A stretch of DNA of 47,559 nucleotides, taken from a virus. Taxonomy: Duplodnaviria > Caudoviricetes. Each line of letters opens with the position of its first letter. Within the stretch, counting starts at the first letter, position 1. Made by a program: the position numbers and the translations under genes. The stretch lies in the IMG/VR virus record IMGVR_UViG_3300037470_000196, positions 1 through 47,559 of that record. The stretch is one strand, 5' to 3'. Under the pieces are notes generated by a model. That model was not told where the DNA came from. It did no database searches and saw nothing but the letters and a program-made list of their open reading frames with translations. This document shows positions 1 to 47,559 of this stretch, piece after piece.

Positions 1-855
1 GATGCGCACACCCGTCATGTGCTTTATCTGGTCAAGCGCGTTGGATTCCTCTTGCCGCGCCCAGGCTTCAACCTTGTCCAGTTGATCGAAGTCTATCAGT
101 ACGCCGCGCTGCCGCATCTTTAGTAGGACGGGCAGCAGATCCGATTCAAGGTCCCAGCATTGACGAATACCTAGTCCATCAATGATCTTGTCCTGCACCT
201 GAAGGATCAGTAGCGGCAGGTAGGAGTCTTCTTCGCCGTAGGGCCCAACGTACTTTGACGGTAACTTCGGAATGATGCCCTTCCACGACTTGGGCTTCTT
301 CATGTCTGCGCCGAACACCTGCGCGGCTTCACGCAGCAAGGCTTCGTCCTTGCCTATTCCCTCGCCCAGTCTACGGCGGGACACAGTTTCCAGTGAATAC
401 CCGTCCTCATGCAGTTCGTAGATCAGTGGGTCTGCGACCAGGACATCCCGAAAGGCCTTGACCTTGGGGAATATGATCTCCCCCGTAGGCTCGTACTTGG
501 CGGTGTCCAACTCAGTAGGCAGGTTGGCTCCGACGATCTCTCCTTCGTAGTCCCGAGCCTGATCGCGGTAGTACCGCATGGCCTGTTCGCAGTCTACGTT
601 TCCCTCAGGGTGACGAACAGGGACATAGAATTTCTGTCCGCTCTCAAATGCGAACGAAAATCCTGCCATCTTGACGCCACGACGGGCACCCAGCCCCAGC
701 GTTTTTAGGGTGGGGTCATCGAACTCACAATCCAGGCCTACACGTTTCTCGCCTTTCCAGGCGGGGAGTTCTGAAAGGACAGGCGGCTTCCATTCGGAAA
801 CTGGTTGAAATAGCGGAATTGTGAACGGGCAAGTGCCAGGTTTGGTTCGCTTCAT
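1..855 (-). CDS. Family A DNA polymerase, N-terminal 3'-5' exonuclease part (truncated by window edge; not in ORF track)
   Basis: Manual translation from ATG at 855: MKRTKPGTCPF...VGLDCEFDDP...GFSFAF...FYVPVRH...IVGANL...YSLETV...VGPYGEEDS...ESDLLPVLLKMRQRGVLID. ExoI DxE, ExoIII YxxxD and ExxLxxVLxxMxxxGVxID patterns of PolA; frame open to position 1. Confidence 0.92.
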   Translation of the reverse strand, partial: MKRTKPGTCPFTIPLFQPVSEWKPPVLSELPAWKGEKRVGLDCEFDDPTLKTLGLGARRGVKMAGFSFAFESGQKFYVPVRHPEGNVDCEQAMRYYRDQARDYEGEIVGANLPTELDTAKYEPTGEIIFPKVKAFRDVLVADPLIYELHEDGYSLETVSRRRLGEGIGKDEALLREAAQVFGADMKKPKSWKGIIPKLPSKYVGPYGEEDSYLPLLILQVQDKIIDGLGIRQCWDLESDLLPVLLKMRQRGVLIDFDQLDKVEAWARQEESNALDQIKHMTGVRI

Positions 856-857
856 GG

Positions 858-888
858 GTACGATTTGCCCCTCGTACGGGGAGTGTGA
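858..888 (-). promoter_or_regulatory. Element C, copy 1 (TCACACTCCCCGTACGAGGGGCAAATCGTAC), ending 2 nt before the polymerase ATG
   Basis: Near-identical copies at 25441, 37545 and a diverged copy at 47398. Confidence 0.85.
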
Positions 889-909
889 TTTTGATTCATA
901 TCGTATGCC

Positions 910-944
910 GTCGCAAACTTCATGCCCCTCGGAGGCTTATGGTA
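910..944 (-). repeat. Degenerate element P (only the 3' half TGAAGTTTGCGAC is conserved)
   Basis: 13-nt identity with the 3' end of the P copy at 16204; the 5' half does not match. Confidence 0.45.
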
Positions 945-957
945 ATGGGGCACCCGG

Positions 958-1269
958 CTAAACTGACGCTCTGTCATCTCTATCTAGCGCGATAACCAGT
1001 TCTCTAAGCAGTTCTCCGAATCCGGCTAACTGCTCATCAAGTCTATCCCTGTCATTTTGTGCAGAAAGTGTTCTAGCTAAGTCGCACAGTGCATGAATTT
1101 CATTGGGTTTTAGCGTAGCCAGGTTATCTACTTCCATGAACGCGAGTGCCGCACGGAAGTAGTCCGGTCGCTCTGGCTGATTAAAAAGTGTTCCCATTAG
1201 TCTTAACCTGTCTTTCTTAGCGTTTGTTTTGGTCGATAGTTTTCTCGGCACTGTTTGGCGATTGGTCAT
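958..1269 (-). CDS. Hypothetical protein
   Basis: 103-aa ORF in operon orientation, tightly packed with its neighbours. Confidence 0.7.
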   Translation of the reverse strand: MTNRQTVPRKLSTKTNAKKDRLRLMGTLFNQPERPDYFRAALAFMEVDNLATLKPNEIHALCDLARTLSAQNDRDRLDEQLAGFGELLRELVIALDRDDRASV

Positions 1270-1281
1270 ATTGACTGGACA

Positions 1282-1731
1282 TCATCCGTGTACCCCGTGG
1301 TGTGCGCTTTGCACCGTTGGCCAATACTCTGGCCAATTCATCAATGCACTTGTCATCTGTTCCTTCATTCTAAGCCATGCCTCGAGTGGCACCCCGTGGG
1401 TTTGCCGATCGAATGACTCATAATGTTGGCACAGCATGACCTCTACCGTATCATCCTGCGACTGGGCTAGCGTCATGTAGGGGGCAATCTCATGAAGTGT
1501 AGTATTGGTGTTGTCAACCACTATATCGTGATCGTCCAGAATTAAATTCAGGTAGTTGTTAAAGCACTCATTGTGGTGCTTGCTATTCAGCTCCGGTGAG
1601 AACTTGTAGTTACCGTATTCGTCTGTCCTGTAGTCGTCAGCTGAGCAGTGTATGTGGCGTGGCCTATTCTTTTTAGCCCACGTGGTTTTGCCTGAGCCTG
1701 GTAGGCCCATCATGATGGTTATTTTGCTCAT
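1282..1731 (-). CDS. P-loop kinase (AAA_33 / polynucleotide kinase-like)
   Basis: MSKITIMMGLPGSGKTTW Walker A, SADDY, VVDNTN, RQTHGVP. ATG at 1731 overlaps the upstream TGA (ATGA), so preferred over 1794. Confidence 0.85.
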   Translation of the reverse strand: MSKITIMMGLPGSGKTTWAKKNRPRHIHCSADDYRTDEYGNYKFSPELNSKHHNECFNNYLNLILDDHDIVVDNTNTTLHEIAPYMTLAQSQDDTVEVMLCQHYESFDRQTHGVPLEAWLRMKEQMTSALMNWPEYWPTVQSAHHGVHG

Positions 1732-2066
1732 GGGTTTTCTTGTCTCCCAAACTGCAACGATCTCAGAACAAGCTCGGGCATTGTGATCGGCCACGGCTCA
1801 GTGTTGTCTACTCGGACGGGTATGCCTAATAGTACGGCCTCCCACTTATTTTTAAGATATTTACTGAGAGATACGTTCCTGTGATCGATGAGATTAAATA
1901 CAACGCTGAGACCTGAATATGGCCTTGCGTGCATATGCCAACGTTGTGGGTAGCCCCAGCGCTGCATGGCTGATATTATCGCTTCCGCCGGGCTGCCTCT
2001 CACGATTAGGCCGTAGTCGTCTCTGAGGTTTATCATGTGTTCTCCGGGTCGTAAGCGGCCAATCAT
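1728..2066 (-). CDS. Hypothetical protein
   Basis: 112-aa ORF with 4-nt overlaps at both ends. Confidence 0.65.
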   Translation of the reverse strand: MIGRLRPGEHMINLRDDYGLIVRGSPAEAIISAMQRWGYPQRWHMHARPYSGLSVVFNLIDHRNVSLSKYLKNKWEAVLLGIPVRVDNTEPWPITMPELVLRSLQFGRQENP

Positions 2067-2263
2067 TTCTCACATCCTTGCTGCAATGCTTTTCTGGTGG
2101 CTTCGTTCTTCAATGCCATTAGCCCACACCTGGAACAGTAGTTCCAATTCAGCACACGACAAGTCATTGAGTGAGGGGCTTTGTTGATCTTACGGCGCAA
2201 CCAACGCTGATATTCGGCGCGGTCTTCTGCGGTTTCGGATCTCCAGTCTCCCTGTTTACTCAC
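2063..2263 (-). CDS. Small hypothetical protein with CxxC
   Basis: 66 aa, YCSRCGL, overlapping start/stop codons with neighbours. Confidence 0.65.
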   Translation of the reverse strand: MSKQGDWRSETAEDRAEYQRWLRRKINKAPHSMTCRVLNWNYCSRCGLMALKNEATRKALQQGCEK

Positions 2264-2589
2264 GCCTCGTCCTCATCTAGCATTTCCAGGGCCCTGTTCA
2301 GGGAGTTCCGGGCCTCAGTTAGGTCCTGACGATAGTTCTTGCCGCCCCGTTTGCCTAGGCATAGGAGCTTTTTGACTGCGTGGTCTACTGGTCCTGCTGG
2401 TACATCAAACAACGTGATGACCCTATACACATCCACGTGTGTGGTGTGCCTGGGCAGCCGTTTAAAGTAGTGAGGATAGGTGCGGGCGTTTTCGGGTTTC
2501 GTTTCGCTTTTCAGCGTCTGATGTTCCTGCCATTTTTCATATGCTCGGTTCATTTCGTCTAGTGCAGTCAGGTTCTTGTCATCCATCAT
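2260..2589 (-). CDS. Conserved phage protein (DUF3310-like)
   Basis: PHYFK...VDVYRV...HAVKKLL...GKRGGK...QDLTEA...L pattern. Confidence 0.65.
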   Translation of the reverse strand: MMDDKNLTALDEMNRAYEKWQEHQTLKSETKPENARTYPHYFKRLPRHTTHVDVYRVITLFDVPAGPVDHAVKKLLCLGKRGGKNYRQDLTEARNSLNRALEMLDEDEA

Positions 2590-3113
2590 GCGCTCAGCCC
2601 GTGTTCGGCGACGACCTGATATGGCCGGCCCCCGCCCACTGTGCGGTAGAGTTTGATGCTACTGACACGCACACTGCCGAAATCATGATCCTTGAGGCGC
2701 TTGGCCATGCCCGAAAACGCAGGGGCGAAATCCCCGGACTGCTCTAGCTTGCCCAGTGTCAGGTGTGGATTGTAGGTGCCTTTTCCGCCCAGCGCTTGGT
2801 TGAGTTTTACCAAGTGGTGCTTACCTTCGGCCACCGTAGCATAAAGGACTCGTGGTCCTTTATTATTTACGAAATACCCCGTACCATTGAACGTGATATG
2901 GAAGGGCGATAGCCCACGACACGCTCTTTCCAAGGTGTTGTAGGCGAATGTTTCGGGGACTGCGCCCAGGAACAGTAGCGTAAGGTGCAACTTGTCCGGG
3001 CTAGTCCACGTTGCCCTTGGTACGACGGACCTCAGGTCGTCAACAGTCCTCAAAACTTCATTGCGCGTGGACTCGTGGTTGATTTCAAGGCCGTAAAAGA
3101 GATTTCCTGACAT
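2586..3113 (-). CDS. thpR: 2H phosphoesterase (ThpR/LigT-like RNA 2',3'-cyclic phosphodiesterase)
   Basis: Two HxT motifs: KLHLTLLFLG and YNPHLTLGK, plus GYF..PRVLYA and a C-terminal LYR....G.PY. Confidence 0.9.
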   Translation of the reverse strand: MSGNLFYGLEINHESTRNEVLRTVDDLRSVVPRATWTSPDKLHLTLLFLGAVPETFAYNTLERACRGLSPFHITFNGTGYFVNNKGPRVLYATVAEGKHHLVKLNQALGGKGTYNPHLTLGKLEQSGDFAPAFSGMAKRLKDHDFGSVRVSSIKLYRTVGGGRPYQVVAEHGLSA

Positions 3114-3233
3114 TACTCGGGTCCCCAGGTTTCACAACGGAAGTACAGGTCCACGTCCTTCGGTTGACCTTTCTTCCAGTTTCGTTGTCGTTGTGATTCT
3201 ACGGCTATCTGACACTGTAACAGGTAAATTATG

Positions 3234-3716
3234 CTATTCATGGTCGTACTCGTCGACCTGAAATCCCTCGGCAGTAGCCACGATTTTCACGTGATCGCCG
3301 AACACTGTCTCCAGCATATCATCAAGCCCGATACACCCTTTACGCAATTCGTCGAAATCGGTGATGACTTTCTTTTCTTCATCAGACAACGTCCGTAACG
3401 GATTGTCTCGCCACAAACAGGCTCTGTTGTGCTCGTTGTCTTCCGTCCGTTTTATCTCGATGACATCACACTGGTGGTGGTCATCGTCGTCTGCATTTGC
3501 ATTCAGTTTACAGACCATGTCATCAACCATGAAAGTGCAGGGATTCCCGTCATCAAAGTACGGTGTGTACTGCACCCAGATAACCTTTTTGACGATGGGG
3601 TTTTCAGTGAAGAACGTTTTGAATGCGGCGTGCAGCGCGCTCTTGCCCTCCGTACGAAAGGTTTCCTGAAGATCCTTGATTTTGGCGGCAATTTCTTGAA
3701 GTGTTGTCATGATCAA
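3234..3716 (-). CDS. Conserved acidic hypothetical phage protein
   Basis: 160 aa; WVQYTPYFDDGNPCTF motif, ends VDEYDHE; coupled to the upstream gene. Confidence 0.75.
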   Translation of the reverse strand: MIMTTLQEIAAKIKDLQETFRTEGKSALHAAFKTFFTENPIVKKVIWVQYTPYFDDGNPCTFMVDDMVCKLNANADDDDHHQCDVIEIKRTEDNEHNRACLWRDNPLRTLSDEEKKVITDFDELRKGCIGLDDMLETVFGDHVKIVATAEGFQVDEYDHE

Positions 3717-4081
3717 TCTACCTTTTCTGTGCTGTAGGGTATTATTTTACTGCGAGATTTACGACGGCTGCCTGTCATCCATTCTTCGATCGGCGTATTT
3801 TTTAGCCAGCGCTCCATTGTAGGAATGAATCCCATGTCCTCCATGACGTGATCTTCGCCTAGGTCACGCACGCATATCTGTCGTCCTGAAGAGTTGGTGA
3901 TGTAGGTTCCGAATACGCGCTCCAGTATGAAGATGCCGAAAGCACTGTGCAGGATGGCTCGGTGTCGAATGTCCGGCAGTGCTGCTTTGCTGGAGTCAAA
4001 GAAGTCGTGAATCGCCTGATAGTCTTCAGGCTTCCCTCCCCACTTCTTGGCAGAATTACGAGCGTGTTGGAGGGGCTTCAT
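3713..4081 (-). CDS. DUF6915-like protein
   Basis: HARNSAKKWGG..EDYQAIHDFFDSSK...RHRAILHSAFGI...GEDHVMED motif set. Confidence 0.7.
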   Translation of the reverse strand: MKPLQHARNSAKKWGGKPEDYQAIHDFFDSSKAALPDIRHRAILHSAFGIFILERVFGTYITNSSGRQICVRDLGEDHVMEDMGFIPTMERWLKNTPIEEWMTGSRRKSRSKIIPYSTEKVD

Positions 4082-7000
4082 ATCTTCACCGTAACCTTGG
4101 TGATAGCACGTGTAATGGCGGTGTAAAGATGTTTACGCGAGTCGTTACCGAATTGTCGAGATTCGTCCAGCACTAGGACGTTGTCCCATTGTGATCCCTG
4201 GCTGTTGTAGCCGTCAAAGCCGTTTTGCAAGAAACGTCCTAAACTGGGGACTGTAACACACATGGAAGGGCCCGTCATGTGCTCAATGTTGACAATTTGG
4301 TCGTGATGAAAATCCAGCATCTCTGGACTTGCCAGTTCCCGTGAGGTGTATCCAGTCAAACGAGCGTTCCCGTCTTTTGTTAGAAAGACGTTGACCGGTA
4401 CACGTTTACGCATGTCGCTCATTGCCTGAGCGTTTGCCAGACGATTATTCTTCTCAAGGCTAACGAAACCTACTTTGTCTCTAAATACTTGAACCGACCG
4501 ACCCTGAATATGCACACGGCGGTAGCTGGCATATTGTTTAATGCAGGAAATAATGCCCTGTCGTAGCAGTAGCAGTTGTACTTGGCTGCACATATCGGGG
4601 CCTGCGTGAGATGTGAGTTCGACAGAGTGATCCCTCTTGCTAACGCTGCCGTCTTCAAACAGGCCACGTAAGAATTTAGCCTGAATCCCAACCGGAGACT
4701 GTAGTACAACTCGCGGCACACCTTTGGCTTTAGGTGATAGACCGCCGTGACATCGCAACCAGTCAGATATTTGCGTACTGTTGATTTCACATTTCCATGC
4801 TGGTGATATGTCATGTGGCAGGACAATAGTCTGCAAACCAAAGAGTGAATTAACTAGCTCCGAGAATCTGTCCACAACGCTTCGATATCGTTTTACCAGC
4901 CTAAATCCGCTGTTGTAGATACAGCCATCTGCTACCATTAACCCCAGAAACTCAGCAAAGTCTTCCGTCATTTCGGTTGGCAGTTGGTGTACCTTGGCTC
5001 TTACATCGGTGGGGACTGGCCCTAACATACTCGGCAGATAGTTAGCTTGTACCGAGTTGCCCAGTCGCAGCCGTAGAAACTGGTTTACCTCTAGTTGGCT
5101 TGCGCACACCGGCTGGTACATTTGACCAGTCCACGACATCAGTTTGTGATCCGGGGTGACTGTCACGCAGTAGCCATCGCGGGTTGTTATGCGCAGCATA
5201 GGACCTTCTGGGTAGGTATGTTTTTCAGTGAACTCACGCATTCCTTCCGCAGTTCCGATGTATCCTTTATCCTGAAGGGAATCTATTGTCCGCAGGCCGA
5301 ATTCCGTTTCCACGAAGGTTTCTGGTGCGACGCATTTATGCGTCGTCAGTACATATCCATAAGTGAATGATTCCGCCTCCCTGATATCGAACCCGATGGA
5401 TTTCTCCTCTTTCTGCAATTTGTCAACCCACGTCAGGTCATCCGGGCCCACTGGGTCCTCAGTGTGCCCGTACTGCCTGAAGTATTGAGCGTGTGCCAGG
5501 ACACTAATCGGAAATCCACCTTCCTCAGGCACAACGGTCAGACTGACCTTGCGACGGCTAAACTGGTGACACTTTTTAACGATCCACAGGGAGCCGTTCA
5601 GTAGCCCTTTCTCGTGGTTATTGCGCAGGCAGACCAGTTTCTCGCAGGGTTGTGGAAACTCGCCTGAGAAGCCACGGAGGGCCCGCATTCGGGCATTGTT
5701 GACATGACGGGTCTTGTTACGGCCGCACAGAATGATGTCGGCCTCTATCGCCAGTTCCGGTGTAATTTTATGAACTACTGCACAGTTACCGTATACACCT
5801 TCAGGGATTCGGCGGCCCTCTCGAGCCATCGTCGCCAGTGTCAGGATAGGGGACTCCTGGGCCTGCCTGTGAATCTGGGTCAGCCTGAAATCGGGCTCAC
5901 CTTTCATGAAGTACCCTTCACCAAATACCGGGGGCAGCTGGCCTGGGTCGCCGAGGACTAGGACGCGAGTGCCAAAGGACAGGAGGTCTTTGGCAAGATC
6001 GTCAGATACCATTGAGCAGTTGTGGACTAGGCATCCGTTAACAGAAAAGGAATGATGCCGTGTCGCTTCAATGTCATAGAGATAGAGTTTTCCGTCGGCA
6101 TCCCTGAATTGATCCAATTCAGGATTTCCTTGTTCCAGAAACTGAACACTGTCCACCCGTGTGAAATCAGGAATTTTTTCTTTCGGGCGTCGGCGGCCTG
6201 AATACTTTTGGAATGGTGGCTGCCGCCGTGCACTTCGATGCATATTTTCAGTGTCCGGTGTGCTACGTCCAGCTTGTAGCAATGCGGTAGACCTCCCGTA
6301 GTCACGACAAGTTCCGATTCCCAGTCGGGTCCGAGAGCGTGCAACATCTTCCTCTGTGGTTCGGTCAGACCACGACCGTTCCCGCCCTGAATTTTCGGTT
6401 TGTGCCCACTGGCCTTGTGTGCCTCGCTGATTTTCTTGCACACGTTCGGGTCTGACGTGGGGTTTAGCCTTCGTATGCGGTCTATCTGTGCCAATGCTTC
6501 CGGTGTCCCAGAGGCCAGAAATCGTTTTCGGGCAGCACCTGCTTTTGCATTTCGTTCTGGGGTATATATTTTCTCCTTGAACCCCGGTTGACGCATCCAC
6601 CAGCGCGTTGAGCAACCTGCTTTGCAGAAACGACGGGTCCAACTGGCTGAACTGGGAGTAAATACTGTCCCGCAGCAGTCGCACGCACGAGGTTGTCTGA
6701 GCGAGAAGGCTTCCAGGTCTAAGGTGCTTAGCGAGGACGTTTCCCCTGGAGGTAAAGAAGATATGATCTTCGCTACACGTGACTGTCTCTCCTCCAAAGG
6801 TAATCTGCACCCCCGAACTGGCTTCTTTTCTCGATGTTCCACTAATAGTGTCCGTTCCGTTACTGTTTAGGATTTTGTCACCAACACGCAACTGGCTAAT
6901 GGGTCGCGGCCCGGTTGGTGTGTCTATCATTGTGTTGCCGACGAAACATTCATCAATGACGACAAGGTCTGCTTCCCGTACAGGACTGTCCAGGTTCAGC

Positions 7001-7446
7001 CGGAATACCGGGGACTGTGCGCTGGCGTGTAGTTGGGCGATTTCTTCCCTCAGGCGTACTACTTCCGGATGGACGTCGGCGTAGTAAGCGTCTTCGTCAG
7101 TTCCGCCTTTCATCTCGGCTAGCAATTCGTCCAATTGCTTCTGCTTACCGTCCACCGTGCTTTTGCCGCCTTGCCCGCTGGCCAGGTAAATGAGGCGATG
7201 AATGGTGCTCGCGCCCACGCAGCCGCGCTGCTGCATGACCAGGGCAGCTTTGCCTGTGAATGCAGCGTACAAGACGTTGATGTCTAGGAGTTTGACGATG
7301 TGCGGTACTGTCGATGATTTGCCGGTACCCGCTACTCCCTCGATTCGGAAGACCTGTTTTCCGTTGGGATCGTTGTACCAGCGTATTACCTCATCGCAGC
7401 ACAGGGATTGTTCTTCCGTGAGTTCAATCACAGAAACAGGCTCCAT
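4078..7446 (-). CDS. SF1B RecD/Dda-like DNA helicase interrupted by two inteins (mature about 435 aa)
   Basis: GVAGTGKS Walker A, AFTGKAA, STIHRLIY, VIDE|CSMV, LGDPGQLPPV, HRQA, NNHEKGLLNG, YVLTTHK|SQGSQW, LYTAITRA. Confidence 0.95.
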   Translation of the reverse strand: MEPVSVIELTEEQSLCCDEVIRWYNDPNGKQVFRIEGVAGTGKSSTVPHIVKLLDINVLYAAFTGKAALVMQQRGCVGASTIHRLIYLASGQGGKSTVDGKQKQLDELLAEMKGGTDEDAYYADVHPEVVRLREEIAQLHASAQSPVFRLNLDSPVREADLVVIDECFVGNTMIDTPTGPRPISQLRVGDKILNSNGTDTISGTSRKEASSGVQITFGGETVTCSEDHIFFTSRGNVLAKHLRPGSLLAQTTSCVRLLRDSIYSQFSQLDPSFLQSRLLNALVDASTGVQGENIYPRTKCKSRCCPKTISGLWDTGSIGTDRPHTKAKPHVRPERVQENQRGTQGQWAQTENSGRERSWSDRTTEEDVARSRTRLGIGTCRDYGRSTALLQAGRSTPDTENMHRSARRQPPFQKYSGRRRPKEKIPDFTRVDSVQFLEQGNPELDQFRDADGKLYLYDIEATRHHSFSVNGCLVHNCSMVSDDLAKDLLSFGTRVLVLGDPGQLPPVFGEGYFMKGEPDFRLTQIHRQAQESPILTLATMAREGRRIPEGVYGNCAVVHKITPELAIEADIILCGRNKTRHVNNARMRALRGFSGEFPQPCEKLVCLRNNHEKGLLNGSLWIVKKCHQFSRRKVSLTVVPEEGGFPISVLAHAQYFRQYGHTEDPVGPDDLTWVDKLQKEEKSIGFDIREAESFTYGYVLTTHKCVAPETFVETEFGLRTIDSLQDKGYIGTAEGMREFTEKHTYPEGPMLRITTRDGYCVTVTPDHKLMSWTGQMYQPVCASQLEVNQFLRLRLGNSVQANYLPSMLGPVPTDVRAKVHQLPTEMTEDFAEFLGLMVADGCIYNSGFRLVKRYRSVVDRFSELVNSLFGLQTIVLPHDISPAWKCEINSTQISDWLRCHGGLSPKAKGVPRVVLQSPVGIQAKFLRGLFEDGSVSKRDHSVELTSHAGPDMCSQVQLLLLRQGIISCIKQYASYRRVHIQGRSVQVFRDKVGFVSLEKNNRLANAQAMSDMRKRVPVNVFLTKDGNARLTGYTSRELASPEMLDFHHDQIVNIEHMTGPSMCVTVPSLGRFLQNGFDGYNSQGSQWDNVLVLDESRQFGNDSRKHLYTAITRAITKVTVKI
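4204..5334 (-). mobile_element. Intein 2 of the helicase (377 aa) with in-frame LAGLIDADG endonuclease
   Basis: Starts CVAPET after THK; block B VTPDHK; FLGLMVADG and FLRGLFEDG; ends GYN followed by S of SQG. Confidence 0.92.
6019..6948 (-). mobile_element. Intein 1 of the helicase (310 aa), inserted in Walker B (DE|C)
   Basis: CFVGNTMI start, CSEDHIF block B, LYDIEA...HSFSVNGCLVHN then C+1. Confidence 0.93.
6027..6842 (-). CDS. Zn-finger + Vsr/DUF559-like (PD-(D/E)xK-related) endonuclease nested in the +1 frame of intein 1
   Basis: CDCC...FCKAGC, KKISEAHK (NUMOD3-like), YKLDVA...ICIEVHGGSH...DARKKKFLISHGWTVFSFWNKEI. Start codon uncertain. Confidence 0.85.
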   Translation of the reverse strand: MEHREKKPVRGCRLPLEERQSRVAKIISSLPPGETSSLSTLDLEAFSLRQPRACDCCGTVFTPSSASWTRRFCKAGCSTRWWMRQPGFKEKIYTPERNAKAGAARKRFLASGTPEALAQIDRIRRLNPTSDPNVCKKISEAHKASGHKPKIQGGNGRGLTEPQRKMLHALGPDWESELVVTTGGLPHCYKLDVAHRTLKICIEVHGGSHHSKSIQAADARKKKFLISHGWTVFSFWNKEILNWINSGMPTENSISMTLKRHGIIPFLLTDA

Positions 7447-7754
7447 ACGTATCCTATCAGCAGTGCCAGCGGATAGATAAAAAACGTTTTTGTTGCACTG
7501 GTCACTAGTGGTTTCACCCAGTCTGTTTTATCGGATGATTCTGGCTTACGGGTCAAGACGGCCGAATGCACATTAAGGAGTAGTAGGTTTACCACCAGTG
7601 CAACACCCACCGCTTGTACGTACCCGATGAGTGCAGTCCCGGCGAACACCGGCACGATAAACCAGGCCCATAGATGAGATAGAACAAGGCCCAACATGAG
7701 GGCCTCCAGAATGCCGAGTGCCAAACCTGCGATCATTTTCAGTAGTGTTTTCAT
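7428..7754 (-). CDS. Membrane protein (about 3 TM)
   Basis: Three long hydrophobic stretches; LWAWFIVPVF motif. Confidence 0.8.
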   Translation of the reverse strand: MKTLLKMIAGLALGILEALMLGLVLSHLWAWFIVPVFAGTALIGYVQAVGVALVVNLLLLNVHSAVLTRKPESSDKTDWVKPLVTSATKTFFIYPLALLIGYVWSLFL

Positions 7755-7767
7755 TGTATTCCCTTTT

Positions 7768-8979
7768 CTATCCCTTAACGCACAATACTGCGCTCAGGGT
7801 GTGTCTGATGTCAACTAAATCCTCTTGGCTTCTCATTACCGCGTCGATGTCCTTGTAGGCACCCGGAGTTTCGTCTAGCACACCTTCGTCTTTGCGGCAC
7901 TCCACACCCAAGGTGGCCCGGGCGTGGTCTTCCAGGGTGAAGGTTTTCTTGGCCTGTGTCCGTGACATCAAACGACCAGCGCCGTGTGAGCACGACATGA
8001 AGCTTTCGCGGTTACCTTTGCCCTGGACAATGTACGAACGCTTTCCCATGGCACCCGGGATGATGCCCCACATGCCGTCATCCGCGCGCAGTGCTCCCTT
8101 ACGTGTAACGATTACGTCGGACCCGAAGTGCCGTTCCCACGACACGTAGTTATGGTGGCAGTTCACAGCCTGGGCCTGAACTATGACAGGTTTTACGTGG
8201 TGCTCTAGCGTGTTCAGCGTGCGAGCCATCATGATTTCACGGTTAACAAGAGCATACTGCTGTGCCCATCGCACAGCCTGAACATAGTCACCGAAGTATT
8301 CGGATCCTTCCGGCAAGTACGCTAGGTTATAATCCGGCAAGTTGATGTGCCAGCGCTCCATCTCCTCTTTGGCCTTGGAGATGAAGTAACTACCGATGCG
8401 ATTACCTACGCCACGAGATCCGCTGTGCAGCATAACCCATACTGCGTCAGACTCGTCAAGACACACCTCTATGAAGTGGTTCCCCGTGCCCAGGGTGCCA
8501 AGATGTACTGCGGTGTTGCATCCACGCAACTTAGGGTGGTCTGCACACAGCAAGTCGAACTTGTCCTGCATGAGCGACCAGGGGGCTGCCACGTCCTTGG
8601 GTACTTCACTCCCCCAGGCGCCTTGATCCCCAGGTCCGCCGTTGCTGGTTCGTCCGTGAGGTACGGCGGCTTCGATGTCAGAGCGTAAGGTGGACAGTGA
8701 ATCCGGTAGGTCTTCTGCGCGTAGGTTGGTCTTTACTGCGCCCATTCCGCAGCCCAAGTCCACCCCGACGGCAGCTGGAATTATCACGTGTTTGGTGGCA
8801 ATGACACTTCCTACACAAGCCCCGTTTCCCCAATGTCCGTCGGGCATACAAGCGACATGCTTGTGAATGAACGGCAGTTGGCTCACGTTTTTCAATTGCT
8901 GCATAGCCGTATCCTCCAACGGCGGTACGTGATCGGTCCACAACTTAATGCGGTTGCCGTTTTCCGTTATGGCTTTCAT
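7768..8979 (-). CDS. rtcB: RtcB family RNA ligase
   Basis: MPDGH, VGVDLGCG, GTLGTGNHFIE, HSGSRG, CHHN, RKGA, SCSHGAGR, DETPGAYK, C-terminal VKG. Confidence 0.97.
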   Translation of the reverse strand: MKAITENGNRIKLWTDHVPPLEDTAMQQLKNVSQLPFIHKHVACMPDGHWGNGACVGSVIATKHVIIPAAVGVDLGCGMGAVKTNLRAEDLPDSLSTLRSDIEAAVPHGRTSNGGPGDQGAWGSEVPKDVAAPWSLMQDKFDLLCADHPKLRGCNTAVHLGTLGTGNHFIEVCLDESDAVWVMLHSGSRGVGNRIGSYFISKAKEEMERWHINLPDYNLAYLPEGSEYFGDYVQAVRWAQQYALVNREIMMARTLNTLEHHVKPVIVQAQAVNCHHNYVSWERHFGSDVIVTRKGALRADDGMWGIIPGAMGKRSYIVQGKGNRESFMSCSHGAGRLMSRTQAKKTFTLEDHARATLGVECRKDEGVLDETPGAYKDIDAVMRSQEDLVDIRHTLSAVLCVKG

Positions 8980-9032
8980 GGTGTGTACCAGTCGGGTTTA
9001 GGGAATCGCCCAGTGTACGTCCAGGTTTTCAT
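8976..9032 (-). CDS. 18-aa leader ORF (MKTWTYTGRFPKPDWYTP) coupled to rtcB
   Basis: GGAG ribosome-binding site upstream; its TGA overlaps the rtcB ATG (ATGA). Confidence 0.6.
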   Translation of the reverse strand: MKTWTYTGRFPKPDWYTP

Positions 9033-9075
9033 GGTGTTTTCTCCAGTCGGTAAATTAGCAATGCCGGCGGGATTT

Positions 9076-9110
9076 GTGCCGAGCTTCATGGCGCCGGCCA
9101 GCCTTTTCAA
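9076..9110 (-). repeat. Element P variant (P'): TTGAAAAGGCTGGCCGGCGCCATGAAGCTCGGCAC
   Basis: Aligns ungapped to P; 23 nt identical to 35921-35943. Confidence 0.85.
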
Positions 9111-9113
9111 CAT

Positions 9114-9158
9114 GTCAGGTAAAGAAAAGAGGATGGGGTTGTAACTGGGTTACCTGAC
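9114..9158 (-). promoter_or_regulatory. 9-bp stem (GTCAGGTAA/TTACCTGAC) presenting element B (GTTACAACCCCATCCTC)
   Basis: Perfect inverted repeat; the 17-nt loop motif is identical to 47435-47451. Confidence 0.75.
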
Positions 9159-9165
9159 GGGGCTC

Positions 9166-9200
9166 GTCACAAACTTCAAGGCGTTGAGCAGCCATATCAA
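9166..9200 (-). repeat. Element P (35 nt): TTGATATGGCTGCTCAACGCCTTGAAGTTTGTGAC
   Basis: Identical to 13420-13454; near-identical to 16204, 25796 and 37728. Confidence 0.92.
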
Positions 9201-9225
9201 CGTATCAGGAGTTTCCCAGAAGGTG

Positions 9226-10065
9226 TCAAAACTCTCGCGTTCTAATACAAGCGAACGGAATCTGGTCCCGACTCTCCGCACTTCGTTTCCAATTGTCCCC
9301 ATTGCTGAGGTCTTTGTTGGTGGGTCCGGATGAGTCTGTTCCCAGTAGCCCAACAAACTGATGCCCTACCGGATGTATGCACCAACTGACACGATGCCAA
9401 AATTCCCTCTCTCCGTCTCGATCTACGACAGCCGTCGGATTTGGTGGGCACGACATGGCGTACTCTAGGAATCCGGATCCGAACAGGTAGGAATCATATA
9501 CACCAGGAGAGGGATTAGGAAATCCATCGTCACTGAATTTCATATCTGTGTACCTCCTCCTGAATGAGTTTAGTGCACCGCTATGCATACACAGACCAGT
9601 TACGGAATTACCTTCCCCCATGTCCCTGCGGACTGCTCTCAGCGTATCTTCCGTGAGGTTGGTTACACCTTCGATGAACCTAGTCCCGGAGATGTCAACG
9701 ATCAGGTCACTAGCCCGTGCCTTGGCGCTGTTGGCCACCACGCCCGATATGACGGCGAGCACTGCTTTTTGAAACCTGGTCGCCCAGTAATGGCTAATCA
9801 ACTCCATCGGGTAGTCTTCCAGTAGGGATTCCGGCCAGTGTTGATTGCGGGAGAGTCGGACAGCCTGCTCTACATGGGACAGTCCATTCCAAGATGGCAC
9901 TGTGAGCAGTACTCCGCCCGGACTAGTGTGTCTTCCTGAATCTAGCCAATTCGTCAAATACCCGGAATGCACCGCCACTCTCGACTGTATAAACTTAGAC
10001 TTGGCTATTGTCTTTTCCCGACACTGTTCGGCGAATCAATGCGTGGATAAATTCGATATTGTCAC
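9226..10065 (-). CDS. Internally deleted paralogue of the major capsid protein, with in-frame TGA at 10036-10038 (open frame 9226-9978 from an internal GTG)
   Basis: Colinear with 46297-47385: HVEQAVR, YWATRFQ/YWARRFQ, DLIVDISG/DLTVDISG, YDSYLFG, WCIHPVGHQFVG/WCVHPMGHQFVG, GPTN, IPFA..RTRE. Confidence 0.9.
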
Positions 10066-10418
10066 TTTTGTCCTCCCTTACCCGCCGTCAAATACCTACG
10101 ACGAATCTTACCAGCCTCCCGGGACTGTTGTGCCAGCCATGCGCGGCGCTGGGCACGGTTCATGTCGGACAGCTCGATGCGGACCTTCAACTGAAGGTCC
10201 GAAGGCTTATCTACCATGCTCTTGGTACGCATGCCCTGGGACGCGATTTCGATGTTAGTGCGGCCCTTGGTTGCTGCCAGGTACTCGTCAATGGATTGTC
10301 CCGTGCCACCAACCTTGGCGCCGCGATCACGTGCGGGGATTGGTTCGTTGGTCAGGGACTCAAGAAATTCTTCGGTGTTTGTTGGGTTTTGACTAGTATC
10401 CATTTTTACTTGTTCCAC
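10062..10418 (-). CDS. Hypothetical protein (basic C-terminus)
   Basis: 118-aa ORF with MNRAQRRA motif; in operon. Confidence 0.65.
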   Translation of the reverse strand: MEQVKMDTSQNPTNTEEFLESLTNEPIPARDRGAKVGGTGQSIDEYLAATKGRTNIEIASQGMRTKSMVDKPSDLQLKVRIELSDMNRAQRRAWLAQQSREAGKIRRRYLTAGKGGQK

Positions 10419-10804
10419 TTGGGTTCCGGTTTGATGAATGTAGGCTCGGTCCTGATTATGAGGTTGGGTATAGCCTGCACCCCGTTGTCCTTGACGTGGA
10501 TTACGCCCTGGTCATCAGGGTCTCCCCCTGCCCATTCCATAGCGCCATTGAGTGTGTACCCCCATGGTCCTAGGTGGTTGTCTATGAGGTACTGTAGCCA
10601 CTCTACATAGTCGTAGAATTTTTCTGTTTCGTCCCAGACGATGGCCGTGCCATCTACGGCTGGCACCCATTGACAATAATAGCCCGGTACGTCGGACTCG
10701 TCTCGATGATCCGTGCTCGCAAAGTTTTGAAGGAATGCTGAGTGTTCAGCTGTTAGAGGCCTATCCAGCTCAAACCTGCCGTTGAAATTTGTCGTGTAGC
10801 CCAT
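10406..10804 (-). CDS. Conserved hypothetical phage protein
   Basis: MGYTTNFNG...CQW...WDETEKFYDYVEWLQYLI...LNG...W.G.D..D.G.I pattern. Confidence 0.75.
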   Translation of the reverse strand: MGYTTNFNGRFELDRPLTAEHSAFLQNFASTDHRDESDVPGYYCQWVPAVDGTAIVWDETEKFYDYVEWLQYLIDNHLGPWGYTLNGAMEWAGGDPDDQGVIHVKDNGVQAIPNLIIRTEPTFIKPEPKWNK

Positions 10805-10812
10805 GACTAGCG

Positions 10813-11037
10813 CTACCGTTCCTGGACACTAGTTTTGGCATGAATAGGTACAGAATCCAGTGCCCCGTTGTCGTCATCCAATCTGATCTGGATCTCGTGG
10901 TAACGATAACCTGGAGACTGTGTGCGCACGTAATTGTCTGCCGTGCACGAAGCCCATCCGCCGAAGCAGAAGAAGAAAAGGAAGGTCAGAGATAGTGTTT
11001 TGACAACCTTGTAGGTAAGCAAGTTATTCTTGTTCAT
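10813..11037 (-). CDS. Small membrane-anchored protein
   Basis: AAGGAG ribosome-binding site; N-terminal hydrophobic segment. Confidence 0.65.
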   Translation of the reverse strand: MNKNNLLTYKVVKTLSLTFLFFFCFGGWASCTADNYVRTQSPGYRYHEIQIRLDDDNGALDSVPIHAKTSVQER

Positions 11038-11077
11038 GTTGGTTCTCCTTTGGTTGTTATTTGTTATTCGTTATTTA

Positions 11078-11209
11078 CGCTTAAGTCGGCTCCCAACATT
11101 TGTTTCATGCGGGAACATACCAAAACCCGGTCGCGGGATCTCCCTACAGCGTCAGCTCCATCCGATGAACCTCGCTCGCGCACCATGCTGTTGGGAGCCG
11201 ACTTAAACG
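11078..11209 (-). ncRNA. Putative structured RNA closed by an 18-bp perfect (21-bp with G-U) inverted repeat
   Basis: TTAAGTCGGCTCCCAACA (11081-11098) pairs with 11189-11206; intergenic. Confidence 0.55.
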
Positions 11210-11330
11210 CCCCGAAGACCTGCCGCTTCGGGTCGGCACGATGTAAGTACCGTCACTGCCCACCTTGCGTTTGCCTGTACTGTTCCACCAGTACAACTGA
11301 CGCCCCTGTGGGCCGGGTCAAGTAAATCGA

Positions 11331-11355
11331 GGCACGGACACGTCGCGTCCGTGCC
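11331..11355 (-). terminator. Hairpin just after the SSB-like gene, possible terminator
   Basis: 9-bp stem GGCACGGAC/GTCCGTGCC followed by TCGATTTACTT (weak U tract). Confidence 0.5.
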
Positions 11356-11363
11356 CCAGATGG

Positions 11364-12311
11364 CTAGAACGCCGGCTCTTCCATCACCGCTGCTTCTTGC
11401 GCTTCCTCGCTGTCGTCCGCGTCCGAGTAGTCAACCCTGCCCAGCGCACCGGAGTCAACCAGTTGGTGGAACTGCTTACACCGCTCTAGTGCGTCAGCAT
11501 GCACTGGAGCCTTTTCGACGAACCGACAGCGGCTCCAGTTGCCACCATACGGCTCAGCTAGGTACTTGTACGAGTCCTGCTGTCCGGTCTTACCTGGCCG
11601 GAACTCCGTCTTCAGCACCGTACGGAAGGCGTACAGGGGCGATCCTTTACCGTTGGTGCCCTTGGGCGCCTCCGCCATCCCGGACCACCACGCCTTACGG
11701 GGGAAGATATTGGTACCGGCAAACGGAATCATAGCAACACCCAGTGGCGTAGTACCGTCAGCCGGATCGATCAGGACGACGTGCACTTCAACAGTGTATC
11801 CAAACTGTGTGCGGGTATCTGACTCTAGGCCACGCCACTCGTCGGGTCCGTTGGCCTTGTAGGCCTTGACCACACGGGGATCCGCATTTGGCCCGGTCAG
11901 TTCAGCGGACAACTTGGCGATGAATAGCCCACCGTCCTTGGACGACTTGCGCTCAATCACACAAGCCTTAGCGCAGATGGGCACGATAAGCAGTCCCTTG
12001 GTGCCGTCAAACACCTGGCCCGTGACACTGTTGTAAATGTCACCCTCCTTGATAGTGGACCCATCTGGGCGGTCCTTGAAGATTTTGCTGCTGCTCTGCA
12101 CAATCTTCAACATGGGGATGATCAACTCATCCGCCTTCACCTTGTGCTCAGCTGCTGCGTGATCCTCACCATAGGTGTAGTCCACATCGGGACCCACCAG
12201 CATGCCGGGCAGTGCTTCAGGTCCAGCAACAATTGCCGTCTCGGTCAAACCGTCATCCTCAACCTCGGCCACTGGTTCCTGTACGGGCGCCGCATTTTTC
12301 TTAGATGCCAT
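11364..12311 (-). CDS. Probable single-stranded DNA-binding protein
   Basis: ELIIPMLKIVQSSS motif; acidic C-terminal tail ending in Phe; replication-module context. Confidence 0.65.
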   Translation of the reverse strand: MASKKNAAPVQEPVAEVEDDGLTETAIVAGPEALPGMLVGPDVDYTYGEDHAAAEHKVKADELIIPMLKIVQSSSKIFKDRPDGSTIKEGDIYNSVTGQVFDGTKGLLIVPICAKACVIERKSSKDGGLFIAKLSAELTGPNADPRVVKAYKANGPDEWRGLESDTRTQFGYTVEVHVVLIDPADGTTPLGVAMIPFAGTNIFPRKAWWSGMAEAPKGTNGKGSPLYAFRTVLKTEFRPGKTGQQDSYKYLAEPYGGNWSRCRFVEKAPVHADALERCKQFHQLVDSGALGRVDYSDADDSEEAQEAAVMEEPAF

Positions 12312-12335
12312 TCTTGTTCATTCCTTTATTATTGT

Positions 12336-12980
12336 TTATTTCTGTTTAATACTCGTGGTCGTCCGTTCGTGGACGCCCAGGATGTCTCTGGGGAACATGT
12401 CGTTCTGTGCCGACAGCGACCGGATCATGGCCGACAGTGAGCCTGAGTGAACGCTTTCTCCCTCTACTACGTGCAATTTCTTCTTGCGCTTGGCGAGGTC
12501 GGCTCTGAACTTGCGGGCCCATGCTTCGTCACCCTTCTCAAATTGCACAGTGAAATCCCTTTGAATCAAGTGATGGTGATCGTTTTCCTCCAACCACTTA
12601 ATTGCGGCCTCTCTACGGTCAATCATCGCCTGACGCTTATCAGGGTCCTTTTCCTTGTTGATGCTGGTGGGCGCCGGGATGTTGGCCCAGAGCGTCGTGT
12701 CAATCTTGACCACCAGGCCATCTTCGGTTTCAAGCATCTTCAGGCCACCGCACTCGTCCGTCATGAGTGAGGGAATGTCAACCTCCAGTAGGCGTTTCAG
12801 CGTCCGCTCTTTGACGGCTACCTCTGACTTCAGCTTCTTGACCTCTGCCTCTGTGTCATGCGCCAACTTTACCAGTTGGTTCAGCCGCTGTATAGCGGTA
12901 TTGGCGACACGCGGCGCGTGGTTTTCGTAGTTCAGGTCAGACTCGTCGATATCGACGAGGCCGGGTAATGATTGTGACAT
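12336..12980 (-). CDS. Conserved phage replication-module protein (N-terminal coiled coil)
   Basis: Coiled coil followed by DIPSLM...AIKWLEEN...LI...F.V.F.KG...VHSGSL; lies between the helicase and SSB-like genes. Confidence 0.75.
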   Translation of the reverse strand: MSQSLPGLVDIDESDLNYENHAPRVANTAIQRLNQLVKLAHDTEAEVKKLKSEVAVKERTLKRLLEVDIPSLMTDECGGLKMLETEDGLVVKIDTTLWANIPAPTSINKEKDPDKRQAMIDRREAAIKWLEENDHHHLIQRDFTVQFEKGDEAWARKFRADLAKRKKKLHVVEGESVHSGSLSAMIRSLSAQNDMFPRDILGVHERTTTSIKQK

Positions 12981-12981
12981 T

Positions 12982-13380
12982 TTATCCTATTGTGAGCAGT
13001 GCGGGGTTCAGCACGCCTCCGGATTCGTTAGCGCGTTTGCCTTCGTCTGATAGTTGCGTGTCTAGGTTGTGACACTGCCGTAGTTCTTCTCCATGTTCCC
13101 ACACGTGCGCCAGGATGCTTACGGCACATCCGTACATGAAACCCGTGATTCCGTTCGTGTCTGCCTGGCGGGAGGTTTCATTCGCCACATCCGCAACACT
13201 ACTGTCGGTGCAAAGTCGTGCTTCCATTAAACTGGCCCAGTCAGCCGCGTATGTGAAGCAACGTCGTCCGTATGGGTCGTATGTGAAGCAACGTCGTCCG
13301 TATGGGTCGGTATTGTTTTCTAGGTCCTTTTGCCAGTCTGCGAGTCTAGAGGGTTTAATACTGAAGTGTTTATGTTCCAT
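12982..13380 (-). CDS. Hypothetical phage protein with a 10-aa tandem duplication
   Basis: GITGFMYGCAV...W.HGEELR...GGVLNPA; DPYGRRCFTY occurs twice. Confidence 0.75.
   Translation of the reverse strand: MEHKHFSIKPSRLADWQKDLENNTDPYGRRCFTYDPYGRRCFTYAADWASLMEARLCTDSSVADVANETSRQADTNGITGFMYGCAVSILAHVWEHGEELRQCHNLDTQLSDEGKRANESGGVLNPALLTIG
13249..13308. repeat. Perfect 30-bp tandem duplication
   Basis: gtatgtgaagcaacgtcgtccgtatgggtc x2. Confidence 0.95.
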
Positions 13381-13419
13381 TGGGTGTCCTTATACCATTT
13401 TGGTTAGAGCCCCAGGCCC

Positions 13420-13454
13420 GTCACAAACTTCAAGGCGTTGAGCAGCCATATCAA
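13420..13454 (-). repeat. Element P
   Basis: Identical to 9166-9200. Confidence 0.92.
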
Positions 13455-13461
13455 AGTGGGC

Positions 13462-13555
13462 ATATTTTCTTTGGTCCAACCCTAACCCCCTGACAAATTA
13501 GTTAGGTGTTAAGGGAGTTGGTGAGACTTGGTTAGGGTTGGACCAAAGAAAATAT
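13462..13555. repeat. 26-bp perfect inverted repeat with 42-nt interior
   Basis: atattttctttggtccaaccctaacc (13462-13487) / reverse complement at 13530-13555. Confidence 0.9.
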
Positions 13556-13561
13556 TGGGAC

Positions 13562-13639
13562 AGGGTAGGCAACGCAGGTCAAAATAGCGGAAAACAGGTG
13601 GGTTGTGAACTTGGCGACATGCCCTGCGTTACCTACCCT
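13562..13639 (-). repeat. 17-bp inverted repeat (one G-U pair on the minus strand)
   Basis: agggtaggcaacgcagg / cctgcgttacctaccct. Confidence 0.85.
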
Positions 13640-13641
13640 CT

Positions 13642-14277
13642 TTACTTGACACACCCCGTGTCAGCCGTCAACACTTTTTTACTGCGCGTACGGCGTTGTT
13701 TCTCCATCCATTTCCAGGTGTATACACCTGGTACCCCAGTCCAGTCACACAACAGCGTATCATTCAGACCGGTCTGCGGCTTACCGGTCTTTTTGCTGAC
13801 AAACGGTAGCCCTGTTTCGGGGTCCAGGTAGGTGATGCGCGGGCTAATACAGTAGACAGCACAGTGGCCCAGTACGTACTTGGCGAACCACTCTGAGCCC
13901 ACCCCTGCAGGGAACAGGGAGAAGATAGGGACACCCGGGACAACGATGTCCACGCACGTCGTGGGCTCGGTAGGATCGCCTTCTGTGATGATCTGATCGG
14001 TTCCCTTTTGACATTTGGCTGCCCACGGTTTGATGTTACGCCATGGCGGGTTTAGCCAGGCCGCCTCCCCATCTTTGTACGGTATCAGGGACCAGTCTTC
14101 CTGTAAAGCGTCTACCCCCAGGTCAAAGTGGAAACCTGTCCGGACTTTGTTTTCGTTGGATTGCGTTATGATGCAATCCCGCGTAGTACACGCTAGGTCA
14201 AATACGAACCGTACGCCGAACTTCTTCTCTACGGCCTCAATGAACGACCTTGGCGTTTGGGCATTTTGCTGGCTCAC
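13642..14277 (-). CDS. Phage DNA N6-adenine methyltransferase
   Basis: QTP...FDLAC...DAL..DW...WLNPPW...W..K; RITY motif. Confidence 0.85.
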   Translation of the reverse strand: MSQQNAQTPRSFIEAVEKKFGVRFVFDLACTTRDCIITQSNENKVRTGFHFDLGVDALQEDWSLIPYKDGEAAWLNPPWRNIKPWAAKCQKGTDQIITEGDPTEPTTCVDIVVPGVPIFSLFPAGVGSEWFAKYVLGHCAVYCISPRITYLDPETGLPFVSKKTGKPQTGLNDTLLCDWTGVPGVYTWKWMEKQRRTRSKKVLTADTGCVK

Positions 14278-14492
14278 ATTCCCTCTTTTTCGTAATGCTT
14301 TATGCCGTCATAACGCGGCCTATAAACTGTTGGGTCTTCACGCTCCTCACGCTTTCGTCGCGTTCGACCTTCCTCTATGGCTTCGTTCAGGCAGTCACTG
14401 CACAACTTACGGCCACTGTTGAAGCCAACTGTGAATACATTGGGGCACTGCTCACATTTTCTGTCTCTGGGTTTTGTTGTGTGCATCAGCAT
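14274..14492 (-). CDS. Small Zn-finger protein
   Basis: CEQC...LCSDC. Confidence 0.6.
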   Translation of the reverse strand: MLMHTTKPRDRKCEQCPNVFTVGFNSGRKLCSDCLNEAIEEGRTRRKREEREDPTVYRPRYDGIKHYEKEGM

Positions 14493-15941
14493 TTATCGAA
14501 GCCATTCTCGTACAGTGTCCTGGAGGACTTGTGTTACAATGTCATGCTTTCGTACTAGCGTCTCGACGATGTATTCGTCAACTGTATTCTCTGCTACGAT
14601 GTCAATATACAGTACGCTGTCCGTTTGTCCAATTCGATGCTGACGATCTTCCTTTTGCAAACGCTTGATGATCTGAAAGTCGTTGCTGTAAAATACCATA
14701 GTTTTCGAGCCCACTAGTGTTTGTCCCTCGGCCCCCGCGTTGCTGGCTATGAAGAATTGTTTGTCCCCACGCTGAAAGGCTAACTTGGCTCGGGCGCGTT
14801 CGTTGTCTTTTACTTGTCCATCATACCTGACGCATTTGTCCCCTAAACGACGGCACAATTCGTCGATGTCCGCAATGAACCGAGAGAACACGATAGCCTG
14901 ATGTGGTAAGCTGTCAAGGATTTCGTCTACGCACAGGTCCATGCGTGTGTTCTTCTTGGGGTCAATGCGCTGCGTGGGCTGTTCCGCTTCACAAGACACA
15001 AAGTTACAGCAAATCTGCTGTAGCCTAAGCATCCGTGTCATGGCGCTCTCAGCTTCTAACAGGTCGCCGCTTTGCAACTCTACACTGTACTGGTCCCGCA
15101 GTTCGTTGTATACGCGCAACTGTTCTGGCGTTAGACTGTGATACCTCTTGGTGTACATCTTGGGTGGCAGATTTAGGCCAGCATCCTCTTTGGTCAATCT
15201 GTGCGTGATTTCTTTCACCCATTGAGATAGTTCCGGGAGGTTCTTGTAACTGACGCACTTCTCAAACGATCTGCCTCCAAAACGCTGATCTACGAACACT
15301 CCGAAGTGATGCTTGAAGTCTTCTAGTGTGGGAAAACCCCGCACCTTCCAGAAGTTGGGGTCCAGGAACCTGACTTGTGAGTATAGATCAAATGGTTGTT
15401 CTAACGGCGTACCGGTGGCAATGCGTCGATAGTGCGCGTACTTCCCGAATGCTGTTAGTGTGGTCTTCACCTTGCTCTTTGGATTTTTGATCCGATGCGA
15501 TTCGTCCAGGACCATGAACACCCGACGTTGGGCGAATAGTTTTTTGGCGAATTTCTTGAAACCCTCTGTAATGGTGGACTCATACGCCACGACCACTACG
15601 CTCAGGCCTTGGTGCCGCAGAATCTCTTTCATCTCTCGCTGAAAGCGTGCCGACTTGAAAGACACAGACTTCCATACGAGGTGCCGCATGTCCCGCTGCA
15701 CTTCGTCCGGCATGTGCGCGGGTATTTCGTCACTGACCCAGTTACGATGCACCCCGTTCGGCGCCACTACCAGTACAGCATCTATCCTACCTGCCTGGTA
15801 CAGGTAGGATAGATTATCGATCAGCGGTTTTGTCTTACCGACGCCCGGGCTCCAGAACAGTCCCCACGCTTCCTTGTTGGCGTGTTTCTGTAGGTATTCC
15901 CGCTGATGAGGTAACGGCTTAGTCTTATAGCGATAGGCCAA
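14493..15941 (-). CDS. SNF2-like SF2 helicase
   Basis: PLPHQ, PGVGKT, LDESHRIKN, ATGTP, RLQQI, GAEGQTL, QKEDRQHRIGQ. Confidence 0.93.
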   Translation of the reverse strand: MAYRYKTKPLPHQREYLQKHANKEAWGLFWSPGVGKTKPLIDNLSYLYQAGRIDAVLVVAPNGVHRNWVSDEIPAHMPDEVQRDMRHLVWKSVSFKSARFQREMKEILRHQGLSVVVVAYESTITEGFKKFAKKLFAQRRVFMVLDESHRIKNPKSKVKTTLTAFGKYAHYRRIATGTPLEQPFDLYSQVRFLDPNFWKVRGFPTLEDFKHHFGVFVDQRFGGRSFEKCVSYKNLPELSQWVKEITHRLTKEDAGLNLPPKMYTKRYHSLTPEQLRVYNELRDQYSVELQSGDLLEAESAMTRMLRLQQICCNFVSCEAEQPTQRIDPKKNTRMDLCVDEILDSLPHQAIVFSRFIADIDELCRRLGDKCVRYDGQVKDNERARAKLAFQRGDKQFFIASNAGAEGQTLVGSKTMVFYSNDFQIIKRLQKEDRQHRIGQTDSVLYIDIVAENTVDEYIVETLVRKHDIVTQVLQDTVREWLR

Positions 15942-16346
15942 TCAGTGCTCATTGTGCACTACGGGCGGTGCACCGTTAATATGGTTTATGGCCTCCTGGG
16001 GAGTCACGTTTTCCAGATCGCCCCATCCGGTTTCCGTAAACTGCAATCGTTCTGCTTCTTCATCTCCGTACTCATGCCGCCATACGTCTCTAGCCAGCCC
16101 GTCAACGTCATAGTTTTTGTACGTGTCCGTGATTCCTTCAGGAATCAGGCCCAGTCGGTGGGCTACTGCTACAATGTGGCCTGCGATGCAGCAGGGGGTA
16201 CCGGTCGCAAACTTCAAGGCGTTGCGCAGCCATATCAATTTTTTGTCCGTCAACTCGTTTATCCAGCCAAATTCGGTCATGTCAAATTGGCCTTCAGCCA
16301 TGATGCTTTTAGCGACTTCTTCTCTCAGGTCTTTCATTTCTTTCAT
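15942..16346 (-). CDS. Hypothetical protein (FDM...CCIAGH family), paralogue of 17539-17919
   Basis: Shared FDM, PCCIAGHIVA, RLG, W..YG..EA.RL.F, TP..A..HI.G. Confidence 0.8.
   Translation of the reverse strand: MKEMKDLREEVAKSIMAEGQFDMTEFGWINELTDKKLIWLRNALKFATGTPCCIAGHIVAVAHRLGLIPEGITDTYKNYDVDGLARDVWRHEYGDEEAERLQFTETGWGDLENVTPQEAINHINGAPPVVHNEH
16204..16238 (-). repeat. Element P inside coding sequence
   Basis: TTGATATGGCTGCGCAACGCCTTGAAGTTTGCGAC, translated as LIWLRNALKFAT. Confidence 0.92.
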
Positions 16347-16768
16347 TTCTTTCCTCCTTCTATGACTCTTAGGTATGGTGGTATTTTCACTTTACGTTTT
16401 GGCTTAGGCGACGCGGGTCTAGCGTCGGATGCCATGTTGACACCTGACGGGATGCTGCAATTCCATTGAACCCGTGTAGAGCCATCATGTGACTCAATGT
16501 AGTAAACAGCTTCCCACGGCAATACACAGGTAAAGCCCATCCGCCTGAAACTCAAGGTGCACCGAATATGCTCTCGTGTCACTTTCAGATCAGGTATGGG
16601 TACTACCATGTTCAGGCCTATCTGCAAATGCAGTCTGTTGGCAACACAGTACTCCGGCACCACGACTCCCTGGCACCGAGAGTCCAACACGATGCTAACC
16701 ATTTCACCTTCGTGCAGCAACCGATTGAACTGGGCGCGTTTGTCTGCGTTTTTGACGCTCATGGTCAT
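16343..16768 (-). CDS. sspB: SspB-like ClpXP adaptor (myxobacterial type)
   Basis: LDSR..GVVVP...LQIGLNM..PIPDL.V....I.CTLSF....FTCVLPWEAVY, low-complexity linker, C-terminal PYLRVI tail. Confidence 0.82.
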   Translation of the reverse strand: MTMSVKNADKRAQFNRLLHEGEMVSIVLDSRCQGVVVPEYCVANRLHLQIGLNMVVPIPDLKVTREHIRCTLSFRRMGFTCVLPWEAVYYIESHDGSTRVQWNCSIPSGVNMASDARPASPKPKRKVKIPPYLRVIEGGKK

Positions 16769-17049
16769 AGTACCCCCTCGTCCTCCGGTACACCGTTATG
16801 CACAGGATTCTTGCCCAGCGCGGCCTGTAGTCCCCGGCGAACTAATTCCCACACGCTGTACGACAACCGCGGGTAGTCTCGAACCATACCTCGACGTTGT
16901 ATCGTGTTTTTGGTTCCCTTGCGCAGTACATGAACATCGTACTGTCCGCGCTCCCGGTCGCCAGTACCGTCATTGATTATGTGCATCCGACCTACTTCAG
17001 TGATTTTTCCGGTAATTGCGGAGTGAAGTTCTACTGTTACAATGAGCAT
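16765..17049 (-). CDS. Conserved hypothetical phage protein
   Basis: MLIVTVEL...I.NDGTG...G.Y...YPR...VW.LV pattern. Confidence 0.7.
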   Translation of the reverse strand: MLIVTVELHSAITGKITEVGRMHIINDGTGDRERGQYDVHVLRKGTKNTIQRRGMVRDYPRLSYSVWELVRRGLQAALGKNPVHNGVPEDEGVL

Positions 17050-17050
17050 G

Positions 17051-17542
17051 TTATTTGATGGATCCTATTGTGTAGTCATAGTCAGATATTGCGTGCGGTC
17101 TTTCCACGATGTCCTCCGCGTATACTTCGCCGCACTTACATCGTCCGCGTACTGGCCTTCGATCCGGTATTCCGAAACACCGCTTACATAGGACAGGACG
17201 AGTGTGGGGACTGTCACGCATGTCACTAACTCTAGCGCCCCTTCTGTCGTTCTGGGCTTTTGAGTGACGCTGTTTCTGTTCGTCTTGGAACCTACGCTTA
17301 GCGTCTTGGCAGTCCGGGTGCCATTCTCGATGTTTACGCCGTACAGTCTTGTGCAGGGCAGTCATGCTCTTACCGCACCCACACTTGCACAGTGTGTCCT
17401 CCGTTGGTCTGTACCGAGGAGTGGTTATGTTCCGTATACGGTCTCGGGTACACTGCCACTTGATCGCTAGCTTGTACTGCGAAGTATTCCCCGATTGGTA
17501 TTCTCGCAGAATCTCCTCTTCTTGATCGGGAGTGGGTATCAT
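17051..17542 (-). CDS. HTH + Cys-rich protein, possible regulator
   Basis: EILREYQSGNTSQYKLAIKWQCTRDRIRNI (HTH-like); CKCGCG, CKRC, CKC. Confidence 0.65.
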   Translation of the reverse strand: MIPTPDQEEEILREYQSGNTSQYKLAIKWQCTRDRIRNITTPRYRPTEDTLCKCGCGKSMTALHKTVRRKHREWHPDCQDAKRRFQDEQKQRHSKAQNDRRGARVSDMRDSPHTRPVLCKRCFGIPDRRPVRGRCKCGEVYAEDIVERPHAISDYDYTIGSIK

Positions 17543-17919
17543 TTACCCAGTATGTGTGCGACTGCCATTTCAGGGGTAATCTCCCATATGTAGAAATTCG
17601 TATCGGCCCCGTAAAAGTCCAGACGATTTGCTTCGGCTTCCCCGTACTGCTGTGCCCATAGGAACTTTGCTGCTTCTTTCACACCGAGTGGCCTACCATG
17701 CACTTTACGGTATGCTTCTTTGCTAGGTAACCTCATGCCCAGGCGCGCGGCGGCTGCTACGATGTGGCCAGCAATACAGCAGGGTGACCCACAATCTGCA
17801 CCGGGTATAGACTTTTTCATCTTTCGTAAACGGCCTAAATACTCCCATGTGAGCATATCGAATGCGTCTTCGGTCAAGATGCCTTTGATGGTTTCTGCTT
17901 TTAAACTCTTCTTTTTCAT
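17539..17919 (-). CDS. Hypothetical protein (FDM...CGSPCCIAGH), paralogue of 15942-16346
   Basis: Shared motifs with 15942-16346. Confidence 0.8.
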   Translation of the reverse strand: MKKKSLKAETIKGILTEDAFDMLTWEYLGRLRKMKKSIPGADCGSPCCIAGHIVAAAARLGMRLPSKEAYRKVHGRPLGVKEAAKFLWAQQYGEAEANRLDFYGADTNFYIWEITPEMAVAHILGK

Positions 17920-18149
17920 CAGTTGATTTCCGTAGTATTCGGTTTACGCCACCTGTGCAGCGCAAGAATTTGCATATTCATGGTCCGATGCCATTCCCAA
18001 TAATACTGCATCTTGGAAGGACTGACCAGACAACGCCAAGTGAACTTGGGCCTACACTTCAGTAAACCCATAATTACGAATTGCGCATCTACTCGTTCCC
18101 CGAAGCCTGACCATTCGGAATGGTCAGGCTTCGGCGGGATCAGCGACAT
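17919..18149 (-). CDS. Small hypothetical protein
   Basis: 76-aa ORF filling the gap; start uncertain. Confidence 0.45.
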   Translation of the reverse strand: MSLIPPKPDHSEWSGFGERVDAQFVIMGLLKCRPKFTWRCLVSPSKMQYYWEWHRTMNMQILALHRWRKPNTTEIN

Positions 18150-18510
18150 ACTCTACCATCTTCCTAGCGATTTTATCCTGTTCTTCCTCAGAGCTGTCGT
18201 CCCAGAGAACACACAGCCCCCCAGAAATCAGACCATGACGGACGCCCAGATGCCTTCCCAGCACTTTTTTCAAGGGGTGATTGTCGCTGTGGTAGGCTTC
18301 ACTCCCACCGTGCTTTGCAATGTAATATTCCAGACAGCCCACCAGACAAAACCTGACGGCCCCCGGATCGATGGCTAACACAGTTTCACCTTCAGCGTCT
18401 ACAGCATATCTGTCAGTGCACCGCTTATCCCGATCCGTGAGCATCAGCCCCGTATCATTAATGATTCTCTGTATGTTCGTGGCTTGTTTGATTGCTGATT
18501 TTTCATCCAT
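18124..18510 (-). CDS. Hypothetical protein (FCLVG motif)
   Basis: YAVDAEGE.V......AVRFCLVG; likely start at MDEKS. Confidence 0.65.
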   Translation of the reverse strand: MDEKSAIKQATNIQRIINDTGLMLTDRDKRCTDRYAVDAEGETVLAIDPGAVRFCLVGCLEYYIAKHGGSEAYHSDNHPLKKVLGRHLGVRHGLISGGLCVLWDDSSEEEQDKIARKMVEYVADPAEA

Positions 18511-18609
18511 CTTCGAGTTTTGACACCTTACTGCTGACAACGCAAGTAAAATTAGACAGGGCGTTGTTTTTAGGTTGCGCACTGGTTAGCCACAGTGCAG
18601 GATGGGGGA

Positions 18610-19467
18610 ATGAGTGACATTTTGGATCTGCGAGAAGGCGATACTCCCATTGAACGGGTCAAGGTCCAGTATTGTACAGTCGGTCTACCCAGTGCCCCTA
18701 GTGTGCCCAGCATCCGCCTAGAACACTACGCGGATGCCCGTGTGGACGAAACGCGAGTAGTAGACGGTGTGACATGGCACGTGGTCAAGGTGGAGGATGA
18801 CACAACCGTGTGGTGGGGTAAAGGGTACGGAGGAAAGGCTCAGGTTTGCTGCCCTCCGTTGCCACCTAGGGACGAGAGTTATGGCAAGAAGCCGGGAACT
18901 CCTGTGTGGGTGCCGGTGCTGTTCCCAGGTCAGTCAGTTAACAGGATAGCGCGCAATCCGATAAATTCTCCGTTCCTGCGCATGCCGTTTGGTAAATATG
19001 GCCCCGTCGAGACGGAAGAAGATCATGGCCTATCCGTAGTTCGACAAGTGCTGAAAGTTCTGGGCGCCCAACTATTAGTTGACTGGGACAGATTGAAGGT
19101 AAAGTGCGAGGGTTGTGGTATCGAAGTCACTGACGGGGCACTTTGTCAATGGTACAGATTAGGTCTCGGTAGATCTCCAGATGATAGCGACTGGAAAGCG
19201 CTGGCTACCGGATTGGCCAACACTGCGCGTGCCGTGAGTAGGCAGTCGGAACAGCAGCACCATGACAGATTACTCAACAAGGTGTTGGACATGGATGACG
19301 ATGTTCTTGTTGATGAAATCACCATGCGTAGTCTGTGTGAACATTTCCCAAGGGAAATGGATGTGATGGCGCGTGCCTATTGTTCGCGTATCGGGCGTCT
19401 GTCGCAAGACGCTAAAAGAGGAATAATTACCGCCAGATCCGTAAAAAATGTACTGAGGAATAAATGA
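18610..19467 (+). CDS. Hypothetical protein, first gene of the plus-strand island
   Basis: About 285-aa ORF overlapping the thyX start; TTGCGC-17-CAGGAT just upstream of the ATG at 18610. Confidence 0.7.
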   Translation: MSDILDLREGDTPIERVKVQYCTVGLPSAPSVPSIRLEHYADARVDETRVVDGVTWHVVKVEDDTTVWWGKGYGGKAQVCCPPLPPRDESYGKKPGTPVWVPVLFPGQSVNRIARNPINSPFLRMPFGKYGPVETEEDHGLSVVRQVLKVLGAQLLVDWDRLKVKCEGCGIEVTDGALCQWYRLGLGRSPDDSDWKALATGLANTARAVSRQSEQQHHDRLLNKVLDMDDDVLVDEITMRSLCEHFPREMDVMARAYCSRIGRLSQDAKRGIITARSVKNVLRNK

Positions 19468-20756
19468 TCAAAATACTAGACCACGGGTACGTAAAACTGA
19501 TCGAAACCTGGGGCTCTGACGAGCGGGTTATTGAGGCTGCCAGGATGTCTACAGGTAAAGGGTTTCTTGGTTGGGGCACACCGGAACAACCGGGGGATGA
19601 AAAGCTGTTGGCGTATCTGTACAACAACTCGCACTACACCCCATTTGAGATGGCAGGCATGATTATCGAGGTGAAGGCTCCGATCCTAGTTTATCGAGAA
19701 TGGCATCGACATAGAACGCAGTGCCTTTCTGGCGACACCAAAATAACCTTAGTGACAAACACGTCTAGTGCGGTGACATACAAAAGAACCATCAAGCAGA
19801 TTTTTGACTTACGGCACGGAGGGGTAGAGGATCGCGAACCCGCCCCGCACAGAAACGGATACTCCAAAGCAGGAACTCCGGTAACTAGACCAGCTCGACG
19901 CAAGGTACCGTGGCGTACGCGAGTGCTACCTAACTGTCAAACTCGTCTGCTGAGGGTCCTAAATGAGGAAACGGGAGAATTCACAATCGCCCGCATGAAA
20001 GAAGTCTGGAAATCAGGGGTGAAGGACATCTACTCCCTCAATGTGGGCCGTATGGTGATTAACGCTAGTGCGCTGCACCCTTTTCTTACGGAACGAGGGT
20101 GGGTGCAGATGAAAGATATTGTTATCGGCGACCGTGTAGCCCGAATGGGCAAAGTCGTAAGCCAAGAGCGGGCCATACCGCCGTCTCTACGACAAGGCAT
20201 CGTTCGTTGGGAAACGGTGACTACATTGCCTATGTATGTGGGGCAAGAGATGACTTACGACATTGAGGTAGAGGGGCCTCATCACAACTACGTGGCTAAC
20301 GACATAGTCGTCCATAATAGCTACAATGAAATGTCAGCTCGTTACACTCCACTGCCAGATGAGAACTATATGCCCACCGTCGAACGGTTGATGCGCAACG
20401 CTGGTGGCACTAACAAGCAGGCGGGAACCGTGAAGGGGTCTGAGGAGATGACCCGCGGCAATGCCACGACGTTTCAACACAAGTTGCGCGAACAGTACCG
20501 ACAAGCCCAGGACGTGTATGAATGGGCGCTGAAGGTGGGCGTTCCCAAGGAACTGGCGCGAGTCCACCTACCCGTGGCTCGTTACTCACGAATGCGTGCA
20601 GGTGCTAGTTTGCGCAACTGGTTGGCATTTCTAACATTGCGCGATGCTCCCTCCGCACAGTGGGAAATACAACAGTACGCAAAAGCTGTGTCGTCGTTGA
20701 TTGCAGAGAATTTCCCTCGCACACATTCTCTGTACGTAACTCAAAGATCATCTTGA
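19464..20756 (+). CDS. thyX: FAD-dependent thymidylate synthase with intein
   Basis: EAARMS, HYTPFE, REWHRHRTQ|SYNEMSARY, PKELARVHLP, RNWLAFLTLR, AQWEI. Confidence 0.96.
   Translation: MIKILDHGYVKLIETWGSDERVIEAARMSTGKGFLGWGTPEQPGDEKLLAYLYNNSHYTPFEMAGMIIEVKAPILVYREWHRHRTQCLSGDTKITLVTNTSSAVTYKRTIKQIFDLRHGGVEDREPAPHRNGYSKAGTPVTRPARRKVPWRTRVLPNCQTRLLRVLNEETGEFTIARMKEVWKSGVKDIYSLNVGRMVINASALHPFLTERGWVQMKDIVIGDRVARMGKVVSQERAIPPSLRQGIVRWETVTTLPMYVGQEMTYDIEVEGPHHNYVANDIVVHNSYNEMSARYTPLPDENYMPTVERLMRNAGGTNKQAGTVKGSEEMTRGNATTFQHKLREQYRQAQDVYEWALKVGVPKELARVHLPVARYSRMRAGASLRNWLAFLTLRDAPSAQWEIQQYAKAVSSLIAENFPRTHSLYVTQRSS
19722..20318 (+). mobile_element. ThyX mini-intein (199 aa, no recognisable endonuclease)
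   Basis: CLSGDT start, SALHPFLT block B, TYDIEV...HNYVANDIVVHN then S+1. Confidence 0.92.
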
Positions 20757-20829
20757 CCGCCACGGTGTGGCAGTCCACAACAACAGTGGGGCTTCTAGTC
20801 CCACACCCCACAAATGAGGATCACAACCA

Positions 20830-21093
20830 ATGCAGAACAACGACCAACGAATCACGAACCTCGAGCGCATTGTCCTGGAGTACGGCCGTCGATTGGCAGA
20901 CCTAGAGGATAGCAGGCAGGGTCAGCTATCCTTACTGGCTCAAGGCATGGCCGAAATCACTGGGCTTGTGGAGCTTGCAGGAGAAGGAATCGCTCGAGAC
21001 GCAGGGGAAGAGCAGGATGCCGGAGACGAGGATGAAGAAGAGCAGCACGATACTATCCCAGCGCCAGCTCCTGAATACCTCGTCTCAGCGTAG
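20830..21093 (+). CDS. Small acidic coiled-coil protein
   Basis: GAGG ribosome-binding site; RITNLE/RLADLE heptads; acidic tail. Confidence 0.65.
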   Translation: MQNNDQRITNLERIVLEYGRRLADLEDSRQGQLSLLAQGMAEITGLVELAGEGIARDAGEEQDAGDEDEEEQHDTIPAPAPEYLVSA

Positions 21094-21441
21094 TCGATGC
21101 GGAGGGCCCTGATCCGATGGTGGCAACACCTGGGTCAGGGCCTTGCCGTCACAACGTATCTCGTTGGTGAGAAATCGGTTGCGGGTATTGAGCACACGCA
21201 ATTCGTCTCGCATCATCTGGTTTTGCTCTTCTAATGTTTCCAGGCGTTGATCTTTTTCCCACAGTGATTGGCGGAGCGCGAACTCTACGCTGCGCTTGTT
21301 TAGTTCTTCTGCTTTCTGTCGTGCATCTTTATCCCTGGCACGACGTGCTAGCCATTTGTCAGTGACCTGCCATACCGCTAAGAACGTTGACAGGAAACAG
21401 ACGAACAGCAGAAAGAAAAATAGTGGAGTGGACACGACCAT
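21085..21441 (-). CDS. Membrane-anchored coiled-coil protein
   Basis: N-terminal TM segment followed by heptad region. Confidence 0.7.
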   Translation of the reverse strand: MVVSTPLFFFLLFVCFLSTFLAVWQVTDKWLARRARDKDARQKAEELNKRSVEFALRQSLWEKDQRLETLEEQNQMMRDELRVLNTRNRFLTNEIRCDGKALTQVLPPSDQGPPHRLR

Positions 21442-21470
21442 AGGTACCTATATAGCACACCCGTGGCCGT

Positions 21471-23150
21471 TTATGCCCATAGTTTGCCGGCGCGCTGAGT
21501 GAGCATCGCCCGCTTTCCGTTAAGATAGGTCAGCACGTGTGAAATGCTCCAGGAAGACGGGCCCTTAGCATACCTCATTTTCAACTGGCATACGCCCGCG
21601 CTATAGGTTCCCTGGAATACTGTGGCGGTATGGTCATGGCCTTTGGTGTTCCGCCTGCCTAGGTTCGCTAAATTGCGAGTGCTGCCTCGAGACCCATTGG
21701 GCCCCAGGTCGCCGTGCAGTCCGCACTCTATAGGATGATTGCGGGGTCCGATGATCAATGACTCGTCCAGTCGCAGAAAGCGCACTGGAGGGCATTCTCG
21801 TTGCCGCATTGCCCATTCTAGGAAGGTCCATTCGTCGTCATCTGCCTCGATGGCATCCAGGCGGGCCAATTGCGCCAGCAGGTAAAATCGCGCATTAGGC
21901 AGGTCCACCTTGAAGTCCGCCTCGTCCAGCCAACGCTCCCCGTGTCTATCGTGGTTGGAATTTACTACCACCATTTGACAGAAGTCACGACTGGCCAGGT
22001 GCACAAGGTCGCGTGTTTGGTCGACCTCGTTCAGTACGATGTCCTCTCCGCGAAACCACTTCCTGTACCGCTCCCCAAACTTATTGCGGTCATGGTGACT
22101 CTGGCTACGCATGCTGAACAGGTCATGCATGGTCTGATACTTAGGTCTGAGTGCATCAATGGCGCCGCACTGATTGTCCGGTGTCCCCCAATTGACGACT
22201 GCTACCTCGGGATCAATCTCTGATGCGTGAACATCGCCCCAACTGATGCCCTCAGTGCGATGTCCCGTGGTGACCTGTCCGTGATTTACCTTGACAACTT
22301 GTCCCCCGGGGCAATCGTAAAAGCATCCATTGCAGTCAGCGTTCAGGTTACGTGCCCACCAATCACCGTCAGAGTTGACCTCGACAAGCATTGCGCTGTA
22401 CACATGATGAAATTCAGCTTTCTGCCCTTCGTTACGCTGGATGTAGTTCATCTGCGTAACAGTTCCAGTGGAGTACAGAAACCGTGGCTTCTCACCCTGC
22501 ATATGGGGCTGACTGGAGATATGGTGTTTGGTGTGAGGGAAAATGCCCGAATGCGTGCCACAATCGACCTGTCGTCCCGACAAGGGGTCATGCGCTGTTG
22601 GCGATATGTTGGCATCCGCGCGCCATTGAAGGTCAGGCGCTAACTGGTAACGACACGAGCCATGGCGTTCCGGGTCGTCGCAAACATAGGGCTCAATAGC
22701 CGCGTCATACCATGCTTCCCCGCTGTCGGTAGCCGTGGGCTTGCGTCCGGGTTTAGCTAGATAGTGATTGTTGTAAGCAGTCTTGTTGTACATGAAGCGA
22801 GAGATCATCAGTGGTACACTGGGTACTGCGCTGTCTCTGCTTTCCAGCCAGTTCTTATACGCCAACAGATTGGCCACGAATCTCGAATGGACTTTGGTGT
22901 TATTCTGTGCGGAACTGACGATGTACCGTTGAATCTGACCCTTCGGGGGCAACGGCATGACGTTCATGGGCAGCGGTTTTATCTGCCCGCCCGCCATGGG
23001 CTTATCGCTAATACCCGCTCTGTCCATTAACGCTTTGAGGGTTTGGCGATGTATTCCTAGGTCCTTGGCCGCTTGGCTTTTGTTGCCAGCATGACGATCC
23101 AGCGCCTCGTATATTTCTTCAGTGGCTCGTTCTAGGCGAGGAGTCGACAT
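21471..23150 (-). CDS. Fis-type HTH fused to calcineurin-like metallophosphoesterase
   Basis: ALDRHAGNKSQAAKDLGIHRQTL; WGDVH, HDLFS, SNHD, HGD, GHDHT. Confidence 0.82.
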   Translation of the reverse strand: MSTPRLERATEEIYEALDRHAGNKSQAAKDLGIHRQTLKALMDRAGISDKPMAGGQIKPLPMNVMPLPPKGQIQRYIVSSAQNNTKVHSRFVANLLAYKNWLESRDSAVPSVPLMISRFMYNKTAYNNHYLAKPGRKPTATDSGEAWYDAAIEPYVCDDPERHGSCRYQLAPDLQWRADANISPTAHDPLSGRQVDCGTHSGIFPHTKHHISSQPHMQGEKPRFLYSTGTVTQMNYIQRNEGQKAEFHHVYSAMLVEVNSDGDWWARNLNADCNGCFYDCPGGQVVKVNHGQVTTGHRTEGISWGDVHASEIDPEVAVVNWGTPDNQCGAIDALRPKYQTMHDLFSMRSQSHHDRNKFGERYRKWFRGEDIVLNEVDQTRDLVHLASRDFCQMVVVNSNHDRHGERWLDEADFKVDLPNARFYLLAQLARLDAIEADDDEWTFLEWAMRQRECPPVRFLRLDESLIIGPRNHPIECGLHGDLGPNGSRGSTRNLANLGRRNTKGHDHTATVFQGTYSAGVCQLKMRYAKGPSSWSISHVLTYLNGKRAMLTQRAGKLWA

Positions 23151-23607
23151 TGGTGGGTATCTCCGGGTTGTTACAGGGGCAATCGTACTCTTTACACACC
23201 CAGGCTATGTCGTGGGCTGTGATGTATTTTGTTCCTGATGCGATGCTTGCTGACATCACGCCCTTATGGGCGGGCAGGTGTGCAGGGTCAGCATACGGGG
23301 CCAACGAGTGCCCCATTTCATGCAACAGTACGGTAGGTACAACTTCCGGTGCAAGATCATCTGCAATGCGTATCAAACCGTGTCCGTGGCACCCCGCAGC
23401 GTCTTCTATGCTGTTACACACCAGTGGAGCGGGAACGATCTTGATTGCATCGTACCGAGGCCATCTACAAATGGCCCTATACCAACGTTGTTCCGCTATG
23501 GTCACTATTGAGGGCGCGTGTTTCGGAGCTTCTGCCGCACACGACAGCAGAAGCGTTAGCAGGCAGACAGCGAATACTATCCGCCGAACAACTTCTGCAT
23601 GATCCAA
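23119..23607 (-). CDS. Lipoprotein zinc metallopeptidase (matrixin/metzincin-like)
   Basis: Signal with LLSC lipobox; LLHEMGHSL...H...GVM. Confidence 0.75.
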   Translation of the reverse strand: MDHAEVVRRIVFAVCLLTLLLSCAAEAPKHAPSIVTIAEQRWYRAICRWPRYDAIKIVPAPLVCNSIEDAAGCHGHGLIRIADDLAPEVVPTVLLHEMGHSLAPYADPAHLPAHKGVMSASIASGTKYITAHDIAWVCKEYDCPCNNPEIPTNVDSSPRTSH

Positions 23608-23876
23608 ACGGCTGCTCCACCTAATCCCGCCGTCGAGATGTTGACTGCTCCTGCTCTAACGGCAGACGTCCTAGACGACGCAGGTGGCTCCGGTGGGAAC
23701 GCTCCCGTCCGCGCCAAGGCATCAGCAATAGACTGCTCGCGAGTTTTTCGCTCGGTCTCCGCTCGCTCCAATACCCTCATTCGCTCATCCATACGACCTA
23801 CGGACACCCGGGTTTCGCCACAATCCTCACGAATGGCATTGACTTCACGAGACAGCCAACTCTGGAAGTCGTCCAT
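23577..23876 (-). CDS. Coiled-coil protein with C-terminal hydrophobic segment (possible holin-like)
   Basis: RMDERMRVLERAE heptads; GLGGAAVWIM tail. Confidence 0.55.
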   Translation of the reverse strand: MDDFQSWLSREVNAIREDCGETRVSVGRMDERMRVLERAETERKTREQSIADALARTGAFPPEPPASSRTSAVRAGAVNISTAGLGGAAVWIMQKLFGG

Positions 23877-23882
23877 AGCGGA

Positions 23883-24053
23883 TTACTCCCCGGCGTCAGG
23901 GTATGAACTAGATGCCGGCTCCATGATATGGGCTGGCGTTGGGGTATCGGAAGGCACGTATTTTGACGTGTCAATGCCAAGATAGGCACCGGCACCCAGA
24001 ATGAGAATGGCCAACAGGATTTTTCCGGCATTAGCAGCAATTTTAGCGAACAT
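23883..24053 (-). CDS. 56-aa membrane protein (below ORF-track cutoff)
   Basis: AAGGAG ribosome-binding site; MFAKIAANAGKILLAILILGAGAYLG...PDAGE. Confidence 0.7.
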   Translation of the reverse strand: MFAKIAANAGKILLAILILGAGAYLGIDTSKYVPSDTPTPAHIMEPASSSYPDAGE

Positions 24054-24129
24054 ATTACTCCTTCAAGGGGAGTAAATGGTAACATGTATCGCGCTAATTG
24101 TCCACATGTGTCAAATGTGAACATATTAG

Positions 24130-24582
24130 TCATACGGTAAACGGCCCACGGACCGGACCAACACAGTATGGATCAAAGTAGCAAGCGGCTGATATTGCAC
24201 CTTCTAGGTCATCTGGAAATGCTCTTAGGTATCCTTGAGCCCATGGTGCGCCTGAGCCAATGGCGTCAGCGCCCCTAGCTTCGTATACATACATCCCATC
24301 AACCATGAATAGCTTGGTATGGGTCACCACAAGCATGCTGCATTTCTCGAAATCTACACGACTGGCGTCGTAATTGCGATGCAGCCACTTTGTCAGACTT
24401 TTAACCCCAGGATACTTCGGCCAACTGAACAAATGCTCAGCGGCAGACAATGCAGCGCTGTCGCCGGCCGTGCCCACCAGGTAATCGTGCACCCGAAAGT
24501 GTTTGGGCGCGTCACGTTTAACGACGCCCGTCTCTCGAGAGTCCGAGTACAAGATACCAGGTTTGGCGACTACACAGGTAAT
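24130..24582 (-). CDS. Ntn-hydrolase (HslV/proteasome beta-like) paralogue 2, apparent ATT start
   Basis: (I)TCVVAKPGILYSDSRE...GTAGD...AIGSGAPWAQG...AA..FD...G. Confidence 0.75.
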   Translation of the reverse strand: MTCVVAKPGILYSDSRETGVVKRDAPKHFRVHDYLVGTAGDSAALSAAEHLFSWPKYPGVKSLTKWLHRNYDASRVDFEKCSMLVVTHTKLFMVDGMYVYEARGADAIGSGAPWAQGYLRAFPDDLEGAISAACYFDPYCVGPVRGPFTV

Positions 24583-24586
24583 GGGA

Positions 24587-25075
24587 TTACCCCAGATATT
24601 CTACTTGACATTCACGCCCAACATCCATTGTTAGCGTTGCGGCAAACTGAATGGCATTCACACCGTCCTTAGGCGTCAGCTTGCGCTTTGACCGAATTCC
24701 TGCCAACCACCCTACAGCAAAGGGGAATCCACTACCTACCGCCCAGTACTCTGAGTCCAGCGGCAGTATACAACTGTCTCCGTTTATCTCTAGGATGCCG
24801 TCATGGGTTAGCACAAGGGTGTCGCCAATAGACTCCCTGCTGCCCCTGTCCCGAAGCATCTGTACGATGTTGGATATTGCTGCTTCTGGGCTGCTGATGT
24901 CCTGAACGCATTCCAGTATCAGGGTTTGCAACAACGCTGATCCCGCACATCCAAACAACATACCTGGTCCATGGCCTACCTTGTTCATCACGTACGGTCC
25001 CGTCATGAGTCCACAGAAGGTACTTCTACGATCGGCCGCCATCCAGCCGTCTTTGTGCGCAACAATACAAGTCAT
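24587..25075 (-). CDS. Ntn-hydrolase (HslV/proteasome beta-like) paralogue 1
   Basis: AGGAG ribosome-binding site; MTCIVA...MAADRR...K...GCAGS...WAVGSG.PFAVG...AI..A...VG. Confidence 0.82.
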   Translation of the reverse strand: MTCIVAHKDGWMAADRRSTFCGLMTGPYVMNKVGHGPGMLFGCAGSALLQTLILECVQDISSPEAAISNIVQMLRDRGSRESIGDTLVLTHDGILEINGDSCILPLDSEYWAVGSGFPFAVGWLAGIRSKRKLTPKDGVNAIQFAATLTMDVGRECQVEYLG

Positions 25076-25272
25076 CGTACTCTCCTGTCGGTTACACAGG
25101 GCATGGATAGTGCCTGTAAACGCTGCTGCTGGCACCCTTCAAATATGCGCCACGGATCGGTGGAGTCCACACACACGAACGCTGCAAGACGTTCTACGCT
25201 TCCTGGTCTGCCAATGCGGCTAGCCTTTTGGATTCGTTCGGGGGTTACGATTGGGTCATTGATGTGGTTCAA
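25072..25272 (-). CDS. Small hypothetical protein
   Basis: 66 aa; AAGGA upstream; stop overlaps the next ATG. Confidence 0.45.
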   Translation of the reverse strand: MNHINDPIVTPERIQKASRIGRPGSVERLAAFVCVDSTDPWRIFEGCQQQRLQALSMPCVTDRRVR

Positions 25273-25287
25273 AGCTGTTGGGTCCTT

Positions 25288-25419
25288 CTAAGGCAAGGGT
25301 CGGTACTGAGTGAGACGATATGTTTTCCAGGATTTATCAGTCCACGGTCGGCGGCTATCCTGACACCGCCTACGGTTTTTCAAGCACCACTCGCATAAAC
25401 GCAGAAATCCCCGTTTCAT
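25288..25419 (-). CDS. Small basic protein (KSWK..R..QY)
   Basis: ATG 22 nt downstream of element C; start uncertain. Confidence 0.5.
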   Translation of the reverse strand: MKRGFLRLCEWCLKNRRRCQDSRRPWTDKSWKTYRLTQYRPLP

Positions 25420-25440
25420 GGGTCGTCTTGCCCACTCGGG

Positions 25441-25471
25441 GTACGAGTTGCCCCTCGTACGGGGAGTGTGA
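25441..25471 (-). promoter_or_regulatory. Element C, copy 2
   Basis: 30/31 identical to 858-888. Confidence 0.85.
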
Positions 25472-25492
25472 TCTCCGGTCTGCACATCAAGC

Positions 25493-25729
25493 CTACAGAC
25501 AGGCGCCCCTGTTTTGCAGTAGGCGATCACGGTAGGCCTGAAGGCGGTGGAGCATTTCGTCATCCTCCATTGTAAACAGGTCGTGTTCCGTCAACGGTTG
25601 CGGTCCCCTGGTCTGGATATTGACCAGCACTTGCCCCATGCGCATGTCCGGGCTCACCCCCCAGATTTCCTGCAACACGCCGATTAGTCGATTGATGCGT
25701 TCAGGATTTCTGCATTCGAGGTTTTTCAT
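25493..25729 (-). CDS. DUF1040/YihD-like small protein
   Basis: RNPERINRLI..LQEIW...PDMRMGQVL.N...DLFTMEDD. Confidence 0.7.
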   Translation of the reverse strand: MKNLECRNPERINRLIGVLQEIWGVSPDMRMGQVLVNIQTRGPQPLTEHDLFTMEDDEMLHRLQAYRDRLLQNRGACL

Positions 25730-25795
25730 TTACCCGTTACCTTTTTGATCCAGCCGCGAAACATGTACAGGTTATAGAATATTGCAGTTTTCCAA

Positions 25796-25830
25796 GTCGC
25801 AAGCTTCAAGGCGTTGCGCAGCCATATCAA
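25796..25830 (-). repeat. Element P
   Basis: 34/35 identical to 16204-16238. Confidence 0.92.
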
Positions 25831-25845
25831 TCTACATTTATCCAT

Positions 25846-26481
25846 TTATCTAGTCCTCGCTCCATCCAAAAAGGTTAAATCTTTCAGTGGTGGCATGGTC
25901 AGGGGCGGGTCTTCGCTGTCAACTGTACGAATGAACGTCAGGCCCTGTCGAGCACGTTTGCCTACGCACACAGAGTCGCCAACGTTACCATCTGCGTCAC
26001 ATACCCAGTCAGCGTTGGTGGCGAGGATCCCGCCACCATGACCCGGAGTAAACCCTATAGCCTCAGGGTTGTATAAAAATGCGAATAGATCGCCAGGCAG
26101 AGGATTTTCGGTGATACGCCCGTTCTGCTTGGCCCATTCAATCATAGCCCACGCGCTCATGTGGTATAGGGGCCAGTCTACGCTGCATTCACGCATGACG
26201 TGCGAAATAAATGCGATACACCACGGGTTACCAACACCCAGTCCACCAGGCTTCTGTATCTCATCCAGCCACTCCGACCGGTTGGGCTTGCCTGTATCTT
26301 CCTTGCGGCCGTTGTACTTCAGGAAAGTTCGTACGATCAGTTGTCGCTGACACGGCAAGGTACTGATACCGTGCCACCATCGAGTGCGGGGGCCGTAATC
26401 GGCGTCTTTGACTAACGGCTTACCGTTCCAATCGATGCCGTCTTCTTGAACACTTAGTATTTGTTGTCTGTCCAATATCAT
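25846..26481 (-). CDS. Endolysin, CHAP-type
   Basis: DADYGPRT (PG-binding-like), PWCIAFIS, PGDLF, GHGG, DGN; follows the tail tip gene. Confidence 0.8.
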   Translation of the reverse strand: MILDRQQILSVQEDGIDWNGKPLVKDADYGPRTRWWHGISTLPCQRQLIVRTFLKYNGRKEDTGKPNRSEWLDEIQKPGGLGVGNPWCIAFISHVMRECSVDWPLYHMSAWAMIEWAKQNGRITENPLPGDLFAFLYNPEAIGFTPGHGGGILATNADWVCDADGNVGDSVCVGKRARQGLTFIRTVDSEDPPLTMPPLKDLTFLDGARTR

Positions 26482-26486
26482 GGTCG

Positions 26487-29400
26487 TTAAAGTCGAGTTT
26501 TCAGGTAGAGTTCCCGTATTTCGTCGGAGCTTAGCACACGTCCGTAGTACCGGCAATCGTCTCCTCGGCCGACCAACCCGTTGGCTCCAGCAATTTGCCC
26601 AAATATCCTTAGATTACCGTTGGGGGCGCCGGGGACAGAAGATGCAAAATCTACCTGCTCCCCATTGATATACAGGATCATTGTATCGGATACTGCGTCA
26701 TACGTTAGCGTCGCCATGGCCCATTCATCATTAGGCCATGTGCCAGCACCGCTTGTAACATAATTTACACCGCCGTGTCCACCAATAAGAGCATCTGTTA
26801 CCGTGATCAGGAATCGTTCGTCACTTGTTTCCACTGAGCAGATGATGGCAGCTTCAGGCCCTGATGATCTGAATACCCAAGCGGATTTCGTGTAGCTGGC
26901 GGCAGCAAACACATTGGATGTAGTGATGCTGATATGATCCGATACTGTAGTGCCTTCCCACACCGTACCACGGGTGGCGTCTCCGACAGTGCCGCCCCCG
27001 ACAGCAGACGTTGTCAGCGCGTATGGTCCCCAGTCAGCATGCGCCACTAGACCCAGTTGTGTTATAAACGGCAGCCAAAACCGCATCCCGTCGTTCCAGT
27101 AAAATGCGTGGCTGTAATTGAGCGCGGTTATGTTGTAAACACCTCGTTCTTTGTGGGATTTTTCTCTCACGCGAAACGCGGTAGGAGTTGTGGTGCTGTT
27201 ACGGACGGCTTGATATTTGGTGGGCACCCCAACCGCGGAATTGGTTACCAGTGTGACAGACGGGGCAGATGCAAGAATTACGGTGCGGGCATCTGGGTTG
27301 GATGCAATGGCAATAGCCTCCACTGTACCATCTGTGTGTTGCAGGAACATGGTAGACGGGTCCGAGCCCACCGTTACGTCCTGGCTGGTGGTCAGTGTGG
27401 ACCCGGATACGTTGACTATCTCGCCGTCTTCTGTGTCGTCTCTGGTGCCGTCGGCTATCAGGATTCTGTCCTCTAGGGCCAGCAGGGCGGCTTCCTCCGT
27501 GACCTCCATTTCCACAGCCGTGTTCTGATGCAATAGGCGATTGTACTCTCTCCATGCATGCCAGGCAGCGTGGCGGTGTGTACGGATACCCGGCACTGTC
27601 AGAACCTTAGGGTGTAGTGCTACATCCAATGGCGGGATGGTGTATGTTTTTACTTCGTCATCATTAGGTGTATCCGTGTCGATGTCCACATAATCAATGC
27701 GAATCCCGTCATAGTCTTCCTCTGTACCAAAAACAACGGTACGCTGTTCAGTGTCAATCAGTCGATTGCGATGATTGATCAGCAGTACCGAATCCGACGT
27801 GGCGATGTCCGGTCGTACTTTTACAATATCACCAACTCGATAGGGAACAGCAAAACAAGCCTCACACACGGTGGCGATGATCTCCTCTAATGACGTATTC
27901 TCGTCATCGAAGGTGTAGTTGAACTGCCCCGCCGCATCTCCTCCAACACCATCAGAATCCGGGCCACCGAAGTGCGCTCGTACTTGGGAGAATGCGTCAG
28001 CGATTCCGGCAAAATCTATCTGAGCGGCGGGCAGATTACCGATGTGTGTGTCTTGCAGCATATGGAACAAGACATTTTCTGCTAGATTGTTGGTGGTTGC
28101 CGCATCGAAGTCTACGCCATTCCATACAGGTATCCTACGGTACGCCAGAACGTTCAACCGTCGTTCTATTTGTTGCTTCGCTCCTTCGTTGACAATTGTA
28201 CGAGTACGAATGGTGGTCAGGGACCCGAAGCTGCCTTGTGTGATACCTGTGAGTGAATAGCAATGGGTCCAGCGGATTTCATCTTCAGCCCGTCCAGAAA
28301 AGGGTAGGTACCAACTATTTCGCAGATCGCCTGCTTGCGATCCTCCTCCGTTGTTTGGTTTCCTGGACGAAATGGTTCCAGTGTGATCAATAACAGAGGC
28401 AGATACAGCTTGGAGTCCGATTGATTCCGTGGGCAGCGTGTTGGGGTCGTCTGTTATGAATCCGTTGTATTGACTAGGAGCATCTTGCTTCCAGGGCGTA
28501 CGAGTTAAACGTCGGCAGCGGACTAGAAATGGCCCTTGTACTTCAGGCACAGAGAACTTGACGGTAAGCGCCCGAATACTTCTTCGTGAAATTGCACCTT
28601 GTACTGTTCTTAATTCGGGGTTGGCAGGATACACTTCTGCCGGGGATCCAACAGGCAACCCAAACTGGTCTGCTGCCGTTACTTCGATTTCAACTTCTAC
28701 GTCGAATTGTTTTTGTGATTTACCGTCGTCCACGTATAAGCCGTTAGGCGCAACGAAGTTACACACTACGGTACGAGTGGTGCCCGGAGGCAAAAGGTCG
28801 TCCATGAAGAAGGGCCCCACCCATTCCTTGTCAATGGGTGTAATCATGGCGCTGCCATTGCCTATGGACCCCTCTGAACCACTTGTAGAGGGTATCCCGT
28901 CCACGTACGTGTCAATCAATGCCCACTGAGCTTGAGCTGAGCCGCTTGCACTGAAGTCAACGTCGATGGTGTGGTTAGGTGTATCTGGTGAAGCACCTGG
29001 GAAAAAATCATTATTGAACCCCGTTACCACTACATTGCCCCCAAACCCTAGGTCTGGTATGGCCCCTGTTCCATCTTGATAGGCCACCCAATTTTTCGTG
29101 TGGCGTGCTGGGCTGAACGTGCGATTGGGAAAAATATTTAGCCCGGACGGCGTGGTAACACATTCGGTCCGTGCAATTATCCGTAGCGTATCCCCAACAC
29201 TGACCTTCTCCATGTTGGGCTGATCCACGTATATTTTGCCCGTAGTGGGCGTAATTCGTTTAAATTGAGCCTTGGACCAAAATACGGTACCTGGGATGTC
29301 CCCCAAGATAGTAAATGCGTTGTCTGGCTCTAGTACCTGCCCATTGACTCCCTCCACTTGTCGTACAGTGAAAACGGGATCGTCAATGAACTCACCAAAC

Positions 29401-30047
29401 TCTTCTACGGGGTTGTCTGTTCCAGGGTTGCCTGTGGGGATGGCACCGGGCCCATACACAGCGTAGGATAGACCGTCTACTTCACCTACTAGAGTGTCAC
29501 CCTCTCTGATATCTGCCACTAGACAGTCACCGCGACTGATACACATGTAAGTGGTTTGTGTTTCTCTGTGATTTGAATACGTAGTATATGGCAGCTGTAG
29601 TAAGTCCGGAGTAGACCTGACCAGTCCATAAATGTCCGGGATGCGTCCCAGCACACGTGCTACGTTTTGTCTGTCCCCTAGTTTGTTGTTAGGAGATCCT
29701 CGCAGCTCACCGAACCGTAAAGATGGCTCTTGTTTCTTTTTGTCCTCTATCACCCAGGCTACAATCAGTGATGCTACTAATATCCCGCCCAGGAGCACTG
29801 GGTGCACGGCTTCGGGATAGACCACCACGTACAGTTGTCCTGTTAGCGCCTGTAATCTGTCTATGCCCGCCTCGTCCTTCGGTGTGACATCTTTTTGAAG
29901 GCTGATGTCTCCGTGAAATATCTTTGCAGTAGCGGGAAAGGTGTCTCCAAACTGCTGAGATAGAAACAGGCATACATCCTCTACCTCGTGTGTTGTCCAT
30001 GTACGAGGGTCTAAGGCGTTGAGGCCTAGTGTTACAATGACGCTCAT
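26487..30047 (-). CDS. Tail tip / host-specificity protein (gpJ-like) with C-terminal LamG-like domain
   Basis: SPNNKLGDRQNVAR..GRIPDIYG.VRSTPDL; W...TLTYD....LYINGE...DDCRYY.RVLS.DEI. Confidence 0.9.
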   Translation of the reverse strand: MSVIVTLGLNALDPRTWTTHEVEDVCLFLSQQFGDTFPATAKIFHGDISLQKDVTPKDEAGIDRLQALTGQLYVVVYPEAVHPVLLGGILVASLIVAWVIEDKKKQEPSLRFGELRGSPNNKLGDRQNVARVLGRIPDIYGLVRSTPDLLQLPYTTYSNHRETQTTYMCISRGDCLVADIREGDTLVGEVDGLSYAVYGPGAIPTGNPGTDNPVEEFGEFIDDPVFTVRQVEGVNGQVLEPDNAFTILGDIPGTVFWSKAQFKRITPTTGKIYVDQPNMEKVSVGDTLRIIARTECVTTPSGLNIFPNRTFSPARHTKNWVAYQDGTGAIPDLGFGGNVVVTGFNNDFFPGASPDTPNHTIDVDFSASGSAQAQWALIDTYVDGIPSTSGSEGSIGNGSAMITPIDKEWVGPFFMDDLLPPGTTRTVVCNFVAPNGLYVDDGKSQKQFDVEVEIEVTAADQFGLPVGSPAEVYPANPELRTVQGAISRRSIRALTVKFSVPEVQGPFLVRCRRLTRTPWKQDAPSQYNGFITDDPNTLPTESIGLQAVSASVIDHTGTISSRKPNNGGGSQAGDLRNSWYLPFSGRAEDEIRWTHCYSLTGITQGSFGSLTTIRTRTIVNEGAKQQIERRLNVLAYRRIPVWNGVDFDAATTNNLAENVLFHMLQDTHIGNLPAAQIDFAGIADAFSQVRAHFGGPDSDGVGGDAAGQFNYTFDDENTSLEEIIATVCEACFAVPYRVGDIVKVRPDIATSDSVLLINHRNRLIDTEQRTVVFGTEEDYDGIRIDYVDIDTDTPNDDEVKTYTIPPLDVALHPKVLTVPGIRTHRHAAWHAWREYNRLLHQNTAVEMEVTEEAALLALEDRILIADGTRDDTEDGEIVNVSGSTLTTSQDVTVGSDPSTMFLQHTDGTVEAIAIASNPDARTVILASAPSVTLVTNSAVGVPTKYQAVRNSTTTPTAFRVREKSHKERGVYNITALNYSHAFYWNDGMRFWLPFITQLGLVAHADWGPYALTTSAVGGGTVGDATRGTVWEGTTVSDHISITTSNVFAAASYTKSAWVFRSSGPEAAIICSVETSDERFLITVTDALIGGHGGVNYVTSGAGTWPNDEWAMATLTYDAVSDTMILYINGEQVDFASSVPGAPNGNLRIFGQIAGANGLVGRGDDCRYYGRVLSSDEIRELYLKTRL

Positions 30048-30400
30048 TTGTAGTATTCGACTGTTGGAAATCCCGCCGTGGCGTGATGCAATGGCGCGTA
30101 GGCTGCGCCGCGGGAATTTAGGTGCAGGACTCGTCCGTTATGAAATACACCGATATGCGGGGCAATCCTCTTGCGCAGCATCAGTACCAAACAAGGGGAT
30201 TCAGCACTCGGCAGACGCTGCAACTGCTGAGCACGTTTTACCACTAATCCGTGTAAGTGGTCAAGTTGCCAGGGGGACATGTTATCCGGAACCAACTCTA
30301 CGTTAGTCAGATCCTTCCACACGTCACAGACGAAGTGCCAGCAGTTGTACTTGGATTGATCATACTGACGACCTAGGTAACTATCTACAGAGAACGTCAT
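30044..30400 (-). CDS. NlpC/P60 tail tip assembly protein
   Basis: YNCWHFV, HIGVF, VLHL. Confidence 0.85.
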   Translation of the reverse strand: MTFSVDSYLGRQYDQSKYNCWHFVCDVWKDLTNVELVPDNMSPWQLDHLHGLVVKRAQQLQRLPSAESPCLVLMLRKRIAPHIGVFHNGRVLHLNSRGAAYAPLHHATAGFPTVEYYK

Positions 30401-30900
30401 GCCAACGGCCTCAGCATCGGAAAGCGAAGCAGGTTGTACGTTTCCCCTGTTCGTGCAACGTTGAAAGACGCAGCACGGGCCTTGAACGTTGCACCTTCTT
30501 TATTTAACGCTATGGCATCTACGCGAAGACTAACGGGACCAAACAGGGGTTCGTCTAGGTCATCGGAACGGTACGTTCTGTACTTCAACAACGGTTTGAT
30601 TTGAGTCGTGTTGGCTGCGGCTATTAGACTGAGTTCTGCCGGAATTATCTCGCCTAGGTCCCCCAGTGTCACCTCTATGCTCTGATCTAAGTCAGTGCCG
30701 GAGCCCAGTGCTTTAATGGCCATGGGCACGTCAGTGTAGTCGTATGGGCCATCTGGACCCTCGTGTGTGACCGTAACACCGCCCACGCGGTTGCGCACAA
30801 GACGATGCGTTTCGGAAAAGCTGGGGTGCGTAATCTCTAGCAACTCCAACTGGGCAACGACCGGCGGGGAGCTTAAGAAAAACTCGCTGTAGGCACTCAT
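30397..30900 (-). CDS. Minor tail protein (DUF1833-like)
   Basis: LEITHPSF...RLVRN; YRTYRSDDL..P; TGETY...RFPML; position in tail module. Confidence 0.8.
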   Translation of the reverse strand: MSAYSEFFLSSPPVVAQLELLEITHPSFSETHRLVRNRVGGVTVTHEGPDGPYDYTDVPMAIKALGSGTDLDQSIEVTLGDLGEIIPAELSLIAAANTTQIKPLLKYRTYRSDDLDEPLFGPVSLRVDAIALNKEGATFKARAASFNVARTGETYNLLRFPMLRPLA

Positions 30901-31571
30901 TCCGGCACCAGAATACAGGCCCCACTGGTGGCAAAATATAGTTTAGACACGCTATTACGGAGTACGGTCCAGTTGGGGTTGATCGCCGGAGCGCCTACCA
31001 GTGTGATGATTGATTCAAGCGGTTTTCCTAGTATTGTGTAGGTCCCGTCAACGTCCAACGCAACACCGTTCACCGTGCCGTCAGTATCAGTGAGAATGAC
31101 TTGTCGACCGATGGGGAAGTCATTCATTTCTGCCGTGTATGTTCCGCCGCCGCTACTGGAGATCACACGGTCGTCAGAAACACTTTGTAGGCCTAATTGA
31201 AATGAACGAGTGGGGTTAGGGGTAACTTCAAACGTTCCCTGCACCCAGAAGGCATTGCCTCGTTGTCTGGTTAGCCGTGGCAGGTCTCCAAAGCACACGC
31301 ATACGTGTGGCATGGTGATGCCAACATCAGACACTATCGTCATGCGAAACGGGCGAGTCCCAAACTGCAACCGTTCTCGGAAGAACCCCATGAGTTCGGT
31401 ATACTGCGTACGGTTTACTATCCAAGTCGCTCCGACTGTAGACGCACCACCTACGATGTCCGTGCGGCGACGTGACGCGCCACCCTCTAACTTGGTCGCT
31501 ACTACGTTATCGGCAGGAGTGAAATTGTAGCCGTCAGACACAGGGTCGATGGACAGCAGGGGTGTAGCCAT
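30897..31571 (-). CDS. Distal tail protein
   Basis: Follows tape measure; V.TKLEGG.SR.R motif. Confidence 0.75.
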   Translation of the reverse strand: MATPLLSIDPVSDGYNFTPADNVVATKLEGGASRRRTDIVGGASTVGATWIVNRTQYTELMGFFRERLQFGTRPFRMTIVSDVGITMPHVCVCFGDLPRLTRQRGNAFWVQGTFEVTPNPTRSFQLGLQSVSDDRVISSSGGGTYTAEMNDFPIGRQVILTDTDGTVNGVALDVDGTYTILGKPLESIITLVGAPAINPNWTVLRNSVSKLYFATSGACILVPE

Positions 31572-34492
31572 TACCGGGCCCTCTTGATGCCGAAGTTCCT
31601 ACGGATAGCCTTGGACATGTTACCGTTAGCGTTGCCCATCTCTCCTGCGACAATGGCAGGACCTCGTTCTTGCAACGCTTTGTTGATCATTACTTCAATG
31701 TCGCCAGTGCTGGGGTTATGCTGTACGTCGACCTGTTGGCCGCCGTAGTTGTGCACGTTGATGCTGGGGGTGCCGTTAACTTGTTTTCCGGCGTTCATGG
31801 ACTCTAGCATTGCGCGGTTACGGGCCGTAGCGTTGGCATTCACCACGAACTCTTTGCCGTGTACCACTCCGGCGATATCACCACGGCCGCCGCTGCCTGT
31901 GTACCCACCGGACTGAAAGTAGCCTCCGGAGGCACCACTGCCGATCCGTGCTGGCATCAGTGGAACAGGGGACATACCTAATCCTATACTATTCGCTCCG
32001 CCTGTTACTAGCAATTGCAAGGCAGTGGATATTGCTGTTGACGCTAACTGCTTGGAAATATTTGTCAGGGCATCGGATAGATTGTCACCAAACACGATGG
32101 CATTAGCTGCTGCGTCAGCCATGCTTTGTCCCAAGCCATCAAATACCCCCATGATCATCTGGTGGGCCTGTGACTGTTCCGCCAACTTTCGTTCGACTGC
32201 GTCTAACTGCTCAGGGTAACGACTCAAGAAATCCTGGTACTTGACCAATTCTGCGTTGTACTCGCGCATTGGGTCTAGTGCATTCTTCACGCTCTCGTCT
32301 GACATGAAGACTTTCATGTCATTAGAGCGTCGTCCCTCTTGTTCACCCTGACCGATGCCGATGGATATCTGTTGCTCTTGTTTACGTTTCTCCGCCAATT
32401 GGTCAGTAATTTGCTGCACCAACTTCAATGCTTCTTCATATTCTTCGTTCTGGCGAATGGCCAACTTGAGAGAGGCATCTTGCTCGGCAGTCATTTTATC
32501 CTGCACGGTCTTTAAAAGACTACTGCGTGCCGACAGGAAGCCGCTTTCCACCTGTCCTTCTAGGCCACCCCCTACTCGAGACAGGATGCGCTGCCGTTGC
32601 AATTCATCCATGACCTGTTCTAGGGTTTTGCCAGAAGGCTTACGGCCCTTCTTGGTCTTGCTGAACGGGTCTATGGTACGCTTGCCCTTGTCGTCTAGTT
32701 CGGACTCGGCGATCATTTCGTCAGCCTCTCGCAATAGACGCCGGTCCTCTCGTTCCTGGGCGCGCTCATTGACTAGGTTAGACGTTCCTTTTACCAAGTC
32801 TTGGAAGTATGTAGGATTGAGTTCTTTGCCCCCTCGATCACCTGAAAGAAGACCGGCCTGATCTTGAGCAATAGACCCTTCTAGTATCTCCCCTAAGTGA
32901 CCTCCCACTCGACGGCCAAAGTCTGCTACCTTAGCTAACTTAAGCAGCCAGGACTCTGTTTTGTCGGACAGTCCTTCGATTTTTTCTCCGATCTCATCCA
33001 GTGGATCCTTAGAATCTTCCGCGCCTTGAAGCATTGTTGTCCACAGGGCATCAGTCAAATCGCTCCAAGTGGCTGTCGCATCGCTAGCGATCTCCATGTT
33101 GGAGATGAAGGGCAGCAGAGCAGCAGTAGCAGCCGCAATGAGCACCCCTCCGGCGATAATGGGATTTGCCATGCAAACAGCGGTAAATGCTCTCACCCCG
33201 ACCGTCGCGGAATGTATGCCCTTGGCAAACAGGCCCACTAGCAACACACCGCCCAGTGACTTGGCAGCGTCTATCAGTGTGTCGATATTATCTGCCGCCA
33301 TTACCAGTACGTCAGCCAGGGAGCTAACGCTGTCCTGCATCCGCTCTGATGCGACAACGGCCGCTGTCTTCATTCTTTCCCATGCCTGGGCAAAGGTCAG
33401 ACGCAGTTTTGAGAACTTCTCCTCAATGCCCTGGGTACCTTCTAGCATGGCATCAAACACCACTTCCGTGGATATTTTACCCTGCTCACCCATGGCTCGC
33501 AAGGCGCCGACAGTGGTGTTGAGTTTATCCGCAATCAACTGCGCGACAATAGGTAACTGCTCCAAGACAGAACGAAGTTCGTCACCACGCAATGTGCCGG
33601 ACGCCAAGCCCTGGGACAACTGAATGGCAGCGTTAGACGCTTCAATGGCTGTTGAGCCGCCCACTTGAATGGCCTTGGACAGGGTATCGGTGAACTGAAT
33701 TGTTTCACGTGTGCTACGACCGTAGCCCACCATGGCGCGCTCAGTTCTGGCAAACACTGTCGCTACCGAGGACAGTGCTGAACGAGAGTCGTTGGCTACG
33801 GTCGTGAGGTGCTTAAGGACAACAGACGTTTTGGCCACGCTGTCCGTGACTGTGGCCACCTTGTTTTGAAGGTTAGTGAACGTGTCAGTGGTTCGGATGA
33901 TGCCGCGAGCCAATTGTATGACGCCAATCACTGCCACTACTCGTCCAAACAAACTGAAGTGCCCCGCCGAAATCTTTGCCTGGCGCCCCGCCTTTCGTAT
34001 GGCGCTGCTCATCTTGTTGACGTTAGTCGTACCTTGTTTTAGGTTGGCTCCAGTCATTGCTGCGGCAAACCCTGCCATGCGGTCGCCACTGGCATCTGGA
34101 GTAAACGCAGGCTTACCACGAGCTTTCGTGGTGAAGTCTGCGGCCATTCCCATTGTGCCGCCGCCCCTACCTAGTGGAAATGGAGCACCGCGGCCGCCCA
34201 TGGTTAGGCCTTCAAAACCCAGGTGTTTGCCAGCGCCAGCCATTCGATTGGCAGCGGCCGTCGTACGAGCCGCTGCCTTCTCAGCAGCGGCGGCCATTTT
34301 CTCAGCTGCCTTGTGAATTTTGTGGATGGACTCAGTTACCGTCTTGGTCCCGTCTGCCGCTATCTTGACAGTGTGCGTCTTCTTAGTCAGACCGTCGGCC
34401 GCAACCGTGACCTTCCGGATAGCATTGGCAGTGGTCTCATGCCCTTCCGGTTTGATCTTGACAACAATGGTCTCGGTAGTGCTGCCGTCCAT
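31571..34492 (-). CDS. Tape measure protein
   Basis: QLSQGLASGTLRGDELRSVLEQLP; GGYTG.GG...AGVVHGKEFV. Confidence 0.95.
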   Translation of the reverse strand: MDGSTTETIVVKIKPEGHETTANAIRKVTVAADGLTKKTHTVKIAADGTKTVTESIHKIHKAAEKMAAAAEKAAARTTAAANRMAGAGKHLGFEGLTMGGRGAPFPLGRGGGTMGMAADFTTKARGKPAFTPDASGDRMAGFAAAMTGANLKQGTTNVNKMSSAIRKAGRQAKISAGHFSLFGRVVAVIGVIQLARGIIRTTDTFTNLQNKVATVTDSVAKTSVVLKHLTTVANDSRSALSSVATVFARTERAMVGYGRSTRETIQFTDTLSKAIQVGGSTAIEASNAAIQLSQGLASGTLRGDELRSVLEQLPIVAQLIADKLNTTVGALRAMGEQGKISTEVVFDAMLEGTQGIEEKFSKLRLTFAQAWERMKTAAVVASERMQDSVSSLADVLVMAADNIDTLIDAAKSLGGVLLVGLFAKGIHSATVGVRAFTAVCMANPIIAGGVLIAAATAALLPFISNMEIASDATATWSDLTDALWTTMLQGAEDSKDPLDEIGEKIEGLSDKTESWLLKLAKVADFGRRVGGHLGEILEGSIAQDQAGLLSGDRGGKELNPTYFQDLVKGTSNLVNERAQEREDRRLLREADEMIAESELDDKGKRTIDPFSKTKKGRKPSGKTLEQVMDELQRQRILSRVGGGLEGQVESGFLSARSSLLKTVQDKMTAEQDASLKLAIRQNEEYEEALKLVQQITDQLAEKRKQEQQISIGIGQGEQEGRRSNDMKVFMSDESVKNALDPMREYNAELVKYQDFLSRYPEQLDAVERKLAEQSQAHQMIMGVFDGLGQSMADAAANAIVFGDNLSDALTNISKQLASTAISTALQLLVTGGANSIGLGMSPVPLMPARIGSGASGGYFQSGGYTGSGGRGDIAGVVHGKEFVVNANATARNRAMLESMNAGKQVNGTPSINVHNYGGQQVDVQHNPSTGDIEVMINKALQERGPAIVAGEMGNANGNMSKAIRRNFGIKRAR

Positions 34493-34493
34493 G

Positions 34494-35003
34494 TTACTTC
34501 AGAATCTTTGAGTTGCGAACGGTGTCCACGCCGGACTGTACTGCGCGTTCTACGAAACCAGCTGCGGCTTGACTCGACCAGCCGTTATTAAGGGCGGCGA
34601 TATACGGCAGACCATTACTTATGATGATGCTGTGTCCGTCTGGACGGGTTGTATTACGAATGGTGTAGGTGCCTTCGGCGATCGTGTCCTCACCAGACTT
34701 GTCCAGGTTGCCGAATCGTCCTTCCGTGGGGGAACGCGACACGCGGATATGGGTTGTCCATCCTCCGCGAGCTTGGCCCGTGTCCACTGGCGTTGCATGG
34801 ACCACGCGCTCCAGTACCGCCACACCCACGTCTTCAATCATCTTGTCGATGTTCAGGCCAATGCGTAGCGCCTTACCGCGCAGTGAACGGGCGGTCGCTG
34901 GGCTTATTTTCTGCGTGGTATCGGCCAACTGCTGAAGGGCACGGGTTACAGCTTTCCCGCCTCGTTCGTTGATGACGATATCAATTTTCTTGGACGTGGC
35001 CAC
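34494..35003 (-). CDS. HK97 gp10-like tail completion protein
   Basis: TPVDTGQARGGW, ISNGLPYI..LNNGWSSQA..GFVE; likely GTG start at 35003. Confidence 0.85.
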   Translation of the reverse strand: MATSKKIDIVINERGGKAVTRALQQLADTTQKISPATARSLRGKALRIGLNIDKMIEDVGVAVLERVVHATPVDTGQARGGWTTHIRVSRSPTEGRFGNLDKSGEDTIAEGTYTIRNTTRPDGHSIIISNGLPYIAALNNGWSSQAAAGFVERAVQSGVDTVRNSKILK

Positions 35004-35008
35004 AGGAC

Positions 35009-35037
35009 AGACTAGCACATTGGCATGAATATTGCTA
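35009..35037 (-). promoter_or_regulatory. sigma70-like promoter TAGCAA-17-TAGTCT (extended TG), overlapped by plus-strand sigma54-like box TGGCATGAATATTGCT
   Basis: Motifs and spacing read directly. Confidence 0.6.
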
Positions 35038-35043
35038 GGGCTG

Positions 35044-35376
35044 TCAGTCGTCCTTATGTAAGTGCCTTAAATACGCATCATCCAGTGCCGCAACATGAAA
35101 GTGCATGGCTTCTACCTGATCCTCTGTCAGACAGTGCCTATCACAATATTCGCATATTGCTGTATACGGTATAGGACCTATGGAGAACCCCACAGGTCTA
35201 CATGTAGACAGACGATTGTACGCGCGCCAATACACTTCCAGGCCAGGCGCTACTTCTGGGGCATTCTGGATGGTATCCGGTAACGCAGTGCCCCAGCGTA
35301 GACACTCCTGTATTACGAACTGCTCGGCTTCACGGTCCAGCTCCAGCCCGTAGAGCAGGACCGCTATTAGTTTTTT
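35044..35376 (-). CDS. Tail assembly chaperone gpT part, reached by -1 frameshift at A AAA AAC (35370-35376)
   Basis: Slippery heptamer just before the gpG stop; -1 frame open: LIAVLLYGLE...APEV.PGL..YW.AY..LSTCR...GPIP. Confidence 0.88.
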   Translation of the reverse strand, partial: KKLIAVLLYGLELDREAEQFVIQECLRWGTALPDTIQNAPEVAPGLEVYWRAYNRLSTCRPVGFSIGPIPYTAICEYCDRHCLTEDQVEAMHFHVAALDDAYLRHLHKDD

Positions 35377-35822
35377 GAGTCTTCCTCGAGCCCCTCGATG
35401 CGATAGTTTTCCACATCAGTGGCTTCATTCACGAGATGCAGGAACAGCTCGGGCTGCTCGCCTAGGATACGGGAGATAGTGTCTGGCGTAGCAGGAACCA
35501 CAGGATCTGTTCCGTCTGCCTGATGATCTTGGATGCCCTCTACCCACTCGTCATTGATGTAAGAGAACCAACTACCAGGAACAACACAGGCCTGAGCGAA
35601 CACGTCTCTGGACGCCTTTGCTTGGACTTCAGGGCTCAGACTCTTAGCTCTACGGAACGGAGCCATGACGCGCTCACGCACCGATTCATATTCCTTGTTG
35701 CCGCCGCCAGGACGGGCCAACCGGCACTTGAATACAGGCTTACCGTTTCGCCCGATCCATTCAAATTCAAAGCCTCGACTCTCGAGACCTGCGTCAGTGG
35801 CGAACTCGTTGTAAATTGACAT
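35367..35822 (-). CDS. Tail assembly chaperone gpG
   Basis: Between tail tube and tape measure; ARPGGGNK.Y motif; ends DSKN. Confidence 0.88.
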   Translation of the reverse strand: MSIYNEFATDAGLESRGFEFEWIGRNGKPVFKCRLARPGGGNKEYESVRERVMAPFRRAKSLSPEVQAKASRDVFAQACVVPGSWFSYINDEWVEGIQDHQADGTDPVVPATPDTISRILGEQPELFLHLVNEATDVENYRIEGLEEDSKN

Positions 35823-35853
35823 GGGTTACCTTTTTGGTGGGTTAAGGTGTCCA

Positions 35854-35887
35854 CCGCAGCACGCCCAACCCACTAGGCGTGCTGCGG
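35854..35887. terminator. 12-bp GC-rich hairpin downstream of the tail tube gene (no U tract)
   Basis: ccgcagcacgcc / ggcgtgctgcgg. Confidence 0.5.
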
Positions 35888-35894
35888 CAACAAT

Positions 35895-35955
35895 TGGGGT
35901 TGTAACTGAGGCTCCAGGGAGTGCCGAGCTTCATGGCGCCGGCAGGCCTTTGCTG
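35895..35955 (-). repeat. P' variant followed by element B core
   Basis: GCCGGCGCCATGAAGCTCGGCAC (as at 9076) then CAGTTACAACCCCA (as at 9134-9147). Confidence 0.85.
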
Positions 35956-35962
35956 AAAGGTG

Positions 35963-37525
35963 CTACACCGGGTTGGGCGTAGCGGCCAACGTGGGAAGGT
36001 AATCGAAAAAAGTTATATAGGTTGTGTAGTCAAGCGCAGTGTCAATCGCCTCACCGCTCGCCGCATCAAACACCAGCGGGATTTTGATGGGCTGATCTTT
36101 CGACACGGTCACAGAAGCATCGCTCAAAGTGATCAGCGGCATGTCAACGGTCCATCCAGCATTCTGCTTAAAGACCATCATGTCGAGCGTACAGTCCAAG
36201 TTATCCCGTACGGCAGTCAACACGTCGATACTTGCAAAATATGCATCCAAGTTACCAGAGACCATGAAGTCACCGGAACTCATGTCAAATGCGCCCAGCA
36301 CTGTTAGGGCCTTCAGCGGCTGATCGCCGTTGTCAATGTTGATCGTGGCTGATTGAATAAATGCAACCAACGGCGTGGGAGCCTCGTCTCCTGCAATGAC
36401 ACGGGCCAGCTTGATTCGCTTCAAATCGGAAGTAGTATTCTGGGCATCACCAGATTCAATAGCGGGGCGAGTGCCGGCTTTCAGGCCCGTAACGCCGGTA
36501 CGGACTTCCTGGTCAGCCGCCGTGAACTTGGCGTCTATGGTAACCTTGTCCGCCTGATTCCAGTTGATTGTGCCCTGTGAGTACACAGCGCCCGTAAAGT
36601 ATTCGGACTGAATTTCCGTGGGCTCAGCGTCGTCTGGGGCGTTCAACTGGCGTTCCAGTTGATACGATGGACGAACAATCTCTGAACCTAGTTCGTTCTT
36701 GAGCCCGCGGCCGAAGAACAACTGAATCGTAGACCCAGCCTGCACTTCAGTGATCATGGCTCCCTTAGAGCACTTGTCTAGGGTCAAGACATTAGCGTCG
36801 ATCGCCCGAATACGAGCCATACAGTTGTTCACTGCATTGGTCGGGAAAAAACTAAGAGCGGCGTCCCCACCAATCCAGATGGACATGCCAGGAGTCAACG
36901 CAGCATCCGTTTCAAAGTCGAGCGTAGTAGAAGTTAGAGTCGGGAATGCGCCAGATGCATCAACGTCGATATCACCGGCTTCCGTCTGTATGCCAACCTT
37001 GACCAGGACAGCGTTTGCCGGCAGCGTTTCAGCGACCAGCGTTTCAGCAACCGTTACGCCAGTGGCCAGCGCCGCTGTCACGGTTAGTAGTCGATTAGAG
37101 TTACCTGCAATCTTGGTCCCGTTCCGAAGTTGAACCAGGTCATTAACGGCAAATACATCTAGGCCAGCGGCGGCTAGAATCGCGTTTGCTCCATCGACGG
37201 TAGTTAGTTGTCCTGCCCCGCCAACTTCCGTTTGTGGCCGCAGACGAGCGCGGAATAGGCCCTGCAACAGAGTTTGGCTGTTGTGTTGAGTGATGTCAGT
37301 TTGAAAACCGAATGAGCAGTCAAGGTCAGTAAGTACACCCTTGTCTCGCTGTCGATCGAACTTGATCGGACTGCGCACAACCTTGACGAACTTGGCACTC
37401 GCGTCCGAGAACGAGTTGGGCTCGACCAGTTCCCATACAGCAGCCCCGTCGGCTACCTTGAAGGACGTTTCCTCCGACCACCGGGATTCTGTGCGGTTAC
37501 TGTCTTGTTGCCGTACCAGTGCCAT
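35963..37525 (-). CDS. Major tail tube protein
   Basis: 520 aa; EPNSFSD, RSPI..DRQR.KG..TDLD, V.GNLDAYF; position in tail module. Confidence 0.88.
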   Translation of the reverse strand: MALVRQQDSNRTESRWSEETSFKVADGAAVWELVEPNSFSDASAKFVKVVRSPIKFDRQRDKGVLTDLDCSFGFQTDITQHNSQTLLQGLFRARLRPQTEVGGAGQLTTVDGANAILAAAGLDVFAVNDLVQLRNGTKIAGNSNRLLTVTAALATGVTVAETLVAETLPANAVLVKVGIQTEAGDIDVDASGAFPTLTSTTLDFETDAALTPGMSIWIGGDAALSFFPTNAVNNCMARIRAIDANVLTLDKCSKGAMITEVQAGSTIQLFFGRGLKNELGSEIVRPSYQLERQLNAPDDAEPTEIQSEYFTGAVYSQGTINWNQADKVTIDAKFTAADQEVRTGVTGLKAGTRPAIESGDAQNTTSDLKRIKLARVIAGDEAPTPLVAFIQSATINIDNGDQPLKALTVLGAFDMSSGDFMVSGNLDAYFASIDVLTAVRDNLDCTLDMMVFKQNAGWTVDMPLITLSDASVTVSKDQPIKIPLVFDAASGEAIDTALDYTTYITFFDYLPTLAATPNPV

Positions 37526-37544
37526 ATTTGAAGGCTTCTTTCAG

Positions 37545-37575
37545 GTACGATTTGCCCCTCGTACAGGGAGTGTGA
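37545..37575 (-). promoter_or_regulatory. Element C, copy 3, 19 nt upstream of the tail tube ATG
   Basis: 30/31 identical to 858-888. Confidence 0.85.
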
Positions 37576-37665
37576 TTTACGGACGTGCGTTAAAGTGTTT
37601 ACGCTGTACCCTCCAATCACTGGTCCAGGTTCAGGTCTGCATCACCCACGGCGAGAGACCTAATG

Positions 37666-37694
37666 AGTGTGGCACAATATTTGCATAACGTCAA
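37666..37694 (-). promoter_or_regulatory. sigma70-like promoter TTGACG-17-CACACT overlapped by plus-strand TGGCACAATATTTGCA
   Basis: Motifs and spacing read directly. Confidence 0.6.
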
Positions 37695-37727
37695 GTGCCG
37701 TCAGACTGTGCGCGCCTCGTCGTAGAT

Positions 37728-37762
37728 GTCGCAAGCTTCAAGGCGTTGCGCAGCCATATTAA
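37728..37762 (-). repeat. Element P overlapping the stop codon of the tail terminator gene
   Basis: TTAATATGGCTGCGCAACGCCTTGAAGCTTGCGAC, 34/35 identical to 25796. Confidence 0.92.
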
Positions 37763-38184
37763 TCATCGTAGATAAATTCCAGGGTGACGTTGACATGGTA
37801 AAAATTACCGTCATCCCCTATCTCAACCGTTCTAACCTTACGAAACCACACACCATTTGGCGTGGACACACCTTCGTAAGCCTGTTCTACTTGGCGCGCT
37901 AATGTATACGCCTGAGTACACGCACCACCCTTGAGAGTGTATATCTCAATGATAACAACGCCTTGTGCCTCATATCGTGTGCCGGCTTCGCCAGCCAAAG
38001 AGCGCTGGTCCCGGATATTGTGGCGAATGTTGATGCGAGCCCAGGGGTTGGTGCCTGTCTTGATTGCGGTTTCCATGGCCGCAGACAGGGGCACATCGGG
38101 GTAGACAGCAGGGAAGCCGGTGGTAGCCCATGCAGTCGTAAAGCGCTGCATGATGTCATCTCGTGCCTCTAGGATAGTGGTCAA
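37759..38184 (-). CDS. Tail terminator
   Basis: 141 aa; PWARINIRH...G...IEIY...EIG.DG.FY.VNV...F.YD; immediately upstream of the tube gene. Confidence 0.8.
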   Translation of the reverse strand: MTTILEARDDIMQRFTTAWATTGFPAVYPDVPLSAAMETAIKTGTNPWARINIRHNIRDQRSLAGEAGTRYEAQGVVIIEIYTLKGGACTQAYTLARQVEQAYEGVSTPNGVWFRKVRTVEIGDDGNFYHVNVTLEFIYDD

Positions 38185-38252
38185 AATCGCTCCGTTGTCA
38201 TGTCCGCACTAGGGGTCTTTACTAAATGACAGTCGCTTGTGCTCATCAGCCA

Positions 38253-38645
38253 CTATCTAGCCGTCCCTACGAACCACAAAAGATCCGTCGTGGCAGGCCT
38301 CAGCCGAGATACCCCAGTGATGGCGTTCCGCGCTCCGTCGGCCTCGATGATCTCATCCATCTGGCTGATATCAGTAGCCGCGTATACAAGCGCAATCTGT
38401 GTGGCGCGTTTCAGAAAATCAGATGTCACGTAGGACTCGCCGAGACGCTCCAGCACCGAGGGCTCTACGAAGACACCAAACGTCGAGAGTGTAGCAGCGA
38501 CTGCCGTGCGAGGGGCATCCGCGCCCAGCCAGGGTTGGGCTCCCACTTCTGGTACGTCACCCAGTTCAATGAGTGTGATGGGGCGACCAAACTCTTCGAT
38601 CAATTCGGCAGAAAGATCAGCAAACTCTGTGTAATCGAACGCCAT
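38253..38645 (-). CDS. Head-tail joining (stopper-like) protein
   Basis: FDY......A.ELIEEFGR.ITL pattern; position. Confidence 0.75.
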   Translation of the reverse strand: MAFDYTEFADLSAELIEEFGRPITLIELGDVPEVGAQPWLGADAPRTAVAATLSTFGVFVEPSVLERLGESYVTSDFLKRATQIALVYAATDISQMDEIIEADGARNAITGVSRLRPATTDLLWFVGTAR

Positions 38646-38650
38646 CCTGA

Positions 38651-39166
38651 CTAGTTCCTGACCGCCCCCTGTGCTCCTATCAGCAGGTCACACAGCAGTT
38701 TATCCACGCCCGGAAACACCTTCAGGTTGTATTCGCTTCCTGCCAAATACTTCTGTTCCCGTTCAATGGGACCCACCTTGACTTTGAGCCCAGAAGCTAC
38801 CTTACCGCTGGCATCGTAGACAGGGTCAGGCATAAGGCTGAACGGAGATTGCAATTCACGACGGCCGTATTCTATGGTCGCCTGAATTAGCAACAGCGGC
38901 AGACCTTCCAGCAACTCACCGTACAGGTACGCATAGGATCTGGGCCAGGATAGAGGTTGGTCCTGGCCCAGTAGACGGTATCCAATGAACAGCCGCCCGA
39001 ACCGTGTTTCCACGTATTGCGTTGCCCGGACCAACGCCTGCTCAATCAGCGCGTCCGCGAAACTAGAGTAATCGAAACCACGGTCATCCCAATAGGCCTT
39101 AAAATCAGCTACGTCCACGTAGCTGTTAGCTCCTTCCACCTCCCCTGTGCCATCTTCGACAATCAT
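38651..39166 (-). CDS. Head-tail adaptor (DnaT-like)
   Basis: IVEDGTG...ANSYV.VAD..AY...RG; ALVRATQY; QPLSWPR; KVGPIE. Confidence 0.88.
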   Translation of the reverse strand: MIVEDGTGEVEGANSYVDVADFKAYWDDRGFDYSSFADALIEQALVRATQYVETRFGRLFIGYRLLGQDQPLSWPRSYAYLYGELLEGLPLLLIQATIEYGRRELQSPFSLMPDPVYDASGKVASGLKVKVGPIEREQKYLAGSEYNLKVFPGVDKLLCDLLIGAQGAVRN

Positions 39167-39205
39167 TTCAGTAGATTACCTCATTCTTTCGACGGTGGTT
39201 GCGAT

Positions 39206-39442
39206 TTAGAGCCTATCGGCGCCTTGCCCTAGGGCACTCTGACCGGGAGGTCCGCCCAATGGATGATCATTGGGATCGGGTTTACGTACGGCGATAACGT
39301 CCGTACCGTTGACAACAAAAGTCCATTGTTCCCCCAAAACAATATCCTCAGGGGGTACGCCCAGCGCTGCCAGCACGACGGGCAATTGCGCTTCGTACTC
39401 CACCCTCGGAAAGCTCCGGTTACGTGTGCGCACCATAGCCAT
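39206..39442 (-). CDS. 78-aa hypothetical protein (MAMVRTRNRSF...), probably leaderless
   Basis: ATG 7 nt after the -10 hexamer TACGCT; 3' part of the track ORF 39206-39931. Confidence 0.55.
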   Translation of the reverse strand: MAMVRTRNRSFPRVEYEAQLPVVLAALGVPPEDIVLGEQWTFVVNGTDVIAVRKPDPNDHPLGGPPGQSALGQGADRL

Positions 39443-39449
39443 GATACAC

Positions 39450-39478
39450 AGCGTACCACGTTGGCATGATCTTTGCAA
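39450..39478 (-). promoter_or_regulatory. sigma70-like promoter TTGCAA-17-TACGCT overlapped by plus-strand TGGCATGATCTTTGCA
   Basis: Motifs and spacing read directly. Confidence 0.6.
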
Positions 39479-39548
39479 CAGGTGCGATTTCTTGCAATAT
39501 CTGTGTATACAGGCTTGACGTTTGGTCGCGGTGAGACAGAGTAGATGA

Positions 39549-40097
39549 ATGGTAACTCGCTCACTTCTACTACTGGCCCTGCTGCTGCCGCTGGTCTGCC
39601 ACTGCGGCGGCGCACTGGATGGGCAGGAGGGGGCGCCCGCGGCCCTGGACCAGTCGACTGTGCCCGAGGATCCGGAGAGCGCCACCGAGCCCACGCCACT
39701 GCCAGAAATCGTCCTGTCGCCGTCGGCTGAGATGCTGGACGCCACCGAGGACTGGGCCAAACGCTGGAGCGCTGCCACGGGTCGAGACATTCGCGTAGGC
39801 GAAGGCGGATCGGTCATCGTTGCCGAAGACGTGGTCACGAGCGAAGACGGCACCCGTCGCCTGTGCGGCGGGATCCGCCTTTCCACCGGCATCCGCGTAG
39901 CGCGCATCCAGGCAGCGACATGCCCGGGCATGTACGAGACGCTGGGCCACGAGCTCGGGCACCTGCTCGGCGCCGATGCTCACTCGGACGAGGGCGACGT
40001 GATGGCCGTCTCGAGCGACCCGCAGCCGATCACAGCCAAGGGTCTGGCTCTGGTGTGCCCAAATCTTGGGTGCCCGATCAAGACACCCGAGCGCTAG
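39549..40097 (+). CDS. Lipoprotein zinc metallopeptidase (matrixin-like), antisense moron
   Basis: Signal peptide ending ..HCGG; GHELGHLLGADAH....DVM. Confidence 0.82.
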   Translation: MVTRSLLLLALLLPLVCHCGGALDGQEGAPAALDQSTVPEDPESATEPTPLPEIVLSPSAEMLDATEDWAKRWSAATGRDIRVGEGGSVIVAEDVVTSEDGTRRLCGGIRLSTGIRVARIQAATCPGMYETLGHELGHLLGADAHSDEGDVMAVSSDPQPITAKGLALVCPNLGCPIKTPER

Positions 40098-43000
40098 ACG
40101 CTCAAGAAAATGCACCCGGCGTAGTCGGGGTTCGTCGCAGTGCTCGCTCCGACATTGACAGAGCCGCTGCCGGTGACAATGCGATCGCCTTGCCACTCGT
40201 TGCTGGCGGCGTCGTAGCGTTCATTTGTGCCGGCAAGTGGCGCGTGTCCCGCGCTCTCCGCCGACATGCCAAACACGACAACCGCGGCATCGCTGGGGCT
40301 GAATGATGCGCTGGCGGCCTGCCCCTCCTGTGCGCTCGCCGCTTGGAACGAGTCAACGCCGGTGTAATGGGTCGCGTTCATGAAAGCGACGCTGCCACCA
40401 GTGACAGCCAACGTGGCAGCGCCAACGGGTGGGTCCAGCATGTAGAATATTTGTACCCAGTCGTTGGTTGTTATGGCAGCCGTCATAGCAACACCGCCAT
40501 ACGTAGCTGTTCTGTCAGCAGTGGCCGCGCTGCTGAATACCACGGCAACCAGTAGGCGATTGTCACCTGCCGGGACGGTAGCCGTGAACGAGTCGTCCCC
40601 CGTCTCCACGCTGACGAAGGCCACTGGATCGGTCGGAAGCTCTTCGCTGAAGATGTCAACTAGCCGTGCGTCACGTCGGCGAATGGCCGTAAAGCGGGAT
40701 AGGCGCAGATAACGCGAAGACGCGCCCATCTGCTCGACTCGCATGCCTAGGTTGAGTGGCGCACTGGGTATGTTCGTGGTGTGGCTGGCCACCAAATTAC
40801 CGTTAACGAAAAAGTCCACGTCAAAGGTGTCTAGGTTATGTCTAATGGCAAGTCTGCTGACGCCCGCCGTACCCATTGTCAGCGTTGTTGTGGTTGTCGT
40901 TGACACTGACGAAGAACGTGTGGTGCATCGCCACTTGTCGGATGTTGCTGATTCGTAGTGAAAAAAGATCCCCTGCGTGCTGAATGTCAGCGCCGTCTGC
41001 ATCGAGAATCCCAAACCCACCATAAAGTTGATATTGGTGCCAATTTGCGGCCTAATATGCCACTCAACCCACTGAAACTGGCTGATGGCCATGACACTGC
41101 GTGCCGACGTATCGCCTAGCGACAAATAGCAGGCATCATTGGTGTTGCCTCCGGTCGTTATAACGATCACTCCATCTAAGTTGTTGTTGTTCTCTCGTGC
41201 GCAGGTACCGGACCCGGTCACATTCGCAAAGTGCCAACCAAGCGCCCCTATGCTACCCGATACAGCTGTTCCGCCCATGAAGTTGTCTAGGATATCCGGG
41301 CGAATCAGCCCCCATGCTGGAGGCGCTCCGGGCCCTCCTGACACAATGGTTTCTGAACGCTCTCCCGCGTCACCTTCGACCTCCCACTCACCGTCCACCG
41401 TTATGGCAAGACGGTCAACGCTGTCGGTCGAGAGAATCGCAGAACCTGCCAGCGCGCGTACAACCGCGTCCTCCGTCTCGGCAGTAAGCACCGCAAACGT
41501 GCCACCGATGCCCTGAAACACGCTCGTGCTATCGATAGTCATCGCCCCAATGACGTTGATCTCGAATGGTGCGCTGGAGCGAAGTTCACCGGCCGCAGGT
41601 AAGGCACCGGAGTTGCCGAAGCTGAGAATCTGCCCGGTTTCAATATGGGGATTGTTGGCGCCAGAACTGGGATCCGCAGCAAGTACGTCGGCCCAGTCAG
41701 CTGCTGCGGACGCTACCCATGCGGGCCCAACCCCGGGACCTTGAGAAGTGAGGACTTCGCCGATAGCACCGCCGTCACCTTCGACTTCCCACTCTCCGTC
41801 ATTATTTATAGTCAGACGATCAACGCTATTGGTCGACAGGGTAACAGAGGCAACGCCTGATCTAAGCGCTGCATATCCTGTAGCTTGTATCTCTATCTCT
41901 GATCCAAAGGAAAAGAAGCCACTTGTTCCAACAAAGAATTGAAGGGATCCGGATGTCGAGGTTCTGAACGGGTCGACACTAGAACGTATTTGTCCTGTCA
42001 GGGTTCCATCAACCGCCCCGAATCGGATATGCTGTCCGCTCTCAATGACAGGATTGTTGGCGCCGGAGCTTGGATCCGCAGCAAGTACGTCGGCCCAGTC
42101 GTCCCCTGCGGACGCTACCCACGCGGGCGGAACCCCTGGACCTTGGGAAGTAAGGACTTCACCGGCAGCCCCGCCGTCACCTTCGACTTCCCACTCGCCA
42201 TCGTCCGTAATTGTTAGTCGATTCACTGCGCCGCCGGACATTAGGACGACATCAGTATCAGACTCAAGAACGATCTGCCCCCCAGCGTTGAGGTTAATTC
42301 CTCCTCCAGCATTGAGGTTGATGATATCGCCAACACTGTTGATGTCTATGATACCCGCGGAGTTTATGGCGATATCGTTGGTTAGTGTTGGACTGCCCAT
42401 CAGCAGCGATCCGCTGGGCGTCAACGTGATGCTAAGACCTGCTATGACATCTACGTTATCATCTGCCGTGATACCTATGAACCCGTTAGTGGCGGTTAGG
42501 GTTACATCATCCAGGGCCTCAATGTCTATGTTACCGTTGGTGCATTGATACAGATGTGAATCCGGACCAATGATGTTGACGTTCTCACCTGCGTTGACAT
42601 TAAAACTTCTGTCGACATTGATGTGGAATATCTCGTTAGATCGAATCTGTCCTGTAACTTCAGTGGGTGCGGCGACACCCCACTGCATGTACTGGGCGTC
42701 TTCAATGACCGGATTATTTGCCCCTGACAGAACGCTAACCGCCAACGTAACCGACCACGCTGGCGTAGCCCCACCCGAAGCGGGAGCCCATGTGCCGTCT
42801 GCCCGGAGGAAGTTAGTGGTGCCACCGCCGGATAATGGAGCAAGGCCTTTTAACGTCGGCGTGAAGACATTCAGGACTGTTGTGGCCTGAGTAGGAGTTA
42901 GGACTTCTACTTCTCCCGCACCTGCCGTGACACGCCCCAGGAGGCTGGGGGAGGCTATGTCCTCAAGAGCGTTGATGGGGATGTCATCAGTGCTGAGTTG

Positions 43001-44716
43001 GCCGGTGGGACGCGGGGGAATGGCGACAGTAAACCCAACAGAACTGCCGTTGGTGAATGCATCATATATGAATTGACTTGGATCTTCTGTTGCGGCACGG
43101 GCGGACTTTGTACAGTAGGCAATTGAATTATCGGCACCAGTTCCGACATTATTTGTAAAGTCCTGCCCGGTATCTCCGTACCCAGTAGGAAATGTGTTAA
43201 CTATATTCTCTTCTACAGCCGTTGCCAGTAGAGCGAAAAATAGATAATTGGCCGTTCCCAGTGCGGGTGTTACTGGGTTCGGATCATTGGTTGTTGATCC
43301 GGCAGTGGTGGCTGTAGAAGCAGTGCTAATAGAAGGATTTACTGTTACACTGGCGTCATCAATTACCCAGATTCGAGCGTTCAACGATTGCGTGGCACTA
43401 AGAACAATTACCGTTAGGTCACTTTGCGCTGCAATGGCGTCTGTTACCGTCAACCAATAAACGTAACACCTAGCGGAAGCGACAGCCCCTGTTGCTATCT
43501 GTACCCAGGGTCGTTCTGACGGTAATGTGGCTACTGCTGTGATTCCGGGGGATAGGAACATCAGTACACCCTGCCCCGCCGTCAATTTGGGCAACGAGAT
43601 AGAGTGTGATGTAGAGGGTAAGTTGAACTGATACCCATCCGTAAGGGATACCGTAGGAAACGGCGCCCCGCTGTTGTTAGCGGACGACGTGTAAACTAAT
43701 CCTGGTCCAGCGAACGCCGCCCACCCGTTGGGGCGATTAGGCTGGTCAAAGTCAAACAGGTTACCGTCGAATGAGTTAGCCAGGACGTTTTGGTCTGCAT
43801 CGAGAGACAACACGCCTGAACGTCGGCCCGGCACTGCCAAAGTGATTGCCGTTGAATGCTGGCTTGTGGTCCATGACCAACTTGTAGGAGTCAACTGACT
43901 GGCACGAGATGTTCGATAGCCGTAGGCAATTGTACAGTCGTTAGCAGAAGCCTCGTTATTCTGATCCTCTCCTGTTGCAATGAAGTCATCAGGAAAGTCA
44001 ATGACGTTGTTGGGGAGCAAATCGCTTTGTATGGCCAGCAATGCGAAAAATAAGCAATTGCTCAAACCCGCCGTGACGAACACTCGGGGTGAACTGGATC
44101 CTGTGGCTCCGCTATTGCTACGAACCGCGGCAATAGACGATGTCTCGGTTAGATCCGAATCCTGAATCAGGTACACACGAGCTAGCCCACCGGCGCTAAC
44201 ATCGTATGTGATGACTAGGTCATCATCCTCTGTTTCGTCTATGACTTTTTCAATGACGGCCTGTGCGCTGGTTACAGAACCAGCAACCGTGCCCACCATT
44301 GTCCAGTCGGTGGGGGTATCAATGGACTGTGGCGCGGAACCCTCAACGTTGATGAATATCAACACGCGATCACCTGCTAGACGACCAGCAGGCAAAGGAA
44401 TCGTTTGCGTAGTATCCGCAGTATCAAACGTAACGGTGTATTCGTCCGTTACTGTCGGGAACGGGACACCCTCGTTATTCAGGCTATTGCTGTACGCTAT
44501 ACCGTCACCTGCGAATGCGTCCCAGTCCCACGACCGTGCGGGGGCAATACCTTCAAACAGGTTGCCGAAGAATGTACCAGCAGGAAAGCCCGACGAAAGC
44601 GCGCTTACGTTGAAGCCCGGGATCCTGGCTTCGCTGCTGAAGGCATCGATCTCAACGTCACCGGATACAATTAGTCCGGCGTCACGGAAATCTGGGGCGT
44701 CAAAAGGAGATGCCAC
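40094..44716 (-). CDS. Large fibre/spike-like virion protein with internal repeats
   Basis: 1540 aa, Thr/Ser/Gly-rich beta modules; KGLAPLSGGGTTNFLRADGTWA linker; repeated GEVLTSQGPG..PAW modules. Confidence 0.8.
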   Translation of the reverse strand: MASPFDAPDFRDAGLIVSGDVEIDAFSSEARIPGFNVSALSSGFPAGTFFGNLFEGIAPARSWDWDAFAGDGIAYSNSLNNEGVPFPTVTDEYTVTFDTADTTQTIPLPAGRLAGDRVLIFINVEGSAPQSIDTPTDWTMVGTVAGSVTSAQAVIEKVIDETEDDDLVITYDVSAGGLARVYLIQDSDLTETSSIAAVRSNSGATGSSSPRVFVTAGLSNCLFFALLAIQSDLLPNNVIDFPDDFIATGEDQNNEASANDCTIAYGYRTSRASQLTPTSWSWTTSQHSTAITLAVPGRRSGVLSLDADQNVLANSFDGNLFDFDQPNRPNGWAAFAGPGLVYTSSANNSGAPFPTVSLTDGYQFNLPSTSHSISLPKLTAGQGVLMFLSPGITAVATLPSERPWVQIATGAVASARCYVYWLTVTDAIAAQSDLTVIVLSATQSLNARIWVIDDASVTVNPSISTASTATTAGSTTNDPNPVTPALGTANYLFFALLATAVEENIVNTFPTGYGDTGQDFTNNVGTGADNSIAYCTKSARAATEDPSQFIYDAFTNGSSVGFTVAIPPRPTGQLSTDDIPINALEDIASPSLLGRVTAGAGEVEVLTPTQATTVLNVFTPTLKGLAPLSGGGTTNFLRADGTWAPASGGATPAWSVTLAVSVLSGANNPVIEDAQYMQWGVAAPTEVTGQIRSNEIFHINVDRSFNVNAGENVNIIGPDSHLYQCTNGNIDIEALDDVTLTATNGFIGITADDNVDVIAGLSITLTPSGSLLMGSPTLTNDIAINSAGIIDINSVGDIINLNAGGGINLNAGGQIVLESDTDVVLMSGGAVNRLTITDDGEWEVEGDGGAAGEVLTSQGPGVPPAWVASAGDDWADVLAADPSSGANNPVIESGQHIRFGAVDGTLTGQIRSSVDPFRTSTSGSLQFFVGTSGFFSFGSEIEIQATGYAALRSGVASVTLSTNSVDRLTINNDGEWEVEGDGGAIGEVLTSQGPGVGPAWVASAAADWADVLAADPSSGANNPHIETGQILSFGNSGALPAAGELRSSAPFEINVIGAMTIDSTSVFQGIGGTFAVLTAETEDAVVRALAGSAILSTDSVDRLAITVDGEWEVEGDAGERSETIVSGGPGAPPAWGLIRPDILDNFMGGTAVSGSIGALGWHFANVTGSGTCARENNNNLDGVIVITTGGNTNDACYLSLGDTSARSVMAISQFQWVEWHIRPQIGTNINFMVGLGFSMQTALTFSTQGIFFHYESATSDKWRCTTRSSSVSTTTTTTLTMGTAGVSRLAIRHNLDTFDVDFFVNGNLVASHTTNIPSAPLNLGMRVEQMGASSRYLRLSRFTAIRRRDARLVDIFSEELPTDPVAFVSVETGDDSFTATVPAGDNRLLVAVVFSSAATADRTATYGGVAMTAAITTNDWVQIFYMLDPPVGAATLAVTGGSVAFMNATHYTGVDSFQAASAQEGQAASASFSPSDAAVVVFGMSAESAGHAPLAGTNERYDAASNEWQGDRIVTGSGSVNVGASTATNPDYAGCIFLSV
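41649..42196. repeat. Direct repeat of about 145 bp inside the fibre gene (offset 402 nt)
   Basis: 41649-41794 vs 42051-42196, encoding EWEVEGDGG..GEVLTSQGPGV.PAWVASA..DWADVLAADPSSGANNP; partial third copy near 41370. Confidence 0.85.
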
Positions 44717-44732
44717 TAACGTGCCTCGTGGG

Positions 44733-45086
44733 TTAGGGGATGACGGCTTCTAGTGCGTCGTGCAACTCCAAAAGGATACTCCGCTCTCGTCCGTACATGG
44801 CGTAGCGGGCGCGCAGTCGATCAAGCGCACTAGGCTGAAACAAGGCAACGTGGCCGGCGTCCGTGAGAGACCCGATAGCAGTAACCCAGGCTCCATTGTC
44901 ACTGACTTCTAGGAGGTCTAGGGTGTGAACTAGGCGCTTGACCAGGGTGAGTAAGTGGGGCTCTTTGCCTGGTACTTCATCCTGAGTTGTCTCTAGCTCC
45001 TCCGCCGAAATTGTAGTGATCAGCAGGATCTGAGAGGCTGAGGCATTACCCGCAGTACCTCGTCTGGGGTAGTACGTTGCAGCCAT
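44733..45086 (-). CDS. Hypothetical protein (head module)
   Basis: 117-aa ORF, GAGG upstream. Confidence 0.7.
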   Translation of the reverse strand: MAATYYPRRGTAGNASASQILLITTISAEELETTQDEVPGKEPHLLTLVKRLVHTLDLLEVSDNGAWVTAIGSLTDAGHVALFQPSALDRLRARYAMYGRERSILLELHDALEAVIP

Positions 45087-45093
45087 TCACGCC

Positions 45094-45696
45094 TCAGTTT
45101 TGGAGCCTGCTTTTGTGGTTCCGATCAGAGACGGCGCGATCCAGGGGAGAAGCAGACGGGTTCAGTGCCTGAAGCTCCTGCTCTGTAAAGATGCCAGTTC
45201 GCATTGCAGCAGTCTGCTTAGCCACTACTGCGGCGTGCTGCTCAAAACGCAACTTGATCTGGCGGTCAATGTACTCACGGTTGATTTCAGCCGCAGTACG
45301 CTTGTCCCGATTACGCATCTCAAAGCGCTTCTGCTCCACAACTTTCTGTGCAGCCTTCACCGCTTTATTCTTTTCGTCAGCTTCGGCCTGAACAGCCTGT
45401 AGTGCTTCCTCTGCCTGTCTGACTTCGACACGCAATTGCGCCATGTCCACTTCTAGCGAAGGCTCTTTCGGGGTTTGTGCTAGGACTGCTTTGGCGGCTT
45501 GGCGCTCCTGAGCCTGACGGGTCTGCCGCTGTAGCATGGTTTCTTCAGGGACCGGCGTTGCGGTGACCTTAACTTCGGGGACCGGAACCGGCGGCGCTTC
45601 GGCCGTCGGTTCCGGGGACGAGTCTTCACTAACACCAAGTAGGGACTTGATTGCTTCGGGATTCATGGGTTGGGTTTTTCCTTTTCTTCTGGACAT
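45094..45696 (-). CDS. Coiled-coil protein (head module)
   Basis: Pro-rich N-terminus, long heptad region, SPLDRA near the end. Confidence 0.75.
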   Translation of the reverse strand: MSRRKGKTQPMNPEAIKSLLGVSEDSSPEPTAEAPPVPVPEVKVTATPVPEETMLQRQTRQAQERQAAKAVLAQTPKEPSLEVDMAQLRVEVRQAEEALQAVQAEADEKNKAVKAAQKVVEQKRFEMRNRDKRTAAEINREYIDRQIKLRFEQHAAVVAKQTAAMRTGIFTEQELQALNPSASPLDRAVSDRNHKSRLQN

Positions 45697-45713
45697 TGTC
45701 CCTATTTGATTGG

Positions 45714-46223
45714 TTAGTCGTCACCGAGCACTAGATAGGCCAGGTAAATTGTGCCGTTTACCAGGAACGGAGCCGTGGTGCCGTCCGTAATGTCAGCCTC
45801 GTCCGTCAGGGCAAAGTTGATATTGAGATCAACGTCGGCAGCAGTGTTATCAACCATCAGGCCAGCTCCCACACCGCGAACAACCGGTGTCACCTTCGCA
45901 GTTGCTGCGCCGTTGGTAACCTCTGCGATGATATCTTCTTCCGTGCCGGCGATAGCTCCGTTTGCGTCAACCGTAGTACCGATACCATAAGTGGAGGGGA
46001 ATGCGGCATCAACAACGTCATCATCTTCGGTGCTAAAAGACAGATAACTGGTCGCGCCAAGAATGAGGACGTTACCCTGCGGTAGACCACCGGCAACGGC
46101 ACTACCGAAACCGACACCGGCCCCAGTAGCTGTCACCAGCAATGGAAGGTCTTTGACTGGAATAGCGCGCGTTTGGGCTACTTGCGGGTTGTTGGCGATT
46201 GCTCGCGGAAATCCTTTGGACAT
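45714..46223 (-). CDS. Probable head decoration / virion structural protein
   Basis: Directly after the capsid gene; MSKGFPR start, GLPQGNVLILGA, ends LGDD. Confidence 0.7.
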   Translation of the reverse strand: MSKGFPRAIANNPQVAQTRAIPVKDLPLLVTATGAGVGFGSAVAGGLPQGNVLILGATSYLSFSTEDDDVVDAAFPSTYGIGTTVDANGAIAGTEEDIIAEVTNGAATAKVTPVVRGVGAGLMVDNTAADVDLNINFALTDEADITDGTTAPFLVNGTIYLAYLVLGDD

Positions 46224-46254
46224 TTCGTTTTCCTTTCAGGGAGGGGGAAGTGGT

Positions 46255-46290
46255 TCCCGGTGCATAGACCCCAAGGTCTATGCACCGGGA
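46255..46290. terminator. 16-bp perfect hairpin after the capsid stop codon (no U tract)
   Basis: tcccggtgcatagacc-ccaa-ggtctatgcaccggga. Confidence 0.6.
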
Positions 46291-46296
46291 GACCAA

Positions 46297-47385
46297 TTAG
46301 GCCTCGCGGGTCCGGAGAACGGCGAAGGGGATGTTCTTGCGAGTTTGCGCGGAACGAGACCAGCTGGCCGCGTCATCCAGCACAGCGTTGGTGGGACCGG
46401 CGGTGTCCGTACCGATGCTGCCCACGAACTGGTGGCCCATGGGGTGAACACACCAGGCCACCCGATTCCACAACTCGTCAACACCCTGACCGTTGCCACC
46501 ATGGTTGTGGAACTCACGGGTCAGCGCGTTGGGGGCCGGCGCCATCGCAAAACGAAGGAATCCGGGACCGAACAGGTAAGAGTCGTAGATTTGACCGGAT
46601 TGCGGCATGCCGTCATCGACCGTCAGGCGAAGGCCATAAAACGTCTCGAAGAGCGGATTGCCCTCAGAGTCCTTCTCAAACTCAATCAGGTTGTTCTTGC
46701 GCATCCGATTACGAACCGCGGAGTGCACAGCCAGATTGGTGATTTGGTTGTCCGCGTCACCCAAGGTTTGCAACGTATCATTCAGCGCATCAGCATTGAA
46801 GTTGGTGATTCCGTTGACGAACGACCCACCAGAGATATCCACCGTCAGGTCACCCTGCGTGTGGGTATCCGTGCCGTTGGGCGCCAGGTCGTTATCCGCC
46901 ACCACACCGGCCAAGATAGCCAGAACGAAGCGCTGAAACCGACGTGCCCAGTAGGTGCCGGTTAGGCTACCCACAACCTCCAGGATGGAGGGGCTGCTGG
47001 CAGAAACACTCTGCGTCAACGAAGCAACTGACCAGTGCATGTTGCGCTGAACCCGAACCGCCTGTTCGACGTGCGCGGTGATAATCTGCGGCTCCAGCAA
47101 GGAAAACACTGCCGCGGGATCCTGGTAGTAAGGCGCCTGGGCATCGCTGCCAACACGCTCTTCCACCGAAGAATCAAGATCGTTCCACGTGGGCTGGGTC
47201 AGCAACAGGCCGCCCCCGCCCCCGCCCGCTACTCCGTTTACCCAGTTCTCTAGAACCGGATCGGCCTGAAGGATGCCAGAATTAACGAACTTGGTCAGTT
47301 CCTTGGTGCGCTCAATTGAATACCCAGTGAACACAGCCGGCGAGAAGCCGATGTTCTCAATTGCGGTCGTAGGAAAAAGTGCCAT
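46297..47385 (-). CDS. Major capsid protein
   Basis: 362 aa; F..Y..ERT.E...FVNSGI, P.WNDL, YW.RR.Q, AVHSAV, T.YGL...VDDGMP, YDSYLFG.G, HP.G; position upstream of head-tail genes. Confidence 0.92.
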   Translation of the reverse strand: MALFPTTAIENIGFSPAVFTGYSIERTKELTKFVNSGILQADPVLENWVNGVAGGGGGGLLLTQPTWNDLDSSVEERVGSDAQAPYYQDPAAVFSLLEPQIITAHVEQAVRVQRNMHWSVASLTQSVSASSPSILEVVGSLTGTYWARRFQRFVLAILAGVVADNDLAPNGTDTHTQGDLTVDISGGSFVNGITNFNADALNDTLQTLGDADNQITNLAVHSAVRNRMRKNNLIEFEKDSEGNPLFETFYGLRLTVDDGMPQSGQIYDSYLFGPGFLRFAMAPAPNALTREFHNHGGNGQGVDELWNRVAWCVHPMGHQFVGSIGTDTAGPTNAVLDDAASWSRSAQTRKNIPFAVLRTREA

Positions 47386-47397
47386 TTAACTTCCTGT

Positions 47398-47426
47398 TAC
47401 GATTTAACCCTCGTATGGGAGTGAGA
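47398..47426 (-). promoter_or_regulatory. Element C, diverged copy 4, in the capsid leader
   Basis: TCTCACTCCCATACGAGGGTTAAATCGTA. Confidence 0.75.
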
Positions 47427-47429
47427 ATA

Positions 47430-47460
47430 GATAGGAGGATGGGGTTGTAACCTGCCTATC
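47430..47460 (-). promoter_or_regulatory. 6-bp stem (GATAGG/CCTATC) presenting element B in the capsid leader
   Basis: 17-nt identity to 9129-9145. Confidence 0.75.
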
Positions 47461-47509
47461 GTCACGACCCGGTCAGGAAGCCAAACACCGCACTGGCGTT
47501 CAACCTACT

Positions 47510-47541
47510 GACAGCATGGCACGATTCCTGCATGCTGTCAA
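47510..47541 (-). promoter_or_regulatory. Capsid promoter TTGACA-17-CATGCT within dyad TGACAGCATG/CATGCTGTCA, overlapped by plus-strand TGGCACGATTCCTGCA
   Basis: Consensus -35, 17-nt spacer and 10-bp inverted repeat read directly. Confidence 0.7.
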
Positions 47542-47559
47542 GTATGACACGATACGACT

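What the first reader, a model, noticed from the sequence alone, without database searches (positions are those of the whole stretch)
6019..6948. Dual-coded intein: its endonuclease is overprinted in the +1 reading frame
Seen: the 310-aa intein has intact splicing blocks, but its central region in the helicase frame is featureless R/G/Q/S/T-rich sequence. The +1 frame on the same strand is open for 271 codons (6842-6027, stopping 8 nt before the intein end). It encodes a coherent CxxC...CxxxC Zn finger, a NUMOD3-like helix and a Vsr/DUF559-type nuclease (LDVA...IEVHGGSH...D..K...L...GWTVF.F.N.EI). Both frames are stop-free over more than 800 nt, including over blocks B and F. Established: intein homing endonucleases are normally in frame and released by splicing, as in intein 2 of this gene. 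Inference: a mobile-element architecture in which the nuclease is made separately (internal GTG start or +1 frameshift), uncoupling its dose from host-gene expression, with the intein frame kept open as a linker. A sequencing frameshift is unlikely because the helicase frame is uninterrupted and the nuclease frame has its own stop.
Basis: partly seen in the sequence, partly recalled or inferred. Interest (0 to 1): 0.88.

Follow-up and report, generated by a model that had tools for sequence, protein, structure and literature searches.

The report
Helicase intein hiding +1-frame nuclease gene
A phage helicase gene carries a likely self-splicing protein insert (intein) whose middle also encodes, one base out of step, a separate predicted DNA-cutting enzyme that likely spreads the insert; the same layout recurs in over 150 distinct phage and microbial sequences, but out-of-frame intein nucleases of other types are already described.

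Summary
Confirmed. The 310-aa intein (6948-6019, minus strand) sits at DE|C of a Dda-like helicase. Its +1 frame is open from 6866 to 6027 and encodes a zinc-finger/DUF559 protein (Pfam E 9e-9) with a predicted Vsr fold (Z 9-10.5). This is no sequencing slip: 87 of 90, 56 of the 59 best and 77 of 80 loci in three sets of nuclease relatives have the same +1 layout. The 191 complete cases form 154 clusters, in SF2 helicases, clamp loaders and Dda helicases, nearly always at motif II. Selection acts on the nuclease frame (dN/dS 0.04-0.39); the intein frame stays stop-free (0 of 49 at-risk codons, 14 stops expected). Relatives have Shine-Dalgarno-led starts, so internal initiation is likelier than frameshifting; here TTG 6797 or GTG 6842. 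Vibrio phages show full, mini and empty alleles and a recent transfer (intein 95.8% identical, exteins 78%). Expression, cleavage and splicing are untested. Out-of-frame intein nucleases are in print (Gosselin 2025; Phillips 2026); this sense +1 Vsr-like family did not turn up in my 8 searches. The scan noted it before in at least 9 genomes. Verdict: new variant of a known kind.

The parts
4078..7446 (-). Host gene: Dda/RecD-like helicase with two inteins (1122 aa precursor, 435 aa of extein)
   Evidence: nearest annotated intein-free relatives are called Dda-like or RecD-like helicase
6019..6948 (-). Intein 1, 310 aa, inserted at helicase motif II VVIDE|CSMV; Cys1, ends His-Asn, Cys at +1
   Evidence: empty alleles read DE|CSMV in Pam3 and RHph_I65
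6745..6786 (-). Intein block B region (TVTCSEDHIFFTSR), overlapped by the leader of the +1 gene
   Evidence: sequence, family alignment; block name recalled
6019..6084 (-). Intein blocks F and G (YLYDIEATRHHSFS, VNGCLVHN), overlapped by the tail and stop of the +1 gene
   Evidence: the 90-nt bin 6138-6049 is the least variable in all three codon phases; block names recalled
6027..6866 (-). +1 open frame, stop to stop (279 codons plus TAG 6029-6027): the overprinted nuclease gene
6840..6842 (-). Candidate start GTG (271 aa product); weak anti-SD pairing, -4.1 kcal/mol; 53 codons before CxxC, beside the family's 54-56 start site
6795..6814 (-). Candidate start TTG 6797-6795 with GGGGGT at 6814-6809 (-9.7 kcal/mol, 11-nt spacing; 256 aa product); 38 codons before CxxC, where relative L017 has an ATG
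6612..6683 (-). CxxC...FCxxxC putative zinc finger (C54, C57, C73, C77)
   Evidence: each Cys in 111-115 of 117 family members; only weak TRASH-type matches
6375..6386 (-). GGNG family motif before the nuclease core
   Evidence: G154 and G156 in 117 of 117
6108..6356 (-). Vsr/DUF559 nuclease core: Q163, D192, E203, H205, H209, D218, GW229-230, S234
4204..5334 (-). Intein 2, 377 aa, with in-frame LAGLIDADG domain (ordinary layout; internal contrast)

Best explanation
This is a likely self-splicing intein that carries a second gene in the +1 frame, predicted to be a Vsr-like homing endonuclease and likely translated from its own internal start. Shown: two overlapping open frames, a nuclease-like sequence and predicted fold, frame-specific selection, and the same layout across a large family. 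Inferred steps: (1) ribosomes in the helicase frame read through the nuclease DNA as a filler linker, and the intein splices out to give intact helicase; (2) other ribosomes start inside the intein, here at TTG 6797 or GTG 6842, and make a free zinc-finger/Vsr-like nuclease of 256-271 aa; (3) it cuts intein-free helicase alleles near the motif II codons (DE|C), and repair copies the whole intein in; (4) the layout is cheap to keep because an intein-frame stop arises only where a nuclease codon ends in T before a codon starting AA, AG or GA, and T-to-C at that position is always silent for the nuclease.
For: Nuclease: DUF559 E 9e-9; AlphaFold model pLDDT 84.8; best fold matches 3hrl Z 10.5 (rmsd 2.3, 85 aligned), I-Bth0305I 3r3p Z 9.3 (2.9, 89), Vsr 1cw0 Z 9.0 (2.6, 96); D192 and H209 in 117 of 117, D218 in 116 of 117. 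Layout: +1 inside an intein in 87 of 90 loci, 56 of the 59 best-scoring genome loci; host frame open in 77 of 80 metagenome loci; none in the third frame or antisense. The scans used nuclease peptides only. Selection: dN/dS 0.04-0.39 in the +1 frame for 19 of 20 pairs (one saturated), above 1 in the intein frame for 19 of 20; this copy against its nearest relatives, uncorrected pN/pS 0.42-0.43 versus 1.39-1.51; the most variable codon position switches from the intein's third to the nuclease's third at about 6678 and back at about 6138. Open host frame is selected: 0 of 49 at-risk codons end in T, 14.3 expected, P about 5e-8; free relatives L025, L076, L088 have 14, 8 and 30 stops. Initiation: +1 ATGs before the zinc finger pair better with the anti-SD than three control sets (41% at -5 kcal/mol or better, against 8-14%; p 2e-5 to 3e-4; 69 of 75 loci used); 39 of 48 long-leader genes have such a start 43-45 or 54-56 codons before CxxC. 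Mobility in relatives: L008 vs L009 intein 95.8%, exteins 78%; full, mini and empty alleles at one site; phi673 has the intein, phi674 lacks it (PMC6132909, passage). This copy's two odd residues are a coupled pair: D/R in 164, H/S in 2 (this one and distant L246), E/R in 2 of 168.
Against: No expression, cleavage or splicing data. This copy is one of 9 of 48 without a strong start at the family's usual positions and has no ATG before the zinc finger; the TTG spacing is long and its SD lies in a predicted stem. H205 and S234 depart from near-invariant D and R. The Glu of the EDxHD motif appears to be Gln in 100 of 117. The SD and ATG overlap intein codons (R-R-E-V, Y-A, D-H-V), so part of their conservation may be a by-product of the intein protein; the start bins were chosen after seeing the data, and loci are related. 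The leader over block B shows intein-frame, not nuclease-frame, selection. One pair (L045/L051) shows a weak contrast, 0.39 against 0.55. Foldseek alone gave no match at E 0.001 or better. No close empty allele of this very helicase was found (best 48% protein identity).
Confidence: 0.82

Rival explanations
1. The family is real, but this copy's nuclease is weakened or no longer made: an early stage of decay towards a mini-intein.
For: No ATG and no strong start at the usual positions; H205 and S234 differ from D and R; decayed and mini forms exist in the family (L148, L188, L241; L177).
Against: The ORF is full length, with D192, H209, D218 and all four Cys intact; pN/pS 0.42-0.43 against nearest relatives; the H/S pair recurs in distant L246 and no H/R or D/S was seen among 168; Vsr has His and I-Bth0305I has Asn at the matching position (PMC3239194, section 17).
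Confidence: 0.1
2. The nuclease is made by a programmed +1 ribosomal frameshift, as a helicase-N/intein-N/nuclease fusion.
For: The +1 frame always opens after the intein start (22 nt or more; median 160), so a shift window exists; this copy's starts are imperfect; one locus of 69 had no start codon before the zinc finger.
Against: No shared slippery word in the window: the commonest 6-mers are in at most 52 of 153 loci and look like block B codons. SD-led ATGs are enriched; in several loci the frame opens only 1-2 codons before such an ATG (L007, L029, L083).
Confidence: 0.05
3. The +1 protein is expressed but does something other than homing, such as mismatch nicking or cutting competitor phage DNA.
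For: The fold is as close to Vsr and DUF559 proteins as to I-Bth0305I; free-standing relatives exist; no DNA target bias beyond the protein motif was seen around the insertion site.
Against: It sits in an intein at one conserved site in nearly all loci; the intein moves between diverged hosts; two free relatives lie directly upstream of helicase genes (L088, whose helicase reads DEIH without an intein; L125), as expected of free-standing homing enzymes.
Confidence: 0.03
4. Sequencing or assembly artefact: paired indels moved an in-frame nuclease out of frame.
For: In-frame forms of the same nuclease subfamily exist in inteins at DE|C of UvrD helicases (P0165, P0166).
Against: Same phase in 191 complete loci, including 8 of 8 cultured phage genomes fetched; the +1 frame has its own stop and overlaps both splicing blocks; the source contig agrees.
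Confidence: 0.005

Closest known systems
Cyanobacterial dnaX intein with out-of-frame LAGLIDADG (Phillips, DeSimone, Gogarten; bioRxiv 10.64898/2026.09.14.751524; whole text read; credits Gorbalenya 1998, which I did not see)
   Same: Contiguous intein; same-strand overlapping endonuclease ORF ('+2 ORF'); low dN/dS in that frame; SD motifs upstream; full, mini and empty alleles coexist.
   Different: LAGLIDADG in one host gene there; here a zinc-finger/Vsr-like nuclease across SF2 helicases, clamp loaders and Dda-like helicases, mostly in phage contigs. They call the layout rare.
Non-canonical actinobacteriophage inteins (Gosselin, Arsenault, Gogarten; bioRxiv 10.1101/2025.01.02.630785; abstract, passages, sections 8 and 15 read; supplements not seen)
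   Same: Endonuclease in a separate frame inside a full intein; includes Vsr-like/EDxHD-like enzymes; proposes invasion by a free-standing gene and a later shift into frame.
   Different: Their Vsr-like cases are antisense and their sense case is endonuclease VII in frame 3; hosts are polymerase, minor capsid, terminase and thymidylate synthase, not helicases; their second ORFs typically lie outside the splicing domain, while here they overlap blocks B and F.
[quoted passage not shown] 2009, PMC2677866; passages read)
   Same: Same-strand Vsr-like gene between intein halves, with its 3' end overlapping the C-terminal intein part.
   Different: There the host gene is broken in two and the nuclease gene has a 5' non-coding gap with hairpins; here the host frame is continuous and no conserved hairpin was found.
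EDxHD homing endonuclease I-Bth0305I (Taylor et al. 2011, PMC3239194; passages and section 17 read)
   Same: Vsr-type catalytic fold (Z 9.3) with Asp, His and Asp in the matching order; N-terminal DNA-binding region.
   Different: Intron-encoded, with NUMOD2 repeats; here intein-encoded, with a CxxC/CxxxC finger and GGNG motif, and probably Gln for the first Glu.
ShiLan insertion with hidden HNH (Arsenault et al. 2025, PMC11855218; abstract and section 4.3 read)
   Same: Out-of-frame endonuclease with its own start and stop under an open host frame.
   Different: No splicing domain; HNH; phage methylase host.

Membership tests
Intein (standard cis-splicing type) | Cys1, block B His, block F Asp, terminal His-Asn, Cys/Ser/Thr at +1 | tested here: met
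   C1, SEDH (Ser for the usual Thr), YDIE, HN|C; Hint_2 E 2e-6, Intein_splicing E 2e-4, below its curated cut-off; block labels recalled
Intein (standard cis-splicing type) | In-frame insertion at a site that is contiguous in homologues | tested here: met
   DE|CSMV is uninterrupted in Pam3 and RHph_I65; 4 of 4 fetched relatives are empty at this site
Intein (standard cis-splicing type) | Protein splicing activity | not testable with these tools
   needs expression
Canonical full intein | Endonuclease in frame between blocks B and F | tested here: not met
   no nuclease family matches the intein frame; DUF559 only in +1
Non-canonical intein with out-of-frame endonuclease | Separate endonuclease ORF overlapping an open intein frame | tested here: met
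Non-canonical intein with out-of-frame endonuclease | Purifying selection on the endonuclease frame | tested here: met
Non-canonical intein with out-of-frame endonuclease | Own translation signals | tested here: inconclusive
   supported for the family; two imperfect candidates in this copy
Non-canonical intein with out-of-frame endonuclease | Lateral spread as one unit | tested here: met
   shown in Vibrio phage relatives, not for this copy; splicing-domain and nuclease distances correlate weakly (rho 0.19, 0 of 500 permutations, 108 loci)
EDxHD homing endonuclease | Vsr-like catalytic fold | tested here: met
   3r3p Z 9.3, rmsd 2.9, 89 aligned; profile match to 3r3p E 0.001
EDxHD homing endonuclease | Catalytic Asp, His, Asp (D196, H213, D222) | tested here: met
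   D192, H209, D218 by order and spacing, 116-117 of 117
EDxHD homing endonuclease | First Glu (E170) | tested here: inconclusive
   register of the aligned ranges points to Q163 (Gln 100, Glu 14 of 117); no residue-level superposition was seen
EDxHD homing endonuclease | N-terminal NUMOD2 repeats | tested here: inconclusive
   no NUMOD family in Pfam at E up to 1; a four-Cys finger is there instead; NUMOD2 itself was not scanned
EDxHD homing endonuclease | Cleavage of the empty allele next to the insertion site | not testable with these tools
   needs an assay
Fractured gene with split intein (Dassa 2009) | Host gene broken into two ORFs around the nuclease | tested here: not met
   helicase frame continuous

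The most novel reading that the evidence does not exclude
One old dual-coded intein lineage, invisible to gene calling, has colonised the Walker B/motif II codons of unrelated ATPase families (SF2 and SNF2 helicases, SF1 Dda helicases, AAA+ clamp loaders). It makes its nuclease from its own ribosome-binding site or, in some lineages, from its own leaderless promoter inside the intein. Out-of-frame homing would then be a common mode in phages, many long 'endonuclease-less' inteins would still be mobile, and free-standing, overprinted and in-frame forms of one nuclease subfamily would give the steps by which inteins gain nucleases.
Probability: 0.55. Interest if true: 0.65.

Novelty: new variant of a known kind. 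Interest (0 to 1): 0.48.

Why it matters
Two recent preprints call out-of-frame intein endonucleases rare. This family alone gives 154 clusters at 90% identity from capped scans, including cultured phages; none of the 8 GenBank regions fetched annotates the second gene. It shows that intein surveys that read one frame will undercount mobile inteins. It supplies free-standing, overprinted, decayed, mini and in-frame states of one nuclease, which bears on how inteins acquire homing endonucleases. It is directly testable with the phi673 (intein) and phi674 (no intein) pair in Corynebacterium glutamicum. It also points to an uncharacterised zinc-finger/Vsr-like nuclease family.

Tried and rejected
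No RNA holder was listed for this DNA; no evidence either way. A single-sequence AlphaFold run of the intein frame gave pLDDT 36 throughout, splicing domain included, so it says nothing on linker disorder. Foldseek gave no match at E 0.001 or better; 3r3p ranked 4th at E 0.048. No sigma-70-type promoter in 5900-7800 (0 found, 1.1 expected). A conserved RBS-hiding hairpin was rejected: mean z 0.02 over 113 loci; this copy z -0.8. No DNA target consensus beyond the protein motif: GAT 64/GAC 44, GAG 57/GAA 51 among 108 sites. A viral-contig scan with the C-extein found no relative. The short-core nuclease tree placed this copy on a long branch away from its BLAST neighbours and was set aside; the longer alignment groups it with L179 and L180 (support 0.99). 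The word-index search with the intein frame found 1 protein, and tblastn of it found only 7 weak phage hits, while the full phmmer search found 1075 at E 0.001 or better; those proteins have no DNA here, so their second frame is unchecked. The ThyX intein and intein 2 were checked for hidden sense ORFs; longest open stretches 65 and 127 codons. Literature searches found no paper on a sense +1 Vsr-like nuclease in helicase inteins; subscription papers, Gorbalenya 1998 and bioRxiv supplements were not seen and could hold such cases.

Full report
Observation. The window looks like a tailed-phage genome fragment (a virus record of 47,559 bases). On the minus strand, 7446-4078 is one open frame of 1122 aa with helicase and intein matches; its nearest annotated relatives are Dda- or RecD-like helicases. 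Intein 1 (6948-6019) begins with Cys after VVIDE and ends His-Asn before Cys. Four of four fetched relatives lack an insert at this site, two reading DE|CSMV exactly. The +1 frame is open from 6866 to a TAG at 6029-6027 and matches DUF559 at E 9e-9; the third frame has 16 stops.

The +1 product. An AlphaFold model built on a 23-sequence alignment has mean pLDDT 84.8. Its C-terminal domain matches 3hrl (Z 10.5), the homing endonuclease I-Bth0305I (Z 9.3), a mitoribosomal chain (Z 9.3) and Vsr (Z 9.0); Foldseek alone gave nothing at E 0.001 or better. D192, H209 and D218 follow the order of the catalytic D196, H213 and D222 of I-Bth0305I (PMC3239194, section 17) and are kept in 116-117 of 117 family members; the first Glu appears to be Gln in 100 of 117. 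This copy is the only one of those 117 with His for Asp at 205 and Ser for Arg at 234. In the larger set the two sites change together: 164 D/R, 2 H/S, 2 E/R of 168, the second H/S being L246, which is far away on the tree. I read that as a compensated pair, not decay. It works like an EDxHD enzyme; I do not file it as a strict member.

The family. Scans used nuclease peptides only, so they did not select for inteins, though they rank by likeness to this protein and keep the best 80 (of 199, 383 and 447). Of 90 loci (this one, L001, 8 of 40 GenBank phage hits, 80 viral contigs), 87 have the nuclease in +1 under an open intein frame and 3 are free-standing. Of the 59 best genome loci, 56 are +1 inteins, one more has an open host frame with an intein C-end, and two are free or decayed; the 21 weakest hits are distant free DUF559 genes. 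Of 80 metagenome loci, 77 keep the host frame open. None had the nuclease in frame, in the third frame or antisense. The collections overlap: 191 complete cases give 154 clusters at 90% and 134 at 70% nuclease identity. 108 of 117 representatives sit at DE|C or DE|S; most others lie one or two residues on, and two boundaries were mis-called by my script. Pfam on 87 of 117 C-exteins shows mostly SF2 helicases, with SNF2, clamp-loader (DnaX-like), AAA_34 and, for this one, AAA_30; 12 had no match. The nearest relatives, L179-L181, sit in the same kind of helicase (L179 and L180 read DE|CSMV), and this small group lies inside a clade whose other members mostly read DE|SS (support 0.92), which suggests a host switch; I did not run a formal test. 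A search of longer proteins found two in-frame forms at DE|C of UvrD helicases.

Selection. Over the central overlap, dN/dS is 0.04-0.39 in the nuclease frame (19 of 20 pairs; one saturated) and above 1 in the intein frame (19 of 20). Across 20 close sequences, the most variable codon position is the intein's third up to about 6678, the nuclease's third from there to about 6138, and the bin over block F is the least variable in all phases. So the leader over block B follows the intein, the centre follows the nuclease, and the tail is doubly constrained. The host frame is actively kept open: 0 of 49 at-risk codons end in T where 14.3 are expected, while free relatives carry 8-30 stops. L025 is a free copy that still shows a decayed intein C-end in that frame, and the 150-aa mini-intein of phage K459 has a +1 frame full of stops. 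By the genetic code, every such stop can be removed silently for the nuclease, which explains why this overlap is cheap.

Expression (inferred). ATGs in +1 before the zinc finger pair with the anti-SD better than ATGs in the core or in the other two frames (41% against 8-14% at -5 kcal/mol or better; 6 of 75 loci lacked my anchor motif and were dropped). 39 of 48 long-leader genes have such a start at one of two positions; this copy is among the 9 that do not, and offers GTG 6842 (-4.1) or TTG 6797 (-9.7). In loci with weak SD, a TAnnnT word lies 5-9 nt before 13 of 58 starts, against 34 of 664 in the core and 8 of 158 in strong-SD loci. That suggests leaderless transcripts from an internal promoter, but I noticed the pattern in the same loci before testing it, and this copy does not show it. 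No shared slippery word or hairpin was found. Caveat: the signals overlap intein codons and the loci are related.

Mobility. Vibrio phages L008 and L009 share 95.8% DNA identity in the intein and 78% in both exteins; three close relatives are empty and one has a mini-intein at the same site. phi673 has the intein and phi674 does not; that paper notes the intein only (PMC6132909, one passage). Homing itself is untested, and no close empty allele of this window's helicase was found.

Comparison and verdict. Inteins with endonucleases in another frame are in print: antisense Vsr-like, antisense LAGLIDADG and sense frame-3 endonuclease VII (Gosselin et al.), and the sense out-of-frame LAGLIDADG of cyanobacterial dnaX with the same dN/dS argument (Phillips et al.). 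Split-intein loci with Vsr-like genes (Dassa 2009) are the broken counterpart. Eight searches found no report of the sense +1 Vsr-like family at motif II; bioRxiv supplements and subscription papers were out of reach. Earlier agents of this scan noted the same layout in at least 9 genomes; I had reached my reading and found the papers before that look-up. It is a new variant of a known kind: the size and host range of the family are the new part. Interest 0.48.

Noticed in passing
window 19722-20318 (+): A third intein: 199-aa insert in the ThyX gene at RTQ|S, without a nuclease match; no long ORF in any other frame.
   Followed up: partly
window 5334-4204 (-): Intein 2 ends Tyr-Asn rather than His-Asn and carries an in-frame LAGLIDADG; its +1 frame has one open stretch of 127 codons, not examined.
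   Followed up: partly
L025 2399-3238: Free nuclease gene of this clade with a decayed intein C-terminus in the overlapping frame (14 stops): looks like an escapee from an intein.
   Followed up: partly
L088 2288-2917 and L125 2315-2956: Free-standing relatives directly upstream of helicase genes; in L088 motif II reads DEIH with no intein.
   Followed up: partly
P0165, P0166: The same nuclease subfamily in frame inside inteins at DE|C of UvrD helicases.
   Followed up: partly
L003, L030, L037, L041, L110, just before the +1 ATG: TAnnnT words with a nearby TG 6-8 nt before the start and weak or no SD: possible leaderless promoters inside the intein.
   Followed up: partly
L177 (Vibrio phage K459 helicase): 150-aa mini-intein at the same QDE|CHH site as the full dual-coded intein.
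   Followed up: yes
L188 and L241: L188 has a single TGA in the intein frame under an intact nuclease; L241 has several frameshifts. Errors, decay or a step towards a split intein.
   Followed up: no
window 13248-13309: Exact 30-bp tandem duplication inside a 132-aa ORF (YDPYGRRCFT repeated).
   Followed up: no
window 7768-8979 (-): RtcB RNA ligase gene (Pfam E 8e-126) two genes upstream of the helicase.
   Followed up: no
L001, L061, L063-L065, L134, L141, L147, L149: DnaX-like clamp-loader genes carry this Vsr-type +1 intein, whereas the published cyanobacterial dnaX intein hides a LAGLIDADG; whether the sites coincide was not checked.
   Followed up: no

Follow-up and report, generated by a model that had tools for sequence, protein, structure and literature searches.

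The virus analysed here carries two genes for major capsid proteins (MCPs) of the SPP1 type: a full-length gene at the right end of the record and, far from it, a diverged paralogue from which lattice-forming loops have been deleted. The paralogue is a repurposed capsid gene of a recurrent and selected kind that is broken in this genome by a stop codon, and for which a role as a decoy for capsid-sensing bacterial defences is tentatively proposed. Capsid and terminase are proteins that are seen by bacterial pattern sensors and that are hard for phages to change; if the proposal is true, recurrently selected, lattice-stripped copies would constitute a counter-defence that mimics the trigger itself. 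Whatever their role, predicted monomeric HK97 cores appear to have been made at least twice in nature by the same loop deletions, and such proteins would be ready reagents for studies of capsid assembly and of sensors. Their genes are easily mis-annotated as capsid genes or written off as fragments.

A second capsid gene outside the head module

The window, i.e., the whole stretch of DNA analysed, is the entire virus record IMGVR_UViG_3300037470_000196 (47,559 nt, linear, completeness estimate 78%). It contains replication and nucleotide genes, a long-tail module, connectors and the MCP gene at the right end; according to the gene annotation, portal, scaffold and terminase are absent from the window. 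The sole solved sequence relative of the window MCP is SPP1 gp13 (E 2.5e-35). The paralogue is located between a cluster of small genes and rtcB (Table 1), 247 nt upstream of the latter and 36.3 kb from the MCP, in agreement with an earlier reading made from the sequence alone (the sequence-only reading). Its neighbours are replication and RNA-repair genes, and its position is not the one after portal and scaffold that is usual for an SPP1-type MCP. An RNA-repair-like set near the paralogue (1282-1794, 2586-3113 and 7768-8979; kinase/ATPase, 2H phosphoesterase and RtcB) is suggestive of a counter-defence region. No integrase is present among the ORFs scanned, no sigma-70 promoter match occurs within 8800-11500, and Rfam yields no convincing match.

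Table 1. Coordinates of the features discussed; positions refer to the window unless locus L008 (contig G001) is given.
Feature	Position	Strand	Remarks
Capsid paralogue gene	9226..10065	-	279 codons from GTG 10065, TGA at codon 10
Remaining 250-aa ORF from downstream GTG	9226..9978	-	no good Shine-Dalgarno
Codons lost through the stop	9979..10035	-	19 codons homologous to N-arm/helix α1*
Premature in-frame TGA, followed by T	10036..10038	-	reading frame from 10065
Shine-Dalgarno site of GTG 10065 start	10072..10079	-	-11.3 kcal/mol
Junction of 33-aa E-loop deletion	9877..9882	-	placed by gp13 alignment
Region of 11-aa deletion	9795..9831	-	short helix and start of spine helix
Junction of 18-aa A-loop deletion	9550..9555	-	gp13 A-loop 194-207
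Junction of 6-aa P-loop deletion	9415..9426	-	gp13 P-loop 261-264; position uncertain by ~3 codons
Upstream ORF	10062..10418	-	no assigned function; translationally coupled to paralogue
rtcB RNA ligase, downstream neighbour of paralogue	7768..8979	-	PF01139, E 8e-126
Full-length MCP	46297..47385	-	362 aa, SPP1 gp13-like
Solitary CRISPR repeat	9166..9200	-	25 nt after paralogue stop; identical to G001 array repeat
Variant repeat	9076..9111	-	11/35 mismatches; 54 nt beyond the 9166-9200 repeat
11-repeat array	L008, about 4109-4876		beside Cas12m-like gene
Cas12m/Cas12f-like gene	L008, 4970-6685	-	571 aa; between terminase and portal
ATPase-only second terminase	L008, 6830-7405	-	191 aa, no nuclease; between TerL and portal; ~80 nt after D5 motif

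By descent, the paralogue belongs to the SPP1-type capsid family. The ORF 9226-9978 on the minus strand (250 aa) matches phrog_247 major head protein with an E value of 1.2e-25 and is identical to the window MCP at 105/261 positions (pairwise E 4e-60); in the multiple alignment, paralogue and MCP share 124/278 residues (~45%), which bears out the earlier description of a diverged but colinear paralogue. A word-indexed search returned 113 matches, besides the paralogue itself only homologues of 335-408 aa, and the best non-self match is the window MCP (4.6e-48), followed by one at 5e-24. Compensated frameshifts are ruled out, since the whole homology lies in one frame.

Deleted loops and predicted fold

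Relative to the MCP, the paralogue displays the five in-frame deletions listed by the sequence-only reading, with the sizes given there: 33 aa (MCP residues 71-103), 11 aa (5+2+4 within 120-142), 7 aa (172-178), 18 aa (232-249) and 6 aa (292-297), in addition to a 1-aa gap and a 1-aa insertion. These were placed on SPP1 gp13 through an alignment with that protein and the boundaries stated in an excerpt of its structural description (PMC6813328). In the same excerpt, the E-loop tip and the P-loop meet at the three-fold axes to form inter-capsomere contacts in which Asp74 is implicated by the structure, the A-loop closes the hexon centre, and the N-arm with helix α1* constitutes the scaffold-contact region, the N-arm also being an inter-capsomere element. 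The largest deletion takes out residues 63-82 of the gp13 E-loop (57-84), Asp74 included, as had been surmised; it leaves a span of 14 residues. The further suggestion that the other four deletions affect lattice surface loops holds for the 18-aa deletion, which corresponds to the A-loop, and for the 6-aa deletion, which corresponds to the P-loop. It does not hold for the other two: the 7-aa deletion concerns a loop whose span varies in full-length MCPs as well (16-34 residues at 5-95%; 17 in the paralogue), and the 11-aa deletion sits in a short helix and the beginning of the spine helix.

The paralogue retains the spine helix, the P-sheet, the A-domain core and the C-terminal small domain. 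For the 269 residues beyond the stop, AlphaFold2 gives a model with a pLDDT of 84.6 and a pTM of 0.86, and the best Foldseek match of this model in the PDB is 6r3a, SPP1 gp13 (E 1.2e-12, TM 0.71); the paralogue is thus predicted to keep the HK97 core fold with A-domain, P-domain and spine helix. In the corresponding model of the MCP, the places of the two deleted loops are taken by a hairpin and by a strand-tip. In a complex prediction, MCP and paralogue together score 0.27 (mark 0.32). Judging from the loops that are lost, the paralogue would be unable to build a lattice or to assemble. While it shares sequence family and predicted fold with SPP1 gp13-type MCPs (phrog_247, PF20036; PDB 6r3a, 4an5), it fails the structural features of a working MCP that were tested. 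In contrast to these proteins, it is devoid of most of the E-loop, of the A-loop and of the P-loop. It is also a second copy at a distance from the head module, has a 2-4 times higher rate of evolution and harbors a stop at codon 10.

The premature stop codon and the likely true start

The sequence-only reading described an open frame of 250 codons and missed this stop. However, homology extends upstream of GTG 9978 and through the in-frame TGA, with a match to the own genome at 9880-10047 (E 7.8e-5) that contains this single TGA; the gene in fact comprises 279 codons, 269 of which are open past the stop. GTG 10065 is the likely true start: its Shine-Dalgarno site is the second strongest of 33 starts tested, and the codon overlaps the stop of the upstream ORF in the sequence GTGA. 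The Shine-Dalgarno values for the downstream candidates are -0.8 kcal/mol at GTG 9978 and, for a gapped pairing located only 2 nt from the codon, -6.6 kcal/mol at GTG 9972. The N-arm is encoded in the paralogue but cut off by the TGA. For residues 1-35, the similarity to P0003 was reached by 0/300 shuffles and that to the own MCP by 5/300, compared with 15-171/300 for four stripped proteins.

Recoding or suppression of the TGA was considered and rejected, since TGA is an ordinary stop that ends 17/40 genes here; no tRNA gene is found in the window, in G001 (the probable partner contig described below) or in G002. A Logan contig covering 9171-10597 at depth 8 differs from the window in no letter, which argues against an assembly slip, although the run, the only one listed, may be the source of the window, such that the agreement does not amount to independent replication. 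Given the TGA at codon 10 and the poor downstream starts, the present allele is probably off or yields a little product without the N-arm. The stop appears to be recent.

Selection on the paralogue

The paralogue has evolved under purifying selection, its synonymous sites being saturated and its conserved residues kept. Compared with the MCP, codon positions 1, 2 and 3 are 54, 67 and 32% identical, respectively, and 13/64 four-fold sites are identical; pS amounts to 0.78 and pN to 0.39, and the bootstrap upper bound of dN/dS is 0.25. Simulated neutral decay to 45% amino acid identity leaves third positions 69% identical and is expected to introduce ~6 stops, with a probability of 0.019 for one stop or none. 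As regards the hallmarks of a pseudogene, the frame is disrupted by one TGA, while the divergence is not neutral. Among residues invariant in three sister MCPs of the clade, 43/58 are kept at family-conserved sites versus 23/48 at clade-only sites (p 0.005), and all 7 other stripped proteins tested follow the same trend. Clade-invariant sites are kept in the P-domain sheet (8/11) and the spine helix (8/12), and conservation is lowest in the A-domain stretch 180-231 (13/33). The selection suspected by the sequence-only reading is thereby substantiated.

Five separate deletions would all keep the frame by chance in 1 of 243 cases, or in 1 of 81 when only those after the first are counted. On these grounds it can be argued that the product was still selected after the capsid function had been lost; some of the constraint could be a legacy of its time as a working capsid. 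At 0.72, the codon adaptation of the paralogue is the lowest of the genes tested (0.73-0.84) and falls within the range of off-frame controls (0.70-0.72).

Stripped homologues in related capsid lineages

A full HMMER search gave 244 matches, the best 150 of which are listed, and contributed short homologues that the word-indexed search had not returned; 279 sequences were aligned, and 264 of these span both ends. The length of the E-loop is bimodal, with 7-15 residues in 8/264 end-to-end homologues and at least 31 in the other 256. Besides the window paralogue, the E-loop-less group consists of P0123, P0126, P0152, P0270, P0159, P0161 and P0177, which represent six clusters, P0152 and P0270 forming one; P0210, a sequence without its start, is a ninth stripped protein. 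The glycine motif of the P-loop is found in 0/9 stripped versus 231/256 full-length proteins, whereas loss of the whole A-loop is confined, among the stripped homologues, to the window paralogue. The N-arm and helix α1* are kept in all stripped homologues that have a complete start, and the open frames of the other stripped lineages encode 245-327 aa. Among the best 150 of the 244 matches, the nearest stripped relative of the paralogue is 38% identical, and no close orthologue is present.

In a tree of 26 rows, chosen from 71, the paralogue and P0123 are nested in a clade with the window MCP, P0122 and L005 (100/99), and the other six stripped proteins in one with L011, L010 and P0271 (100/98). 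The placement of the paralogue holds with P0123 left out. A single clade for all stripped proteins is rejected (p-AU 3.5e-7); on this sequence phylogeny, stripped forms originated two or more times among related capsid lineages. The end branch of the paralogue measures 1.1-1.3, compared with 0.27-0.48 in its full-length sisters, and in both groups the end branches of stripped proteins are ~2-4 times as long as those of full-length sisters. In the best tree, the paralogue is not the sister of its own MCP, sisterhood itself not being rejected (p-AU 0.19). Since it is not placed beside the MCP of its own genome, the gene is either a paralogue of long standing or a sister gene that was captured, rather than a fresh duplicate.

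The other stripped homologues are known from protein sequences alone, which does not imply that they are second copies. Viral scans with P0159, A3, P0123, P0177 and P0152 did not find the loci of these proteins, two of the scans each giving one full-length MCP, and a scan of genome contigs with A4 gave no match. The viral scan with the paralogue itself returned one weak 36-aa match, which was not confirmed by the capsid profile. In a search for phages with two capsid homologues, suggested by the sequence-only reading, a second copy was not seen in 14/14 related IMG/VR records, only 2 of which are complete and both distant (MCPs 34-37% identical), and in GenBank phages 744 records contain just 749 matched places. 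A second, stripped capsid gene is a rare trait.

A probable partner contig with a second terminase

The head module missing from the window very probably resides on G001 (10,140 nt; locus L008), a contig on which a viral scan found, as an array, a 35-nt repeat that also occurs in the window. G001 encodes scaffold, head-morphogenesis protein, portal and a Cas12m-like protein beside the 11-repeat array. Its scaffold gene is cut short ~6 codons from where the G002 homologue ends, and the window starts 174 nt ahead of the MCP, the corresponding distance in G002 being 170 nt. GC content is 53% in both window and G001, and their tetranucleotide distance (0.118) compares with 0.121-0.143 among slices of the window itself and with at least 0.173 for 14 other loci. 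A 33-nt motif, D5, is present in the window at 857-889, 25440-25472 and 37544-37576 and four times on G001 (L008 3815, 7488, 8334 and 9695), and is absent from the 14 other loci. It lies upstream of genes including tail tube and portal and is a candidate phage promoter or operator; by eye, a looser copy seems to be present in the MCP leader, and a relaxed D5 search returned only its best match. No overlap joining window and G001 was found.

In comparison with G002, the portal is identical at 350/514 positions (68%) and the MCP at 55%. The TerL of G001, whose C-terminus runs off the contig end, is 50% identical to G002 TerL. The contig encodes in addition a second, ATPase-only terminase, which is identical to G002 TerL at 65/188 positions (score 204, the best of 500 shuffles reaching 55); the Walker A lysine is replaced by arginine and the Walker B stretch is not retained. 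Given that G001 is the probable partner of the window, the phage probably has, as judged by sequence comparison, a stripped version of its terminase as well as one of its capsid protein. The Cas12m-like effector matches the PADLOC models Cas12f (1.2e-41) and Cas12u1 (2.2e-39) and, in the PDB, Cas12m 23vw (E 7e-18); cas1 and cas2 were not seen on G001.

Possible functions of the stripped capsid protein

Both MCP and terminase are well-established triggers of bacterial immunity. In the portions of the reports at hand, Avs7, Avs8 and Avs10 bind the MCP's A-domain and appear to target monomers (10.64898/2026.01.04.697583), CapRel binds the MCP 1:1 with predicted contacts to the P-domain sheet and the spine helix, and a link to capsids also exists for Lit, PifA and Pycsar (PMC9712102). 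An excerpt of a further report describes detection of terminases and portals by Avs systems (10.1101/2025.06.06.658234). The chance falls just short of even that the paralogue is an early, monomeric capsid-fold decoy against such defences, which has been switched off or N-terminally cut here. This selected, fast-evolving copy of the phage's capsid lineage has lost E-loop, A-loop and P-loop; the HK97 core is predicted to stay, and lattice-building would be abolished. The stripped protein, presumably monomeric and presumably expressed early, would then occupy the capsid sensors of the host before the real MCP appears, and a sensor bound without activation would leave the phage protected. High rate, kept fold, missing contacts and a place among replication genes are the traits to be expected of a competitive decoy. 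The 191-aa terminase on G001 may play the same decoy role. The stop at codon 10 would remove or shorten the capsid decoy in this genome.

As far as excerpts of the two reports go, the sensors Avs7/8/10, Dsr1 and CapRel bind the HK97 core of their MCP ligands, which is kept in the paralogue; unlike the paralogue as proposed, these ligands activate defence (10.64898/2026.01.04.697583; PMC9712102). The P-domain sheet and the spine helix, contacted by CapRel, are well kept in the paralogue, which counts in favor of a decoy. In contrast, the fit to A-domain sensors is poor, since stretch 180-231 of the A-domain is least conserved and the A-loop is gone. The excerpted Avs report also states that these sensors recognise core folds, leaving variable extensions unbound, and that isolated core segments of other targets activate them (10.64898/2026.01.04.697583); a capsid reduced to its core could thus set off defence instead of blocking it. 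That such triggering was the reason for the loss of this allele is speculation. Capsid decoys, truncated second capsids and truncated terminases paired with Avs are not described in the literature searched, which lay mostly outside subscription journals, and a capsid decoy is not named in the excerpt of PMC12409349. The decoy idea is directly testable against cloned Avs7/8/10, Dsr1 and CapRel systems. With somewhat more reserve, it may be that this phage group repeatedly converts the proteins most exposed to sensing into stripped, non-functional decoys, a capsid fold lacking lattice loops and a terminase ATPase lacking catalysis and nuclease, against sensors of the Avs, CapRel and Dsr1 types, and that these decoys are gained, tuned and lost quickly. 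The codon-10 stop would be one such loss, and this phage would hold two decoys, with the Cas12m repeats possibly serving to cut the transcript behind the capsid decoy.

An unlikely alternative holds that the paralogue belongs to a kit for inter-phage competition and acts as a dominant-negative poison, the stripped subunit joining the capsomers or binding the scaffold of co-infecting relatives and halting lattice growth. A chain terminator would need exactly the loss of inter-capsomere loops, and the N-arm and helix α1*, the scaffold-contact region in SPP1, persist in every stripped homologue with a complete start. The probable partner contig carries the Cas12m-like effector with its array, and, according to an excerpt of PMC11656645, elements compete with one another by means of type V-M systems and viral mini-arrays. 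However, the spacers of the array have no match in the window beyond 14 nt and none in G002 or GenBank phages, and the strongest effect of such a poison would be expected on the phage's own, 45%-identical MCP. Moreover, the A-domain, which makes the intra-capsomere contacts, is the most diverged part, and because no integrase was found among the scanned ORFs, there is no evident lysogenic state in which a poison could be deployed.

Less probable still is that the stop is tolerated or adaptive, a reading that can overlap with the others. Either re-initiation at GTG 9978 or 9972 would produce a low level of N-arm-less product, or the fold would bind another host partner such as a protease, a chaperone or an encapsulin. 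Since, going by SPP1, the N-arm is the inter-capsomere element still left, its removal would amount to a further step of stripping and would fit this reading, as would the open 250-aa frame, from whose second GTG a 248-aa protein is called, automatically, in two databases. Against it, neither GTG has a good Shine-Dalgarno site, a restart would have to occur 57 nt past the stop, and the N-arm is kept in all other complete-start stripped homologues.

There is likewise only a slight chance that the paralogue regulates, or is a minor component of, the phage's own head assembly as a timer, a scaffold sink or a vertex protein. Structural capsid paralogues are known: T4 gp24, a vertex protein and paralogue of the capsid protein of its own genome, is essential, is encoded next to gp23 and assembles into the shell, and SaPIbov5 Ccm is a repurposed capsid homologue. 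In addition, the scaffold-contact helix of the paralogue is conserved up to the stop. Yet the gene is 36 kb from the head genes, none of the three D5 copies of the window is nearby, a nonsense codon is present, the gene evolves 2-4 times as fast as sister MCPs, and neither of the 2 complete related genomes has a second copy. Ccm, named by the sequence-only reading as a precedent, proves to be a poor one. According to the excerpted account, Ccm alone forms no capsids, but it is encoded by a satellite, retains both N-arm and E-loop and becomes part of pentamers (PMC8569155). The paralogue is therefore not Ccm-like: it is encoded by a phage, in a window that has full MCP, connector and tail genes, and it is devoid of the loops needed for incorporation.

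The least probable account, a relic in which a duplicated gene or a captured capsid gene of a sister phage is decaying and the signal of selection stems from its life as a real capsid, agrees with the stop, the lowest codon adaptation, the lack of a close orthologue and the best tree, but is countered by five deletions that all keep the frame, by one stop instead of the ~5-6 expected and by the deletion of the same lattice loops in independent lineages with open frames, so that it may hold for the present allele without accounting for the family.

CRISPR repeats and other features of the window

The window contains five copies of the 35-nt repeat with 0-4 mismatches (9166-9200, 13420-13454, 16204-16238, 25796-25830 and 37728-37762), accompanied by two variants (9076-9111 and 35921-35956), and all copies are in the sense of minus-strand genes. 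Behind the paralogue, the repeats at 9166-9200 and 9076-9111 look like a one-spacer mini-array. In run X1, the depth of the repeat core is 74-120 versus ~8 for the phage, and a contig of this run consisting of repeat, 36 nt and repeat has a depth of 8.6; the G001 array contains the same spacer. Solitary repeats are possibly RNA-processing sites, mini-arrays or RNA anti-CRISPRs. Hairpins of the repeat are no better than those of shuffles. A CRISPR link to the capsid genes was tried and dropped: across the window, G001, G002 and L011, any target of the 20 nt after each of 7 solitary repeats would carry at least 4 mismatches.

A 17-nt sequence is common to the mini-array spacer (9129-9145) and the leader of the real MCP (47435-47451); it apparently lies in a hairpin loop at both sites and is too far from the repeat for a guide seed. 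Its 11-nt core recurs at 35896-35906, behind the variant repeat at 35921. One repeat copy is located in frame inside ORF 15942-16346 on the minus strand, whose paralogue at 17539-17919 has unrelated residues there. Elsewhere in the window, a Dda/RecD-like helicase gene (4078-7446, minus strand) contains two intein-like inserts, one with a LAGLIDADG domain, a ThyX gene (19464-20756, plus strand) carries an intein, and two genes for HslV-family peptidases are arranged in tandem (24130-24552 and 24587-25135, minus strand). An exact 30-nt tandem duplication (13248-13307) is found within ORF 12982-13380, and long intergenic inverted repeats are present at 13462-13555, with perfect arms of 26 nt, and at 11078-11209, with arms of 21 nt.
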